The notes below the pieces were generated by a model, which saw nothing but the letters and a program-made list of their open reading frames with translations, was not told the DNA's origin and did no database searches. DNA of 64,000 bases from Candidatus Binataceae bacterium. Lineage in GTDB: Bacteria; Desulfobacterota; Binatia; Binatales; Binataceae. Each line of letters opens with the position of its first letter. Within the stretch, counting starts at the first letter, position 1. The stretch spans positions 56,367 to 120,366 of the forward strand of contig DATKML010000034.1 of the NCBI GenBank assembly GCA_035541875.1, read 5' to 3'. A program made the translations under genes and the position numbers. Shown one piece after another: positions 1 through 64,000 of the stretch.

Positions 1-955
1 CGGCTGTATCAACGATCACGGCGCTGGCCTTGCGGGCGACCGCCGCCTTGACCGCATCGAAAGCCACCGCTGCCGGATCGGAACCCGCCTTCTGCTTGAT
101 AAGCTCGACGCCGGCTCGTTCGCACCAGACCTCGAGTTGCTCAATGGCTGCCGCGCGGAACGTGTCGGCCGCTGCGACGAGCACCGTGCCCTGCTCTTTG
201 AACATCCCGGCGAGCTTGGCCACCGTCGTCGTCTTTCCGACGCCGTTAACTCCCACCATGATGATCACGAGAGGTGCGTCGCCACTGTCGGCAAAGGGAC
301 GTTCGACCGCTAGGAGCATCCGCTCGATCTCTTCCTTAAGCGCCTCGCGAACGAACTCAGGTCGCCCATCATTCTTGAGCCGCGAGCGCACCTGTTCGAC
401 GATCTTGAGGCTCGTCTCAACGCCGACGTCCGCACCGATCAGCGCCTCTTCCAGGCCTTCGTAAATTTCATCGAGCTTGGCACTGCCGGTAATTGCCGCG
501 CGGATACGCGAGAGAAAATTCTCACGCGTGCGCCGCAACCCGAGTCCGATCCGCGACGGCGCCTTGGTCGGCGCAGTCGGGGGAGCTTCCCCAACGACGG
601 GCTCCGCCGCCGCAGGTTCTTCGATAGTTGCTTCAGCCTCAGGGGCCTCGACTTCTACTTCCGGTAGAGGAGCCGTCTCTTCGGCTAAGACCTCGATTGG
701 AGCAGCAAGTTCTTCTGCTTCGATCGATGGAGCTTCAGCAGATTCCGCTGCCAACTCAGGTTGCGCTTCTTCGACGGGCGCAGCCTCTGCGATCGACTCG
801 ACCTGGGGTTGTACTGGAACCTCAGCCCGAGCCGGTTTTGCGGATACGGCCGACGGCTGGGCCTTGCGGCGGCTGAACTGGATCAGCACCGCGACCACGA
901 GCAATGGTATCTGCCCCGCAACGGCGATGATCAGCAATATTTCGAGCGTCGACAC
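1..955 (-). CDS. ftsY: Signal recognition particle receptor FtsY; the C-terminal end runs off the window edge. It has an N-terminal TM helix followed by an acidic A/E-rich domain.
   Basis: The minus-strand translation contains [18 protein letters not shown] (GTPase P-loop) and DTAGR-type downstream motifs. The GTG start at complement 953-955 is followed by a hydrophobic helix [22 protein letters not shown]. The listed plus-strand ORFs 30..464 and 477..1070 are wrong-frame images of this gene. Confidence 0.85.
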
Positions 956-1157
956 GGAAAGTAAGCTTTGCCTCTTATCTCGGGCGTCCTGGAGACGCGC
1001 AATTCCGGCGCTATCGCACGGTCGCGAAGTTCGCGCGCACCAAGAATACCAACATCGACGCGAAAGCTAAAACCGATCGGCGGCGTCGCGAGCCATCCAA
1101 TAAAAAATGACGTGACCTCTTGGCGCTCTTCGGGTTGAGGTTCCTGTGCTCCTCAAA

Positions 1158-3320
1158 TTATTTTTTGCGTAAATCGAACATTCCGGTCAGATCTCCAATC
1201 GCCGGGCTATTGGATGGAATATACGGTAGCGCAGTAGCGCTAATCGGATTGGGCAAATTATCCCGGCTACGCTTGGAGAGAGGTTTAAGTCTCCAGTTCC
1301 ACTCGATGAACTTGAGGATCGATGCGTGATCCGAATAGGTGTGATCGACGAAACCTGCTTTTGCGTAGGGCGAAACCGCAAGCATCACCGTCCGAGGACC
1401 ATCGCCGAAAAAGTCGATCGGCTGGATATACCCGCTGTCGTACTCACCACCGGACTCGTCGAACGTGATCAAGACTGCCGTCGATTGCCAAAGCTTCGGA
1501 TTGTCTTGAAGAGTCTGAACGATGTTCTGAGCGAACGCCTCGAACAAGGACATGGTCGAAGTACCCGGATGTCCGTCGATCAAAACGCTCGGCTTAACAA
1601 ACGACACGGCGGGCAGCTTGTTGCTTCTCGCATCGCTGTAAAAAGAATTTAGGTCCTGGATATTCTTCTTGAGCGAGGTCGTCATGATCGACTTGGCGTA
1701 CTGAAAGCCGTTGCATATCGCACAGTACAAGCCGTTGTCGGGCGCTGATTCGCCGGCCTGATTGTAGCCATCGCCGTAGTATTTCCAGGAGATCTTCTTC
1801 TTCGACAACGCATCACCGATGGTCGGAATCGTCTGCGGGCCGATCGAGAAATGTGAGCCCGCGGGAAACTCGTTGGCCGCAGTCGGAGAAGTTGCGATCG
1901 GATTTCCCAGATGGTCGTACGCAGGATACTCATTGTTTATCTGGTAGTAGGTGCCGGCCGCGCAATTGTTCTGGTTAAAGGTCTTGTAGGGCAACTGGCC
2001 CAGATAATTTACGATCGCTGAAACACCGTGCTGAGATGTGTCGGAGCAGTTCGTCGCACCACCAAAACTGGTGCTTCCGGCATCCGCAGGCGGCAACGTG
2101 TCTTGCGTATAGAAATTATTCGAACCGGGAAGCGGGTCCGGATTATCTATCAAATCCGCGCTGGGAATGACCGGGGCTCCACTACCCGAGGGATCGGCGA
2201 AATAGAAAACATCGCCGGTAAAAATGGCCTGCGAGTTTGGCCCCGTGCCGCCCATTATCGCCTGATGGTAGTTGTCGTTCAGAGCGTATTTCTGGGCGAA
2301 GCTCTGCAGAACCGGCAGCTCACCCGCAGCCATGTTGTAGATTCCCATCGCCACGCCGCCCTGATACGTCCCCTCATCATCGGTAGGTGCTGTGCAATGC
2401 GTGTTCCCGATAGTAGGCACGCACTGTCCAGTAAGCCCCCATCCCTGCGTCGTTGCCACCCATGTCACGAGATCATGCATACAGCCGCTGGGATTCTCAG
2501 CCGTTGCCGTGCTGATATTGCAATCGGCTTGTTGCCACATCTGGTAGAAGCGATGAACTGGGTCCCCGGTATTGTCGGTCACTGCGGTTGCGGTCGGGGG
2601 CGAGTTCGGTTCGCCGAGCTCCGCCAACAAACTACCAATTGGAAGACACTTGGTTGCATCGAACAGCGGCGCACCCGCCAGCGCCGCAAAATAGCGACCG
2701 GGATTAATCAGCGGGTAGGGAGAATTGGGAAGCGGAAACGCCGTACCCGCGTTGTCCGCCAGCAGTTCATATCTGCAATCGGGTTGCGGGCTGAGACCCA
2801 GGGTAGTGTAAAAGAAGGACTGATGAGTTCCGCTCAACGAGATCAGGTACTGATCGTCCGATGCTAACCCCGGGTCACTACAGGTCGGCGCTCCGGCCGT
2901 CAGTCCAAGCGCCAACGTCAAAGATGAGAGCAAGCATGGAGAAGCAGGTAGACCATTGAGACCGGTACTGGGCTGCGGGAGATTCGCGTAGGACCCGGTC
3001 TGTGTTGGGCTGAGCTCGTAGGTCGACGTGTCGGTCGCCTGATTTTGTGACGGTGTCGGTTGGCTGCCGCCGAAGATTCCATTGGGGAATCCGGTTCCGT
3101 TAACGACTCCCTCGGAGAGCAGGTTGTGCACTGATTGAGTCGGATCGGGCGGCGTATAGGTCGCAAAAAGATTATCGAAACTTCGATTCTCCCCGATCAC
3201 GACGATCAGGTGTTTGATTGGGCTTCGGCTCCCGGCGGCAAAGGCCATTCCGATCTGACCCAGCCAGAGACAAACGGCGGCGAGGACGCCGACCACGCTT
3301 TGAATGCGTCTACCAGTCAT
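1158..3320 (-). CDS. Phosphoesterase family protein (phospholipase C / acid phosphatase AcpA-like, PF04185) with an N-terminal Tat-like signal.
   Basis: It contains IKHLIVVIGENRSFDNLFATY and the C-terminal DESGGEYDSGYIQPIDFFGDGPRTVM...SDHASILKFIEWNW, both typical of the phosphoesterase family. The start is trimmed to the internal ATG at 3320, which is preceded by GGAGG. The N-terminus MTGRRIQSVVGVLAAVCLWLG reads as an RR signal peptide. Confidence 0.8.
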   Translation of the reverse strand: MTGRRIQSVVGVLAAVCLWLGQIGMAFAAGSRSPIKHLIVVIGENRSFDNLFATYTPPDPTQSVHNLLSEGVVNGTGFPNGIFGGSQPTPSQNQATDTSTYELSPTQTGSYANLPQPSTGLNGLPASPCLLSSLTLALGLTAGAPTCSDPGLASDDQYLISLSGTHQSFFYTTLGLSPQPDCRYELLADNAGTAFPLPNSPYPLINPGRYFAALAGAPLFDATKCLPIGSLLAELGEPNSPPTATAVTDNTGDPVHRFYQMWQQADCNISTATAENPSGCMHDLVTWVATTQGWGLTGQCVPTIGNTHCTAPTDDEGTYQGGVAMGIYNMAAGELPVLQSFAQKYALNDNYHQAIMGGTGPNSQAIFTGDVFYFADPSGSGAPVIPSADLIDNPDPLPGSNNFYTQDTLPPADAGSTSFGGATNCSDTSQHGVSAIVNYLGQLPYKTFNQNNCAAGTYYQINNEYPAYDHLGNPIATSPTAANEFPAGSHFSIGPQTIPTIGDALSKKKISWKYYGDGYNQAGESAPDNGLYCAICNGFQYAKSIMTTSLKKNIQDLNSFYSDARSNKLPAVSFVKPSVLIDGHPGTSTMSLFEAFAQNIVQTLQDNPKLWQSTAVLITFDESGGEYDSGYIQPIDFFGDGPRTVMLAVSPYAKAGFVDHTYSDHASILKFIEWNWRLKPLSKRSRDNLPNPISATALPYIPSNSPAIGDLTGMFDLRKK

Positions 3321-3458
3321 CAATATCGCTGCCTCCGCCGAGCTTTGCGATCTGCTCGACCGAACCGGCTTATCCGGGGTGGAAAAGGCGCATGCCCGGA
3401 AGCTCCCTACGAGCATGGCTCGATCATTTACGAAACCTCGAAATCCAGCCGGTAGGAC

Positions 3459-6400
3459 TTATGCCGCCTGGGGGATCGTCAGTGAAATCAGACGAGAGAT
3501 TCCGGGACGCTCCATCGTAACGCCATGGATATGATCCGCAGCCTGCATCGTCCGCTGGTTGTGCGTGATGATGATAAATTGCGAACGCGCTTTGAGTTCG
3601 CGCACCAGTGTGGTGAAAGCTGCTAGGCTGAACTCGTCGAGCGGCGCATCGACCTCGTCCATCACACAGAACGGACTCGGATTGAGGAGGAAGAGCGAGA
3701 AGATCAACGCCATCGCGGAAAGGGCCTTCTCGCCACCCGAGAGCAGGCCGATCTCTTTCACTTTCTTGCCGACCGGCTGTACAAGGATATTCACCCCGGC
3801 TTCCAGCACATCGTCGGCTTCCGTTAGTTCGAGACGGCCCTTCCCTCCGCGCATCAGCTTGGGAAATAGCTCTTCAAAGTTGCGGGCCGCACCTTCGAAG
3901 GTCTCGGCAAAGCGGCGACGGGCCTCGCGATTCAACTTTTGAATCGTATGGGCCAAATCGTCGGCGGCCGCTTTCAGATCGGCACGCTCGGCGTTCAGAG
4001 CGCTGCTGCGCTCTTCGAGTTCACGCACTTCCGATTCAGCGGCCAGGTTCACCTCGCCGATACGCTCGGCGCGGGTGCGAAGTTCCGCGAGCCGATTCGC
4101 ATCAGCCTCGGGATCGCGATCGGCGAGTTGCCCGCGCAACTCATGAGCCCGATCGTCGAACATCGCCTTGAACTTCTCAGTGAAACCGCGCTCGTACTCT
4201 TCGATCAATGTCCGCGCGCGCTCCCGCCGAATCTGGCAATGGGTAGCCTCAGTTTCGAGCGCGGTAGACTGCTCGCGTGCGCTTTTCAGTTGCACGCGCG
4301 AGGCTTCGACTTCCTTTTCGGTCTCGCGTACCGCTTGAGTAAGGGTCCCGACCGCGGTTGCGAGTTCCGAAACACGGCTCTGCGCTGCCTCATCCTGAGC
4401 CGCCAAGCCAGCTAACTCCTGTTCGAATTCGGCACGTTCAGTAGCCGCTCGCGCGATCTCCTCATGATGGCGTCGGATCTGCGCCTCCAGACCAGCAGCC
4501 TTGTCACGCTGATGACGCAGTTCCTGCGCGAGCGCTGCCAACGCCGCTTTGCGTGTCTCCACCCGGGCGGCCAGTGCACGAGTCTCTTCGCCAAGCCGCG
4601 TCGCTTCTTCGCGATTCCGGGCGAGATCATTTGCCGCATCCGAGAGCTTCTCGCGCGCCTCTTGCTCCAGCCGCGCCAACTCTTCGAGTCGGTCGTTGGC
4701 GGTCTGCACCAGATTCACAACCTCGGCGGAGCGGCGCTCCAACGAGGCGCGATTAGCTTCCACCAGTGCGAGACGTTGCTCGGCTTTCGCGACCTGACTG
4801 CGGGCTTCATCAAGACGTCGCTCCGCCTCCACGAGATGAGCCTTGGCGCGGCGCACTCCTTCGAGTTCGTCGCGAAGAGCCAAACGTGCCCATCCGCTTT
4901 GCCTTACAATTACCTCGTGATCAGCTTCGGCTTCGGCAACCGCACGCTCCGCTGCTTCGAGCGTCAGCGCCCGTTGGCGCATCCCGAGTTCGGCTTCGTC
5001 TTCCACATGAACACCGCTGCCACCGCTGATCAGATGATCGGGTGAGAGCAGGTCACCATCGCGAGTCACGAAAACCGTTCCGCGTCCGTTCAGGTTCGAG
5101 GCGGCCTGTGCCGAGCGCAGATCGTCGGCGACCATCACGTGGCCCATCAACGCCTCGGCTATCGGAGCGTAGCGCGGCTCGACCTCGACCATGTCGAGCA
5201 AGCGCCCGGCGATACCCGGCGCGTCGATCGCATCGTGCGGAGTTCCGGTCGCTTGAAGCGCTTCGGGAATGAAGCTCATCCGGCCGGCCTGTTGCTGTTT
5301 CAGAATTTCAACCGCGCGCAATGCAAAGTTGGGCGATTGAATGATTACACCGTCGAGCTGTTCACCAAGTACAGCCCGGAGAGCGGGCTCCAACGCGGGC
5401 GGCGCTTTCATCACTTCGAGCAACATTGGCGGACGCGTCGCCGGGCCGTCACCATTGAGCGACTGCAGTACACTGCTCAGACGCTCGCTTGCCCCATTGG
5501 GCATAATCCGCCGCGCATTCACGAGCGCGCGGTCGCGACGCTGGCGCGCAGCCGCCAACGCCTGATTACTCTGCTCAAGCGCCGAGCGGAGCTGGAACTC
5601 GCGCTCGCTGGTTTCGCGCTGTTCGGCCTCACGGGCGGTGATTCCGTCGCGAGCGAGCAGAGTAACTTCGGTCGCCTGCGCGAGAGCGCCACGAGCCGTG
5701 TTAAGTGCCTCTGCCAATCGCGGCAGTTCCTCGGTGACCGTGGCGATCCGCTGTTCATTATCGGCGCGCTCGCCGGACAGATCCCCGAGCCGTCCACGCG
5801 TCACCGCCGCCTGACGAATCAGTTCTGAAAGATTGTCCTTAAGCGCTTCGACCCGCTTTTCAGCCTGGCGCAGAGCGGCCTCAGCCTCGCGCTGACTGTT
5901 GCGAAGCTGGCTGAGTTTGCTCTCGCTCTCGCTGTCATCGGCCCGCTTTTCTCGTGCCAGCTTGGCGCCGGCAAAGGCGCGCCCAGCCCGAGCAGCCGTG
6001 ATTTGCGTCTCCAGGTCATGCAGCCGCGACGCAAGGCTCGGCGCCATCTCATTGAGATTCGAGAGACGGCGTTCCAGAAAACCACGCGTGCGCGCTCGTT
6101 CTTCGAAGGCGGTGCGCAGATTAGCGAGTTCGCGTTCGGTGTTGGCCAACCGATCGCGCAACGAGGCGAGTCTCGCCCCCGATTCGTCGACGGCTCGCTG
6201 CGATGATTCGACTGCCGTGCGAGCCGCTTCGGTCTGCTCGATCAGTTCCGCCTCACGCTCCGATTGAGCAACCAACTCTTCACGCTGTTCAAAGATCCGG
6301 CGCGCGGAGGTTAGCTGTTCCAACTCGCCGAGCTCGGCGCGAATCACCTTGTAGGCTTCAGCCTTCTTGGCCTGCCGGCGAGCGAAGTTGAGCTGTCGTT

Positions 6401-7007
6401 CGATTTCGTTGAGAACATCATCGACGCGAGCGAGATTTTCGCGTACGCGCTCAAGTTTGCGTTCGCTGATTTCGCGCCGCCCTTTGAAGAGCGAGAGCCC
6501 AGCCGCCTCCTCGACCATCGCGCGGAGTTCAATCGGCTTGGCTTGGATAATCTCGTCGATTCGCCCCTGCTCCACCAGCGCATAGCCGCGACTGTGGATC
6601 TGAGCTGCCATAAAGAATTCGGTGATATCTTTAAGGCGACATGGAATCTTGTTGATAAGATATTCGGAGTCACCGTTGCGGTAGACTCGTCGGGTTACGG
6701 CGATTTCGCTAAGTGCAGTGTAGGGTTCGGGAAGTGTGCTACCCGCCTCGGCTTCAAGCAGTAGCGTGACCTCGGCCATGCCGGCTGGGGCGTTCGAATC
6801 GTTACCGGCATAGATAAGGTCTTCGGCGGATTTGCCGCGGAGTCGAGTCGGTGCCTGCTCGCCCAAAACCCAGCGAATCGCGTCGACAACGTTCGATTTC
6901 CCGCAACCGTTCGGACCCACCACGGCGGTGACGCCTGGGCTAAAGCTAATTACCGTAGGATCGAGAAAGGATTTGAAGCCTACAACATCAAGGCTCTTAA
7001 GACGCAT
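3459..7007 (-). CDS. smc: Chromosome segregation protein SMC.
   Basis: The protein is 1182 aa. The N-terminus is [14 protein letters not shown]...[21 protein letters not shown] (Walker A). It has long coiled coils, a hinge, and a C-terminal LSGGEK...DEVDAPLD signature plus Walker B. Confidence 0.95.
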
Positions 7008-7154
7008 ACCGACGCCACCGCCTCCACCTCATTTCGGACCCCTTCAGCATACCCTACCCCGACCGTTGCCGGTCAAGGCTAACCGCTAGGGATAGTATGC
7101 TGATTCACTAACAGGCCCCGCATCTTGAGTCGGGGTCTGTGGATAATACGAGCA

Positions 7155-7787
7155 TCAGTCCTGAATCAATTCAGTATTCCAGTAGGCTGCATCGACGGTC
7201 GTCAGGAATGGCATCCATTCCTGATACCGGCGCAAGCTGAACATCTCGCTACTGAACGGAGTCCACTGGGGGCGCTTAGGCTTGCTAATCAAGACCATTC
7301 GCGCCTCTTCGGGTGTACGACCACCTTTGCGACGGTTACAGATGTGGCAGGAGCAGACCACGTTCTCCCAGGTCGATTGGCCGCCCTGCGAGCGTGGAAC
7401 TACATGGTCCAGGTTCAATTCCGTGCGCGGCAGACGGCGCGCGCAGTATTGGCAGGTATTGTTGTCCCGCGCGTAGATGTTAAAGCGCGAAAAACGCACG
7501 TGTCGCTTGGGGACGCGTTCATACGCCACCAGCAACAAGACGCGCGGAACCCGCACGACCCCGCCGATTACGCCAACGCGCTCATGATGCATCTCGACGG
7601 CGAGATCGCGCCAGCTGTTGAAATCAAAAGTGCGATACTGTTCATCAACGGCGCGCGCTACGCCCTGATATAGGAGCGCGAACGCACGTTTAACCGAAGT
7701 GACATGAACCGGCAGATAGGAGCGGTTAAGCACCAGAACGCGGGTGTTCAGAACCGCGCCCGTCGTCATTAGAGCTGTCGCGGCCAT
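7155..7787 (-). CDS. HNH endonuclease family protein.
   Basis: The HNH motif is LNLDHVVPRSQGGQSTWENVVCSCHICNRRK, and a CQYC zinc-binding pair lies upstream. Confidence 0.7.
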   Translation of the reverse strand: MAATALMTTGAVLNTRVLVLNRSYLPVHVTSVKRAFALLYQGVARAVDEQYRTFDFNSWRDLAVEMHHERVGVIGGVVRVPRVLLLVAYERVPKRHVRFSRFNIYARDNNTCQYCARRLPRTELNLDHVVPRSQGGQSTWENVVCSCHICNRRKGGRTPEEARMVLISKPKRPQWTPFSSEMFSLRRYQEWMPFLTTVDAAYWNTELIQD

Positions 7788-7854
7788 GCACTAGTCGTAG
7801 CCAGCCTAGCCCACCCGAGTCAAGTAGAACGCCATTATCAATGCGTTATGACTG

Positions 7855-8637
7855 CTATGGATTGAAGAACAGCCGCGTGACGTTCGCCTCGGTCTTGGCC
7901 GCGAGATCGCCTACGTCGACACTACGTAAACGGGCCAGAACTTCGAGGGTGCGCAAAACAAAAGATGGTTCATTGCGCTTGCCGCGATACGGCTCAGGAG
8001 CAAGATACGGGGAATCCGTCTCGACCATCAGGCGATTTTCGGGCACCACCGTCGCCGCGGCTTGTAGCGACCGAGAATTGCTAAACGTGAGAATCCCGGA
8101 AAAGGAGATATAGAACCCCGCCTCAACGAAACGGCACGCAGCATCGGCGTCGCCGGTGAAGCAGTGGATAACCCCGCCACGCGGCGGCATCCCGACTTCC
8201 CCAACAATCGCGAAGACGCGCTCCTCCGCGTCGCGACAATGGATCACGATTGGCTTCTTCAGCTCGGCCGCCAATTCCAGATGAACCCGCAAAGCGGCTT
8301 CCTGTGCCTCGCGCGGCGAGTGCATGTAATGAAAATCCAGACCGCTCTCACCAATCGCGATTACACGTTCAGACGCCGCCAGGTCACGTAGTGCGTCGAG
8401 ACGTTGCGCATCGCAATCCTTGGCATCGTGCGGATGGACTCCGATCGATGCGAAGACCGACGAATTGCTCTCCGCGATACTGACCGTCAGCCGATCAGTT
8501 TCGATCGAACCAATCGCTCCGACCGAGATTAAGCGCATCACACCCGCGGCGTGGGCTCGCTCGATCGTCGCATCGGTCTCATCGCGCAGGCGAGGGTCCG
8601 CCAGATGGCAATGGCTGTCGGTGACTGAAAGGCTCAA
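7855..8637 (-). CDS. tatD: TatD-family metal-dependent hydrolase/DNase.
   Basis: The N-terminal DSHCHL metal-binding motif is present. The protein is 260 aa, which matches the family. There is a 4-nt overlap with metG. Confidence 0.85.
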   Translation of the reverse strand: MSLSVTDSHCHLADPRLRDETDATIERAHAAGVMRLISVGAIGSIETDRLTVSIAESNSSVFASIGVHPHDAKDCDAQRLDALRDLAASERVIAIGESGLDFHYMHSPREAQEAALRVHLELAAELKKPIVIHCRDAEERVFAIVGEVGMPPRGGVIHCFTGDADAACRFVEAGFYISFSGILTFSNSRSLQAAATVVPENRLMVETDSPYLAPEPYRGKRNEPSFVLRTLEVLARLRSVDVGDLAAKTEANVTRLFFNP

Positions 8638-10190
8638 TTCTCGGCTTTTTCGATTCGCGGAAAGAGCGCCGTGGGAGCGTTCACCCTATGTCCCGACTTG
8701 AAGCCTGCGCCGTAAGGTGAACGAACTGAGACAGCGTCGAGGTTAAGCATCGCGAGGATCTTTCCGACGGTCACGGGCATGAACGGTTCGAGGTTATCGG
8801 CTATTACGCGCAACCCCTCGATCGCGTTGGTCAAAATCTGCGCCACACGCGGCATCTGTGCGGAATCCTTCGCCAGCGTGAACGGTGCCGTCGCGGCAAC
8901 ATATTTGTTCGCCGCGTCCAGTGCCTGCCAGATCGCTTCGAGCGCCCGATTCATCGCGAGATCGTCGACCAGCGCACCAACGCGAGTATCGAGACCCGCG
9001 AAGGCCTCGGCCAGCTTGCGATCTTCGTCAGCAGAGCCGCCGGGCGCTACCGTCAGTTCGCCGCCCAGATAGCGCTGGGCCATCGTCAGCACGCGACTCG
9101 TGAAATTGCCCAAGTCGTTCGCTAAATCGGCGTTGTAGCGCTCGGTCAAACGCTCTTCGGAAAAATCGCCATCGAGTCCGTACACGACTTCACGCATAAC
9201 GAAGTAGCGGAGGACGTCAGGACCGAAAGACTTCTCGTACGAAACCGGATCGCGCACGTTACCCGAGCTTTTCGACATCCGCGCGCCGCCAAAGTTCAGC
9301 CATCCGTGCACATTCAGATGCTTGAACAAATGTTTAAAGCCGGCAGCAAGGATCATCGGCGGCCAATAAACCGCATGCGTCTTGAGAATATCCTTGCCGA
9401 TAAAGTGCTCGGTATGGGGAAAGACGTCGCGCATGTAGCGATCGACGTCACCGGCATCGGTCGCGGGCTTGCTGACGTAAGTCCAGAAGGCGTCGTACCA
9501 GACGTAAGTGACGTACTTGGTATCGAAGGGAATCTCGATACCCCAGTCCATCCGCGACTTCGGCCGCGAGATACAGAGATCGGCGAGCGGCTCGGCGAGC
9601 ATATTCAGTGCTTCGTTGCGGTAACGTTCCGGCCGGATGAAATCGGGGTTATCCTTGATATGCTGCAGGACCTGCCCGCGGTATTTGTCGATCTTGAGGA
9701 AGTAGTTGCCCTCGCTAATTAGCTCGACCTTGCGATTATGTACGGGACAGACGTTGTCCGGAAGCAGTTCCTTCTCCGTGTAAAAGCGCTCGCAATCGAC
9801 ACAGTAGAGCCCTTCGTAATCGCGGAAGTAGATATCGCCGCGCTGGTAGGTACGAGTGAGCATCTCCTGCACGAACTTTTCGTGCACCGGATCCGTGGTC
9901 CGCACCCAGTAATCGAACTTGATATTGAGCCCGGCAAAGGCCTCGCGAAACAGCTCGCTCATCTGGTCGGTATAAGCCTGGGGCGCGAGATTCTGGGCGA
10001 GCGCGGCGCGGCGAATCTTGTCGCCGTGCTCATCGGTGCCGCTTAGAAACGTGACTTGATCGAGCCCTTGCTTGCGTCGTTGGCAGCGCGCAAAAACGTC
10101 CGCCGCGAGCGCTTCGTAAGCACTGCCGACGTGCGGGCTGCCGTTACAGTAGAAGATAGCAGTAGTGATATGGATACGGTCGCTCATCAA
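8634..10190 (-). CDS. metG: Methionine--tRNA ligase (short form without the C-terminal tRNA-binding domain).
   Basis: It has a class I HIGH-type N-terminus (AIFYCNGSPHVGSAYE) and the KMSKS motif (ARMSKSSGN). Confidence 0.95.
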   Translation of the reverse strand: MMSDRIHITTAIFYCNGSPHVGSAYEALAADVFARCQRRKQGLDQVTFLSGTDEHGDKIRRAALAQNLAPQAYTDQMSELFREAFAGLNIKFDYWVRTTDPVHEKFVQEMLTRTYQRGDIYFRDYEGLYCVDCERFYTEKELLPDNVCPVHNRKVELISEGNYFLKIDKYRGQVLQHIKDNPDFIRPERYRNEALNMLAEPLADLCISRPKSRMDWGIEIPFDTKYVTYVWYDAFWTYVSKPATDAGDVDRYMRDVFPHTEHFIGKDILKTHAVYWPPMILAAGFKHLFKHLNVHGWLNFGGARMSKSSGNVRDPVSYEKSFGPDVLRYFVMREVVYGLDGDFSEERLTERYNADLANDLGNFTSRVLTMAQRYLGGELTVAPGGSADEDRKLAEAFAGLDTRVGALVDDLAMNRALEAIWQALDAANKYVAATAPFTLAKDSAQMPRVAQILTNAIEGLRVIADNLEPFMPVTVGKILAMLNLDAVSVRSPYGAGFKSGHRVNAPTALFPRIEKAEN

Positions 10191-10192
10191 TA

Positions 10193-11092
10193 TCAGGATT
10201 CCGGTGCAGGTTCTTTCGGGTGGCGCGTGTCGACGAGATCCTCGAGCGTCGCTTCGACCAGACCGCCGTCATCTTCGAGCTGAATCGTCACGGTCTGCTT
10301 AAGGATATTCTGGCGGAAGACCTTGCCGTTTCCCTTTACCGACTCGACCCGTTTGCCCTGATTCGGCAGGGCGCGTTTCAGTTCGACATATGTGGCGTAT
10401 TCGTAGCGCAAGCAGCATTTGAGCCGGCCGCACATCCCGGCCAACCGCGACGGGTTCAAAGCGAGCCCCTGATCGCGCGCCATCTTGACCGTAACCGCCT
10501 CGAAATCGCGCAGAAACGAGGTGCAGCAGAGCTCGCGTCCGCACGGCCCGATACCGCCGACGACCTTCGTTTCGTCGCGGGCGCCGATTTGTTTCATCTC
10601 AACGCGGACCCGCAAAGTGTTCGCGAGATCACGGACGAGGTCACGAAAATCGACGCGATTTTCGGCCACGAAGTAAAAGACTGCCTTGCGGCCATCGTAG
10701 GTGTACTCGGCCTTCACCAACTTCATCGGCAGGCCGCGCTCGTGGATTCGACTGACGCAGAGTCGCTCGGCTTGGGCCTCGCGAGTAAGCGCGTCCTCTT
10801 CGGCGCGAAAATCGTGATCGCTGGCGATTCGAAGCACGGGCCGGAGCGTAGCGAGGTCCAGCGTCATCGCCGGCTCATGCGGCTCCATCACCACGGTCGC
10901 GATTCGTTCGCCGGTCTCGGTTTCGACCATTACGCGATCGCCGCGACGCAACGCATGGGCGCCGGCCAGATAAGTGTACAGGCGGCCGGTTGGCTGAAGG
11001 GCTACCGCAACGATCTGAGGTGGTCGTTCGCCACCATCAAATGAGTCGCCTCCATCTGGAGACTGGCCATCGAGTATTTGGGTATCCGGCAC
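10193..11092 (-). CDS. PSP1 C-terminal domain protein (YaaT/RicT-like).
   Basis: It carries a Cys-rich PSP1 core (GPCGRELCCTSFL...CGRLKCCLRYE). Its position immediately downstream of holB is the conserved one, with an ATGA overlap. Confidence 0.8.
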   Translation of the reverse strand: MPDTQILDGQSPDGGDSFDGGERPPQIVAVALQPTGRLYTYLAGAHALRRGDRVMVETETGERIATVVMEPHEPAMTLDLATLRPVLRIASDHDFRAEEDALTREAQAERLCVSRIHERGLPMKLVKAEYTYDGRKAVFYFVAENRVDFRDLVRDLANTLRVRVEMKQIGARDETKVVGGIGPCGRELCCTSFLRDFEAVTVKMARDQGLALNPSRLAGMCGRLKCCLRYEYATYVELKRALPNQGKRVESVKGNGKVFRQNILKQTVTIQLEDDGGLVEATLEDLVDTRHPKEPAPES

Positions 11093-12162
11093 TATTCACC
11101 TCGGAGGGCAGCCCCAGCCGCCATCCACCACTGCTCTGCCTGCAAGCGCGAATTCGCCATCGCATCGATCGCGGCATGCGCCTTCAGCGCCTGCTCTACC
11201 AGACCGGCAATCGCAGCGCTTTCGACTCGTACCGACAGCCGCGTCAGCATCGTAACGACTTCGGCGCTTGAAGAAGCAAATTCAGCGCGCAGCAGCTTGA
11301 AGCATAGCATCTCTTCAAGGACACGGGCGATTAGCTCGAAATTAGCGCTAGCCTGGTCCCGGGTCGCAAAGAATTCCTGCGCCAGCGCCTGCGCGCCGGC
11401 AAAATCCAACTCCCCGGAGCGGCTCAACGCTTCGATCAACTCTCGCTCGGGCGGTTCGTCGCCACTCGCCAATTCCATCGCACGCTGCACACTGCCCCGA
11501 GCCAGCCGAGCAGCGGTCATCGCCTTATCAGCGGCGATGCCTGCGCGATCGCGAAGAACCGACGCCACCTCGTCGGCTGTAAGCGGCGCGAAGCGGACAA
11601 TCCGCAGCCGCGAGCGGATCGTGTCGAGCAGCGCTCGTTCGTTATCGCTGACGAGAAAGAGCATCGTCTCGCCGGGCGGCTCTTCGAGCGTCTTCAGCAA
11701 CGCATTTTGTGCGGGCAGGTTCAGCGTTTCGGCATCGTCGAGAAGCGCGACGCGGCGTGCTCCACGCGAGGGTTTTACCCCGAGATGCGCAATTAGATCG
11801 CGCACCTGTTCGATTAGCACGTCGGACCGATTCGCAGCGCGCGCTACGTAGTTGAAATCCGGATGGACCCCGGTTGCAAGTTGGACGCATCCGGCGCAAC
11901 AGTCGCATCGCGGAGCCCGCGCCGCATTACGGCCACGCCCGGTCGCTGGTGGATTGCGCACCGGGCAATTCTCGACACGGCAACAAAACTCCGGCCCCGG
12001 GGTCCTCTCGCAAAGAATGAAGTGGGCCAGTCCAGTGGCGACGATCGCTTTGCCGACGCCACGCGGCCCGGTCAGCAGGTAGGCGTGCGAAGGACGCTGG
12101 ATGAGCTCGCGGGAGAGCCCAGCGATCAGCTCGCGATTCCCCCGAACGCCCCCGAGGCTCAT
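11092..12162 (-). CDS. holB: DNA polymerase III delta-prime subunit.
   Basis: It has an AAA+ clamp-loader fold with LLTGPRGVGKA Walker A, a CxxC zinc module and the SRLRIVRF sensor. It lies between tmk and yaaT. Confidence 0.85.
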   Translation of the reverse strand: MSLGGVRGNRELIAGLSRELIQRPSHAYLLTGPRGVGKAIVATGLAHFILCERTPGPEFCCRVENCPVRNPPATGRGRNAARAPRCDCCAGCVQLATGVHPDFNYVARAANRSDVLIEQVRDLIAHLGVKPSRGARRVALLDDAETLNLPAQNALLKTLEEPPGETMLFLVSDNERALLDTIRSRLRIVRFAPLTADEVASVLRDRAGIAADKAMTAARLARGSVQRAMELASGDEPPERELIEALSRSGELDFAGAQALAQEFFATRDQASANFELIARVLEEMLCFKLLRAEFASSSAEVVTMLTRLSVRVESAAIAGLVEQALKAHAAIDAMANSRLQAEQWWMAAGAALRGE

Positions 12163-12797
12163 GGCTTACCGGCCAATTTGATAACGGTCGCGAGAATCTC
12201 GGCGCTGATTTCCTCGGCGGGAAGAGTCGCGTCCAACAACCTGACCCGATCGGGCTCCTCGCGCGCCACAGTCAGGAAACCTTCACGCACGCGGCGATGG
12301 AACGCGAGCTGTTCGCCCTCGAAGCGATCAGGCACCTCGGTCGTCGTTTGGCGGGCCTTGGCTCGCGCCAATCCAACTTCAACCGGGCAATCGAGCACGA
12401 AAGTGAGGTTGGGCTTCATCGCGTCGCTCGCGAGATGGTTGAGATCGCGCACGAGCTTGAGATCAAAGCCACGACCGAACCCTTGATAGGCCATGGTCGA
12501 ATCGCAGTAGCGATCAGAGATAACGATCTCTCCAGCAGCTACCGCGGGACGCAACTTCTCGCGCACATGTTGAGCGCGGTCGGCGAGCACCAGTAACAAT
12601 TCAGAGGCCGGCGCCAAAGCAACCGCGGCATCGAGGAATATCGCCCTGATCGCTTCGCCGGCGCGGGTTCCACCCGGCTCGCGGGTTACGCTGGCCCGGT
12701 AACCGCGGGCGATTAGGGCGTCGGCGAGGATTCGCGCCTGGGTGGTTTTTCCCGAGCCCTCGACCCCTTCGAGCGTAATAAACAGTCCCCCTGCCAT
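12159..12797 (-). CDS. tmk: Thymidylate kinase.
   Basis: The P-loop is ITLEGVEGSGKTTQ, and a DRY motif is present. The protein is 212 aa. Confidence 0.9.
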   Translation of the reverse strand: MAGGLFITLEGVEGSGKTTQARILADALIARGYRASVTREPGGTRAGEAIRAIFLDAAVALAPASELLLVLADRAQHVREKLRPAVAAGEIVISDRYCDSTMAYQGFGRGFDLKLVRDLNHLASDAMKPNLTFVLDCPVEVGLARAKARQTTTEVPDRFEGEQLAFHRRVREGFLTVAREEPDRVRLLDATLPAEEISAEILATVIKLAGKP

Positions 12798-12810
12798 CGC
12801 CTTCCCACTG

Positions 12811-13668
12811 TTACCTTGAAAGATACCAGTTGGTCAGTTGAGGCTGAAACAGTGCAAAAATAGCGGCGGCCATCGCGAGAAAGGGCCCGAACGGCACTGC
12901 CGTCTGCAACATCGGTACGTCCTCGATGGGATCGTCGGCATGACGCGCGCCGGTTACTTCCGCGATCGCCTCGGGGATCTCCTCGTCGGGGAGCGGCGGC
13001 GCTCCACCGGCTATCGCAAAGGCGACTCCGCCGACCGCACCCAGAATCGACCCGACGAAGAGCGTGAAAATCACGCCCCACAGACCAAGAAAAGCTCCAG
13101 CCATCCCGAGCAGAAAGACGTCGCCTAGTCCGACCCCCTCCGCACCACGAACCAGCGAATAGAGGACGCCCGTCAGAAAGAGGAATCCCGCTCCTACCCC
13201 AATTCCGGCAAGTGAATCCTTCCAGCCGATCTCGGGCATCAAGAGCGACGCGGCAAGAAAGCCCAGCAGCATCCCCACGAAGGTGATCGCGTTATGGATA
13301 ACGCGCCAGTCGTAATCAATCAGCGCGACGACAAAGAGCGCGGCGCAAAAGCCAAAACGAGCCAGCGCGTCGCCGAGCGGAAAATGCAGATAGAAGTACA
13401 TCGCGGCCGAGGCCAACCCCAGTTCCGCTAGGAAGTAGCGAAAGCCGATGGGTGCGTTGCAGTCGGCGCAATGCCCACGAAGCGCCAGATAGGAGACGAT
13501 CGGAATATTGCGCCACGCCGGTATAGCCTTCTTGCAATGCGGACAGAAGGATCGCGGCTTCACGATCGAAAGCTCGCGCGGCAGACGATATGCGACGACG
13601 CCGACAAAACTGCCGATAGAAGCGCCGAAAATGAAGGCCAGCGCCGCGCCCAGTAAAGTAATAGCCAT
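12811..13668 (-). CDS. pilD: Type IV prepilin leader peptidase (A24 family, PilD-like).
   Basis: It has the tetracysteine N-terminal module CPHCKKAIPAWRNIPIVSYLALRGHCADC and multiple TM helices. The start is trimmed to the internal ATG at 13668, which is preceded by GGAGGGGG. Confidence 0.8.
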   Translation of the reverse strand: MAITLLGAALAFIFGASIGSFVGVVAYRLPRELSIVKPRSFCPHCKKAIPAWRNIPIVSYLALRGHCADCNAPIGFRYFLAELGLASAAMYFYLHFPLGDALARFGFCAALFVVALIDYDWRVIHNAITFVGMLLGFLAASLLMPEIGWKDSLAGIGVGAGFLFLTGVLYSLVRGAEGVGLGDVFLLGMAGAFLGLWGVIFTLFVGSILGAVGGVAFAIAGGAPPLPDEEIPEAIAEVTGARHADDPIEDVPMLQTAVPFGPFLAMAAAIFALFQPQLTNWYLSR

Positions 13669-13687
13669 CCCCCTCCGAAAGCCCCCT

Positions 13688-14086
13688 CTATGCCTCGCGG
13701 ACGATCGTGACACGAACGCTGCGCTCGCGCGGTCCGTCGAACTCCGCGAGCAACACGCCTTGCCATCGCCCGAGCGCGAGCTTGCCATCCTCGATTGGCA
13801 GATTCAGCGATACGCCCAGCATCACGGACAGGATGTGCGCCTGTGAGTTACCCTCGGAGTGCCGATAGTCTCCTTCGCGAGGCACCAACTGCTGAAGATG
13901 CTGCAGCAGGTCGAGGGTGACGTCAGGGTCCCAGTTCTCCGAGACGATCAATGCGGCCGTCGTATGTGGAGTGAACAGATTGCAGAGCCCGTTCGCAACG
14001 CCGCTGCTCGCGACCACCTGATGGACAGTCTGGGTTATATCGACCAGCGCCACGCGCGCCGAGGTTTTAACTTTGAATTCGCGCAC
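13688..14086 (-). CDS. YjbQ/UPF0047 family protein (secondary thiamine-phosphate synthase-like).
   Basis: It is 132 aa and shows the family motifs TTAALIVSENWDPDV and GDYRHSEGNSQAHI. Confidence 0.75.
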   Translation of the reverse strand: MREFKVKTSARVALVDITQTVHQVVASSGVANGLCNLFTPHTTAALIVSENWDPDVTLDLLQHLQQLVPREGDYRHSEGNSQAHILSVMLGVSLNLPIEDGKLALGRWQGVLLAEFDGPRERSVRVTIVREA

Positions 14087-14182
14087 AATTAAGCCCTGCG
14101 CACTTCCGTCCCGCCGGGTCAGTGCGCCGATAAAATAGCTTACGTCCGCAGCCGGAATCGTTCTACCAGCTTTTTTTCGCGG

Positions 14183-15016
14183 CTACTTTTGGCATCGAGG
14201 GCAGTAGAAGCTCGAGCGCTGGCCCACGACGACGGATCTAATCGGCGTCGCGCAGGTAACGCAGGGCTTGCCCTCACGATCGTAGACCTGCAACTGCTGC
14301 GCATAGCGGCCGGGGCGGCCCTGCGAATCGCGATAGTTGCGAAAGGTCGTGCCGCCGGAGCCGATCGCCTCGCGCAGGACCTGCGGAGTGATCGCGGCAA
14401 TCTTTTCCATCTCGGCGCGGGTCACTTTGCCAGCGCGTCGAGTCGGTCTCACCTTGGCGCGAAAGAGAATCTCGGAAGCGTAGATATTGCCGACACCGGC
14501 GACGATCCTCTGATCCATGATGAAATTCTTGATCGCGTTTTTACGACCCCGCGAGAGTTGCCAGAGGTAGTCGGCGTTGAAATCGTCGCCGAATGGCTCA
14601 GGACCGGTCGCAGCGAGCTCGGCGATCGAGTCGAGCTCGCCGGGTTCCAACAGCCTCAACAAACCAAAGCGACGCGGATCGTTGTAGACCAGCCAGGTAC
14701 CATCATCGAGGACGAACGTCACGTGATCGTGCCGCGGATCGAAGCCCTCTGCCTCAGGGGTTTCCCTTCGATGAGTCAGGCTGCCGGTCATCCCCAGATG
14801 GACCATCAGGATGCGATCGTTGTGGAGCTCGATGAGCAAATACTTCGCACGGCGGGAAACGCGCTCGATCCGAGCGCCGCCGATCCGCGTCGGCAAGTCC
14901 GCCTGCACCCGACGGCGCAGTCGCGGCTCCGCAATAGTCGCCTCAACAAAGCTGCGGCCGCTCACGGTGCGCGCCAGGATTTGGCGCAGCGATTCGACTT
15001 CCGGCAGTTCAGGCAT
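14183..15016 (-). CDS. mutM: Formamidopyrimidine-DNA glycosylase.
   Basis: The N-terminus is the canonical MPELPEVE, the family's hallmark N-terminal sequence. The C-terminal zinc finger is CPRCQK. The start is trimmed to the internal ATG at 15016, giving an 8-nt overlap with the rsmA stop. Confidence 0.9.
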   Translation of the reverse strand: MPELPEVESLRQILARTVSGRSFVEATIAEPRLRRRVQADLPTRIGGARIERVSRRAKYLLIELHNDRILMVHLGMTGSLTHRRETPEAEGFDPRHDHVTFVLDDGTWLVYNDPRRFGLLRLLEPGELDSIAELAATGPEPFGDDFNADYLWQLSRGRKNAIKNFIMDQRIVAGVGNIYASEILFRAKVRPTRRAGKVTRAEMEKIAAITPQVLREAIGSGGTTFRNYRDSQGRPGRYAQQLQVYDREGKPCVTCATPIRSVVVGQRSSFYCPRCQK

Positions 15017-15893
15017 CGCAGGAATCCAACAGCAGGCCATTATGCTTGAGCGCGCGGGCGAGCCGAATGAAATCCGCAACGGCAAGCACGCCCGGCCGTA
15101 ACGACGGATCGATCGCCGCTTCGAGCAGTGACGACTCCGCCGCGGCAGTGCTCACGTGCAACCCACCAGCGAGCGAATTACGCATTGTCTTGCGCGGTGC
15201 CGAGAACGAAGCGCGAATCGTCGCGCGGATAGCGTCCTCCTCGGCGTCAGACCAAGCTGGCGCTCGCGGGATGAAGACCAGAACTTCCGCATCGATTTTC
15301 GGCTTCGGGTGGAAATTCCCCGCGGCTACTCGAAAATGCTCGATAACTTCCCAGTAGAGCGCCGTGAAGGCGCTGAGCGCGCCGTAGTCAGAATCGCCGG
15401 GGCGAGCGCGAATCCGATCGGCAACTTCCCGCTGGAACATCAGAACCATCCGCGAGATCTTCCGCGAGAACGCACAGACGCGTTCGAGGATTGCCGCCGC
15501 AACATTAAAGGGGAGATTGCCGATTATTTTGACCGGCGACCGAATAACGTCCTCAAGGTCGATGTGTAGAAAATCCTGATTTATCAGGGTCACGCGCGTG
15601 TCTGATTGAAGGCGTTCGTTAAGTCTCGCCGCCAGGTGGGAATCAAGCTCGACCAAAGTCAGCGATCCGAACCGGCCGGCGACAATCTGGTCAGTCAGGA
15701 TTCCCAACCCGGGACCGATTTCGATAACCGCGTCGTCAGGTTCAATCGAGGCCGCACCGACGATTCGCTCCGCAATGGCGGCTTGCGTCAGAAAGTTCTG
15801 GCCGCGCGATTTGCGAGGCCGTACCCCGACCTCCGCCAGCGCCGATCGCGGGCAGAGTGCGGAGGTTGGCGCATCTGGATGATCAGAGGGCAA
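15009..15893 (-). CDS. rsmA: 16S rRNA (adenine1518/1519-N6)-dimethyltransferase.
   Basis: It shows GQNFL and IEIGPGLG SAM-binding motifs and the NLPFN catalytic motif. Confidence 0.9.
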   Translation of the reverse strand: MPSDHPDAPTSALCPRSALAEVGVRPRKSRGQNFLTQAAIAERIVGAASIEPDDAVIEIGPGLGILTDQIVAGRFGSLTLVELDSHLAARLNERLQSDTRVTLINQDFLHIDLEDVIRSPVKIIGNLPFNVAAAILERVCAFSRKISRMVLMFQREVADRIRARPGDSDYGALSAFTALYWEVIEHFRVAAGNFHPKPKIDAEVLVFIPRAPAWSDAEEDAIRATIRASFSAPRKTMRNSLAGGLHVSTAAAESSLLEAAIDPSLRPGVLAVADFIRLARALKHNGLLLDSCDA

Positions 15894-16887
15894 GGTTGGC
15901 TTCGGCGTCGATCGAGAGCGGATCGCGTTCGCCGCGCAGCAGGCGATAGCTGCCGGCGGCCGCGATCATCGCGGCATTGTCGGTGCAGTACTTGAACGAC
16001 GGGGCGACCAGCCTGCGACCGTCCGCCTCTGCGGCCTCCGCCAGGCGTGTGCGTAAGCGGGAATTCGCTGCGACACCACCCGTGAGTGCAATCGTGTTCG
16101 CGTCGACCTCGCGCGCCGCCACCATCGTTGGACGCACGAGCATCTCGACCACGGCCTCCTGGAAGCTCGCTGCCAGATCAGCGTGAGGCAGTGCCGCGCC
16201 TTCCTCGGTCCGCAGCATCGTCGCAACCGCGGTTTTCACCCCGCTAAAGCTGAAATCGAGCGGCGCGCCTTTGACCCGTGCGCGCGGGATCTTCACTCGC
16301 TTCTGATTACCCTCGCGCGAAAGCTCGTCGATAATCTTGCCGCCCGGATAGCCGAGACCCATCAGCTTCGCGACCTTATCGAAGGCTTCCCCCGCCGCAT
16401 CATCGCGAGTCGATCCAAGCCGCCGATAGCGTCCGAAATCCTCCACGACAAAGAGCGCCGTGTGCCCTCCCGACACGACGAGCGCCAGATACGGCATCGC
16501 GATTTCGTATTCGAGCAGCGGCGCCAGCAGATGCCCCTCGATATGATTTACGCCGACCATCGGGATACCCGTCGCATGGGCGAGCGCCTTGGCATACATC
16601 AGGCCGACCAGCAGCGACCCGACGAGACCCGGACCGCGCGTCACCGCGATACCCTCGACATCCTGCAAGCGCCATCCGGCCGCATCGAGAGCGCGCTCGA
16701 CTACGGGTTGAATCGTGATGACGTGATTGCGCGAGGCGAGCTCTGGCACGATTCCGCCGTACGCGCGATGGATATCGTCCTGATTCGCGACCGCACTGGC
16801 CCGTACGGTCACGATACCGGGCCGGTCAGTCTCAATTGCTGCCGCAGCAGCATCGTCGCATGAAGATTCAATTCCAAGGATTCGCAT
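15883..16887 (-). CDS. tsaD: tRNA N6-adenosine threonylcarbamoyltransferase.
   Basis: The N-terminus is MRILGIESSCDD and the metal-binding pattern is HxxGH. The listed ORF begins 4 codons earlier at a TTG. Confidence 0.9.
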   Translation of the reverse strand: MRILGIESSCDDAAAAAIETDRPGIVTVRASAVANQDDIHRAYGGIVPELASRNHVITIQPVVERALDAAGWRLQDVEGIAVTRGPGLVGSLLVGLMYAKALAHATGIPMVGVNHIEGHLLAPLLEYEIAMPYLALVVSGGHTALFVVEDFGRYRRLGSTRDDAAGEAFDKVAKLMGLGYPGGKIIDELSREGNQKRVKIPRARVKGAPLDFSFSGVKTAVATMLRTEEGAALPHADLAASFQEAVVEMLVRPTMVAAREVDANTIALTGGVAANSRLRTRLAEAAEADGRRLVAPSFKYCTDNAAMIAAAGSYRLLRGERDPLSIDAEANLAL

Positions 16888-16988
16888 ATGCTTAACCAAC
16901 CAGACCGCTTCGCGTTGCTGCCTACACTACGCGCGCAAATTCGCTCAGTTGGGATGACAGCAAGAGCGACGTTACTTCCGCTGTCTTC

Positions 16989-17048
16989 CATTTGTCATCC
17001 TGAGCCGACGAGCGAAGGCGAGTCGTGTCGAAGGATCTACGCGAAGCG
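16989..17048 (+). repeat. Miniature dispersed repeat, copy 1: CATTTGTCATCCTGAGCC, then a variable hairpin of about 24 nt, then AAGGATCTACGCGAAGCG.
   Basis: It is directly alignable to inverted copies at 37538-37596 and 38795-38860. In one frame it translates to CHPEPTSEGES, the hallmark of the widespread CHPERSEGSAF-type repeat family. Confidence 0.75.
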
Positions 17049-17175
17049 ATTCGCCGATGCCACGCAGCGTACATAGTGAGTGGGGGCTGCTGCAATTGTT
17101 GCGCTGGACGTTTGCACAGCTCGTTGACTGTCGACTAATTGATTCCCTCAACTCGACGCGAGTGAGGCGCTATCA

Positions 17176-18144
17176 ATGAAAGCAATCCAGTTTGACCATT
17201 TGGGCGGCCCCGAGGTGATGGAGCTGCGGGAAATACCGAAACCCGAGCTGAAGCCCGGCACGGTAATCGTGAAGAACCACGTTATCGCAATCAACTTCGG
17301 CGATATCTTCTTCACGCGGGGCGAGTACCTGGTCAAACCGGTCTTTCCCGATACGCCCGGGATGGAAGCGGCCGGCGTTATCGAGGAGGTCGCACCCGAC
17401 GTTAAGGGGCTTAAGCCCGGGACGCGCGTCGCCTATATCGGGATGGGTGCCTATGCCGACTACACGCGGATTCGCGGTAATCGCGTGATTCCTATCCCCG
17501 ATGAGCTCAGCTTTGAGCAGGCTGCGGCCTTTCCGATCGCGGTGTTGACCGCATGGCATATGATCCGCACTTCCCATCAGGTAGAGCCGGGTCAGGTCGT
17601 GATCATCCATTCGGCGGCCGGCGGCGTCGGCCTCGCGGCGGTCCAACTCGCCAAGGCTTACGGGGCACGCGTCATTGGCACGGTCTCCAGCGATGCAAAG
17701 ATCCCAATCGTAAAGGAGTACGGCGCCGACGAAGTAATCAACTACGAAACCCAGGACTTCGCCCAGGAGGCGCTGCGCCTGACCAACAATCGCGGCGTCG
17801 ATCTGATCCTCGATGCGGTCGGCAAACCCACCTTCCAAAAGGGTCTGAGCTGCCTTGCGATGTTCGGTCATCTGATCCTGTACGGACGTGCGGGCGGAAT
17901 CCCGGACAAGCTCGATGTGCTGAGCCTGTTTCCCAAGGCGTTGAAGGTCAGCGGATGGGCTATCCCGATGGTCTATCAGTATCACGATATCCATCAGCGC
18001 GGTCTTCAAGATGTCTTCCGCCTCTCGCGCGAGGGCAAGCTGCGCGTTCCGGTGGGGCAGAAGTTTCCGCTGAGCGAGGCTGTCGCGGCCCATCAGCTGA
18101 TGCTCTCGCGGCAATCTGTGGGCAAGCTCCTGCTGATTCCCTAG
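17176..18144 (+). CDS. qor: NADPH:quinone oxidoreductase (zinc-independent MDR family).
   Basis: It has an MDR fold with the AAGGVG nucleotide-binding motif and is 322 aa. Confidence 0.85.
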   Translation: MKAIQFDHLGGPEVMELREIPKPELKPGTVIVKNHVIAINFGDIFFTRGEYLVKPVFPDTPGMEAAGVIEEVAPDVKGLKPGTRVAYIGMGAYADYTRIRGNRVIPIPDELSFEQAAAFPIAVLTAWHMIRTSHQVEPGQVVIIHSAAGGVGLAAVQLAKAYGARVIGTVSSDAKIPIVKEYGADEVINYETQDFAQEALRLTNNRGVDLILDAVGKPTFQKGLSCLAMFGHLILYGRAGGIPDKLDVLSLFPKALKVSGWAIPMVYQYHDIHQRGLQDVFRLSREGKLRVPVGQKFPLSEAVAAHQLMLSRQSVGKLLLIP

Positions 18145-18244
18145 ACCTCTATCAACAGGATGCAGGGGTGTCCTGCTCCGTCACCGCTAACTATTGATAG
18201 CTGGCCTTGCTGGCCGCAGACCGAAGGTGATACTCTTCTCTTCG

Positions 18245-18265
18245 TGGGCTGCGGCCCATTTTTTG
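18245..18265 (+). terminator. Short GC hairpin (TGGGC-TGCG-GCCCA) plus a T6 tract downstream of qor.
   Basis: The stem-loop is directly followed by TTTTTT. Confidence 0.4.
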
Positions 18266-18348
18266 TTGGTTCGCGCGTTTGCTCCCGGGACATCGAGAAT
18301 TTCGCGCTTGCGCTGGGGGCGAACCAGTAAGGATACGGGTGCGACCCG

Positions 18349-18831
18349 GTGATGGTGCTACAGCTTAGTCCGGTGGCGAAAAAGGTGGTCGAATTGATCG
18401 AGCCACATATCGAGCGGCAAGGCTTCGAGCTCGTGAGCGTCGAGTTCCATAAAGGAACGCGCTCATCGCTCCTGCGTTTGCTGATTGATCGCCCTGAGGG
18501 CGGCATCTCGCTGAGCGATCTGGAGAAACTGAGCCCGATCGTCGGCGATCTGCTCGATGTGTACGACCCTGTCGAGGGCCGTTACACGCTGGAGCTCGCC
18601 TCACCTGGAATCAACCGGCCGCTGATGAAGCTGAAGGAGTTTCAGGCGCATATTGGGCGGCGGATCAAAGTCCGTACTCTTGTACCGCGGGCCGGTCGTA
18701 AAAACTTCGAGGGCGTGTTGGCTGCGGTGAAAGCCGACGGGATTGAACTTGACGACGCCCTCAGCGGCGAACGCGCAAGTTTCGGTTTCGCCGAGATCAA
18801 AGGAGCCAACTACGAGCATCAATTTGAATAG
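18349..18831 (+). CDS. rimP: Ribosome maturation factor RimP.
   Basis: It is a 160-aa DUF150-type protein immediately upstream of nusA, which is the conserved operon position. Confidence 0.85.
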   Translation: MMVLQLSPVAKKVVELIEPHIERQGFELVSVEFHKGTRSSLLRLLIDRPEGGISLSDLEKLSPIVGDLLDVYDPVEGRYTLELASPGINRPLMKLKEFQAHIGRRIKVRTLVPRAGRKNFEGVLAAVKADGIELDDALSGERASFGFAEIKGANYEHQFE

Positions 18832-18900
18832 GATGTCGGGAGTTCATCAGTTGAAGACTAACGACAACGCGGCCCGTAGGGTGTCGCCGCGGGAGGCAAT

Positions 18901-20262
18901 ATGGCGGTCGATCTAAACCGCGTGATTGAGCAGGTCTCAAAGGAAAAGGGTATCGACAAGGCAATCGTCGTTAGCGCGGTCGAGGAGATGATGCATTCGG
19001 CGGCCCGCCGGACCTTTGGCGCCGAGCGCAATATCGAATCGCGTTTCAACGCCGATTTGGGCGAAGTCGAACTGTTCGAGATCAAGACCGTCGTCGAGCG
19101 GGTGGCCAACCCGAGTTCCGAAGTTGAACTCGAAGATGCTCACACCAAGTACGATCCCGATGCGCAGGTCGGTGACGAAATCCTTATCAAGCTCGACACC
19201 GCGACGATGGGCCGTATCGCGGCGCAGGCGGCCAAACAGAACCTGATTCAGCATATCCGTGACGCCGAGCGTCGGCAGATCTACAACGAATTCAAGGATC
19301 GCAAGGAAGAGGTCGTCTCCGGTATCGTTCAGCGCTTCGAGCGCAAGAACATGATCGTTAACCTTGGCCGGACCGAGGCGATTCTGCCCGAAAAGGAACA
19401 GATCCCGCACGAGCGCTACCGCCAGGGTGATCGTATCCGCGCGGTTATCCTGGAGGTCGACCTCTCGGAGAAAGGTCTCGCGATCATTCTTTCGCGTACG
19501 GCCAATCTCTTCCTGGTCAAACTGTTCGAGCAGGAAGTACCCGAGATGTACGAGGGTATCGTCGAGATTCGCCAGTGCGCGCGCGAACCGGGTGGTCGCG
19601 CCAAAGTCGCAGTCTATTCAAAGGATAGCGACGTCGATCCGGTCGGCGCCTGCGTCGGGATGAAGGGGACGCGTGTCCAATCCGTCGTGCAGGAATTGCG
19701 CGGCGAGAAAATCGATATCGTGCCCTGGACCGACGATCAGGCCGAACTCGTCTGCCGTGCCCTCGCCCCGGCCAAGGTCTCCAAAGTGATAATCGACGAG
19801 GACGACCATGCGATGGAAGTCATTGTCCCCGACGATCAGCTTTCCCTCGCGATCGGCAAGCGCGGCCAGAACGTTCGGCTGGCCCATCGGCTGTCCGGAT
19901 GGAAGCTCGATGTCCGCAGCGACTCCGAGGCCGAAGAAGAGGCCCGCAATGCCCGCGCGTCGTTGAACGCGATCCCGGGAATCGGCGATATCAACGCCGA
20001 GTTGCTCTATCAGTGGGGTTTCCGCTCGGCCGAGCAGCTGGCTGAGGCGAACGAAGAAACGTTTGAGGTCGAAGGCATCACGCCCGAGCGTGCCAGCCAG
20101 CTAATCCATGCCGCGCGCGAGTGGGTCGTGACCCGCAGGCGGCTTGAAGAGGAAAAGGCGGCCCAAGCGGCCGCGAACGATGAGGCGGCCGAGGGCGATA
20201 CGGCCGAGACTGCGGAAGAAGGAACCGAAGAAGTTGCGTCTGATGCGGGAGCGAAAGCCTAA
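18901..20262 (+). CDS. nusA: Transcription termination/antitermination factor NusA.
   Basis: It has the S1 and KH domains and the C-terminal acidic repeats. The protein is 453 aa. Confidence 0.95.
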   Translation: MAVDLNRVIEQVSKEKGIDKAIVVSAVEEMMHSAARRTFGAERNIESRFNADLGEVELFEIKTVVERVANPSSEVELEDAHTKYDPDAQVGDEILIKLDTATMGRIAAQAAKQNLIQHIRDAERRQIYNEFKDRKEEVVSGIVQRFERKNMIVNLGRTEAILPEKEQIPHERYRQGDRIRAVILEVDLSEKGLAIILSRTANLFLVKLFEQEVPEMYEGIVEIRQCAREPGGRAKVAVYSKDSDVDPVGACVGMKGTRVQSVVQELRGEKIDIVPWTDDQAELVCRALAPAKVSKVIIDEDDHAMEVIVPDDQLSLAIGKRGQNVRLAHRLSGWKLDVRSDSEAEEEARNARASLNAIPGIGDINAELLYQWGFRSAEQLAEANEETFEVEGITPERASQLIHAAREWVVTRRRLEEEKAAQAAANDEAAEGDTAETAEEGTEEVASDAGAKA

Positions 20263-20272
20263 GCCAATCCGC

Positions 20273-20542
20273 ATGTGCATTGGATGTAATCAGCGGGATG
20301 CGCAGGACGCGATGCTCCGGATTGCGATCGCGTACAGCGCCCCCGTGGTTGATAATGAGCGGCGACTTCCGGGACGTGGCGGCTACCTCCATCGCGAGAC
20401 GGCTTGCCTGGAAAAGTTTGCCCGTAGCAAAGTCAGGGAATTTCGCTCGCTTCGGCGTGCGTTAACAGTGAATGAAAGAAGGCAGCTGGTCGATTCAATC
20501 GGCCGTTGCGCTGGTCAGTTTAAGACGGCAGGGATAAGATAA
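20273..20542 (+). CDS. ylxR: YlxR/DUF448 RNA-binding protein.
   Basis: It begins MCIGCNQR, a zinc-ribbon-like start typical of YlxR, and lies between nusA and infB. The listed ORF is N-extended across the nusA 3-prime end. Confidence 0.7.
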
Positions 20543-20547
20543 TAACG

Positions 20548-23500
20548 ATGGCGCGTAAGCGTATAAAAACCCTGGCTCATGAATGGAACGTCTCGGTCGA
20601 CGAAGTGTTGGCCAGTTGCGAGCGGCTGATGCTGCCGAACGCTCACTCGGAATCGGCGCTTCTCTCTCAAGAAGAGATCGATCGCGTTAAAGCCGAGATC
20701 GATGATCGCGTGCGACGCACCGCGATGCTCCGGCGTGAGACGGTGGTGGAGACAAGCTCCGGCACGGCAGTCGAAAAGCGACTGAATCCAAGCATCCTTC
20801 GCCGCCGCCACGCCGAACCCGCACCGGCACCCGTCGCCGCTGAGCCGTTTCATTTCGAAGCCCAACAGGCTGCTGCGCAGGAAGGGCCCTTCGTCGCGCC
20901 GATTTTCGACGAGCCTCTGAAGTTTGAGTCCGAGCCGCCTTCGCTTACGCTACCGGAACCTTCGATTGCTCCGGAACCAGTGTTCGCGCCGGAACCGCCG
21001 CCAGCAACCGTCGCAGCGCCTGCGACGGCAGTGGAGCCCCCGGCAGCACCATCGGCGGTTGAAGTTCAGGCGCCCGTCGCCGCCACGAACGGCGCAGTCG
21101 CTCCCGTATTCGAAGGGCCGGTCGCTCCAGCCCCTGCGGCTGAACAGCCGCCTGCTGCGCCGGTAGCTGCCGCGTCGCAGCCGACTCCGGCTGCCGAAAC
21201 TCGACCCGCGGTTCCATCAAAAGAAACCAAACCCGAGGCACCTCGTCAGGCGCCTACGCGACCTCCCTTCCAGCCGAGTGCAGGGCGCCAGCAGGGTGGT
21301 CCCGGTAGCGGCGTCTCCGTCATTCAACGGCGACCGGTCGAGCCGGGTCGGACCATCAATCTAACTGGTCGTGCTCATCCATCTGCACCCTCGCTTGATG
21401 AGGGCCAGACAGGACCGCGCGTCCTCGGCAAAATCGATCTGCGCAAAGCGGCTACACCGGCTAAGCCGGCGCCACCGACCGGAATCCGACCCGGCGGACC
21501 GCCGCGACCAGGTGTACCGCCCCGTCCGGGTGCACCCGTGCGCCCGGGAGCACCACCGCGACCCGGCGAACGTCGGTTCGGACCTCCTGCGATGCCCGGT
21601 CCAGATGCGTTCGGACCGCCGCCACCGGATTCGGCCAAGCCCGGCGCGCGCACGATCAAGAAGAAGAAGGTCGTTAAGAAGGGTGTTCCCGATGCCGCGA
21701 CTGAGCGCGAGATGCGTGGGCGTATTCCGCGCAAGAAACGCGCCCTGCCCGGCAAAGAGGTTTTCAAAACCGAAATTACGACGCCGAAGGCTTCCAAGCG
21801 CGTCGTCCGGATCTCCGAAGGCGTAACCGTGTCCGACCTCGCGCACAACATGGGCGTGAAGGCGGCTGAAATTATCAAGCAGCTGATGGGGCTCGGCGTG
21901 ATGTCGACGCTCAACCAGGTGCTCGACGTCGATACCGCCACGCTGGTGGCAAGCGAGTTCGGCTACAGCGTCGAGAATGTGGGCTTCGATGAGGAGTCGG
22001 CAATCGAGGAGGCCGAGGAAGTAACCGCCACGGGCGAAGCGGTGACCCGTCCGCCGGTCGTGACCGTGATGGGCCACGTCGACCACGGCAAAACCTCGCT
22101 GCTCGACGCAATCCGTCAGACCAATGTGACGGAGCGCGAGTTTGGCGGAATCACGCAACATATCGGCGCTTACATGGTCGAGATTCACGACCGCAAGATC
22201 AGCTTCGTCGATACGCCGGGCCACGAGGCGTTCACGGCGATGCGTGCGCGCGGCGCCAAGGTCACCGATATCGTCATCCTGGTGGTCGCCGCGGACGAGG
22301 GCGTGATGCCGCAGACGGTCGAAGCGCTCAACCATGCCAAAGCGGCCAACGTTCCAATTATTGTCGCGATCAACAAAATCGACCGGCCCGAGGCCAACGT
22401 CGATCGGGTGAAGCAGCAGCTCACCGAGCATGGCCTAATCGCTGAAGACTACGGCGGTGACGTAATTACCGTTCCTGTTTCGGCGCGCACCCGCGAGGGT
22501 ATCGAGCGGTTGCTCGAAATGATCCTACTGCAGGCCGACGTGATGGATCTCAAGGCCAATCCGAATCGCAGCGCTCGTGGTGCGGTTATCGAATCGCAGA
22601 TCGATCGTGGTCGCGGCCCAGTGGCTACGATCCTGATTCAGGAAGGTACCCTACGCACGGGAGATCCTTTTGTCTGCGGTACGTCGTACGGGCGCGTCCG
22701 CGCGATGCAGAACCATCTGGGCGATCGTGTCAGTGAGGCCACTCCCTCGACCCCGGTCGAAGTTTTCGGTCTCTCCAGCGTGCCTGAACCCGGTACCGCC
22801 TTTACCGCGGTAGCCGAGGAATCGAAGGCGCGTCAGGTCGCGGAGTTCCGTCGCTCGAAACAGCGCGACACTACGCTACAGCGGACCGCTCGCGTATCGC
22901 TCGAAGAGTTGAGCGAGAAGATGGCGGCGGGCGAGGTGAAGGAGTTGCGCGTCATTGTTAAGGGTGACGTGAACGGCTCCGTTGAAGCCTTGGCCGATTC
23001 GCTGCAGCGGCTCTCGACCGGCGAGGTCAAGCTCGAACTGATACACAAATCAGTCGGTGCGATTACCGAAACCGACGTTACGCTGGCCTCAGCCTCGGGC
23101 GCGATTATTATCGGCTTCAACGTACGCCCTGAGCAGAAGGCGACGCAGTTGGCGGAAAAAGAAGGCGTCGACATCCGCCTCTATACGATTATCTACGAGG
23201 TCATCAACGATATCCGCGAGGCGATGGAGGGTCTGCTCGCCCCGACTTATCGCGAGAAGAGCCTTGGCCGCGCGGAGATTCGTCAGACCTTCGTCGTGCA
23301 GGGCAATACGGTCGGCGGTGCGATGGTGCTCGACGGCAAGATCCTGCGCAGCGCCCGCGCGCGGCTGGTCCGCGATGGACGCGTCGTGTGGGAAGGCAAG
23401 ATCGGATCGTTGCGGCGCTTCAAAGACGACGCACGTGAAGTCCAGGCTGGCTACGAGTGCGGTATAGGGCTTGAGAACTTCAACGACCTCAAGCCGGGTG

Positions 23501-23598
23501 ACGTCGTCGAGGACTTCGAGATGGAAGCGGTATTGCGCAAGCTGACGCCGACTCGTCCAGAAGCAGCTCGCGGCGCCGGCGCTCCTGCTCAGCCGTAG
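20548..23598 (+). CDS. infB: Translation initiation factor IF-2.
   Basis: It has a long Pro/Ala-rich N-region and a GTPase domain ([26 protein letters not shown]), followed by the C-terminal beta-barrel domains. Confidence 0.95.
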
Positions 23599-23708
23599 CT
23601 GGTTCGTTTACGAGACCGTGGAAAAGGCAAGCCGTCGCCCCTCGCTTGCTCCAGATGATGGCATCCCTTCCCTTTAGCGAAGGGAACGATGGTTAGGTTC
23701 TCGGATCG

Positions 23709-23996
23709 ATGGTCGTTGGAGTTCTGCGCCTCACGCTTTTTCTGCCGGAGAACCATTCGTTGAAGGGCAAGCGCCATGTGATCCGCGCGATCAAAGATCG
23801 CGTGCGCAATAAGTTCAACGTTTCGATCGCCGAGTCGGCCGACCACGATATGTGGCAGCGCGCCGAACTCGGTATCTGCCAGGTCGGTAGTGATCGAGCC
23901 TTTGTCGATTCGGCGCTGCGCGAGGTCGTGAACTTTATCGATGCCCTCGGCCTTGCCCCTTTGGGTGAGGAATTTCTCGAAATTCTGAATTATTGA
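23709..23996 (+). CDS. DUF503 family protein (YlxP-like).
   Basis: It is a 95-aa protein in the conserved position between infB and rbfA. Confidence 0.7.
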   Translation: MVVGVLRLTLFLPENHSLKGKRHVIRAIKDRVRNKFNVSIAESADHDMWQRAELGICQVGSDRAFVDSALREVVNFIDALGLAPLGEEFLEILNY

Positions 23997-24053
23997 CTAG
24001 CGACGAACCGGCGCGCCCTTCGCACGTTCGCGCGCCAGGACTAAACTCGAATT

Positions 24054-24407
24054 ATGGAAAGCGATGGCAGACGGCCCGAACGGGTCGCTGAGATGGTGCT
24101 GCGGGAACTCTCCCAGATGCTGTTGCATGACCTGCGCGATCCTCGTCTGCGCGGCGTCACTCTGACACGCGTGAAGATGGCCGATGATCTGCGTCATGGC
24201 CGCGTTTTCTTTTCGCATCTGAGCGGAAGTTCACATGCGGCTGAGGCCGTTAAAGGCTTCCGCAGCGCGAGCGGCTTTATCCGTCGCTCGATCGGCCAAG
24301 CGCTCGGCCTGCGCTATACGCCCGACTTTGATTTCGAGTTCGACCCCGGAATCGAGAATGCCGCGCGAATTGATGCTCTGCTGCGCGAATCCCGCCCCAA
24401 AGCATAG
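24054..24407 (+). CDS. rbfA: Ribosome-binding factor A.
   Basis: The N-terminus RPERVAEMVLRELSQ is RbfA-like and the KH-like core is present. Confidence 0.85.
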   Translation: MESDGRRPERVAEMVLRELSQMLLHDLRDPRLRGVTLTRVKMADDLRHGRVFFSHLSGSSHAAEAVKGFRSASGFIRRSIGQALGLRYTPDFDFEFDPGIENAARIDALLRESRPKA

Positions 24408-24578
24408 CGTCGCCGCGCCGCCCTTTCTGCTTAGATTCTTCTCCTACCGGGAGAGGCCGCACGTGGCGGACGCCACGCAGGGGTGAGGGATGTATCTTCT
24501 CACCGGTCTTTTCCTTCAAGGAGGGGTGGGTGCAATGGTTAGGTTCTCCCTCTTTATCCGGTATCCTCGACCCTCCCG

Positions 24579-25466
24579 ATGCACGGCGTAATCATTATCG
24601 ATAAACCCTCCAGCCCCACCTCGGCCGAAATTGTTCGCTTGGTCAAATCGCGGCTCGGTCGCAAAACCCGCGTGGGCCATCTGGGGACGCTTGATCCTTT
24701 CGCGACCGGTGTCCTTCCTATCCTTGTTGGCGAAGGCACCAAGCTCGCGCCATTTATCGATAAAGGCGAGAAGGAATACACCGGAATAATCGTCTTGGGC
24801 TCCGAGACCGACACCCTCGATCGCACGGGCGAAGTAATCCGAACTGCACCGCTCCCACACCTCGATAATGATCGGCTGGATACGGTCGCGGCGCAGTTTG
24901 TTGGTACTATCCAGCAGATACCGCCAATCTTTTCCGCCATCAAGCGTGAAGGAGTACCGCTCTACAAGATGGCCCGACGCGGCGATGATGTGGAACCACC
25001 TGCGCCGCGTACCGTCGAAATCACTCGGCTCGAACTGCGCGCCGAGGGTCCTGATCGTGTCAGCTTCCTTGTGGCCTGTTCCTCGGGGATGTACGTCCGG
25101 TCGCTCGCGCGCGATATCGGAAACGCACTCGAGAGCGCCGGGCATCTGCTTGAATTGCGCCGCACTCGTAATGGCGAATTTGCAATTGCTCAAGCCGTGC
25201 CGCTGGCTGCCGCGTTGGAAGAGTTGGAGCGCAAGGATTACCACTCGATCGTCGGGATGCGAGAAGCTCTCAGCGCGCTACCGGAGGTGCAGATCGATCC
25301 GGCTACGGAACGGCGGCTCCGCAACGGCGATTCGCGCGCACTCGACGGTCTAGCCCCTCCCAATGCGAAATTCTATAAAGTAATCGCACGCGAAAATCTG
25401 GTCGCTGTCGCCGAACCAACCTCGCGCATCACGTCGGCAATCGCTCGCATCTTCAACCTGGATTAG
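24579..25466 (+). CDS. truB: tRNA pseudouridine(55) synthase.
   Basis: The catalytic Asp motif is GHLGTLDPFATGVL and a PUA-like C-terminus is present. Confidence 0.9.
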   Translation: MHGVIIIDKPSSPTSAEIVRLVKSRLGRKTRVGHLGTLDPFATGVLPILVGEGTKLAPFIDKGEKEYTGIIVLGSETDTLDRTGEVIRTAPLPHLDNDRLDTVAAQFVGTIQQIPPIFSAIKREGVPLYKMARRGDDVEPPAPRTVEITRLELRAEGPDRVSFLVACSSGMYVRSLARDIGNALESAGHLLELRRTRNGEFAIAQAVPLAAALEELERKDYHSIVGMREALSALPEVQIDPATERRLRNGDSRALDGLAPPNAKFYKVIARENLVAVAEPTSRITSAIARIFNLD

Positions 25467-25622
25467 GCGCGCTCCATTCCCCTTGCGCGTTTAGGCATCA
25501 ATGTCGTGCCTTTCGACGCGATGAAACATCGTTCACTCGATTGGAACTAATTGGGCATCTCTAGCAACTGGTTGTGATGGTTCCAGTCGGCGGATAGAAT
25601 CGAAAAACTCAAGAATTTTATC

Positions 25623-27998
25623 ATGGCTGCTAATGTAGACCGCCTCGCTCTAATCGAAGATATCTCCGCGATTGGTGGCGACCTTTCGGCTGATCTTCGT
25701 CAGACTCTCGACGCGATCGTAGGCACAATTGCGTCGCGGATGGAGGTCGAGGTCTGCTCGATCTATCTCTTCGATCCGCAGCGCGAGCGGCTGGTGCTAC
25801 GCGCGACGTTAGGTCTCGATCGGGAATCCGTCGGACGGGTCTCGATGCGCGTCAACGAGGGCCTTGTTGGGCTCGCGATCGAGAGCAGCGATGCTGTCGT
25901 CGTGGCGGACGCGATGAGCCATCCGCGGTACAAGTACTTCCCGGAAACTGGCGAGGAGCGCTATCACACCCTGGTCGCAGTGCCGATCGAAGAGGCGCGC
26001 CAGAAGCCCATCGGAGTGCTCACGGTTCAGACGCTGCGCCGCCGCAAATTTTCCAAGACTGAAGTGCGCCTGTTGCGGGCCGCGGCCGCACAGCTCGCCC
26101 AGATCATGTCCCACTTCCACTTGCGGGAAACGCTTGCCACCAAGGAGAAGGAACGCGACGAGTATCGCCGGCGGATGATCGAGGCAAATCGCCAGCTCAA
26201 AGGCTATGAGAAGGTGCGCGGCACTACGCGTGTCGCGACGCCGACCAAGGTGCGCCATCCGCGATTAGTCGGGCTGCCTGCAGCTCCCGGCTTCGCGCGC
26301 GGAATCGCCCACGTCGTGGGCACCTTCATGAGCACTATCGACCGCAACCTGCGTGCGCGCGAGGCAAAAACGGAGCTGAAGCGGCTCGACGATGCGCTGG
26401 TTCGATCACGCAACGAATTGGAAGCGTTGCGCGATCGGATGGAGCCGCTGATGGCCGAGGCGGACCTGAAGATCTTCGACAGCCATCGCTTGATACTCGA
26501 GGACGAAGAATTCGTCGCGCGCGTCCGCGATACGATCGCGGCCGGCTATGCCGCGGAGAGTTCACTCTTTCGCGTAATCGACGAGCTCAGCGCCCAGATG
26601 CTCGCTGTCGCCGACGCCTATCTGCGCGAGCGTGCAACCGATTTCCGCGATATCGGTCATCGCGTGCTGCGCCATCTGCGGCAGGAAGAGGGCAAAGGTG
26701 CCTTCTCCAAAGCCACTATCCTGGTTGCGGAGGAGCTGACGCTCTCACAGATGACGCTGGTATCGCACGAGAATCTCGTGGGTATAGCGCTGCAATCCGG
26801 CGGTGTAACCTCGCATGCTGCCCTACTCGCCCGCGCTTTCGAGTTGCCAACTGTCGTTGGCGTGGAGCATCTGATGGAGGCCGTCGCTGAAGGCGATACG
26901 CTCGTAATTGACGGCAACTCGGGCATCCTCTACGTGAACCCCAGCGCCGAGGTCGAGCGCGAATACCAGCTGCTGCACAAGCGTTACGATGCTTTCAGGA
27001 AAGAGCTGATAGAGGGACAGCCCACTCCAGCCGCCACGCGCGACGGCCATCGGGTGCACATGCTCGCCAATATCGCGCTGCTCCCGGATATCCGCCTCGC
27101 GCTGCGTTACGGTGCTGAGGGGATCGGCCTGATGCGATCGGAGTTTTCGTTTCTCACTTACGAAGACTTCCCCGACGAGCAACAGCAACTAAGTCTCTAC
27201 AACCGGATGCTCGATGAGATCGGCGATCGCCCGGTCACCCTGCGAACTCTCGATATCGGCGCTGACAAGTATCCGCCGTACATGCGCGTACCGCGCGAGG
27301 ATAATCCGTTTCTCGGCTGGCGCTCGATTCGAATCTCCCTGGAAATGCCGGGCATCTTCAAGGTTCAGCTGCGGGCGATTCTGCGGGCGGCGGCGCGGCA
27401 TAAGGTGCGGCTGCTCTTTCCGATGATTTCGAGCATCGAGGAACTCTATCGGGCACGCGAAATTCTGGCGGAAGCCAAGACTGAGCTTTACAACGAAGGG
27501 CTCGAGCACAATCCGTCGATCGAAGTCGGCATCATGATCGAGGTGCCGTCGGCGGTATGGCTGGCACCGCGACTCGTCCGCGAAGTCGATTTTATTTCGC
27601 TCGGCACCAATGACCTGATTCAGTACCTGCTTGCCGCCGATCGCAACAATCCCAAGGTCGCCCATCTGTACGAGCCGCTCCATCCGGCGGTGCTATCGGC
27701 GATCGCTGAGGTTATCAACGTAGCCCGCGGCGCCGGCAAAGAAGTCTGCCTTTGCGGCGAGATGGCCAGTGACCCGATGACCACCTTGTTGCTCGTCGGG
27801 ATGGGCCTCGATCAGCTGAGTTTGAGCCCGCTTTTTATCCCCGTCGTCGGCAAGCTGGTACGCGAAGCGAGCTACCAGACAGCGCGCCACATCGCTCATG
27901 ATGTACTGCAAATGGCGAGCGTAAAGGATATTAAAGGCTACCTAATAGAACGATATCGCGATTTAGGTCTAGTTTCCCTGCTTGAGATGTATCGTTAG
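25623..27998 (+). CDS. ptsP: GAF-domain phosphoenolpyruvate-protein phosphotransferase (Enzyme I-Ntr).
   Basis: It has an N-terminal GAF domain, a PEP-utilizing phospho-His region (GGVTSHAALLARAFELPTVVG) and a C-terminal PEP-binding TIM barrel. Confidence 0.85.
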   Translation: MAANVDRLALIEDISAIGGDLSADLRQTLDAIVGTIASRMEVEVCSIYLFDPQRERLVLRATLGLDRESVGRVSMRVNEGLVGLAIESSDAVVVADAMSHPRYKYFPETGEERYHTLVAVPIEEARQKPIGVLTVQTLRRRKFSKTEVRLLRAAAAQLAQIMSHFHLRETLATKEKERDEYRRRMIEANRQLKGYEKVRGTTRVATPTKVRHPRLVGLPAAPGFARGIAHVVGTFMSTIDRNLRAREAKTELKRLDDALVRSRNELEALRDRMEPLMAEADLKIFDSHRLILEDEEFVARVRDTIAAGYAAESSLFRVIDELSAQMLAVADAYLRERATDFRDIGHRVLRHLRQEEGKGAFSKATILVAEELTLSQMTLVSHENLVGIALQSGGVTSHAALLARAFELPTVVGVEHLMEAVAEGDTLVIDGNSGILYVNPSAEVEREYQLLHKRYDAFRKELIEGQPTPAATRDGHRVHMLANIALLPDIRLALRYGAEGIGLMRSEFSFLTYEDFPDEQQQLSLYNRMLDEIGDRPVTLRTLDIGADKYPPYMRVPREDNPFLGWRSIRISLEMPGIFKVQLRAILRAAARHKVRLLFPMISSIEELYRAREILAEAKTELYNEGLEHNPSIEVGIMIEVPSAVWLAPRLVREVDFISLGTNDLIQYLLAADRNNPKVAHLYEPLHPAVLSAIAEVINVARGAGKEVCLCGEMASDPMTTLLLVGMGLDQLSLSPLFIPVVGKLVREASYQTARHIAHDVLQMASVKDIKGYLIERYRDLGLVSLLEMYR

Positions 27999-28001
27999 GC
28001 C

Positions 28002-28029
28002 AAAACCCTTGTTTATAAAGGGTTTTTTG
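28002..28029 (+). terminator. Rho-independent terminator after ptsP.
   Basis: The hairpin is AAACCCTT-GTTTAT-AAGGGTTT followed by a TTTT tract. Confidence 0.6.
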
Positions 28030-28153
28030 CCCAGTTGATCAAAATTCACTTATTAAGCATTGTTAATGCACGAGGGTACTTAATTTTTTCTGACCGTTCG
28101 GTTAGAGATAGTATTTACCGCATGTCATACTGAGGGGCGGTAGAGGGGTAAAT

Positions 28154-30028
28154 TTGATGATCGTCCTGTTTGCAAGTCTGATCGTTCTGGCGGGAGCCGG
28201 TACACTTCTTTATTACATCATCGGACATCAGCGCTATGGCAAGAACGACCCGGCCGAGCTGTTGCAACTGACTGGTAGCGAGAAGGCTTCCAGCAACGGA
28301 GTTCTGCGACCGGAGCCATGCCGCACGGTCCGCGTCTATTTCATCAAGCCGTCGAAATACGATGAGAACGGCTACGTGCAGTTCTTTCGTTACGGCGTGC
28401 AGCCCAATAACACCCTGACGGTGCTACGGGCGCTGAATGAGACCTTCAATCGCAATAACACGGCTCAACGCAATGTCTATCTCGAAACGATAATTTGGGA
28501 CGAGATCTGTGACGGCGTGGTGAGCCCGCAGACGATCGATGCGATCAAGGAAAAGGCAGCCGAAGACGGCGTCGAACTCCTGATCGGGTTGGCCGGCGTT
28601 CAATCGAATCAGTACCCGCGTGGCCGCGACCTGGCGCTTCAGTTCGTCGCCAAGGGCATGACCACGATGATGGGTGGTTTCCACGTCAGCGGTTACCCTG
28701 AATCGAGGGAGTTTCTCAACGGATGCGGTATCACGACGATCGTCGGTGAAGCTGAAAATCTTTGGCCTCATATCGTTGAGGACTATCTCCGCGGCGAGCT
28801 GCAGAAGAACTATTCAGTGAAGGACGGAATACGGGCGAAGACTGGCCGCGACGACATAATCGTGCCTGTCATCACCGAATCGCAGCTGCCCGTAATCGAC
28901 GATCGGTACCTGACGCGCTTCTTTAGCCCGACGCTCACCACGATCGATACGTCTCGTGGATGCCCCTTCACCTGCTCTTATTGCAGCGTGAAGAACGTGA
29001 TGGGCCGGACGATGCGCTCGCGGGAACCCAACGCCGTCGTGCAGTGGGTCTACGACGCGGTCCGTAACCATGGAATCGAATCGCTCTTCCTGGTCGACGA
29101 CGATTTCTTCCGCAGCCCGCGATGGGAAGAAATTCTGCTCGGACTCGTCGAACTGAAGAAAGAGTTCCCGAAGTTCTGCTTCATGATGCAGGTCGATGTC
29201 GACGCCTCCTGCTACGCGAATATCGCAGAGGGCGAGACCGAGGGCGCTAAGCATCGCCGCAGCCGTCGCTTTGTCGAACTGGCAGCGCGCGCTGGATGCT
29301 ACGAGGCTTTCGTCGGTATCGAATCCCTGAATCCCGATAACTTGAACCACGCGACCAAGTACCAGAACACCGAAGACCGGCAGCATAAGCTGACACTAGA
29401 AGATGCGCGGATACGCGTGCTGAACAAGTATCGCCGCGTGGTCGAGAACTGGCACAAAGTCGGCGTGGCCGTGCATGCCGGATATATGCTGGGCTTCCCG
29501 TTCGACGGCCCGGATTGCGGACGCGTCGCGGCAAAGACCCTCAAGAAGCTCGGTTTCGACATGGCGTCGTTCTTCATCATGACGCCGCTGCCGGGTACTG
29601 AGGATCAGATCCGCTATGCGAAGGAAGGCGAGATTATCGATTGGGATTTCAATAATCTGGACTCCCAACACGTTACCCTCAGCCACCCGAAACTCACCAA
29701 GAATGGCTGGCTCTCAGCCTACGAAGACGCTTACAAGGGCTTCTATTCGTTTGGTCGGCTCCTGCACATGATCTTCACGATCGCAGGGGGTCGTGGCCTT
29801 GCGGCGGAGACCCGTCGCGCGGTGATGCGCCAGTGGACCTACTATTTCTTCAGCTATCGCCAGGGACGCCATCCAATGGTCGGTGGCGTTTGGCAGATCC
29901 TGCGCCGCGATGTCCGCCGTAACGGCGTAGTTACCGATGAAGATGCACACCGCCACTACCTCGGCGGTCGGCGCTTCGACGCCATCCTGCGAGGCGAAGG
30001 CGATCAATTCGCGGCGGCCCCCGCGTAA
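28154..30028 (+). CDS. B12-binding-domain (class B) radical SAM protein with an N-terminal TM helix.
   Basis: The CxxxCxxC motif is RGCPFTCSYC. A Rossmann-like B12-type domain lies upstream (LIGLAGVQSNQYPRGRDLALQFVAKG...GGFHVSG). The N-terminal helix is MMIVLFASLIVLAGAGTLLYYII. Confidence 0.8.
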   Translation: MMIVLFASLIVLAGAGTLLYYIIGHQRYGKNDPAELLQLTGSEKASSNGVLRPEPCRTVRVYFIKPSKYDENGYVQFFRYGVQPNNTLTVLRALNETFNRNNTAQRNVYLETIIWDEICDGVVSPQTIDAIKEKAAEDGVELLIGLAGVQSNQYPRGRDLALQFVAKGMTTMMGGFHVSGYPESREFLNGCGITTIVGEAENLWPHIVEDYLRGELQKNYSVKDGIRAKTGRDDIIVPVITESQLPVIDDRYLTRFFSPTLTTIDTSRGCPFTCSYCSVKNVMGRTMRSREPNAVVQWVYDAVRNHGIESLFLVDDDFFRSPRWEEILLGLVELKKEFPKFCFMMQVDVDASCYANIAEGETEGAKHRRSRRFVELAARAGCYEAFVGIESLNPDNLNHATKYQNTEDRQHKLTLEDARIRVLNKYRRVVENWHKVGVAVHAGYMLGFPFDGPDCGRVAAKTLKKLGFDMASFFIMTPLPGTEDQIRYAKEGEIIDWDFNNLDSQHVTLSHPKLTKNGWLSAYEDAYKGFYSFGRLLHMIFTIAGGRGLAAETRRAVMRQWTYYFFSYRQGRHPMVGGVWQILRRDVRRNGVVTDEDAHRHYLGGRRFDAILRGEGDQFAAAPA

Positions 30029-30054
30029 ACCCGGGGCCACAATGCTTGATTCAA

Positions 30055-30088
30055 AAAGCGTCCTCTACCAAGAGGACGCTTTTTTTTG
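30055..30088 (+). terminator. Strong rho-independent terminator after the radical SAM gene.
   Basis: The hairpin is AGCGTCCTCT-ACCA-AGAGGACGCT followed by TTTTTTT. Confidence 0.8.
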
Positions 30089-30118
30089 GCGAGGATTAAT
30101 TCGCCACAAAGGAGCGGG

Positions 30119-30289
30119 ATGGGAAATCATCCACTGTCGTCAGGAATCATCGGCCTGTTAGTCGTAATTGTGATTTTTCTTCTGATCCGCGAAGTCGTAT
30201 GCTGGTATTGGAAGATCAATCGGATGGTCGAGCTGCTCGAGAGTATCGATAACCGCCTGCGCGAGAACGGAACCCGCAATGGTAACTGA
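30119..30289 (+). CDS. Small single-pass membrane protein (56 aa), hypothetical.
   Basis: The ATG at 30119 is preceded by AAAGGAG. The hydrophobic stretch is GIIGLLVVIVIFLLI. It overlaps the start of the next gene by 11 nt. The listed ORF begins at a TTG inside the terminator T-tract, which is unlikely. Confidence 0.5.
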   Translation: MGNHPLSSGIIGLLVVIVIFLLIREVVCWYWKINRMVELLESIDNRLRENGTRNGN

Positions 30290-30551
30290 AGCCCAAATCG
30301 ACTCCTTGGCGTCGCGACTGGTGCGCGGACTGATCGAGCGCGGCGCTATCAAACCGAAGGCCGACGAAAAAGAACTGGTAGCCTGCGTCGTCGAGCTGAT
30401 GTCGGCGAATTTCGAGGAAGAAGCGCGTATCGACGACGAGGCTGACCGTCAGGCCGAAGTGCTGGCGCGGCAGAATCCGGGTGTCGACGCCGCCAAACTG
30501 CGCGCCGGAATCCGCACCCGGCTCGCCCAAAAGAAGGACTTCCCACTGTAA
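30279..30551 (+). CDS. DUF507 family protein.
   Basis: It is a 90-aa charged helical protein and is paralogous in architecture to the adjacent ORF. Confidence 0.65.
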   Translation: MVTEAQIDSLASRLVRGLIERGAIKPKADEKELVACVVELMSANFEEEARIDDEADRQAEVLARQNPGVDAAKLRAGIRTRLAQKKDFPL

Positions 30552-30556
30552 AGCTT

Positions 30557-30835
30557 ATGCGCCTTAGCGAAGCCCGTATCTTATATCTGGCCCGCGAATC
30601 CCTGGCCCGCCTTCGCGACGAAAAACTTGTAGAAATTCCAAACTTTCAGGTTGCCCTGCGCATCGGCCGTGAGGTGCTTGAAAAGCAAGTCGAGGAAGGC
30701 GATGCCGTCGACGCGATCGTGCGCCGTAAGATCGCATCGTTGAAGCGCGGTGTAGTCGAAGGGGGCTCCGAATGGGCGATCCTGTATCGACGCTATCGCG
30801 ACGAGGAGCTACGTAAAAAAGGACCGGGACGGTAG
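30557..30835 (+). CDS. DUF507 family protein (second copy).
   Basis: It is 92 aa and lies in tandem with the first DUF507 copy with a 5-nt gap. Confidence 0.65.
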   Translation: MRLSEARILYLARESLARLRDEKLVEIPNFQVALRIGREVLEKQVEEGDAVDAIVRRKIASLKRGVVEGGSEWAILYRRYRDEELRKKGPGR

Positions 30836-30855
30836 AGAAGTCTCACTGAGCAGCC

Positions 30856-31341
30856 GTGTTCTTGCTTCAATTGGGGTTGATGTTTCTGATCGGAGTGGCC
30901 GGAGCATTGCGCTTGCCGTGGCACGTCAGTTTCAGACTGATGATTTTCGTAACGCTATTCGGCGAAATTGTTCTTTTTCTTCCTTCCGATACCAAGCTGC
31001 TTTTTGACCCAACTGCTTGGCTCATTTTCGTCATCTTCTTCTTATTCGGCGTAATTTTGGCCGGCATACGAGCCGTCGTTTTGGGAGGCATTGGTTGGCA
31101 AGTCGGCCGCCGTTATTTATTGCCGTATCTCTTGTCGCTCACTCTCTCGAAGCCGCTTATCCGATTGATCGGCACTGGGTTGGATGCCTTGACCGCTGGA
31201 AGCCTCGGTCTACTGGCCCGCTACTTGTGGGCGTTCGAATGGCGAACTATCAGTGCCTTCATAGCTGGCGGGGCAGTTGCAGGCCTCATCGTTGCCAGCG
31301 ACCTAGTCGACTGCAATCCATCTTCACAAGTCGGTATCTAA
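30856..31341 (+). CDS. Hypothetical polytopic membrane protein.
   Basis: It is 161 aa with 4-5 predicted hydrophobic helices and is the last gene of the small-TM/DUF507 cluster. Confidence 0.5.
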   Translation: MFLLQLGLMFLIGVAGALRLPWHVSFRLMIFVTLFGEIVLFLPSDTKLLFDPTAWLIFVIFFLFGVILAGIRAVVLGGIGWQVGRRYLLPYLLSLTLSKPLIRLIGTGLDALTAGSLGLLARYLWAFEWRTISAFIAGGAVAGLIVASDLVDCNPSSQVGI

Positions 31342-31357
31342 GGCTCGTCGAGTCCCG

Positions 31358-31385
31358 TTGCAATCCTAGCCGATCCTGCTAATCT
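31358..31385 (+). promoter_or_regulatory. Putative sigma70-type groESL promoter (-35 TTGCAA, 16-nt spacer, -10 TAATCT) immediately upstream of CIRCE.
   Basis: The hexamer spacing fits, and its position relative to CIRCE matches classical HrcA-controlled promoters. The hexamers themselves are imperfect. Confidence 0.4.
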
Positions 31386-31389
31386 TTCG

Positions 31390-31416
31390 TTGGCACTCGA
31401 CTCTCGCGAGTGCCAA
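31390..31416 (+). promoter_or_regulatory. CIRCE inverted repeat (HrcA operator).
   Basis: The sequence TTGGCACTC-N9-GAGTGCCAA is a perfect 9-bp inverted repeat with a 9-nt spacer. It matches the TTAGCACTC-N9-GAGTGCTAA consensus and lies about 100 nt upstream of groES. Confidence 0.85.
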
Positions 31417-31519
31417 TTGACAAATCCGAAATCGTGATTAACTTACCCGCGGGGAAATTGGTTATCCCCGCAAATTAGACCAAAAACACAAAGAGCAAGT
31501 AGGAGGCTCGGGTCCGCTC

Positions 31520-31810
31520 ATGGACAAAATCAGGCCGTTGGGTGATCGCATCCTGGTGAAGCGAATCAAAGAAGAAGAGAAGACGAAGGGCGGGATCATC
31601 ATCCCGGATACTGCCAAGGAGAAGCCGCAGGAAGGCAAGATCGTTGCGGTTGGCAAAGGCAAGAAGACCGAAGAGGGCAGCGTGATTCCGCTGGAAGTTA
31701 AGGCGGGCGATCGTATCCTGTTCGGTAAGTACTCCGGCAGCGAAATCAAAATCGAAGGCGAAGATCTTCTGATTATGCGCGAGGACGATATCCTCGGCGT
31801 CCTCGAATAA
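31520..31810 (+). CDS. groS: Co-chaperonin GroES.
   Basis: It is 96 aa, begins [15 protein letters not shown] and has the mobile loop. AGGAGG lies upstream. Confidence 0.97.
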
Positions 31811-31835
31811 GCGCCTACCAAGCGTAAATCACTGA

Positions 31836-33497
<1,662 letters not shown>

Positions 33498-33542
33498 CAA
33501 CTGACTGGCAAACTCCCGGCTAAACCGGGAGCGCAACTGACA

Positions 33543-33588
33543 GGCGGGAGTGAGTACTTGAGGTATTCACTCCCGCTTCCTTTTTATC
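33543..33588 (+). terminator. Terminator hairpin after groEL, preceded by a second 7-bp hairpin at 33513-33531.
   Basis: The hairpin is GCGGGAGTGA-loop-TCACTCCCGC followed by TTCCTTTTTAT. Confidence 0.6.
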
Positions 33589-33807
33589 ACCGGTTAGTCG
33601 AATGCCTTCCGGACGGCAGCACCGTTACCAGCTAGCCTAGGATGGCCAACGTCCGTGTTGGGATAACGTTAAGCGTCGATATAACCGAAATCGTGCAGCT
33701 ATCTAGTGAATAATGCCAATTTCTCACCTGATTTTGACGTGTCCGCAGTGGTACGCAACGTGCTCTAAGAATCTATGGACTTATCATCATAAGGCGGAGA
33801 TTTTCGA

Positions 33808-34302
33808 ATGAAACGACTAGCGATATCCTGGCTAACGCTACTCCTAGTAGCATCTGCTATTCCTGCATTAGCGCAGACGCCTAATCCGAGAGCCGAGGCG
33901 GAATGGCAGCACTATCTGACGAAGCATCCGGGGCTGCAGCAACATCCGGAATGGTTGTTGAATCAGAACTTCCTGAACGAACATCCCAACATGACGAAGT
34001 GGCTGCAGGAGCATCCGGCGGTCTACAAGCAAGCACGCCAGCAAGGCATGTGGGACAATCAAGGACGCTGGCACGACGCTCAGTGGTGGCGTCAAAACGA
34101 CCCCAAGGCCGTAGCCCAATATCATCCGAATTGGGCGCATGAACATGAAGCTGAAGCCGAACCTGCGAAGGGAGACGGCGACTGGGACGAGCACCATCAT
34201 TGGCGGGCTCGCGAATGGTGGGTAGAACATCACCACGAGTGGACGGAAAAGCATCATCCTGAGTGGATGCAGTCAAATCAGCCGCCCCCGGCCCAGCACT
34301 AA
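33808..34302 (+). CDS. Secreted His/Trp-rich repeat protein, hypothetical (possible periplasmic metal-binding protein).
   Basis: The signal peptide is MKRLAISWLTLLLVASAIPALA. HPEW/HPNW/HHHEW motifs are repeated. The RBS is AAGGCGGAG. The region reads visibly lower in GC than its neighbours. Confidence 0.55.
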   Translation: MKRLAISWLTLLLVASAIPALAQTPNPRAEAEWQHYLTKHPGLQQHPEWLLNQNFLNEHPNMTKWLQEHPAVYKQARQQGMWDNQGRWHDAQWWRQNDPKAVAQYHPNWAHEHEAEAEPAKGDGDWDEHHHWRAREWWVEHHHEWTEKHHPEWMQSNQPPPAQH

Positions 34303-34317
34303 AGTAGAGCAGTAATG

Positions 34318-34355
34318 GAAGGCGCGCACTGGTCTGAGAACCGGTGCGCGCCTTC
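34318..34355. terminator. Long near-perfect hairpin between convergent genes (candidate bidirectional terminator).
   Basis: GAAGGCGCGCAC pairs with GTGCGCGCCTTC over 12 bp, and inner pairing extends the stem to about 18 bp. It lies between the stop of 33808-34302 (+) and the stop of glpX (-). Confidence 0.55.
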
Positions 34356-34370
34356 GCGTTGCTCAATGGT

Positions 34371-35324
34371 CTAATATTCGGGCTTAAAGTCGAAGTGATG
34401 GATCGATTCGATGAAGCGGACCGTGCGGGTCTTCGAGCGCATCACGACGCTGTTCGTCTGAGCGCCGCCGGAGAAAAAGCGCACGCCGCGCAGGTAGTCA
34501 CCAGTGGTCACGCCCGTCGCCGCGAACATCACATTGTCACCGGCCAATTCTTCGAGCATGAACTTGCGGCGCAGATCGAGGATTCCGGCCGCGAGACAGG
34601 CTTCAACCTCGCGCTCATCGCGGGGAGTGAAGCGGCATTGCATCTCACCACCAGCGGAGCGAATCGCTGCGGCGGCCAGCACGCCCTGATGCGCTCCGCC
34701 CACGCCGATCAATAAATCGATTTCGCTTTCCGGACGGGTCGTCGCGATCGCGGCGGAAAGATCACCAGCGGTCAGCAGCTTGATACCCGCGCCGGCCTGC
34801 CGAATCTCGGCAATCAGCTTGTCGTGGCGCGGACGATCGAGAATCGCGACGCGCAGGTCCTCGACGTAAACCTTCTTGGCCTCGGCCAACGCGCGCAGGT
34901 TATCACTGGGCGATTTATCGAGATCGATCACGCCGCGACCGATAGGTCCGGAGGCGATCTTATCCATATAGGTATCGGGGCAACGGAGAAGCTTGCCGCG
35001 TTCGGCCAGCGCTACGCATGAGAGCGCGTTGGGCCCACCGGTCGCGCAGATAAGCGGACCTTCGAGCGCGTCGAGCGCGAGGTCAACTTCCGGGCCTGCG
35101 CCGGTGCCGACGATCTCTTCGGTATAAAGAAGCTCAGCGCTGCCGCGCGGACCCTCGCCCACGATGATCTTGCCGTCGAAGGCGATTGAGTTGAGCGTAT
35201 TGCGCATCGCTTCGGCGGCGACGCGATCAGCTGCTTGCTCGTCGCCTTTGCCGATAAAACGAGCCGCGGCAAGAGCGGCAGCCTCGGTCGCGCGGACGAC
35301 CTCGAGCGCAAGATTTCGTTCCAT
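34371..35324 (-). CDS. glpX: Fructose-1,6-bisphosphatase class II.
   Basis: The 317-aa GlpX family sequence is alignable along its whole length. Confidence 0.85.
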   Translation of the reverse strand: MERNLALEVVRATEAAALAAARFIGKGDEQAADRVAAEAMRNTLNSIAFDGKIIVGEGPRGSAELLYTEEIVGTGAGPEVDLALDALEGPLICATGGPNALSCVALAERGKLLRCPDTYMDKIASGPIGRGVIDLDKSPSDNLRALAEAKKVYVEDLRVAILDRPRHDKLIAEIRQAGAGIKLLTAGDLSAAIATTRPESEIDLLIGVGGAHQGVLAAAAIRSAGGEMQCRFTPRDEREVEACLAAGILDLRRKFMLEELAGDNVMFAATGVTTGDYLRGVRFFSGGAQTNSVVMRSKTRTVRFIESIHHFDFKPEY

Positions 35325-35335
35325 GATGCGTCCCC

Positions 35336-36559
35336 TTAGCTTTGCGGCAAAGCAGCACCGAAGAGTGCGTCGATTAGACGATAGCCCACCGTCACGACCA
35401 CCTTGGCCTGCTTGGCGTCAGCCTCAGTATAACGCCTCCGGTTTGCAGAGTCGTTACGTAGAGCTTTGCCATCGAGCAGCGCAAAGGGCACCGGCTCAGG
35501 AGCGTGCGTCTTGAGCTTCGACGGCGTCGCATGATCGGGCATCAGCAGGAGGCGGAAATCGCCGAAGGACGGCAACTCTTTCAGCATCGGTCCGAGGATC
35601 AGCTCATCGATCCGCTCAATCGCTTCGGCTTTGAGATCCGCGCGACCCATGTGGCCAGCCTCGTCAGGAGCCTCGACGTGCAGGATCAGAAAATCGCGTT
35701 CCTTCAGAGACGCAAGACCGTAACGCCCCTTGGCGGCGTAATCAGTATCGAGAAATCCGGTCGCACCGGGAACTGTAATGACATTGAGACCAGCCAAGCG
35801 GCCCAGGCCGTTCACCAGATCGACGGCAGAGATAACGGAACCATCAACGCCGAAACGATCCTTAAGCGTCGGCACCTGAGGTTTCTTGCCCTGCCCCCAA
35901 AACCAGGCGGAGGTTGCTTGCGGCTTACCCGCATCGCGGCGAGCGCGATTCACCGGATGGTCACGCAGAATTTCGGCCGCATCGCGGCGGATCTTCTCGA
36001 GACGATCGGCACCCGGACCGGACGGCAGATGCGACTCGATCGATTGCCCGGTGATATCGTGCGGCGGGGTCAGCTTCGCACCGTTGATTCCGCCGCGCCA
36101 TACCATCAGATGGCGATAGCTGACCCCGTTGTGGAACTCAATACCGTTGCCGCTGAGCGCACGGCTGATATCCGCAACAATCTGACCGGATTCTTCGCTC
36201 ATGATATGGCCGGAGGTGAAGTCCCCCATGATCATCGAGCCACTGTCGCCAGGCTTCAACGTCACCAGATTCATCCGAAAGACGACGTCATCGGGACCCA
36301 GTTCGATTCCCATGCTCGCGGCTTCGATCGGCGCGCGGCCGGTATGGTAGCGCGCGGGATCGTAGCCGAGCATCGTCATCGTGCCGACGTCGCTACCGGG
36401 CGGCATCCCTGCCGGAATCGTAGCGACCAACCCAAGCTGCCCGCAGGAAGCAATCCGATCCATGTTGGGTTTGCGCGCGGCTTCGAGCGGAGTCTTGCCG
36501 CCGAGTTCATCGCAGGGCCAATCGGCCATCCCGTCGCCGTGGAGGATGATGTATTTCAT
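35336..36559 (-). CDS. Archaeal-type cofactor-independent phosphoglycerate mutase homolog (ApgM family); a candidate non-orthologous homoserine kinase.
   Basis: It is 407 aa, begins MKYIILHGDGMAD and has alkaline-phosphatase-superfamily metal ligands. It sits about 1 kb downstream of thrC-hom and no thrB is present in the window. Confidence 0.8.
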   Translation of the reverse strand: MKYIILHGDGMADWPCDELGGKTPLEAARKPNMDRIASCGQLGLVATIPAGMPPGSDVGTMTMLGYDPARYHTGRAPIEAASMGIELGPDDVVFRMNLVTLKPGDSGSMIMGDFTSGHIMSEESGQIVADISRALSGNGIEFHNGVSYRHLMVWRGGINGAKLTPPHDITGQSIESHLPSGPGADRLEKIRRDAAEILRDHPVNRARRDAGKPQATSAWFWGQGKKPQVPTLKDRFGVDGSVISAVDLVNGLGRLAGLNVITVPGATGFLDTDYAAKGRYGLASLKERDFLILHVEAPDEAGHMGRADLKAEAIERIDELILGPMLKELPSFGDFRLLLMPDHATPSKLKTHAPEPVPFALLDGKALRNDSANRRRYTEADAKQAKVVVTVGYRLIDALFGAALPQS

Positions 36560-37289
36560 GTCTCCTTAATTTGCCGCGATTTTATTGAGCTTTTCGGCAT
36601 CGTACACCATTTCCGCTCTCTGTTCACACACTTACTAATGGCGTAAGGCCATCTCATTCAAAAGTTGCAGAAACGCGGACGCAGATTTTCCGGTTAGCAA
36701 AAACGTAAATTCTTGCCGCAGATGCTACTCATAGGTAGTATATGCACAAGTTTAGAGATGATTGTTGTAAGAAAATATTGTTTTCGCAACTTAAAGCATC
36801 TCTCACTCGCACTGATATGTGTGGTTGTGCTGTGTCGGCCTTGGCTCATTGCTGTGCAGACGATCACCGATGAGGAACAAGGGCACTCGCTACAATCGAT
36901 TCTTGTTGACTCTCATCTATCGGTGCTCAAAGCGGCGCGGCGGCGGCCGATAGCCTTCGCCGCGACCAAACCCAATACCACGTTAATCGCTATCGCGATT
37001 GCCACGACTAATCGGCGGGTGGCGTCGAGTGTCCGACGCTTTGCGCCCTATCCGATTGTCGGCTTTCCGCTCGCCAGCAAGCTTCCATCAGGCTTTGCCC
37101 CGCGCCCGCCGCCTGTTCTGGCTTAGTCCCAAGCTTAATAAGAACAGTTCGATGTAAGTGCGCTTGGGTTTTGTGCCCTCGCGCCGAGGTGTGAGCGTCT
37201 ACGCTGCTGACCTTTGTCCAGCGCCGGAATTCGCTCAGGGTAATCGTGCACAGTGTCTTACCTGTGGCACGCCTGATGGAGATCTATCG

Positions 37290-37484
37290 ATGAAAGCTAT
37301 TATTGCACTCTATGTGCGAGTTCGAGAATCAATGAAGCGACTGGAAAAGGGCCAGACGATGACTGAGTATGCACTGATTATGGCCGCCGTCGCCGTAGTG
37401 GTGTTCGTGACATATCAGAAGATGGGTCAGAATATTGGATCGCTCGTGAACAAGATCAATACCGATCTGACGACCGCGAGTTAG
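37290..37484 (+). CDS. Flp/Fap family type IVb pilin (prepilin).
   Basis: The leader ends ...MKRLEKG, followed by QTMTEYALIMAAVAVVVFVTY, the Flp processing motif plus a hydrophobic helix. Alternative start ATGs are at 37290 (GGAG upstream) and 37332. It is an orphan, with no tad genes nearby. Confidence 0.6.
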   Translation: MKAIIALYVRVRESMKRLEKGQTMTEYALIMAAVAVVVFVTYQKMGQNIGSLVNKINTDLTTAS

Positions 37485-37537
37485 TATCAGTAGTATATGT
37501 TTGCGAAGAGCCCTCGGTGGAGACGCCGGGGGCTCTT

Positions 37538-37596
37538 CGCTTCGCGTAGATCCTTAGACGCGTCTCGCGATACTCGCTGGCTCAGGATGACAAATG
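37538..37596 (-). repeat. Miniature dispersed repeat, copy 2 (inverted relative to copy 1).
   Basis: The reverse complement reads CATTTGTCATCCTGAGCC...AGACGCGTCT palindrome...AAGGATCTACGCGAAGCG. It fills the convergent gap between flp and thrC. Confidence 0.75.
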
Positions 37597-37605
37597 AGCT
37601 ATCTA

Positions 37606-38706
37606 TCAGCTCTCCAGAATCTTGATGACCTTGTCGATATCCGGTTCGACCACCAGCGTGTTGCTGAGATTCTTGAGTGCCGTATCCGGATCTTTCAGGC
37701 CGTGGCCGGTCAGTGTGCAGACCGCGACCGAGCCAGGCTTCAGTCCGCCTGCCGCACTGTACTTGAGCAGGCCAGCGACCGACGTCGCCGATGCGGGCTC
37801 GGCGAACACCCCCTGCGATGCGATCAATCGATAGGCCGCGAGAATCTCGGCGTCGGTAACCATATCGATAACACCGCCGGACTCGTCGCGCGCGTTGGTC
37901 GCGCCCTTCCAGCTAGCGGGATTGCCGATCTTGATCGCGGTGGCGACGGTATGCGGATCGTCGATCGGATGGCCGAGCACGATCGGAGCTGATTCCGCCG
38001 CCTGATAGCCCATCATCTTGGGCAAACGCTCGGAGAGCTTCTCAGCCTTATATTCCTGGTATCCCGCCCAATAGGCAGTGATATTGCCGGCGTTACCGAC
38101 CGGAAGAAAATGATGCGTCGGGGCGTCGCCGAGCTGATCACAAATCTCGAACGCACCGGTCTTCTGTCCGGCGATACGATCAGGATTAACGCTGTTCACG
38201 AGGCGGATACGCACCGGATCGCGCTCGGCGAGGTCGCGCACGACCTTCAGGCAGATATCGAAGTTGCCGATAATCTCGACCACGCGCGCACCATGCATCA
38301 CGCTCTGAGAGAGCTTGCCCAGCGCGACCGATCCCTTGGGAATCAGCACGTAAGCCTGGAGGCCGGCGCGGGCCGCATAGGCAGCCGCCGAAGCAGCGGT
38401 GTTGCCGGTCGAGGCGCAGATGACCTTCTTGGCGCCCTCGCCCAGCGCCTTGCTCATCGCGACGGTCATCCCGCGATCTTTGAAGGAGCCGGTCGGATTC
38501 GCGCCCTCGAACTTGAGATAGACTTTGACACCGCTACCAACGCGCTCAGCAAGCGCGGGGCTTTCAATAAGGGGCGTGTTGCCTTCGTTGAGAGTGACGA
38601 CCGGAGTCGCCTCGGTGACCGGCAGGAAGCGGCGATAGTGCTCGATCAATCCGGGCCATCGCGTGAGGCGATTATTCGAAGAGGGTTTTTGCGTTTTCGG
38701 CGGCAT
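37606..38706 (-). CDS. thrC: Threonine synthase.
   Basis: It has the PLP-dependent fold-type II core with GNPTGSFKDRG containing the Lys. Confidence 0.9.
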   Translation of the reverse strand: MPPKTQKPSSNNRLTRWPGLIEHYRRFLPVTEATPVVTLNEGNTPLIESPALAERVGSGVKVYLKFEGANPTGSFKDRGMTVAMSKALGEGAKKVICASTGNTAASAAAYAARAGLQAYVLIPKGSVALGKLSQSVMHGARVVEIIGNFDICLKVVRDLAERDPVRIRLVNSVNPDRIAGQKTGAFEICDQLGDAPTHHFLPVGNAGNITAYWAGYQEYKAEKLSERLPKMMGYQAAESAPIVLGHPIDDPHTVATAIKIGNPASWKGATNARDESGGVIDMVTDAEILAAYRLIASQGVFAEPASATSVAGLLKYSAAGGLKPGSVAVCTLTGHGLKDPDTALKNLSNTLVVEPDIDKVIKILES

Positions 38707-38794
38707 TCGTTTTTACGTCCGTAGTATGGAGAGCTTCGCCATTCCGGTAATCGGTACCGGCTGCACTTGCCATCAAGCGCTCACGCGCGTGATG

Positions 38795-38860
38795 GCTCGC
38801 GAAGCAATCCGAGATTCTTCGCTGCGCCCGCGCTGCTCGCTTCGCTCAGAATGACAAAAT
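38795..38860 (-). repeat. Miniature dispersed repeat, copy 3 (more diverged).
   Basis: The reverse complement reads TTTTGTCATTCTGAGCGAAGCGAG...CGAAGAATCTC. It lies in the thrC-hom intergenic spacer. Confidence 0.65.
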
Positions 38861-38874
38861 CGGACCATCCTGCC

Positions 38875-40194
38875 TCATAGGTCCTCTTCGATGCGAATAA
38901 AAGCGGGCGGGCCTTCGATCATCTTGAGCCGGCTGATCGCAGTCAGTGCTCGACGGAGATTCCGCTCACGCGCCTGATGGGTCCGCATAATTACCGGCAC
39001 AGTCTTCTCGACGGCGCGCTCCTGCTGAATCACCGAAGCGATCGAGATCTGGTTGCGGCCGAGAATCGAGGCGATCGTCCCCAGCACGCCCGGCTGATCG
39101 CGCGCGGTGAAGCGCAGATAGTACTCGCATACCACGTCGTCCATCGGCTTTACACGCGCCCGCTTGACCATTGTGGGTGGATAGCCGAGCGGAGGTGCCG
39201 CAGCACTCGATTCAGCGCGGCGGTGACGCGCAATTTCGAGGATATCGGCGACGACAGCAGTTGCCGTCGGCATCATGCCGGCACCACGACCGTAATACAT
39301 ACTCGCGCCCAGCGCCTCGCTATGCACGTAGATCGCGTTGAAAGCACCAACGACGCTAGCCAGCAGATGGCGCGTGCGGATCATCGTCGGATGAACCCGC
39401 GCCTCAATCTTGCCGCTGTCGTCCTTGGCGATCGCGAGCAGCTTAATCGTGTAGCCGAGCTCGCGGGCGTAGTCGATATCGGCACGGCTCACGCGGCTGA
39501 TACCCTCGGTATAAACCTGCGCGGGCTTGAGGCTTACGCCGAAGGCGAGCGTCACGAGCAGACAGAGCTTATGTGCGGCGTCGTGCCCCTCGATATCGAG
39601 CGTCGGATCGGCCTCAGCCAGGCCCGTGCGCTGCGCTTCCTTGAGCGCATCAGCGAACTCCGCACCCGCGTCGCTCATCATGCTGAGAATCGAGTTGCAG
39701 GTGCCGTTGACGATACCGTACACGGCTCGTTGGCGATCGCCGGCGAGTGCCTCACGCAGCGTCCGCATGATCGGAATACCGCCGCCGACGCTCGCTTCGA
39801 AGCCGATCGCGCGACCATGCTTCTGCGCCAGCTTGAACAGCTCCTCACCACATTCAGCGAGTAGTGCTTTGTTGGCGGTGACGACATCCTTGCCCGCATC
39901 CAAGGCCTGTTGAATCAGGCTATAAGCCGGTTCGATACCGCCGAACAGTTCAACCACCAGATCGACATCGTCGCGGGTGACCAGCGCCGCCGCGTCACGC
40001 GTGATTAGCTTAGCGTCGAGACCGATCGATGGATTCGGTTTGAGGCTCCGATCGGCAACCCCGGCAAGCTCGAGCGGCGCACCCAGCTTGCTCGCAAGCA
40101 TCGCCGCATTGCTGCGCAGCAGCCGAACGACTCCCTCGCCGACCGTCCCGCATCCGAGCAGGGCGATCCTGATTGGCTTGATTGTGCTCGCCAC
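38875..40194 (-). CDS. hom: Homoserine dehydrogenase with a C-terminal ACT domain.
   Basis: The NAD-binding N-terminus is IKPIRIALLGCGTVG. The start is set at a GTG that lies 4 nt after the upstream aminotransferase stop, giving a 439-aa protein. In-frame alternative starts at ATG 40239 and TTG 40296 would overlap the upstream gene. Confidence 0.75.
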   Translation of the reverse strand: MASTIKPIRIALLGCGTVGEGVVRLLRSNAAMLASKLGAPLELAGVADRSLKPNPSIGLDAKLITRDAAALVTRDDVDLVVELFGGIEPAYSLIQQALDAGKDVVTANKALLAECGEELFKLAQKHGRAIGFEASVGGGIPIMRTLREALAGDRQRAVYGIVNGTCNSILSMMSDAGAEFADALKEAQRTGLAEADPTLDIEGHDAAHKLCLLVTLAFGVSLKPAQVYTEGISRVSRADIDYARELGYTIKLLAIAKDDSGKIEARVHPTMIRTRHLLASVVGAFNAIYVHSEALGASMYYGRGAGMMPTATAVVADILEIARHRRAESSAAAPPLGYPPTMVKRARVKPMDDVVCEYYLRFTARDQPGVLGTIASILGRNQISIASVIQQERAVEKTVPVIMRTHQARERNLRRALTAISRLKMIEGPPAFIRIEEDL

Positions 40195-40198
40195 GGGA

Positions 40199-41404
40199 TC
40201 AGGAAGAGGCGGCTCGGCGCAGGCGTGGAACTTCGGCATGCGAAAGCGCCTGGCGGATACCGCGTACGGCCTGTCGCGTGCGATGTTCGTTCTCAATCAG
40301 GGCGAAGCGGACGTGGCTATCGCCGTCGGGACCAAAACCGACACCCGGCGAGACCGCGACTTTGGCTTCACTCAGCAGAAACTTTGCGAATTCAAGCGAG
40401 CCCATCGCGCGGAAAGGCTCCGGAATCGGCGCCCACACGAACATCGTCGCCTTCGGCTTTTCGACCGGCCATCCGGCGCGATTGAGGCCATTCACGAGGA
40501 CATCGCGACGCTTGCGATACATATCGACAATCTCGGTGACGCAGTCCTGCGGTCCGTTCAGGGCGGCGATCGCCGCGACCTGAACCGGCGCAAAGGTACC
40601 GTAATCGAAGTATGACTTGATCCGGGTCAGCGCTCCAATCATCTCGCGATTACCAACCGCGAAACCGACGCGCCATCCGGGCATGTTGTAGCTCTTGGAG
40701 AGGGTGAAGAACTCAACCGCCACATCACGCGCGCCGGGGATCTCCATGATCGACGGGGCTTTGTAGCCGTCAAAGCACAGGTCGGCGTACGCGAGATCGT
40801 GCACGACCAGAAGCTGGTTCTCACGAGCGAAATCGACCACCCGCTGCATGAAATTCAGATTCACAGTCGCCGTGGTCGGATTGTGCGGGAAGTTCATGAT
40901 GAGCAGCTTCGGGCGCGGCCAAGAATGGCTCATCGCAGCGGTCATTTCGTCGAAGAATTCCTCGCCACTACGCATCGGAACGCCGACGACCTGCGCCCCC
41001 GCGATAATGCATCCGTACTGATGGATCGGATAAGTCGGTGTCGGCGCAAGCACCACGTCGCCCTGATCGAGGATGGCGAGCGCCAGATGGGCGATACCCT
41101 CTTTCGATCCGATTGTGACGATCGCTTCGGAATCCGGATCGAGTTCAACGCCGTAGCGGCGTTTGTACCAATCGCAAATTGCGAGGCGCAGCTTGTAGAT
41201 ACCGCGCGACACGGAATAGCGATGGTTCGCGCCCTTGGCAGCGGCTTCAATCAGCTTATTAACGATATGGGGAGGAGTCGGCTCGTCAGGATTACCCATC
41301 CCGAAGTCGATAATGTCCTCACCGGCGCGACGGGCCTTGAGACAGAGCTCGCCGATCGCGTTGAAGACATAAGGTGGTAAGCGTTTGATTCGAGGAAATT
41401 CCAT
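40199..41404 (-). CDS. Class I/II PLP-dependent aminotransferase, AlaC-like (glutamate-pyruvate aminotransferase family).
   Basis: The N-terminus [34 protein letters not shown] and the [10 protein letters not shown] Lys motif closely resemble AlaC/YfdZ. Confidence 0.8.
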
Positions 41405-41532
41405 TATTGTGTGCGTTCCGCCCCTGCTGACAGCCCCATAACGTCGCGGCCTACAATCTTAATCGAAGGCTAGAGTTTGCCGCTAGTGGCGAACCCAAGG
41501 AATCGATAGAGCCATCGGAGGAATCAAACTCC

Positions 41533-42828
41533 TTAGGCGACATCCGAAGCCTGGTCCGACGCTATGCCGATCCTTTTGTGCAGTGCCCAGTAGCAGGGCA
41601 GCGTGACGAGTGTCAGGACTCCGGCGAACTGCCACGCCGTCGGGATACCAGCACGGTCCGCGATAATACCGGTGATCAGCAGGCCGATCGAACCGCCCAT
41701 CGTCTCGAAAGTGCTGCGAAACGACAGGAGGGTCGCGCGCTGCTCGGCGCGAATCTCCTCATTAACCCAGCTCTGCACGAAGGGCAGGACTGCTCCCATA
41801 CACGCGTTCAGCATCGAGAAGATGATCAAAGCCAAAGTGGTGTGATTGGCGCTGCTGCCGCCGAGATACATTAGGAGGGCGAGCGCCGAGGCCATCACGA
41901 TTAGCTTCTTCGGGCGCCCCGCCCTCTCGCCGGAGGTCTGGATCATCACCTCTGCGCCGATCATCCGCGTGATCGTGAAAAGCCCGTAAATCCATCCGAC
42001 GACCCAGACACCCGAGCCGTAACTTTGATTGAAGAACTGCGGCCATTCGAGCCAGTACGGCGCCCATGCGGCGAAGAAGATGCCATTGGCGAGACTGAGG
42101 AGGAAAAGCGTCCGCGCCGCGAATCCCTGCCGGAGCCCATCGACCACGCGCCGACGGATAAGCGAGGGCATCGCCGCAAGATTCAGCGCGGAATGTTGAT
42201 GCGGCTTCTCATGCATCAGGCGTGCGATAAAAACCGCGTTGATCAGATAGCCGATCGCGCCGAAGAGCCACGGCCACGCGATATTCCAATCGGCGATGTA
42301 GGAGCCGATCACCGCCGAAATCATGAAGCCGAGGTTCATCAACTGCGAAATACGCCAGAAGAGCCGATCCTTCAGACCCTTGTAGCCGGCGTCATCGAGT
42401 GCATCGACACCCCACGCGTCGATGGAGCCGTTGCAGAAGGTCGTACCGATACCGTCGATAAATTCGCCAAGCAGGAACATCGGGTAGTGATAGGCGAAGA
42501 AGTAAACGAGGAACGCGACCGCCCGCAGGCTGCACCCGAGCATGAAGGATCGGCGGCGACCGAGTGCGTCGGCAAAGGCCCCGGTTGGAACGTCGGTCAG
42601 GAAGGTCACGGCGAAATAGATAGCGAGCACGCTATCCATCTGGAACTGATTCAGCCCCCGCGCGTGCAGGAAGATCGGATAGACGCCGAAGAGGAAGCCG
42701 CTCGCGATCGAGTAGGCGCTCCAGATACCGCAGTAGCGGACGAGCACCTGACGCGGCGTGTGGCCGGAACTCGACAATGCGGCCTCGTCCGATCGTGCCG
42801 CGCCGCCTGCTGTTTGTGCCGTGAACAT
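41533..42828 (-). CDS. MFS transporter.
   Basis: It has 12 predicted TM helices and the MFS motif GAFADALGRRR. Confidence 0.75.
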   Translation of the reverse strand: MFTAQTAGGAARSDEAALSSSGHTPRQVLVRYCGIWSAYSIASGFLFGVYPIFLHARGLNQFQMDSVLAIYFAVTFLTDVPTGAFADALGRRRSFMLGCSLRAVAFLVYFFAYHYPMFLLGEFIDGIGTTFCNGSIDAWGVDALDDAGYKGLKDRLFWRISQLMNLGFMISAVIGSYIADWNIAWPWLFGAIGYLINAVFIARLMHEKPHQHSALNLAAMPSLIRRRVVDGLRQGFAARTLFLLSLANGIFFAAWAPYWLEWPQFFNQSYGSGVWVVGWIYGLFTITRMIGAEVMIQTSGERAGRPKKLIVMASALALLMYLGGSSANHTTLALIIFSMLNACMGAVLPFVQSWVNEEIRAEQRATLLSFRSTFETMGGSIGLLITGIIADRAGIPTAWQFAGVLTLVTLPCYWALHKRIGIASDQASDVA

Positions 42829-42854
42829 CCTCTAAACTGATCCGTTACCGCGTC

Positions 42855-44228
42855 TTGCTCGTGAATCCCAAATTGCAGTTATCAATCGCCTTTTCCCCCA
42901 ACGCTGTCGAGCCGCGATGGTACGTTCGTGGCGCGAGGCTTACCGCCGTTCTCAGCCTCGCCACGCGTATCTACGTGCGTTACAAGGCAATCCAGATTTG
43001 GTCGCGCGTTATCAGCGACCGGCATAAAGAGAGGCGCTATCGGCGCCAGGATCTGCGCGCGGCCCAGGCGGTCTATCGCACCTCGATTCGTCTTGAGGGC
43101 CTGCTAATCAAGGCCAGTCAGTTTATCGCAACGCGCGCCGATATTCTGCCCAGTGAATGGGTCGATACGCTCGCCGCTCTGCACGACCGTGTGCCGCCGC
43201 GTCCCTTTAACGTCATTCGCGAGGTCGTCGAAACGGAATTCAGGCGACCGCTCGATACGGTCTTCGCGGAGTTCGATCAGCAACCGATCGCGGCGGCGTC
43301 GCTAGCGCAGGTTCATCGGGCACGCACTCACGACGGCCGGCGATGCGCCGTCAAAGTGCAGTATCCGAATATCGAGGGATTGGTCCGCGCTGATCTGCGG
43401 AACCTGATGCTCACGCTGCGCATCCTGGCGCGACTTGAACCCGACTTCGATTTCCAGGTGATCGCGGGAGAGATTCTCAAGTACATCCCGATGGAACTCG
43501 ACTTTCTCAACGAGGCGCGCAACTCCGACACGATCCGGAAGAATTTTGCCCAGCGCGCCGACGTGACGGTGCCGAGCGTCTATCACGATCTGTCGACGCG
43601 TCGCGTCCTGACGATGGAACTGGTCGAGGGAGTGAAGGTGACCGACCTCGAAGGACTCGCGCGCGAGGGGATCGACAAGCGCGAGGTCGGGCAGAAGTTA
43701 CTCGAAATTTTCACCGAGATGATCCTGCGCGACGGCTTCTTCCACGCCGACCCGCATCCGGGGAATATCCTCGTACAGCCGGGACCGCGAATCGTGCTCC
43801 TCGATTTCGGCCTAGCTAAGGATTTTCCGCCGGCCTTTCGCGACGGGATGGTGCGACTGACCTTCGCAATCCTGACGAGCAACAAAGAAGCGGTGCTGGC
43901 GGCTTTTCGCGATCTGGGCTTCCGCACCCGCAATGACTCCCCGGAGACCCTGTTGCTGCTCGCCGACCTCTTTCTCGGGAATTCGGTAAAGCGGAACCGG
44001 GCCTTCGCCGATCGTCAGCTGATCGAAGAGTTCTCCGAGCAGCTGCCGCGCGCGATTCGGTCGAACCCGATCGTCGAGGTCCCCGCCGACGTACTGCTGG
44101 TGAATCGCGTGATGGGGCTCCTTAGCGGGATGGGCAAGACGCTCGATACGCAGGTCGACATGTTCGGCACGCTGATGCCCTATGCGAGCAGCCTGATGGC
44201 CGCGCAGGCCGAGAGCGCAGGCAAGTAG
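42855..44228 (+). CDS. ABC1/UbiB family atypical protein kinase.
   Basis: The kinase-like motifs are AAASLAQVHRA, CAVKVQYP and FFHADPHPGNILV. Confidence 0.8.
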   Translation: MLVNPKLQLSIAFSPNAVEPRWYVRGARLTAVLSLATRIYVRYKAIQIWSRVISDRHKERRYRRQDLRAAQAVYRTSIRLEGLLIKASQFIATRADILPSEWVDTLAALHDRVPPRPFNVIREVVETEFRRPLDTVFAEFDQQPIAAASLAQVHRARTHDGRRCAVKVQYPNIEGLVRADLRNLMLTLRILARLEPDFDFQVIAGEILKYIPMELDFLNEARNSDTIRKNFAQRADVTVPSVYHDLSTRRVLTMELVEGVKVTDLEGLAREGIDKREVGQKLLEIFTEMILRDGFFHADPHPGNILVQPGPRIVLLDFGLAKDFPPAFRDGMVRLTFAILTSNKEAVLAAFRDLGFRTRNDSPETLLLLADLFLGNSVKRNRAFADRQLIEEFSEQLPRAIRSNPIVEVPADVLLVNRVMGLLSGMGKTLDTQVDMFGTLMPYASSLMAAQAESAGK

Positions 44229-44332
44229 CTCGCGACCTAACCCTTCCCTGAGGCGATAGGTGGCCGCTAGGGTTCCGTCGTTGTGAATATTTTGACCCGA
44301 GCCTCTGGCATGACGCGCGACGCTGGCATAGC

Positions 44333-45193
44333 TTGTGCGCCGTGCCGGAACACGACGAAATCGAGAAAGTTGCAATTCGCGCGGCCCGCGCGGCCGGGCG
44401 GATTCATCTCAAACGCCTCAACCACATCAATGTGGCGCGCAAGAGCAACGCGATCGATCTGGTGACCGAAGCCGATCGCGAATCCGAGGCAGCCGCGATA
44501 GCGGTGCTGCAGCGCGCCTTTCCCGCACACGCGATCCTCGCCGAGGAGAGCGGCGCGTCGGCCATCACGAGTGAGCATCGATGGATTATCGATCCGCTCG
44601 ACGGCACGACCAATTTCGCGCATGGCTATCCGCAATTCTGCGTCTCGATCGCTTACGAGCGGCGCGGCAAGGTTCAGGTGGGCGTGATTCTCGATTCGCT
44701 GCGACGCGAGTTGTTCGTCGCGCGACGTAACGGCGGTGCTTTCCTCAACGGCAAACCGATCCGCGTGACGCGGACGCCGAAGCTTGAGACGTCGTTGCTG
44801 GTGACCGGCTTCCCCTATGATCGGCGCGAGCGGCGCCGCTTCTATCTGGCGTTCTGGGAGGCCTTCATGGTCCGCACGCACGGCGTGCGTCGTACCGGAT
44901 CAGCCGCGCTTGATCTGGCGTGGGTGGCCTGCGGTCGGAGCGACGGTTTCTGGGAGTTCGGCCTCAAGCCATGGGACGTCGCGGCGGGATCGCTGCTTGT
45001 CGATGAGGCCGGCGGGCGCGTCACCAATATGGATGGAACCTCGCTGGACCTGGCCGGCGCGCAGATTCTCGCGACCAACGGCCGGATTCATCAGGAGATG
45101 GTCGAGACGATAGCTGCGACCCTCCCCGACGCCGAGCGGCGCAATGCCGAAATGCTCGCCGAGGCGAGCACGCACGCGGCAAACGGCCGCTAG
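44333..45193 (+). CDS. suhB: Inositol monophosphatase family protein.
   Basis: The IMPase signatures are WIIDPLDGTTNFAHG and WDVAAG. Confidence 0.85.
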   Translation: MCAVPEHDEIEKVAIRAARAAGRIHLKRLNHINVARKSNAIDLVTEADRESEAAAIAVLQRAFPAHAILAEESGASAITSEHRWIIDPLDGTTNFAHGYPQFCVSIAYERRGKVQVGVILDSLRRELFVARRNGGAFLNGKPIRVTRTPKLETSLLVTGFPYDRRERRRFYLAFWEAFMVRTHGVRRTGSAALDLAWVACGRSDGFWEFGLKPWDVAAGSLLVDEAGGRVTNMDGTSLDLAGAQILATNGRIHQEMVETIAATLPDAERRNAEMLAEASTHAANGR

Positions 45194-45302
45194 CGAGCTG
45201 GCATCGAGTATCGCGGGAGTTTCACAGCCTATCAGGCACGACAGGCAAACTCGTAACTTGTGCCATCGGTAAAGCTGATATATTGATTTCCCCTACCCTT
45301 AC

Positions 45303-45374
45303 GCCCCGGTAGTGAAAAGGACATCACGGAGGTCTCCGGAACCTCAAGTCCGGGTTCGACTCCCGGCCGGGGCA
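45303..45374 (+). tRNA. tRNA-Arg (anticodon CCG).
   Basis: I folded it manually. The acceptor stem GCCCCGG pairs with CCGGGGC. The D-stem is GTGA/TCAC. The anticodon stem is GAGGT/ACCTC with loop CTCCGGA (U33, CCG, G37). The T-arm is CCGGG-TTCGACT-CCCGG with discriminator A. CCA is not encoded. Confidence 0.85.
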
Positions 45375-46087
45375 CTCAAATCAGTGAAATTCCTTGAAAG
45401 TAAAAGACTCTTTCCCGCAACGGCTACGGCGGGCGGCACGGTTTGGCTCAGGTTTGGCAGCGGCTGCAAAGGAACTGCCCGTTTTGGCAGCCGCGTGATG
45501 GCCAAAAAGAACGCATCGAGGTCGAGCGCCTTCGCCTCCGGCGTGCGCGTCCAACGCCCATAAACCTCGTCGATCTTCTTCACGCCGACGTGACCGAGCT
45601 GATGCGCGATCCATTACAGCGGCTTGTCCGCACAGATCATCAAAGTGGTGTAGGTGTGACGCAGGTTGTAGAGCACACGATAATCGACGCCGGCTCGTGC
45701 CACTGCGCGCCGCCACGGATGATCGCCCACGCTGCGCTCCAGCATCGGTCGCCCCTTCGGGCCGCAGAAAACGAACCGACTCCGGAGCCGATTGAGCACG
45801 AGTACGTCGAACAGCGCCAGCCTCACCGGCTCAAACATCTCCACCGTACGCCGTGAACTCTTCGTCTTGAGCCGGAGCGAGACCTCGCCCTTCTCGAGCA
45901 TCTGCTGGCGCACCAGGATCGTGCTCTCAGCGAAGTTGATATGATCAGGCATCAGAGCCAAAGCTTCGGACGGGCGCAGCCCGCTAAGCGCCAGCAGAAG
46001 GTAAAGCGCACGCTGTTGACCCTCACAGACGGCAAAGATCCGATTCCGTAGGATCGCCCTCCATATCGGCGGGCATGCGGTTAGCAC
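45344..46087 (-). pseudogene. Tyrosine recombinase (phage-type integrase) remnant. It is N-terminally truncated and frameshifted.
   Basis: ORF 45614-46087 carries the catalytic-domain LSGLRPSEALAL and LRHTYTTLMI (box II) motifs. The continuation with the catalytic Tyr (KKIDEVYGRW) lies in a different frame, 45344-45583. The 3-prime end overlaps the tRNA-Arg 3-prime half, and the N-terminal core-binding domain is missing. Confidence 0.7.
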
Positions 46088-46343
46088 GGTAAAAGAGCAC
46101 TTCGGCGGAGATTCCGATGATCTGTGCGAGCTGCTCGATCAGGTAGTTGGGTGGTGGACGCCGCCGGTCGTGTTCCACCGCGTTCAAGTAGGGCGCATCA
46201 ACCGGCCTTCCGTCTTCGCGCCGCAGACGTTCGGCAACCTCCTTTTGGGTTAATCCGGCCCGCTTGCGAGCCTCCGTAAGGATCGTCCCGAACGTTCTCA
46301 TACTTTCAGGTTTCTGCATTTCATTCAGGACTTCATCCCTCAA
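46023..46343 (-). CDS. XRE-family helix-turn-helix transcriptional regulator.
   Basis: The HTH is TFGTILTEARKRAGLTQKEVAERL. It is 106 aa and its 3-prime end overlaps the truncated integrase. Confidence 0.6.
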   Translation of the reverse strand: MRDEVLNEMQKPESMRTFGTILTEARKRAGLTQKEVAERLRREDGRPVDAPYLNAVEHDRRRPPPNYLIEQLAQIIGISAEVLFYRANRMPADMEGDPTESDLCRL

Positions 46344-46734
46344 TTACATCATCGACACTCCTTGAATTAAGCGGACGCGGTCTTGGAGCTTGAATTCCAC
46401 AATCTCACAACCAAGTCCAGATCGTCATGACTTCTCGCCGATGCTTAAACTTCGAGCACAGTCGACCCTCGCCTATACCCTCAGCAAACTAAGCGTAATG
46501 GCTTTGGCTTTCGTTTTATTATCTGATCTGCGATATGCGGTGCCCTCGTTGCAGCCACCACAATCAACCGCCGCTTCTCATCGCGCAATTGGTCAGCAAT
46601 CAGCCGCAAAACACGATGCAAAGAAAGCCTGATCGATCTCTCTCGGTTGTGACGCAATCGACGCAACTGAAGTCGTGTCCATAACAGCTTCGGTTGTCGG
46701 CTACAGTTTCGAAGACTCCCAACCAGGTCGATGT

Positions 46735-47649
46735 CTATTTTAGGTTAGGCGTTGGTGATGGAGGCGGATGAATCTGGAGTATCGCGGCCATCCGCGAAAG
46801 CTCTGCCAGCGAATCGCTACCCATTCGTCTTCGCAAACGAGCGCGATGCACCTTGACCGTTTGCTCGGTTATTCCCAACTCCGCAGCAACTTCTTTGTTC
46901 AGAAGGCCAGCAGTAATCAATATGAAGACCTCGCGCTGCCGAGGAGGTAAAGATTTGAAGCGTCGCTCAAGATCGAGGTGCTGAGCACGCGGGATCTTTT
47001 GTGCACGGGAGGGTCGGCTTTCGATTTTGGTCGCTGAGGCGGGTCCGGCGTTGATCTTCTCGCGGAAATCGTGTGTCGATAGCGCGGCGTGCTTGCGCTC
47101 GAGTGCGGCGGCAATTATCCGCCCCGCAATTCGTAGGCGCCGCAAGTCATTAGCCGACCATGCGCATTGGCCGCGAAACTTGCCAAATGTCAGACCACCC
47201 AACACTCGCTTCGCAACGTAAATAGGTAAAACGACCTGTGCCTTAGGGCCGTGAACCTTTAAGAAGTTGCGCAGCTTGACCGCTCTTTTCGGAAGTTCCT
47301 CGGGACTTGCGTAGACGACCGTTCGGCCGTCGAGGATTTGCGCTGTTATCCACGGCGATATTTGCATCGAGCGCATCTTGGGAGGCAACGGTGGAATTTC
47401 CGGCCTCGCCCACCAATAAGTGGCGATGAAGCCGACCTCCGAGCTTGCCCGCTCCCAGACGGCACCTCGGTCCAAATCGAGTGTAATGATCATCTCTCGG
47501 AGCCATCGCTCTATCTCTGGATCGATATCCTCAACTGAGGTGCTCTCGAGGGCACCCGACATTCGGTCAATAAGTTCCTCGAATTCGTTTCCTTCAGTCT
47601 CGGAAGGCTCATCCCGCCTACGCGTAACGATTTTCGCTTCTTCAGGCAT
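46735..47649 (-). CDS. LuxR-family transcriptional regulator with an N-terminal GAF-like sensory domain.
   Basis: The C-terminal HTH_LuxR is REVFILITAGLLNKEVAAELGITEQTVKVHRARLRRRMG. Confidence 0.7.
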   Translation of the reverse strand: MPEEAKIVTRRRDEPSETEGNEFEELIDRMSGALESTSVEDIDPEIERWLREMIITLDLDRGAVWERASSEVGFIATYWWARPEIPPLPPKMRSMQISPWITAQILDGRTVVYASPEELPKRAVKLRNFLKVHGPKAQVVLPIYVAKRVLGGLTFGKFRGQCAWSANDLRRLRIAGRIIAAALERKHAALSTHDFREKINAGPASATKIESRPSRAQKIPRAQHLDLERRFKSLPPRQREVFILITAGLLNKEVAAELGITEQTVKVHRARLRRRMGSDSLAELSRMAAILQIHPPPSPTPNLK

Positions 47650-47952
47650 AAAGATGATTCCGCTGCCGCGCTCCCATTACCGTTCCCAAAGACCTTCAAA
47701 GGCGCTCTTAAACTACTTTCGGCCAGCTCTCGTCAGATCTCAGAGCAACCGGATTAGCAAATTTTAATTACTCCGGGAGTACATCTAAAGTCTAACTAGA
47801 CTCGTGGATCGGGACCTAACGATAATCGCGCAGCGGCGCTGAAGGAGCACGTTTATTAATGCAGCTTGAATCCCTCCAGGAAATTAGTTGAGCGTAGACG
47901 CTCGTCAGCCGCTCTCGGGATGCGAACGAATGGGTCGGGAATAATTACGAAA

Positions 47953-49350
47953 ATGAGTTTGAAAGCGCCGCCGATACGGCCATCGACGGGGGCGTCCGCA
48001 CTAAGGGGCGCCCTTTTTGCAATATTCGCAGTTTTCGGAGTTTTGTCAGGCTGCGCACAAACCACTACACCTACACCGCTTCAGATGCAGCAGAACGCGG
48101 GGGTGAATCCAGCGCCAGCTCCTGCGGCGCCAATAGCGGTTCAGCCGCCGAACATGCCGTCGCCAGCTGCAGCGAAACCGGCAGGCCAGTTCGAACAACC
48201 GCCTGTGATTCCCATCAGCGATCTCCTCGCGGCGAGCATGCAATCCGGGCCGGGCTTTCAGGTTGGACAGCAAGTTGCAACTAACGGCGCGATGGGTGAG
48301 TACACCATAACGGCAAGCGCCGACGTGTTTCATGAAGACGCCGGGACCTATCAAGTCGAAAGCCTCGATTTGTTGAAAATTCGACTTTCTGAGGTTCCTG
48401 CGATCGCGCAACTGGACAATATGAGCAACTCGACGGTATTCGCCAAGGAGTTCGCTGTGAGCGCGGCACGTCCGCTGACAGCTGCCGGGCAGATGGTGAT
48501 TCATCCCATGGATACGATCACCGGATTGCCGAGCGGGATAGGCGAATTTTTCGGTCGCGTCGACCTGGGCGCCAAAAGTCTTGCGGCCAGCTCTTCGGTG
48601 AGCCAAGCGGCCGCTCAGACCGGCGATGTCACGCTCACGGCTTTGGGTTACGACCAAGTCCGGCGGGATCTGGCCCGTAAGCTGCACGTTGATCCGTACA
48701 GCTCCGATCCGATTCTGACCAAGCGACTTAATCATGTCGCTTGGGTGATGTTCTCTGCGCGTATTACCGTCGATGCCGCAATGATGGCGGTGCCCGCATC
48801 GATGATCATCACTGGCACCGAGTTTACCGACGATCTCGTCTATCAAACACCGAAAGCTGACCTGATCCTTCTCGTCGAAAAGAAGCTCACGAGCTTTGGA
48901 TTGTCGAAAACAGAAATCGCTACCTTCACGCACAACAACGCAATCCCCTTGAGCCTACAAGTTGCGGCGGTCCGGCAACTCGATGGTCTTGGAGTCATTC
49001 CGGGACGGCGCACGGCGGCCGTGGCACTGGGCAATGCGCTGACGGAGTATCAGGCGCGGTTTCTCGTGACTTCGCTGAGCATGCTAGGTCAGTGGAGTAC
49101 ACAGAAGAGTCCAATCAACAAAATTCAGGTCACCGGGGTGCTCGTGGCGCGCGATCAAAACGGCACGACGATAATACCCGCGCCCGTCGATTATCTCTCA
49201 TGGACGCCCCGCATCGCCGGTTTCGCGACCAACTCGCAGTTACTCGCAAAACAAAATCGCGTGCTCTGGATCACCGGCAAAATGACCGCGCTCGCGCAGC
49301 AGCAACTGACGGCGAGTGGTTGGACTGTTCAACAAGGGTCGCAACTTTAG
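47953..49350 (+). CDS. Hypothetical lipoprotein with a Pro-rich linker.
   Basis: The lipobox is FGVLSGC after a hydrophobic signal, followed by a PAPAP-rich linker. The start is trimmed to the ATG at 47953. Confidence 0.5.
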   Translation: MSLKAPPIRPSTGASALRGALFAIFAVFGVLSGCAQTTTPTPLQMQQNAGVNPAPAPAAPIAVQPPNMPSPAAAKPAGQFEQPPVIPISDLLAASMQSGPGFQVGQQVATNGAMGEYTITASADVFHEDAGTYQVESLDLLKIRLSEVPAIAQLDNMSNSTVFAKEFAVSAARPLTAAGQMVIHPMDTITGLPSGIGEFFGRVDLGAKSLAASSSVSQAAAQTGDVTLTALGYDQVRRDLARKLHVDPYSSDPILTKRLNHVAWVMFSARITVDAAMMAVPASMIITGTEFTDDLVYQTPKADLILLVEKKLTSFGLSKTEIATFTHNNAIPLSLQVAAVRQLDGLGVIPGRRTAAVALGNALTEYQARFLVTSLSMLGQWSTQKSPINKIQVTGVLVARDQNGTTIIPAPVDYLSWTPRIAGFATNSQLLAKQNRVLWITGKMTALAQQQLTASGWTVQQGSQL

Positions 49351-49493
49351 TTAACCAAAACGCAATAAGCGACCTCTATCACGGCGGCTGTGCTGCCATA
49401 AACTCTAACCAATTGATTGCGGGGCTTCTCTGCATTTCTGGCAAGTGCATGCAAGTAGAGTTAGATCAACCTTATTTTAGAGAGGATGGAATA

Positions 49494-50255
49494 ATGGCTA
49501 ACGAACCGGCGAAACTTCTAACGGGCCTGCTATCCGCGACACTCGCTGGATGGCTGCTCATGGGGTGCTCGCAGACCACGGCGCCCGCGCCCAACATCGT
49601 TCAGCGGGTAGAAGGCGAGACGCCTGCGCCACCGCCACCCAGCGGCTTTCTCGGTAGCGACTATGCGCTATTGAAGCCGCCCGCTGAAGGATCCGACCAG
49701 AAGGCGATGCTCGTCTACACGGACGCGAGCGCGAGCTTCGCTTCCTACAGCAAGATCATGATCGCGCCAGTCACCTTTTGGGGCGATGAGCACTCGAACC
49801 TCTCAGCCGCCGATCAACAGACCCTCTGCGACTATTTCTACAACGTGTTGAAAGAAGAACTGGGCAAGAACTTTACTTTAGTGAATGAACCCGGCCCCGG
49901 TGTTGCCAAGTTGACCGTCGCGTTGACCGACGCCAGCTCAGCGATTCCCGTGCTGCGTACGATCGCGGTAGTGGTGCCTCAAGCTCGTGTGCTCAGCATG
50001 ATCAAGCAGGGGCTGACCGGGACCTATTCATTTGTCGGTTCGGCTACGGGAGAAGCCAAGCTGACCGATTCGGTGAGCGGACAATTGCTGGCGGCCTGGT
50101 CTGATAAGCGATTCGGTAGTGGCGCGCTCAAGAATGTGACGGTCTGGCAATGGGGCGATGCCGACAATGCGATGAACTACTGGGCCGACGGCCTTGATCA
50201 GCGCTTGGCGACATTAGGCATCCAGCATACCGCTACACCAGCGGCGACCAAATGA
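49494..50255 (+). CDS. Hypothetical lipoprotein (DUF3313-like architecture).
   Basis: The ATG at 49494 is preceded by AGAGGA. The lipobox is LLMGCS. The listed N-extended ORF 49092..50255 overlaps the previous gene and is rejected. Confidence 0.5.
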   Translation: MANEPAKLLTGLLSATLAGWLLMGCSQTTAPAPNIVQRVEGETPAPPPPSGFLGSDYALLKPPAEGSDQKAMLVYTDASASFASYSKIMIAPVTFWGDEHSNLSAADQQTLCDYFYNVLKEELGKNFTLVNEPGPGVAKLTVALTDASSAIPVLRTIAVVVPQARVLSMIKQGLTGTYSFVGSATGEAKLTDSVSGQLLAAWSDKRFGSGALKNVTVWQWGDADNAMNYWADGLDQRLATLGIQHTATPAATK

Positions 50256-50286
50256 TATCACCCATCAAAGATCCAAGGAGACAATT

Positions 50287-52017
50287 GTGACCAAGCGAAT
50301 GAAAACCTGGAAGTGGCGGGTTGTCGGCGCCGTCCTGATCGCCACCCTGTCGCTGGCGGGGTTGACGCACCGTCTTTCTGCGCAGGCTTCCTCAGACAAA
50401 CCCAACATTCTGTTCGTCATGACCGATGACGTAGGTTGGATGACGCCGGGAGTCTACCACCAAGGCCTGATGGTGGGTGAAACCCCCAACATCGACCGTA
50501 TCGCTAAGGAAGGCGTGAAGTTCCTGGACGCCTACTCCGAGCAGAGCTGCACAGCCGGGCGTAACGCCTTCATGACCGGCATGAACCCGCTGCGTACGGG
50601 CCTGATCGTTCCGCAATTGCCCGGCAGCCCGAGTTGGCTGCGGTCCGGCACACCTTCGCTTGCCAAAATTCTGCTCGACCTCGGCTATAACACAGGCCAG
50701 TTCGGCAAGAACCATCTGGGCGACAACGTAGAGGCGCTACCGACCGCGCACGGCTTCCAGGAGTACTGGGGTTACCTCTACCACCTAGACGCGATGCAGC
50801 AGGTGAGCTTCCCCGATGTCTACAAAGACAAGGACACGATCGGCGTCGCCCCGCCGTGCAAGGCGACCTCGATCCCCGGCGTCCCCGACGATCCTAATGC
50901 GGTGGACCCGGCGACGACGACCTGTCTAACGCCGCCGCGGCCCGTACTTTGGTGTCACTCCGCGGACGGCACGCAGGCCAAACAGACCTGCAAGGATGAG
51001 GGTCCGGTTACTGACGTTCGCTCAGAAACCCTGGAGGAGGAGGTTTCGGCGAAGGTGATCGACTTCCTGGACCGCAACGACCCCAAAAAGACCGGCAAGC
51101 CGTTCTTTGCGTACTACAACACGGTGCGGATGCACGTCGACACGTTTCTGCCTAAAAAATACCTCGACATGCTGGGCACGCGGGGTGGCAAGGACTGGGG
51201 CATCAACGAAGCTGGCGAGAAGCAGATGGACGACAACCTCGGCTACGTGCTGAAGAAACTCGAGGACATAGGCCAGCTCGACAACACGATCATCATTTGG
51301 ACCTCTGACAACGGCGCCCAGACCCAAACCTATCCGGACGGCGGGATCACCCCCTTCAAAGGCGATAAGCTGACGACTTGGGAAGGCGGGATGCGCGTGC
51401 CGTTGCTTGTGCGTTGGCCAGGACACATCAAGCCTGGTACGGTCACAAACCAGATTTTCTCGATGCTGGATTGGTTGCCTACGCTGGTCAACATTGCGGG
51501 TGGCCCCAAGGGCGACGGTCTAAAGAAAAAGATCGAGGCCGGCCAGTATCCGGGCTTCTTGAAGACCACGCTCGACGGTTTTGACCAGCGTGATTTCCTG
51601 GAAGGCAAGTCCGATTCCGCGCGCGACCACCTCTTCTACTACACGGGCACCATACCGTCAGCAGTGCGGTATAAGAACTGGAAAATGTACTATACGATGG
51701 AAGGCTCGACATCCGCAGGCGCGCTCAAAGGGGCCCAGAGCTATGGCTGGACCCAGATGACCAATCTAATGCGGGATCCGTTTGAGCAGAATGTCGGCGA
51801 TGTTCAAAAGTCGGCCACGTCGATCGGTGGCGCGATTACCTCGCCGAGCACAGCTTACCTCTATGACTGGCAGATGCTGCCCATAGGGCAGTTGCTGTGG
51901 ATGAAGGAACTCGAGACCTACCGGAAGTTCCCACCGTTGCAAGTACCGGCGTCCTACAACCTCGACGAAATCGAAAAGTTGATCGCAGCCCAGGCAAGCC
52001 ACTCGCATAGTGATTAA
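50287..52017 (+). CDS. Arylsulfatase (formylglycine-dependent sulfatase family), secreted.
   Basis: It has a signal peptide. The sulfatase signature is SCTAGRNAFMTG (C-x-A-x-R). The metal ligands are MTDDVGW. Confidence 0.85.
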   Translation: MTKRMKTWKWRVVGAVLIATLSLAGLTHRLSAQASSDKPNILFVMTDDVGWMTPGVYHQGLMVGETPNIDRIAKEGVKFLDAYSEQSCTAGRNAFMTGMNPLRTGLIVPQLPGSPSWLRSGTPSLAKILLDLGYNTGQFGKNHLGDNVEALPTAHGFQEYWGYLYHLDAMQQVSFPDVYKDKDTIGVAPPCKATSIPGVPDDPNAVDPATTTCLTPPRPVLWCHSADGTQAKQTCKDEGPVTDVRSETLEEEVSAKVIDFLDRNDPKKTGKPFFAYYNTVRMHVDTFLPKKYLDMLGTRGGKDWGINEAGEKQMDDNLGYVLKKLEDIGQLDNTIIIWTSDNGAQTQTYPDGGITPFKGDKLTTWEGGMRVPLLVRWPGHIKPGTVTNQIFSMLDWLPTLVNIAGGPKGDGLKKKIEAGQYPGFLKTTLDGFDQRDFLEGKSDSARDHLFYYTGTIPSAVRYKNWKMYYTMEGSTSAGALKGAQSYGWTQMTNLMRDPFEQNVGDVQKSATSIGGAITSPSTAYLYDWQMLPIGQLLWMKELETYRKFPPLQVPASYNLDEIEKLIAAQASHSHSD

Positions 52018-52046
52018 CCGTGCAGCGCGCGCCTGCAGCTAGAAGC

Positions 52047-52075
52047 GGGCGACCCTAAGAGGGTCGCCCTTCGCG
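52047..52075 (+). terminator. Hairpin after the sulfatase gene.
   Basis: GGGCGACCCT-AAG-AGGGTCGCCC is a 10-bp stem. The downstream T-tract is imperfect. Confidence 0.4.
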
Positions 52076-52164
52076 CTTTAGAGAGGACGTACTAGTACCT
52101 AACAACGCACCTCCGGTTGCTCCGGGATCAGCACGGAGGTTAACTCAACACAGGAACTAAGCCA

Positions 52165-53202
52165 ATGATGAGATCACTTACCCGTGCCCGTCCCTCTCAG
52201 ACGGCTACGGTATTAGCGCTCCTGATCACGCTGCTGGCGGCGCGAGCGAACGCTCAGAATGACCCACTGCCGTCCTGGAACGAGGGCCCGGCCAAGCAGT
52301 CAATCATAACCCTCGCGAAGGATGTCACGGATAAGTCGAGCCCCTCGTATGTAGAACCACAAGATCGCATCGCCACCTTCGACCAGGACGGGACTCTCTG
52401 GGTTGAACACCCGATATACACACAGGTGGCCTTCGCGCTTGACCGTGTGGTGGAATTGGCGCCGAAGCATCCGGAGTGGAAAGCCACTGAGCCCTTCAAG
52501 GCGGTTCTCACTGACGACAAAGCCGCCATGGCCAAGTTTACGCTCCGCGACTTCGAAAAGATTATTTTCGCGACCCACACTGGCATGACCGTGGAACAAT
52601 TCAATGCGATCGCCAAGGATTGGATCGCCAAAGCCAGAAATCCGCGATGGAAGAGGCCCTATACTGACCTTGTATATCAGCCGATGCGAGAGGTTCTCGA
52701 CTATCTGCGGGCTAATGGCTTCAAGACCTACATCGTTACGGGGGGTGGTCAGGACTTCGTTCGGTCTTACGCGGTGCAAACCTACGGCATACCGCCCGAG
52801 CAGATTATTGGGTCGGCGCTCGAGACCGATTACACCTATAACAAAGAAGGTCAGGGGATATTGATGCGGCCTCCCAAGGTGTTGCTTAACAACAACTTCT
52901 CGGGCAAGCCGGAAGACATCTATCTGTTCACCGGGCGTCGTCCTCAGGCCACATTCGGCAATTCGACTGGCGACAGGGAGATGCTGGAATACACCCAAAC
53001 TGGCGGCAAGGAGGCGTTGATGATGCTGGTACTTCACGATGATCCGACCCGCGAGTATGCCTACGGCCCGGCTCAAGGGCTGCCGGATACCAAGGTCGGT
53101 ACTTTTTCGAAGGCACTGTATGACGAAGCGAGGACCCGAGGCTGGAACGTCATCAGCATGAAAAAGGATTGGAAACGAATCTTCGCCTTTGACCCCCAAT
53201 AG
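52165..53202 (+). CDS. Secreted HAD-superfamily hydrolase (putative phosphatase).
   Basis: It has a signal peptide. HAD motif I is FDQDGTLW. The later motifs are YIVTGGG and FGNSTGD. Confidence 0.65.
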   Translation: MMRSLTRARPSQTATVLALLITLLAARANAQNDPLPSWNEGPAKQSIITLAKDVTDKSSPSYVEPQDRIATFDQDGTLWVEHPIYTQVAFALDRVVELAPKHPEWKATEPFKAVLTDDKAAMAKFTLRDFEKIIFATHTGMTVEQFNAIAKDWIAKARNPRWKRPYTDLVYQPMREVLDYLRANGFKTYIVTGGGQDFVRSYAVQTYGIPPEQIIGSALETDYTYNKEGQGILMRPPKVLLNNNFSGKPEDIYLFTGRRPQATFGNSTGDREMLEYTQTGGKEALMMLVLHDDPTREYAYGPAQGLPDTKVGTFSKALYDEARTRGWNVISMKKDWKRIFAFDPQ

Positions 53203-53259
53203 ACCAGACTGATATCGCCCTCGGTCCAGCGGGCGACAACACCGACTTCGAGGATACTG

Positions 53260-55341
53260 ATGAATCTGAGTGCCGTTTTTCGCTGTGTCCGAGCAGCAAG
53301 CCGATTGTGCCTTGCGATTTCGGTCGTGATGTTCGCAATCTCAGGGTTTGGCCGGGCTTGCGCGGCCGACAGCATTGAAGGTCGCGTGCTTGGCGGAGGC
53401 GCGCCGATCGTCAAATCAACTGTGACCCTATGGTCCGCGAGTGCCGATGCGCCCAAGCAGTTAGCGCAGACACAGACCGGCGATAACGGTCACTTTACGC
53501 TGAGCGCAGAGGGATCCGCTGATGGCAGCCTTTATCTGGTGGCGACCGGCGGGGAGCCCACTGCCAATAGGGGCGGCGGGAACAACCCGGCGATTGTGCT
53601 CATCGCTGTCCTCGGCAGCAAACCGCCGGCCAAAGTCACGATCAACGAGTTCACGACCGTGGCCTCGGTGTGGACTAACGCCCAGTTTCTGGAAGGCAGC
53701 GTACTCCAGGGTCACGCGCTAGGGTTGCGAATCGCGGCCGGCAATGTGCCCAATTTCGTCGACCTCGGGAGCGGCGGTTACGGGCCGATGATTGAGGACG
53801 CCCTCAACAGCAGCCAGACCCCGACGATGGCGAATTTTGCCACCCTCGCCAACGTATTGGCGGGTTGCGTCACACAGGTGAAGGCTGATGCCTGCAGCAG
53901 CTTATTCGCTGCGGCGACGCCCCCGAGCGGACAGGTTCCGATCGATACGCTGACTGCGGCTGAGTCAATCGCTCGGAATTCTGCGTACCAGCCGAGTAGG
54001 ACGTTCGCATTGCTGAATACCTTTTATCCAGTTCCGAAGGGTAAGCAGCTACGCGTTACGCCGTTTCTGCCCTATCTTAGCTTCGCCCCGAGCGCGTGGG
54101 TCTTGCCTCTTAAGTTCGCGGGCGGTGGTTACATCGGTGGCGCCAAAGTGATGTTCGACAGTGAAGGTAACGCATGGAGCGGCGCCAATTTCATAGTTGG
54201 TTCGCAGGGGCACGATGCCCTCTGGGACGGCAATATGTCGGAGTTCGCTCCGAATGGCCGACCGCTTTCGCCGATGACTACGGGCTTTCATGGCGGCGGT
54301 CTGCAAGGCCCCGGGTTCGGTACCGCGATTGACGCCAACGACCGCGTCTGGATCGACAGCACCAGCGGAAGGACGATCTCGCTGTTCGACCACCAGGGTC
54401 AGCCGCTGTCGCCGCCTGAGGGCTACAACTTCGGCGGGAAGCTCGGCTACATGCAGGGCGTTATCGTTACGCCCAGTGGTGACGTCTGGGCAGTCGATTT
54501 CACCAACGACAGGGTGGTGTTCATGCCCAAGGGCGATCCTGCCAAGGCCAAGTTCTATTGCGAGTCGACGAACGGTAAACCCAACAAGGACAGTCCGTGC
54601 AAGTTGAGCGGCCCGTTCCATCTTGTCATCGACCAGCAAGACCGGATTTGGATCGACAACGCGATCGGCGACACCGTGACCCGCTTCCCCGCGAGCGATC
54701 CCACCAAAGCCGAAGTGTTTCCAACTGGCGGCCACAGCGGCAAGGGTATGGCGGTCGACAGCAAGGGCAATGTCTGGATCACCAATACGTTGGGCGCTGG
54801 GATGACGCTCGCGACAAAACTCAAGCTGCTCGACCTGAAGCTCAGAGGGCGGATGGCAGACGCCGATCAACTGGTCCTCAGGAATCTGTTGGCGAAGCCC
54901 GGTTTAGGCAGCGTGTCGATGCTGCGACCAGACGGCAGCCCCGCACCGGGATCACCGTTCAATCCAGGCAGCATCTGGGGTGCTTGGGCTGTGTCGATAG
55001 ACGGTAACGACCACGTCTGGGTTTCCAATTTTGCGCCCGGCGGCGGCGTCAGCGAGTTGTGCGGTGCACGTACTGAGACCTGTCCGCCCGGCATGAAGAC
55101 CGGTGATCCGATTTCCCCGCCCGGCGGCTACAAGGGCGGTGGAATGCAAATGCTGGTGGATGCCTCGATCGACCCGGCTGGCAATGTCTGGGTGTCTAAT
55201 AACTGGCAGGATCCCGCGTCTTGCTACGGCAAGCCGGATGAGAGTCTTTCCACCCGCTGCGGCGGCCAAGGCATGACGGTCTTCTACGGCATGGCCAAGC
55301 CGGTGCGCTCGCCCCAGATAGGCCCAGCCCGCGGGTTCTAG
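53260..55341 (+). CDS. Secreted protein with an N-terminal carboxypeptidase-regulatory-like domain and a six-bladed NHL/Vgb-lyase-like beta-propeller.
   Basis: It has a signal peptide. An early GRVLGGGAPIVKSTVTLW beta-sandwich motif is present. Blade motifs recur: DRVWIDS, GDVWAVD, DRIWIDN, GNVWITN, DHVWVSN, GNVWVSN. Confidence 0.6.
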   Translation: MNLSAVFRCVRAASRLCLAISVVMFAISGFGRACAADSIEGRVLGGGAPIVKSTVTLWSASADAPKQLAQTQTGDNGHFTLSAEGSADGSLYLVATGGEPTANRGGGNNPAIVLIAVLGSKPPAKVTINEFTTVASVWTNAQFLEGSVLQGHALGLRIAAGNVPNFVDLGSGGYGPMIEDALNSSQTPTMANFATLANVLAGCVTQVKADACSSLFAAATPPSGQVPIDTLTAAESIARNSAYQPSRTFALLNTFYPVPKGKQLRVTPFLPYLSFAPSAWVLPLKFAGGGYIGGAKVMFDSEGNAWSGANFIVGSQGHDALWDGNMSEFAPNGRPLSPMTTGFHGGGLQGPGFGTAIDANDRVWIDSTSGRTISLFDHQGQPLSPPEGYNFGGKLGYMQGVIVTPSGDVWAVDFTNDRVVFMPKGDPAKAKFYCESTNGKPNKDSPCKLSGPFHLVIDQQDRIWIDNAIGDTVTRFPASDPTKAEVFPTGGHSGKGMAVDSKGNVWITNTLGAGMTLATKLKLLDLKLRGRMADADQLVLRNLLAKPGLGSVSMLRPDGSPAPGSPFNPGSIWGAWAVSIDGNDHVWVSNFAPGGGVSELCGARTETCPPGMKTGDPISPPGGYKGGGMQMLVDASIDPAGNVWVSNNWQDPASCYGKPDESLSTRCGGQGMTVFYGMAKPVRSPQIGPARGF

Positions 55342-55451
55342 TTTCTGAACACACCAAAGGTGACCCAGGGCACGGGATCGCAAGCTCGATCAGACTGATC
55401 GAATTGTCGGACGTAACCGGACGTAACTACTATAAGAGCGGAGGCTGTTTT

Positions 55452-56315
55452 TTGAAATTTCGATGCACGAGGGCGATTGTTCTGGTCGGGCTTCTTGGCA
55501 TGGTGCTCGTTGCTCCCGTCTCGGCGCAAGCGAACGACGACAAATCGCTGGACGAAGTCAACAAGCAGCTCTCGAATCCGATTTCGAGCATCTGGGCACT
55601 ACAGCTTCAGGAGAACACCTACTGGCTGAACAACCCCGAGCGTAACGCGGTGAACCTTCAATTTCAGCCGGTGCTACCGTTAGCACTGACTGACGATTGG
55701 AATCTAATCACGCGGCCGGTGTTCCAGGTAATGAACTCTTCGCCGTACGTCAACGAGACCGGTAATCTTCATCGCGTGACCGGCTTCGGTGACACGATCC
55801 TGGCGACGATGCTCTCGCCTAGTCCGAAGCTAGCGGGTCCGTGGCTGCTGGGCGCAGGTCCTAGTTTCATCCTTCCTACCGCGAGTAATTCTCGCCTTGG
55901 GCAGAACAAATGGCAGTTGGGGCCGTCAGGCGTGTTCGGTTACCTGGGCGACAAATGGATCGCCGGCGTATTTCCCCAGCAGTGGTTCTCGGTCGGTGGC
56001 CCAGGTCCTCAGACCGTTAGTCAGATGAACATCCAGTACTTTTTCCAATATTTTCCGGGCAAAGGCTGGGGCATCGGGACGTCACCGAACATGCTCGTTA
56101 ACTGGTATGCCAGCAAGAGCGCGAACGACATTACGTTTCCTATCGGGATGCAAATCAGCAAAGTGATCAGGATTGGCCCGCTTCCTGTGAAATTTGCCGT
56201 TCAAGGCCAGTACATGCCCGTCCATCCGGAGGAATTCGGCCAGAAGTGGAATCTACAGTTCGCGGTGACTCCGGTTATCCCGAAGCTGATCAAAGGGAAT
56301 CTCTTCGGCGATTGA
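55452..56315 (+). CDS. Outer-membrane beta-barrel protein (transporter-like; MetA/phenol-pathway OMP-like).
   Basis: The TTG start at 55452 follows GGAGG. The signal peptide is MKFRCTRAIVLVGLLGMVLVAPVSAQA. It shows an alternating amphipathic strand pattern and a C-terminal aromatic residue. Confidence 0.5.
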   Translation: MKFRCTRAIVLVGLLGMVLVAPVSAQANDDKSLDEVNKQLSNPISSIWALQLQENTYWLNNPERNAVNLQFQPVLPLALTDDWNLITRPVFQVMNSSPYVNETGNLHRVTGFGDTILATMLSPSPKLAGPWLLGAGPSFILPTASNSRLGQNKWQLGPSGVFGYLGDKWIAGVFPQQWFSVGGPGPQTVSQMNIQYFFQYFPGKGWGIGTSPNMLVNWYASKSANDITFPIGMQISKVIRIGPLPVKFAVQGQYMPVHPEEFGQKWNLQFAVTPVIPKLIKGNLFGD

Positions 56316-56383
56316 CGCACGCTGGCAATGTGGCGTTGAAACAAACCGACTTTGACAGCTGTTTCGTCCAAGGACAAAGCAAT

Positions 56384-57169
56384 TTGCACTACTTCAAGCG
56401 AAATCCTTCCCGCGTAATCTCGCTGTTTCTCATCAGCGTTTTGCTGCTCACCACTCGGTCCGCTCGTGCACAGGGGGTTGTGCTCCCACTCCCGGCAGCG
56501 GATCAGCAGATGATCTCTGCTCAGCTTGGTCCGGGTATCGTGGGCGCCGCATTGCCGAGTGTTCCGATCGCGGACGTTTCGACTTACTTTCCACTTCAGG
56601 AGAAAGCTTCGAACTATCAGGTCACAAGTGGTCCGAACGTTGGAAACACGCAAACACTTGGCCTCGCCAAAGTCAGACGTCCGGGCGGGAAGCTGGCTTG
56701 GCGCTTTCAGTTTTCGCCCTCGCTGGCTGGCTTCATCAAGCAGACTGCGCAGGGCGACCTGATTATCCCGGCTGTCGGCGACATGGCGGAGGGCGTGGTG
56801 GTTATCACCACGCCGGCCAATCCCTTTATGCTCAAAGGCATGAAGCCCGGCGAATCCCGGTCTTACACGCAACAGGTCGTGGTTAATGCGCTGGATGACC
56901 CGGCGAACCAAGAATACTCAGGGTCATTAAACGGGATCTACACCTACCTGGGAACGTACCAGGTGAAAGTACCGGCCGGCAGCTATGCGGCCGTGCTTCT
57001 ACGTCTGAAGTGCGAAGGCAAGGTCGGTCCGGCCCAGACCAACGACACAGCTTATTACTTCTTCGCGCCCGGCAAGGGCATGATAGCAATGATCAGCCAG
57101 GAGGATGCGACCGCATTCTGGATAATCCATATCGACACCACATCCGGCAAAGTGCTTACGGCCAACTGA
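56384..57169 (+). CDS. Hypothetical secreted protein.
   Basis: An internal TTG start yields the signal peptide ...RVISLFLISVLLLTTRSARAQG. The listed N-extension overlaps the upstream gene. Confidence 0.45.
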   Translation: MHYFKRNPSRVISLFLISVLLLTTRSARAQGVVLPLPAADQQMISAQLGPGIVGAALPSVPIADVSTYFPLQEKASNYQVTSGPNVGNTQTLGLAKVRRPGGKLAWRFQFSPSLAGFIKQTAQGDLIIPAVGDMAEGVVVITTPANPFMLKGMKPGESRSYTQQVVVNALDDPANQEYSGSLNGIYTYLGTYQVKVPAGSYAAVLLRLKCEGKVGPAQTNDTAYYFFAPGKGMIAMISQEDATAFWIIHIDTTSGKVLTAN

Positions 57170-57266
57170 GTAGCCTCACTAAATAACTCCAGGGTCCCGC
57201 CTTCAGGTTGGTCTTCCTCCAATATTTCCTTTCGATCTGAATCGCGTCAGCAACCGCGGCGACCCT

Positions 57267-57728
57267 ATGGACATACAAATGCAGTCAGCCACCATAGGCG
57301 CCTGGAGTGGCAACTGGGCTTGGAGCCTCCCAATAATCGTTCTCAACGTGATGATTCACGTGACGGTCCTCGCTTTCGTCAACGAAAAGCTCGACGGCGT
57401 AATGAGCGGTGTAGTGGGTCGTCGGGACCGTATGCCGCGATTCGCACTGGTTATGGGCGCGACGACTCTATTGGCGACAATGCTTCATGGGATTGAGGCA
57501 TTCATCTGGGCGGCTGCATACCGCGCTTTGGACTCTTTACCCGACTACAAATCCGCGATGCTTTATTCGCTCAGCGCAATGACGAGTTATGGTCACGCGA
57601 ATCTATATCTCGATCCCCAGTGGCAAATGATGGGTGCTCTAGAAGCGCTGAACGGAATGCTGCTACTCGGATTAACCACCGCCTTTCTGTTCTCGATGAT
57701 CCGGAAGATTTCACAGGCCCCTGGGTAG
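57267..57728 (+). CDS. Small membrane protein with a two-TM pore-domain-like topology (ion-channel-like).
   Basis: It has TM1, then a pore-helix-like LYSLSAMTSYGHANLY (compare K-channel TMTTVGYGD), then TM2. The filter is degenerate. Confidence 0.4.
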   Translation: MDIQMQSATIGAWSGNWAWSLPIIVLNVMIHVTVLAFVNEKLDGVMSGVVGRRDRMPRFALVMGATTLLATMLHGIEAFIWAAAYRALDSLPDYKSAMLYSLSAMTSYGHANLYLDPQWQMMGALEALNGMLLLGLTTAFLFSMIRKISQAPG

Positions 57729-57885
57729 AATTGGACATAGCAATGACTGAGGTTATACGGGCGAGCATTGTGTCGCTGCCTCCGCTGGCAAAATTCGCGG
57801 TCGGAATGTCGATAATTGTGGTCGTGCCGCCGCTTTGTCGTCGCATCAAGCTATCGGCAGGGCACCGAGGCGTTGTTTACTGCTC

Positions 57886-58314
57886 TCATCCAGTATGATG
57901 GAGTGGGTTCACTGAGCTTTGGACGCTGCCTTGAGCCATCAACCAAGGACCGCCCACGGGCTGGTCGGGATCGTAACCGATGATTTCGACTTGCTCCTCG
58001 GCGCCGTCACGCAGCTTCAGGAAGCCCCAACTCAGCATAATCGGCTTCGCCCAGAGTACTTCCGGAAGAGTCGCAACCCTCTTAACACTGGCGTCGTTGA
58101 AGAGCTTGGCGAAATCGACGTTGCGAATGCCCTTTGAGGCGATCCAGATATCGGCTCCTGAAGCGTGGCGGATGAGCGAGGTCGCGTTGCCCATCATCCC
58201 GATGTACAGGCCTACCTCAACGATAGTTAAGAACGGCGATATGACTACTCCGCCCAGCGTGACCGCGAGGCGTAAGCGATTGTAGAGACTCATCCGCAGC
58301 GCCAGCCATAGCAC
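57886..58314 (-). pseudogene. Truncated DevC/FtsX-like ABC transporter permease (N-terminal 142 aa only).
   Basis: The N-terminal TM plus the start of the periplasmic domain (LWLALRMSLYNRLRLAVTLGGVVISPF...GADIWIASKG) resemble DevC/MacB-type permeases of about 390 aa. The ORF ends prematurely and no continuation exists in any frame. Confidence 0.5.
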
Positions 58315-58341
58315 GGATTCGTAACCTTTCTTGCCTGCTAG

Positions 58342-58953
58342 TCAGTGGGCCGATGAGTGCGCCGGAGCATCCCAGGCGACGTGTCCAACTGCCGTCACAT
58401 CGAGGTCGACCTGTTTGGCTACGGAAAGGAAAAGGATGCTCGGATCTTTCATGCCCCACGCCACATAAGGGATCACAAACTGGGTATGAGCCGTGAGTTC
58501 ATTGCCCACTAACTTGCCTTGTAGATCGATACCCTGTGGATGCTCCATACCGTGGATTAGGAGAGTTCCGTCGAGGTGAGCAGAAAAGTAACCGTCCTCG
58601 CCGAGGGAGCCAGTCACATGACGAGCGGTAAAGACGATAGTCGGATACTTGGAGGATTCAAGCACCTCGCGGTTCATGTTTGCGTCGCGCGAGGGCATCT
58701 GGCTGTCGCCGCTGGTTGCATCAATTACTACGGACCCATTCGCTGTGCTTGTTGTGGGATCGGCAGCGATCGTTCCCTGCGTAAGCTTGAACGTACCGTG
58801 AGTATCGTGGAGCGCACCCGGTAAGCTGAACTGGATGATAGTTCGCGCGGGATCGAGCGTGACGGTTCCAGCGCGTGGTTCGGCTGCTAAAGCGTGGCTA
58901 CGCCAACCGAGCGAGGCCGCGACGTAGAGGCAGGCAACGCTCCTATATAACAT
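58342..58953 (-). CDS. YceI-like periplasmic (polyisoprenoid-binding) protein.
   Basis: It has a signal peptide and an 8-strand lipocalin-like YceI pattern. It overlaps the upstream aminotransferase by 11 nt. Confidence 0.7.
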   Translation of the reverse strand: MLYRSVACLYVAASLGWRSHALAAEPRAGTVTLDPARTIIQFSLPGALHDTHGTFKLTQGTIAADPTTSTANGSVVIDATSGDSQMPSRDANMNREVLESSKYPTIVFTARHVTGSLGEDGYFSAHLDGTLLIHGMEHPQGIDLQGKLVGNELTAHTQFVIPYVAWGMKDPSILFLSVAKQVDLDVTAVGHVAWDAPAHSSAH

Positions 58954-60304
58954 TGATTACCCGCCGGGCCGTGTTCAGTGCCTCCGTCCAGAAGCTGGTC
59001 GAACTATGCATCAGATCGACTACACGCTCGAGCGCATCGGCGAACTGCGCCAATTGCGCTTCGGTGATCACGAGCGGTGGTGCAATCTTCAAGACCATGA
59101 AATTGTTGCCGCAAATCTGGCTGAAGATACCTTCGCGAAACAGCCGCATCACAACGACCTGGCCAAACATCGCGGGATGAATCCGGGCAAAGGCTTCGAA
59201 CAGGATACGCAAACGGAGTTTTTTGGGTGCACGAAACTCGATTCCGGAGAGCATCCCGCGACCGCGAATGGCTTTGATCATGTCGTATTTCTGAAAGCGT
59301 GAGGTGAGGTTCTCGCGGAAGCGCTCACTCATACGCTCCGCGCGCGCACCGAGGTCACCGTCCATGAGAACCTCCAGAGTGGCCAATCCCGCACGCATCG
59401 CGAGTCCGTTTTCACCGTAAGTCGATGCATGAATCATTGATCGCTTGAAAGAGGTGAAGACGGAATCGTAGATCGGATCCCTCATCAGCACTGCCGCTGA
59501 CGGCACCAGTCCCCCACTCATCGCCTTGGCCATGATCACCATGTCCGGCTCGACACCGAAATGGTGTGCGGCAAGGAACGGTCCCGTCCGAAACATCCCG
59601 GTCTGAACCTCGTCGAGCACCATCAAAGTGCCATATCGTCGGCAGAGTTCGGAGGCCTTTTGCAGATAGTCTGCCGATGGCACGAGCACACCTGACTCGG
59701 CCTGAATCGGCTCAAGGATAAAAGCGCCAAAGCGGCGCGATGCCAAGCGAGTCTTCAGCGCTTCCAAATCACCGAAGGGGACCGGCTCGGTGTCGGGCAA
59801 CAACGGACCAAAATCGGCCGTCCAGAACGGGTTATCCATCAAAGATAGCGCACCGCAGGTCAAGCCGTGAAAGCCACCCGAGGCATACAGGATGCCGGGA
59901 CGTTTGGTGTGAGCGTGGGCGAACTTGATGACCGTTTCGACCCCTTCACTCCCGGAGCTGCAAAAATAGACTTTGGATAACTTACCGCCGGCATTGGTAC
60001 AAAGTCGCAACGCTAGTTCGCCGGCCAGTTCAGGAACATGACCCTGCAACATCGCGGGGCCGTTGCCGTCAAGTTCCTCCTTTAGGGCGCGAATCACCGC
60101 CGGATGATTGTGGCCGATATTGTGCACGCAGTAACCGGAATTGAAATCGAGGATGCTGCGTCCATCTTCAGTGTAAAGCTCAGCACCGAGACAGCTCTTG
60201 TAGCGCACATTCATATCGAGAACGTCCAGGAACCGCACCCATTGGGGATTAACGTGATTCTCGTAGGGTTCCTGACTATTGGCGGGCAGTTTGGAAGCGA
60301 GCAT
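58943..60304 (-). CDS. Class III PLP-dependent aminotransferase.
   Basis: The PLP-Lys region is DEVQTGMFRTG...MAKAMSGG and the fold-type I class III pattern is present. Confidence 0.85.
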   Translation of the reverse strand: MLASKLPANSQEPYENHVNPQWVRFLDVLDMNVRYKSCLGAELYTEDGRSILDFNSGYCVHNIGHNHPAVIRALKEELDGNGPAMLQGHVPELAGELALRLCTNAGGKLSKVYFCSSGSEGVETVIKFAHAHTKRPGILYASGGFHGLTCGALSLMDNPFWTADFGPLLPDTEPVPFGDLEALKTRLASRRFGAFILEPIQAESGVLVPSADYLQKASELCRRYGTLMVLDEVQTGMFRTGPFLAAHHFGVEPDMVIMAKAMSGGLVPSAAVLMRDPIYDSVFTSFKRSMIHASTYGENGLAMRAGLATLEVLMDGDLGARAERMSERFRENLTSRFQKYDMIKAIRGRGMLSGIEFRAPKKLRLRILFEAFARIHPAMFGQVVVMRLFREGIFSQICGNNFMVLKIAPPLVITEAQLAQFADALERVVDLMHSSTSFWTEALNTARRVINVI

Positions 60305-60347
60305 AAGAAATTTACCTCTTATCGCGAGTGCCGCACTCGGACATTGA

Positions 60348-60806
60348 TCATTGCGGACCAGAACTAATCTGTGTCGCCAGCCACGCGCGCAGAGCCTGTT
60401 TTTCAGCGTTGCTCAGGCGCGCACTATGATCGAGCACTGTGTAGTTTCCGGGCGGCATCGAGCCGTTATTGATCGTCGATTCGATACTCTTCAGTTGGGT
60501 CTGCTGATGATGTGCGTCGTAGGTCGACCAATCTGAAAAATTGAGAGCCTGCCGCGCGGAACCAGCAGCCATGTAAGCTGGAGATAGAGCTGCGTACCAC
60601 GGCGCAGTGCCTGTCGTGCTGTGGCAGGTGTAGCACGATCGTTCGAGAATCTGATGAATGCGCGGATCTGTCGTAACTCCGCCATGCGAGGAGTTCGCGA
60701 GCTTCGTCGGCACCGATGAACTCTCCTGGGGTGTCGAACAAGCAGAGAGAAAAGATGCTCCAGCGACAACAAACAGTAGTCCGCAAAGGGGGCTGCGTTT
60801 GATCAT
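60348..60806 (-). CDS. Haem-binding-domain lipoprotein (CxxCH; Haem_bd-like).
   Basis: The lipobox is FLSACS. The single CYTCH motif is followed by a conserved W/Y-rich stretch. Confidence 0.6.
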   Translation of the reverse strand: MIKRSPLCGLLFVVAGASFLSACSTPQESSSVPTKLANSSHGGVTTDPRIHQILERSCYTCHSTTGTAPWYAALSPAYMAAGSARQALNFSDWSTYDAHHQQTQLKSIESTINNGSMPPGNYTVLDHSARLSNAEKQALRAWLATQISSGPQ

Positions 60807-60865
60807 GATAAATCAGCCATTCCTCATTGTCGGATGGTGTGCGATCGGTGAAGCCTTTCGACTCA

Positions 60866-62038
60866 TCAGCTTGCCGTTGCCATCATCGCCATCGCGATTC
60901 GCGCAATCGTTCCCGTCAGTCGCCGTCTTCGCGAGAGATAATGAATCACTCGTCGTCGCGTACCGGGGCGCCTGGCGAGAAACAGCATTGCCTTGGTCGC
61001 TATGGCATAACCACGGAATAAACGGTGAGCTTCGCGCTCGTACGGCTCAAGACTTTTCTCGCTGCTGTTGGCCTGAAGCAATGCCGAAAGATGGCGACCC
61101 AAGATAAGCGCCGAATTGAACGCGATCGAAAGCCCATCGCCCGCAATCGAATCAACAAAGCCAGCCGCGTCGCCGATTAGAACGAAGCGTTCCGCAACGC
61201 GGCGACTGACGCCGCAAGCCATCGGTCCAGCGCCTTTCGGCATCGATATTGGCTCAGCGTCCTGGAGCCGCGTATTAAGCAGCGGAAAGCGTGTAAGCAA
61301 AGTGGGAATCGTCGGCCGGTAGAACGCGCCATCCTGCCATGTGAAGTTGACCGAGACTGTGTCCGCAGTGACCGGCGTGACTACGGCTTCGCCAAACGCG
61401 TCGACGTAAACCTCAACGGACTCAGACCATGGCGTGGTCAAAAAATGCTGTCGGAGTGCAAAGCGCCGTGGAAGCGAGCTGACACAGTGCAAACCAGCAC
61501 CACGCCGGAAGAGCGAATGAAGACCGTCAGCAGCAACGACGAGGCTTGCGTGCACAGCGGGGCCAGCTGTTCGTAGTATCGCACCGTCCTTTTCGACTTT
61601 AATGTTGGTGACATTGGTCGCGTAACGGACGGCCACTCCAAGCTGCTGAGCTCGCTGCGTCAGCGCTTTCAGCAGGGTTGTGCGCCGGATTCCCAAGCCG
61701 CCTCCTTGAGGGAGGGGAACTTCGACAGACGAACCATCTTCCTGGAAAAAGTGGATGCCCCTGAAGGATCGGACCTCGGTGTCGTCGAGATGCGCCAACA
61801 CCCCCAAGCGCCGTAAAGCTTCGACACCCGGAGGCAGGACGCCCTCGCCACACGCCTTGTCAGCGGCGAACCCACGCCGCTCCAAAACTATAACGCTCCG
61901 CCCCGCCGCGGCCGCGACGATTGCCGTGGCCAGGCCCGCGGGACCGCCACCAATGACGGCAATGTCGTAACGAGATCGATCGGTCGATAGGTCGCCCTGA
62001 TCTAATCGCGCGTCCGCCGTTATTGGGTGGATTACCAT
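60866..62038 (-). CDS. FAD-dependent oxidoreductase / flavoprotein monooxygenase (geranylgeranyl-reductase-like fold).
   Basis: The motifs are YDIAVIGGGPAGLATA (GxGxxG) and GDAAGFVD. There is a 7-nt overlap with the upstream type III PKS stop. Confidence 0.8.
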   Translation of the reverse strand: MVIHPITADARLDQGDLSTDRSRYDIAVIGGGPAGLATAIVAAAAGRSVIVLERRGFAADKACGEGVLPPGVEALRRLGVLAHLDDTEVRSFRGIHFFQEDGSSVEVPLPQGGGLGIRRTTLLKALTQRAQQLGVAVRYATNVTNIKVEKDGAILRTAGPAVHASLVVAADGLHSLFRRGAGLHCVSSLPRRFALRQHFLTTPWSESVEVYVDAFGEAVVTPVTADTVSVNFTWQDGAFYRPTIPTLLTRFPLLNTRLQDAEPISMPKGAGPMACGVSRRVAERFVLIGDAAGFVDSIAGDGLSIAFNSALILGRHLSALLQANSSEKSLEPYEREAHRLFRGYAIATKAMLFLARRPGTRRRVIHYLSRRRRLTGTIARIAMAMMATAS

Positions 62039-63120
62039 TGCAACAGCAGCAACTCGCCGCAGAACCCGGGACCCATCGAGAGGAGCAGGCCATACTCACC
62101 GGAACGCGGTTTGGCTGATTGCATGAAGTCCTCGGCTACGAAGAGCACCGATGCCGACGACAGGTTTCCGATAGCTGCCAGGGACTTCCAAGATCCGGCG
62201 AGGCTGCATCGAGGTAGCTCAAGTGCCTCCTGCATCGCCTGCAAGACCTTGGGGCCCCCAGTGTGCGCAATCCAATGTTTAATCGACTCGCGTGAGAGTT
62301 TGTTTTGTGCAAGAAACTCGTCGGCGACTACACGCAGATTGGTTCGGATTAAGTGGGGAACACCGGGGGCAAGAACGATCTCGAAACCGGTTTCGCGCAT
62401 CCGCCAACCCATCATCTCTTCGGTGTCGGGAAAAAAGACTGACTGCGAACTGACAATCCGTGGGCATCGTGGTCCGGCTGGATTACGCCCGCCGGTTACG
62501 ATCGCAGCTGCAGCCCCGTCAGCAAACAGTCCTGAGGCAATCAGGTTGGCGGTCGATCGATCTTTGAGTTGCAGCGTCAGAGAGCAGAGTTCGACACTGA
62601 CCAAAAGAGCGACCTGATCGGGAAACGCGCGAACATAATCTGCTGCGCGTGCGAGACCAGCAGCTCCGCCTACACAGCCGAGGCCAAAGAGGGGCGTCCG
62701 CTTTATATCGGTGCGCATCCCAAGGCGATTGATCAATTTGGCGTCGATACTCGGTGAGGCGATCCCGGTGACCGTCGTGAAAAAAATATGGTCGATATCT
62801 GCAGGAGCCATTCCGCCCGCGCTTAATGCGTTGCGCACAGCCGCCTCGCCCAGTTCCGCAGCTCGTTCGATCCAACGATCATTGGCCTTACCGAACGAAT
62901 CAATCGCGCGATATTCCTCGATAGGAAGTGCCAAGTGACGCCCTCGAACACCAACGGACTTGTGCAGTCGTTCAAACCGAGTGCGATCCCGGACAGAGCC
63001 GCCCCATTCGTTCCATAGAGCCGATGATAGGACTTCTTGCGAATAATAATTTGCAGGTAGCGCAGTGCCGATCGCGGTTAGCGCCGGTATATTTCCTTCC
63101 GTCTTAGCGAAACCAAGCAT
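62032..63120 (-). CDS. Type III polyketide synthase (chalcone/stilbene synthase superfamily).
   Basis: The active-site Cys lies in LFGLGCVGGAAGL. Downstream His/Asn regions are present (WIAHTGGPKVL, GNLSSASV). The protein is 362 aa. Confidence 0.85.
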   Translation of the reverse strand: MLGFAKTEGNIPALTAIGTALPANYYSQEVLSSALWNEWGGSVRDRTRFERLHKSVGVRGRHLALPIEEYRAIDSFGKANDRWIERAAELGEAAVRNALSAGGMAPADIDHIFFTTVTGIASPSIDAKLINRLGMRTDIKRTPLFGLGCVGGAAGLARAADYVRAFPDQVALLVSVELCSLTLQLKDRSTANLIASGLFADGAAAAIVTGGRNPAGPRCPRIVSSQSVFFPDTEEMMGWRMRETGFEIVLAPGVPHLIRTNLRVVADEFLAQNKLSRESIKHWIAHTGGPKVLQAMQEALELPRCSLAGSWKSLAAIGNLSSASVLFVAEDFMQSAKPRSGEYGLLLSMGPGFCGELLLLQW

Positions 63121-63387
63121 TGAGATCCCTTCATGTCGCCGTGCGCGCCGATCAAAACCAAGGGTGACGCAAGCGAACTGTAACGGTTGGACAAGATTTG
63201 TGCCTTTTCGATTTAGCGAATCGTAATATGACGGAACGACAAGGCGCCGCTCATAGACGACAAGCCAATGCGAAGGGATTCAAAAATTTGAATGATAGGC
63301 ATCTATGACGTACAAGTATTTGAACAATTTTTTTTGCTGCCGATCGAAGCGCACTCAGTAAGCTTCGTCAGAGTTTTATCAGCAAGA

Positions 63388-64000
63388 TGAGCGCCTCAAT
63401 TCCAACGACCCCAATGTTTCTCGAAGGGACGGGTGGCCTTCGGTTTTTCCGGGCACAGGAGCGTGATTTCGCGACTCTCAACCTGATGCTTATCGCGGCA
63501 GTTCTGGTAATGCAGATCCTTTCGCGAATCGAGCAAGGAAAGCCGACGACATCGCATATATTAGTGTTGAGCGTCGGGCTCTTTGCGCAAACGGCACAAT
63601 TGTTTTGGCTCGCGAACGAAGGTCCCGAGTTGTCGCCAGCCAAGCGCCGCTTTCTACCTTTCTGGATCATCGGGCTGAACTCCGCCCTCGCACTGACGCT
63701 GAGTTCACTCGAAATCGGTGGTGACACCGCCTATTACGCTCTGATGCTTCTGCCAATCCTCGAGTCTGCCTTCAGGCTAACGTTGGCCTGGACAGCAGCA
63801 GTGGTCGCGCTCGCAGACCTTATCTGCTTCACGGGAGCCTATGGCCTGAAGTTCGATGAATACCTGGAGGCGAGCGCCTCGACGATAGTATTCACCGTCA
63901 TGGGAGTACTGGTTTGGTTGCTAGTGGATGGTCTCCGCAAAGGCGAAGCCGGTTTCATCAGCAACTTGAAGGAGCTTGAACGCGCCAGAGAACGGCTGCT
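63388..64000 (+). CDS. Membrane sensor protein (probable sensor histidine kinase N-terminus); the 3-prime end runs off the window edge.
   Basis: The frame is open from ATG 63388 to the window edge, with at least 5 hydrophobic helices followed by a coiled-coil linker (LKELERARERL). It is divergent from the PKS operon. The listed minus ORF 63368..63727 is the antisense image. Confidence 0.45.

Follow-up and report, generated by a model that had tools for sequence, protein, structure and literature searches.

What does a soil bacterium make with a five-gene operon of the phenolic-lipid type, in which a type III polyketide synthase (PKS) and a flavoprotein are packed together with an aminotransferase, a lipocalin and a haem-binding lipoprotein? 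We addressed this question within the window (the whole stretch of 64 kb that was analyzed) and by comparison with related loci in other genomes.

Operon organization and core enzymes

The five open reading frames lie on the minus strand and code for a type III PKS (positions 62032-63120, 362 aa), an SrsC-like FAD enzyme (60866-62038, 390 aa), a Haem_bd CxxCH lipoprotein (60348-60806, 152 aa), a class III aminotransferase (AT; 58943-60304, 453 aa) and a secreted YceI lipocalin (58342-58953, 203 aa). Two of the junctions are overlaps, of 7 nt between the end of the PKS gene and the beginning of the FAD gene and of 11 nt between the end of the AT gene and the beginning of YceI; the remaining two intergenic gaps measure 59 and 43 nt. 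The first-pass annotation had described this packing and both overlaps, and all of the reading frames are where it placed them; the five identities that it proposed are each backed by a Pfam match. A sixth gene on the same strand, 27 nt downstream of YceI (57886-58314), is what remains of a truncated gene for an ABC permease of the MacB/FtsX type. Its 142-aa reading frame retains only the N-terminal periplasmic core domain (MacB_PCD, E = 3e-4) and is broken by a frameshift followed by a stop, with an out-of-frame continuation that ends in ILDESSKQRLGALPIA and a stop codon; the remainder of the gene is missing. Homologs of the remnant (62 to 69% identical) are located directly 3' of the FAD gene in two other loci (L040 and L101).

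The PKS matches Chal_sti_synt_N (E = 2e-23) and Chal_sti_synt_C (E = 1e-19) and, judging by sequence, belongs to the clade of long-chain alkylresorcinol/alkylpyrone synthases. Its top PDB match is Pks11 of Mycobacterium tuberculosis (E = 1.4e-91), followed by CylI, and each of the 60 PDB relatives listed is a type III PKS. The catalytic triad (C149, H286 and N319) is invariant in 109 homologs, and Trp239, at the cyclization-determinant ("resorcinol") position, is kept in 108 of them and aligns with a Trp of Pks11. This position, Trp281 in ArsB and Trp243 in CepA, is taken in the literature to determine resorcinol formation, and Pks11 has been grouped with the resorcinol-forming enzymes (PMC7064976). 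The protein is 65 to 76% identical to its Binatia relatives and 48 to 50% identical to Streptomyces srs-type PKSs, and in a distance tree (quick neighbor joining, without support values) it stands beside Pks11 and the Streptomyces enzymes, far from RppA-type THNS. Grouping with FabH-like enzymes, which the first-pass annotation had named as fatal to its interpretation, was rejected, as FabH models score 80 bits against a cutoff of 292 and the PDB relatives and tree position agree.

The flavoprotein (FAD_binding_3, E = 6e-25) has the geranylgeranyl-reductase/group-A monooxygenase fold, with GG-red-SF at 124 bits, under its cutoff of 159. At least 90% of 69 aligned family members share the motif D60-K61-x-C63-G64-E65-G66, which is also found in the Streptomyces enzymes at the srsC position. 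In the Streptomyces microflavus locus, which has the order PKS-ICMT methyltransferase-FAD, the PKS is 49% and the FAD enzyme 37% identical to those of the window, which together with the common motif bears out the likeness to srsA/srsC first noticed in the bare sequence. We can thus assign the FAD enzyme, from sequence, to the family of the srsC-position enzyme of Streptomyces PKS-MT-FAD operons. Enzymes of the srsC type have been described as the hydroxylase giving the benzoquinone (PMC9927152, PMC8086630).

Aminotransferase linkage and conservation of the gene set

The AT (Aminotran_3, E = 5e-85; catalytic residue K260) is nearest to the transaminase domain of PigE, from the prodigiosin MAP pathway (PDB 4PPM, E = 2e-84), and to the Escherichia coli putrescine aminotransferase YgjG (E = 7e-64). 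The catalytic lysine and the PLP-binding region align with both, whereas the C-terminal domain is divergent. The PigE model (385 bits) is matched over its C-terminal domain only, and the N-terminal reductase domain, the maker of the aldehyde substrate in PigE, is absent from the AT by the same match. A family-invariant lysine, K406, stands where PigE has an arginine (VIRIQPPL motif); in class III aminotransferases, an arginine at this position binds the carboxylate of the co-substrate, so the reaction of the AT may be atypical. A set of 71 AT orthologs is 60 to 75% identical, and the orthologs used for the neighborhood comparison are 62 to 76% identical.

Around the AT, the 20 well-flanked loci (at least 4 kb on both sides) contain the FAD enzyme in 19 cases, YceI in 18, the PKS in 16 and the Haem_bd protein in 7; a methyltransferase is found in none, nor does the ICMT type of the srs, pkq and hid operons adjoin any of these 20 orthologs. 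Around the PKS, 59 well-flanked loci have the FAD enzyme (43), a methyltransferase (18), YceI (16) and the AT (9), and across both sets (59 + 20) AT and methyltransferase are mutually exclusive. In our locus, the search for a nearby methyltransferase, which had been suggested at first reading, found none, ICMT-type or other, in the 64-kb window or up to 10 kb beyond it. Lineages differ in gene order and strand and keep the adjacency. In about one-fifth of the well-flanked AT-FAD-YceI loci, no PKS gene was seen within 8 kb, so the substrate of this trio need not come from a neighboring gene. Acidobacterial versions code for a secreted TPR-like protein, and some have a small cytochrome c or quinone oxidoreductase nearby. 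The genes are conserved as a set, recovered from both anchors in dozens of independent contigs and in several phyla of soil bacteria; a lack of such conservation was the other outcome that the first-pass annotation had named as fatal. Its "unusual combination" is a recurrent variant with AT and YceI in place of the methyltransferase.

The known systems closest to this arrangement are the alkylresorcinol-to-alkylquinone/hierridin operons srsABC (Streptomyces griseus), pkqABC (Mycobacterium smegmatis and Streptomyces sp. MNU77) and hidABC (cyanobacteria and Planctomycetota), which share its PKS clade, its flavoprotein family and the co-directional, tight packing of the two genes (PMC9927152, PMC10896814). 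Unlike them, the window operon lacks a methyltransferase, has an AT, YceI and a haem c lipoprotein, and would be under the control of a sigma-54 two-component system. The only published mention that we found of a lipoprotein and a lipid-binding protein with a type III PKS is the pentacistronic operon of "Saltatorellus ferox," similar by its description, with a putative lipoprotein and a lipid/isoprenoid-binding protein that are given no interpretation there (PMC10896814); it has two methyltransferases and neither aminotransferase nor flavoprotein. We found no published description or test of the AT/YceI five-gene set.

Predicted periplasmic components and divergent regulators

The Haem_bd protein (PF14376, E = 1.3e-26) has a lipobox (FLSAC, followed by S) and a single CxxCH haem c motif (CYTCH), with lipobox and CxxCHS kept in 12 homologs; a PDB search found no solved close relative. 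The homologs are stand-alone proteins of about 100 to 180 aa that adjoin YceI and an ABC-2 exporter, and the Haem_bd and YceI genes overlap in four loci (L164-L167). YceI (PF04264, E = 1e-18; weak PDB matches to Escherichia coli YceI [1Y0G] and TT1927b [1WUB]) carries a signal peptide, as do its homologs, and adjoins the FAD gene in Binatia and Acidobacteriota loci. The clusters of Binatia contain an ABC ATPase and an ABC-2 permease, and in this group a reusable back end is made up of Haem_bd, YceI, the ABC-2 exporter and a kinase paired with a sigma-54 regulator. The same back end (Haem_bd/YceI/ABC/kinase) also occurs with a front end that has neither PKS nor AT and consists of a di-iron FA_desaturase_2-like protein, a SAM methyltransferase, a DUF2306 protein and a different GGR-like flavoprotein, so that Haem_bd and YceI cannot be called polyketide specific. 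The ABC-2 exporter has been lost from the copy in this window, which, given this loss and the truncated downstream permease, may be partly decayed.

The pairing of a lipocalin with a haem protein is common to this operon and to LcoA-BcnA of Burkholderia (cytochrome b561 and a YceI lipocalin, involved in lipid-peroxyl-radical detoxification), to which the cytochrome b561-yceI operon of E. coli is the equivalent. In the published model, the quinone bound to the periplasmic lipocalin is re-reduced by the cytochrome (PMC9113575), and YceI lipocalins have ubiquinone-8 or polyisoprenoids as ligands and occur in genetic pairs with cytochromes (PMC9113575, PMC8981238). Here, however, the haem partner is a small c-type Haem_bd lipoprotein and not a membrane cytochrome b561, and the operon brings along genes for the synthesis of a lipid, which would make the ligand a polyketide lipid in place of ubiquinone-8. 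Cbp2D and Cbp2E (Cellvibrio japonicus and Saccharophagus degradans) also combine, outside the cytoplasm, a YceI-like quinone-binding module (X158) with single-CxxCH c-type cytochrome domains, for which electron transfer has been proposed (PMC8981238), but they are large, secreted proteins of several domains that include carbohydrate-binding modules and are linked to the oxidation of polysaccharides, whereas in our operon, one for lipid biosynthesis, each part is a small protein of its own.

On the plus strand, the reading frame that starts at 63387 and runs to the window end (63387-64000, 204 codons) encodes the N-terminal membrane part of a HisKA+HATPase_c kinase of 427 aa, as read from the full gene in two loci (L001 and L162), where it is followed by a 469-aa REC-Sigma54_activat-HTH_8 response regulator that lies beyond the window. 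The divergent membrane histidine kinase expected from the first reading is thus real. Its 204 codons contain several predicted transmembrane segments and no recognized sensor domain, and this N-terminal domain is 54 to 60% identical beside ten related clusters. The shared region (63121-63386, 266 bp), described earlier as AT-rich and of about 270 bp, falls in a 500-bp bin of 49% GC, compared with 54 to 63% in the flanking bins. It holds two palindromes, (A/G)T(T/A)CAA-N4-TTGAA(T/C), at 63278-63293 and 63310-63325, including the sole perfect TTCAA-N4-TTGAA of the 64 kb, with a one-mismatch copy 32 bp away. With up to one mismatch, this pattern has 5 matches in the window against 1.2 expected, a number reached in 0 of 100 shuffles, and both palindromes are invariant in an alignment with L083, L084, L091 and L092. 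A sigma-54-like -24/-12 element, AGGCACAAATCTTGT (63191-63205, minus strand), precedes the PKS start by about 70 nt; its -12 part is TTGT and not TTGC, and its pattern by itself is not above chance in a scan of the window. The same four loci have TGGCAGGCGGTTTGCT at this place. Scans for intrinsic terminators and sigma-70 promoters were uninformative.

Proposed pathway and competing explanations

We propose, with a probability of roughly 0.55, that the operon makes a tailored phenolic lipid by a variant of the srsABC/pkqABC/hidABC alkylresorcinol-to-alkylquinone pathway. Most likely, it builds a fatty phenol and oxidizes it, probably aminates it, and most likely hands it to a lipid carrier and a haem lipoprotein. 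From its family, the PKS would elongate a long-chain fatty acyl starter by malonyl units and cyclize the chain to an alkylresorcinol (or alkylpyrone), and the translationally coupled flavoprotein, by homology to SrsC, would hydroxylate the ring to a hydroxyquinol/hydroxyquinone head group. The AT would then take the tailoring role of the O-methyltransferase; its linkage is plain, and the conversion of a carbonyl to an amine seems the most likely chemistry, on either a quinone/keto tautomer or a side-chain ketone. A PLP transaminase that acts on a quinone ring would, as far as we know, be without precedent. The lipid would leave the cytoplasm, in relatives presumably through the ABC-2 exporter, and be held in the periplasm by the secreted lipocalin, with which the haem c lipoprotein may exchange electrons at the bound quinol/quinone, by analogy with other YceI-cytochrome pairs. 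Linkage and conserved sites suggest expression from the sigma-54 promoter, switched on by the divergent membrane kinase together with its NtrC-type regulator, the latter probably bound to the two palindromes.

An unlikely competitor is a structural or protective lipid of the alkylresorcinol type, inserted into the envelope to change its permeability or its resistance to stress, as in the cysts of Azotobacter and in Streptomyces griseus, with YceI as a mere periplasmic chaperone to the outer membrane and the haem protein and AT as non-redox accessories. The PKS clade, the SrsC-like enzyme, the known action of phenolic lipids in membranes (PMC7064976, PMC9927152), the ABC exporter with a secreted lipocalin and the acidobacterial TPR-like protein would all fit, but the swap of methyltransferase for AT, the conserved CxxCH lipoprotein overlapping YceI and the cytochrome c or quinone oxidoreductase near some acidobacterial versions are left unexplained.

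It is more doubtful that the AT-FAD-YceI trio acts on a substrate other than a polyketide made by the cell (an isoprenoid quinone, an aldehyde derived from a polyamine or alkylresorcinols that the cell takes up from soil), the PKS being a frequent but secondary neighbor. Trio loci that lack a PKS in flanks of up to 10 kb (e.g., L118, L122, L125, L130 and L156), some beside LacI-type regulators, point this way, as do the resemblance of the AT to putrescine aminotransferase, the relationship of the FAD enzyme to the geranylgeranyl reductase family and MenJ, and the binding of isoprenoid quinones by YceI proteins (PMC9113575). However, the FAD enzymes of PKS-less loci are nested among the PKS-linked ones (in a tree without support values), which suggests that the PKS was lost or moved repeatedly and not that the function differs; the FAD family is that of srs-type operons, the PKS and FAD genes overlap in the window and in relatives, and 16 of the 20 AT loci do have the PKS.

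Slightly less probable still is an exported antibiotic or signal, a nitrogen-containing alkyl aromatic such as an alkyl-pyridone or an aminophenol that would arise when a polyketide carbonyl is transaminated, with the kinase and regulator as feedback control. PigE-type transaminases, the best model and PDB matches of the AT, aminate alkyl carbonyl intermediates of secondary metabolites, and both ABC exporters and a dedicated two-component system accompany the cluster. Yet the PigE reductase domain is absent, no resistance or further tailoring genes were seen, and the conservation, which is broad and looks vertical through entire clades of Acidobacteriota and Binatia, is, together with the lipocalin and the haem lipoprotein, more suggestive of physiology than of a strain-specific antibiotic. 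Chance juxtaposition of unrelated packed genes is highly improbable and effectively refuted, given that dozens of independent contigs contain the set, reciprocally from two independent anchors in two collections, with overlapping start and stop codons and rearrangements that keep adjacency.

The phenolic-lipid pathway proposed above is thus our preferred explanation. As the AT set is conserved and the methyltransferase of the srs, pkq and hid operons never adjoins it, the cluster is, on sequence grounds, a separate variant of the alkylresorcinol-to-alkylquinone cluster, marked by AT and YceI, that occurs in Binatia, Acidobacteriota and some Alphaproteobacteria and whose product, if the predicted chemistry holds, would serve these bacteria as a periplasmic redox or antioxidant lipid system.

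Gene content and the polyketide core

The operon is made of five minus-strand genes, which code for a type III polyketide synthase (PKS, 62032-63120), an FAD enzyme (60866-62038), a Haem_bd protein (60348-60806), a class III PLP aminotransferase (58943-60304) and a YceI protein (58342-58953), and the ORF list agrees exactly with the positions that the first-pass annotation had assigned to them. In this list the PKS gene runs 7 nt into the FAD gene and the aminotransferase gene 11 nt into the YceI gene, with the remaining two intergenic gaps measuring 59 and 43 nt, and all five identities were confirmed by Pfam with scores far over threshold. Two public assemblies contain the DNA of the window, one as a Logan contig and the other as an ENA contig of 244 kb, and the nearest named relatives are 'Candidatus Binatus'/Binataceae MAGs. 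On L162, the fetched contig that holds the DNA of the window and its flank, the public calls for the PKS (10001-10903, 300 aa) and the Haem_bd protein (12222-12587, 121 aa) place the starts further downstream, cutting off conserved N-terminal sequence that includes the lipoprotein signal. As the homologues align over the longer N-termini, lipobox included, we consider the longer ORFs to be the better models.

The PKS contains the N and C Chal_sti_synt domains (83 and 71 bits against cut-offs of 27). A grouping with housekeeping FabH-like enzymes, the outcome that the first-pass annotation had regarded as fatal to its interpretation, did not appear, and such an enzyme was ruled out because FabH models score far under their cut-offs (80 bits against 292 for TIGR00747) and all the listed PDB matches are type III PKSs. 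The top NCBIfam model was DpgA of the dihydroxyphenylglycine pathway, which we also rejected, as its score of 191 bits falls short of the 425-bit cut-off and genes of the DpgB-D or HpgT type are absent. The best solved relative is Pks11 of M. tuberculosis (E = 1.4e-91), followed by the resorcinol-forming CylI, while the RppA-type enzyme THNS (3e-44) and plant CHS (about 1e-33) are much more distant than Pks11. The catalytic triad C149, H286 and N319 is invariant across 109 aligned homologues, Pks11 and THNS included, and W239, found in 108 of these 109, falls in the same alignment column as the Trp in the 'MGW' motif of Pks11, a column in which THNS has a Tyr. The site of ArsB Trp281 and CepA Trp243 mainly decides whether a resorcinol or a pyrone is formed, with Trp favouring aldol over lactone cyclisation (PMC7064976), and from its position we infer that W239 is the equivalent residue. 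In a neighbour-joining tree rooted on THNS, the PKS and its Binatia relatives form one clade that adjoins Myxococcota enzymes and lies inside the group holding Pks11 and the Streptomyces srs-type enzymes. This places it in the clade of long-chain alkylresorcinol/alkylpyrone synthases, among enzymes such as Pks11 and SrsA that use long-chain acyl starters, a use that we can also predict for the PKS of the operon.

Operons with a type III PKS, a flavoprotein and a methyltransferase make alkylquinones, which are alternative respiratory carriers or protective lipids. The FAD enzyme has the fold of the group-A monooxygenases and geranylgeranyl reductases, scores under every equivalog threshold and has distant PDB relatives (PyrE3, halogenases and aromatic hydroxylases). 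Its motif D60-K61-x-C63-G64-E65-G66 is kept in at least 90% of 69 aligned family members from the fetched loci, and DKACGEG also occurs in the srsC-position enzymes of Streptomyces, Terrabacter and Corallococcus loci. The S. microflavus locus (L059) has the srsABC layout, in which the PKS is followed by an ICMT-type methyltransferase with the motif RWLRHPNY and then by the FAD enzyme. As the PKS and the FAD enzyme of the window are 49% and 37% identical to those of this locus, and DKACGEG is common to both flavoproteins, the resemblance to an srsA/srsC core noticed in the first-pass annotation holds. The likeness to srsABC, pkqABC and hidABC lies in the type III PKS with an adjoining SrsC/PkqC/HidB-type FAD oxidoreductase, but the methyltransferase of these operons (the ICMT-type SrsB/PkqB, or HidA) is absent here. 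A methyltransferase nearby had been suggested as something to look for, and none turned up: an ICMT-type query gave no tblastn match anywhere in the 64-kb window, nor was there any methyltransferase among the Pfam-annotated genes up to 10 kb past it. The srsC-type enzyme is described as a hydroxylase which, together with the methyltransferase, converts alkylresorcinol to alkylbenzoquinone (PMC9927152, PMC8086630), and the same three-gene operon leads to polyketide quinones in mycobacteria and Streptomyces and to hierridins in cyanobacteria (PMC9927152, PMC10896814).

The aminotransferase and the conservation of the gene set

The aminotransferase matches Aminotran_3 with 286 bits (cut-off 30.5). 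It is most closely related to the PigE transaminase domain (4PPM, E = 2e-84) and to putrescine aminotransferase, enzymes whose substrates are aliphatic chains that end in an amine or an aldehyde. Its Schiff-base residue, K260, falls on the equivalent Lys of PigE and YgjG in the alignment, and the PLP-binding D231, in LDEVQTG, is also conserved. In class III aminotransferases, the Arg of the '...R-x-x-PPL' motif binds the alpha-carboxylate of the amino-acid or oxo-acid co-substrate. This expected Arg is not present here, as the enzyme reads VLK406IAPPL where PigE has VIRIQPPL, and the Lys is kept in at least 98% of 71 aligned orthologues. PigE has an N-terminal thioester-reductase domain fused to its transaminase, but the enzyme of the window lacks that domain and matches only positions 377-731 of the 837 of the PigE NCBIfam model (385 bits against a cut-off of 850).

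The conservation of the cluster was analyzed from two independent anchors, with all counts taken from tblastn coordinates and not from longest-ORF calls; in GC-rich loci the longest-ORF caller produced antisense 'shadow' ORFs (clusters c13, c29 and c32, and locus L066 in the FAD tree) and missed the PKS in 22 loci. The PKS-anchored scan of a genome collection gave 80 loci, and of the 59 with flanks of 4 kb or more at each end, 43 have the FAD enzyme as a neighbour, 18 an ICMT-type methyltransferase, 16 YceI, 9 the aminotransferase and 2 Haem_bd. Aminotransferases found beside these PKSs are 58-73% identical to that of the window, and aminotransferase and methyltransferase co-occur in none of the 59 loci. 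An aminotransferase-anchored scan of a metagenome collection likewise gave 80 loci, all 62-76% identical, 20 of which had at least 4 kb on both sides; here the FAD enzyme was present in 19, YceI in 18, the PKS in 16, Haem_bd in 7 and a methyltransferase in none. With a looser flank requirement, the FAD enzyme, YceI and the PKS were found in 46, 41 and 30 of 49 loci, respectively. The genes are thus conserved as a set, as the first-pass interpretation required, and the aminotransferase orthologue group is essentially dedicated to this cluster, which is a distinct aminotransferase/YceI variant of the srs/pkq/hid family.

The variant was found in three groups, Binatia, Acidobacteriota and Xanthobacteraceae-like Alphaproteobacteria. 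Its order in Binatia is PKS, FAD enzyme, ABC ATPase and ABC-2 permease (when present), Haem_bd, aminotransferase and YceI, and in many Acidobacteriota it is aminotransferase, PKS, FAD enzyme and YceI, often with a secreted TPR-like protein added. The Haem_bd gene changes strand between loci yet keeps its place beside the aminotransferase. That adjacency outlives rearrangement across phyla is strong evidence of functional coupling.

The TPR-like protein of the Acidobacterial versions (about 285 aa) lies between the aminotransferase and the PKS (L074:6508-7362 and 17 other loci). Some of these versions also have nearby a small cytochrome c with the motif CAVCH (L121:392-1099) or a zeta-crystallin-type quinone oxidoreductase (L107:7910-8896), neighbours that weakly fit a redox theme. 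A quinone oxidoreductase of the same type, 39% identical to one near some Acidobacterial clusters, is coded at 17176-18138 of the window, 40 kb away from the operon, with which it probably has no connection.

In the searchable literature we found no description of the aminotransferase/YceI(/Haem_bd) variant, its distribution or its modular back end (exporter, YceI, Haem_bd and two-component pair), and none joining a type III PKS with YceI, while searches for alkylresorcinols together with an aminotransferase or Acidobacteria returned genome-mining papers without this cluster. The PKS-flavoprotein core is already known; the variant is, as far as that literature shows, new. The nearest published hint of the lipoprotein and lipid-binding pairing is the type III PKS operon of 'Saltatorellus ferox', in which a lipoprotein and a lipid/isoprenoid-binding protein are mentioned in passing (PMC10896814).

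Extracytoplasmic proteins, export and regulation

The YceI protein (PF04264, 68.6 bits against a cut-off of 23.7, with weak matches to 1Y0G and 1WUB) starts with a cleavable N-terminal signal peptide ending in ...HALA|AE, and its homologues carry one too. The Haem_bd protein (PF14376, 93.6 bits against a cut-off of 27) combines a lipoprotein signal (…FLSAC|S) with the motif CYTCH, both kept in 12 of 12 aligned homologues, with CxxCHS invariant, so by domain and CxxCH motif it is a predicted c-type haem protein. YceI lipocalins bind ubiquinone-8 and polyisoprenoids, and a periplasmic cycle has been proposed in which their pairing with cytochrome b561 quenches radicals (PMC9113575); in Cbp2D a YceI-type module is paired with c-type cytochrome domains (PMC8981238). 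No Pfam match to the cytochrome b561 family was found in the operon genes and their immediate neighbours (57267-64000), nor in the public Pfam-annotated calls from 10 kb beyond the kinase to 10 kb past the PKS. In LcoA-BcnA a cytochrome b561 gene lies beside the YceI gene, whereas the haem partner in the window is a c-type lipoprotein instead.

In the closest Binatia relatives (L002, L084-L086, L091 and L092), an ABC ATPase and a 566-aa ABC-2 permease are coded between the FAD enzyme and Haem_bd. As no homologue of these exporter genes exists anywhere in the 64-kb window, its copy of the cluster has lost the exporter. An ORF at 57886-58314 (minus strand), 27 nt downstream of YceI, codes for the N-terminal periplasmic domain only of a MacB/FtsX-type permease, with a frameshift (...ILDESSKQRLGALPIA*) and then a stop, continuing to about 57830; in L040 and L101, homologues of this remnant immediately follow the FAD gene.

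A Haem_bd-anchored search returned 75 small stand-alone homologues, and inspection of their contigs uncovered a second type of cluster (L163:2103-9031, L164:1-6785, L165, L166 and L167), with the same back end and neither PKS nor aminotransferase. Its front end consists of a di-iron FA_desaturase_2-like protein, a SAM methyltransferase (PRK06202-like), a DUF2306 protein and a distinct GGR-like flavoprotein. The Haem_bd and YceI genes overlap, except in L163, where no YceI was called and tblastn puts it just after Haem_bd. The ABC-2 exporter is present, with an ATPase about 87% identical to that of a PKS-type cluster, and the kinase and sigma-54 regulator pair, seen in L163, is 66% (kinase) and 78% (regulator) identical to the window proteins. 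With the same parts behind different front ends, the Binatia back end is a reusable module that handles some class of hydrophobic product.

The kinase is transcribed divergently from the operon, starting at 63387 (plus strand). On L162 it is complete (8238-9521, 427 aa, HisKA and HATPase_c), and its gene overlaps by 4 nt that of a regulator with REC, Sigma54_activat and HTH_8 domains (6832-8241); the same pair occurs in L163. The N-terminal 200 residues of the kinase are membrane-embedded and matched no Pfam or NCBIfam model, and this region is 54-60% identical beside related clusters of three different gene orders. The shared 266-bp region between operon and kinase (63121-63386) contains the sole perfect TTCAA-N4-TTGAA palindrome of the 64 kb, at 63279-63292 (extended form ATTCAAAAATTTGAAT, 63278-63293), and a one-mismatch copy 32 bp off (63310-63325), an observed palindrome count matched by no shuffle. 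Both are invariant in an alignment with four related loci. The distant locus L112 has copies upstream of the PKS (6018-6031) and of a kinase-like gene (11606-11619), and in another locus one lies just upstream of the aminotransferase (L119:233-246).

In the relatives, a near-consensus sigma-54 promoter, TGGCAGGCGGTTTGCT, is found about 75 bp downstream of the PKS-nearer palindrome. Some 70 nt upstream of the start of the PKS, the window has AGGCACAAATCTTGT (63191-63205), with two mismatches and a -12 element of GT. A window-wide scan for TGGCAC-N5-TTGC with two mismatches allowed gave 60 matches against 59 expected, so the argument for the candidate site is its position, together with the near-consensus sites of the relatives, and not statistics. 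Scans for sigma-70 promoters and intrinsic terminators in 57000-63500 gave no more sites than shuffled sequence and are uninformative on co-transcription. The operon is probably sigma-54 dependent and controlled by the divergent two-component system.

Beyond the regulator, L162:3803-6466 (3-6 kb past the window end) codes for a BrnT/BrnA toxin-antitoxin pair and a 682-aa protein with a faint RE_NgoFVII restriction-endonuclease match and an Aq_aa27 domain, followed further on by luciferase-like monooxygenase, alpha/beta-hydrolase and COX2 genes, with no methyltransferase. Downstream of the operon, the neighbours at 46735-57728 look unrelated to it: a 153-aa membrane protein without family match (57267-57728, plus strand), two uncharacterised or weakly matching proteins (one to Phenol_MetA_deg, E about 0.01), a protein of 693 aa that weakly matches transthyretin-like and NHL-repeat families, a HAD hydrolase, a sulfatase and a GAF-LuxR regulator.

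A putative redox-lipid system

Taken as a pathway, the PKS would make an alkylresorcinol-type lipid, whose ring the flavoprotein may hydroxylate to a hydroxyquinol or quinone. The aminotransferase, judging from its dedicated linkage and its exclusivity with the methyltransferase, would provide an alternative tailoring step, probably the addition of nitrogen. By analogy with the known YceI systems, YceI would hold the exported lipid and the haem c lipoprotein would swap electrons with it. The most far-reaching reading, to which we give a rough probability of one in five, is that of a self-contained extracytoplasmic redox-lipid system, in which an N-substituted polyketide quinol/quinone, made in the cytoplasm by the PKS, the SrsC-like hydroxylase and the aminotransferase, would be exported, held in the periplasm by YceI and oxidised or reduced there by the haem c lipoprotein. 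Such a system would parallel, on a polyketide basis, the antioxidant system of ubiquinone, YceI and cytochrome b561.

The product could also be a purely structural lipid of the envelope, an explanation that we regard as unlikely. Less likely still is that the aminotransferase, FAD enzyme and YceI work as a trio on a non-polyketide substrate. Such trios do occur without a type III PKS within up to 10 kb (L102, L118, L119, L122, L124, L125, L130, L156 and others), but in the tree their FAD enzymes are interleaved among the PKS-linked ones, so that, on these contig-level data, repeated loss or relocation of the PKS fits better than a different function. Some of the PKS-less trios have a LacI-type regulator upstream. 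A secreted bioactive compound made by the same enzymes seems the most improbable of these explanations.

If the redox-lipid reading is true, the operon would show which class of ligand a YceI lipocalin natively binds, and would bring to light a new class of aminated bacterial phenolic lipids. The variant replaces the methyltransferase with a dedicated aminotransferase and adds a secreted lipocalin, to which Binatia also add a haem c lipoprotein and an exporter, and it points to an undescribed, probably nitrogen-bearing class of phenolic lipids. It also points to a specific candidate for what YceI lipocalins bind, their natural cargo and function being a matter of continuing debate, and to a modular back end (exporter, lipocalin, haem protein and sigma-54 two-component system) that is joined to different lipid-making front ends. 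The variant is widespread in Acidobacteriota and Binatia, which are among the most abundant and least cultured groups of soil bacteria.
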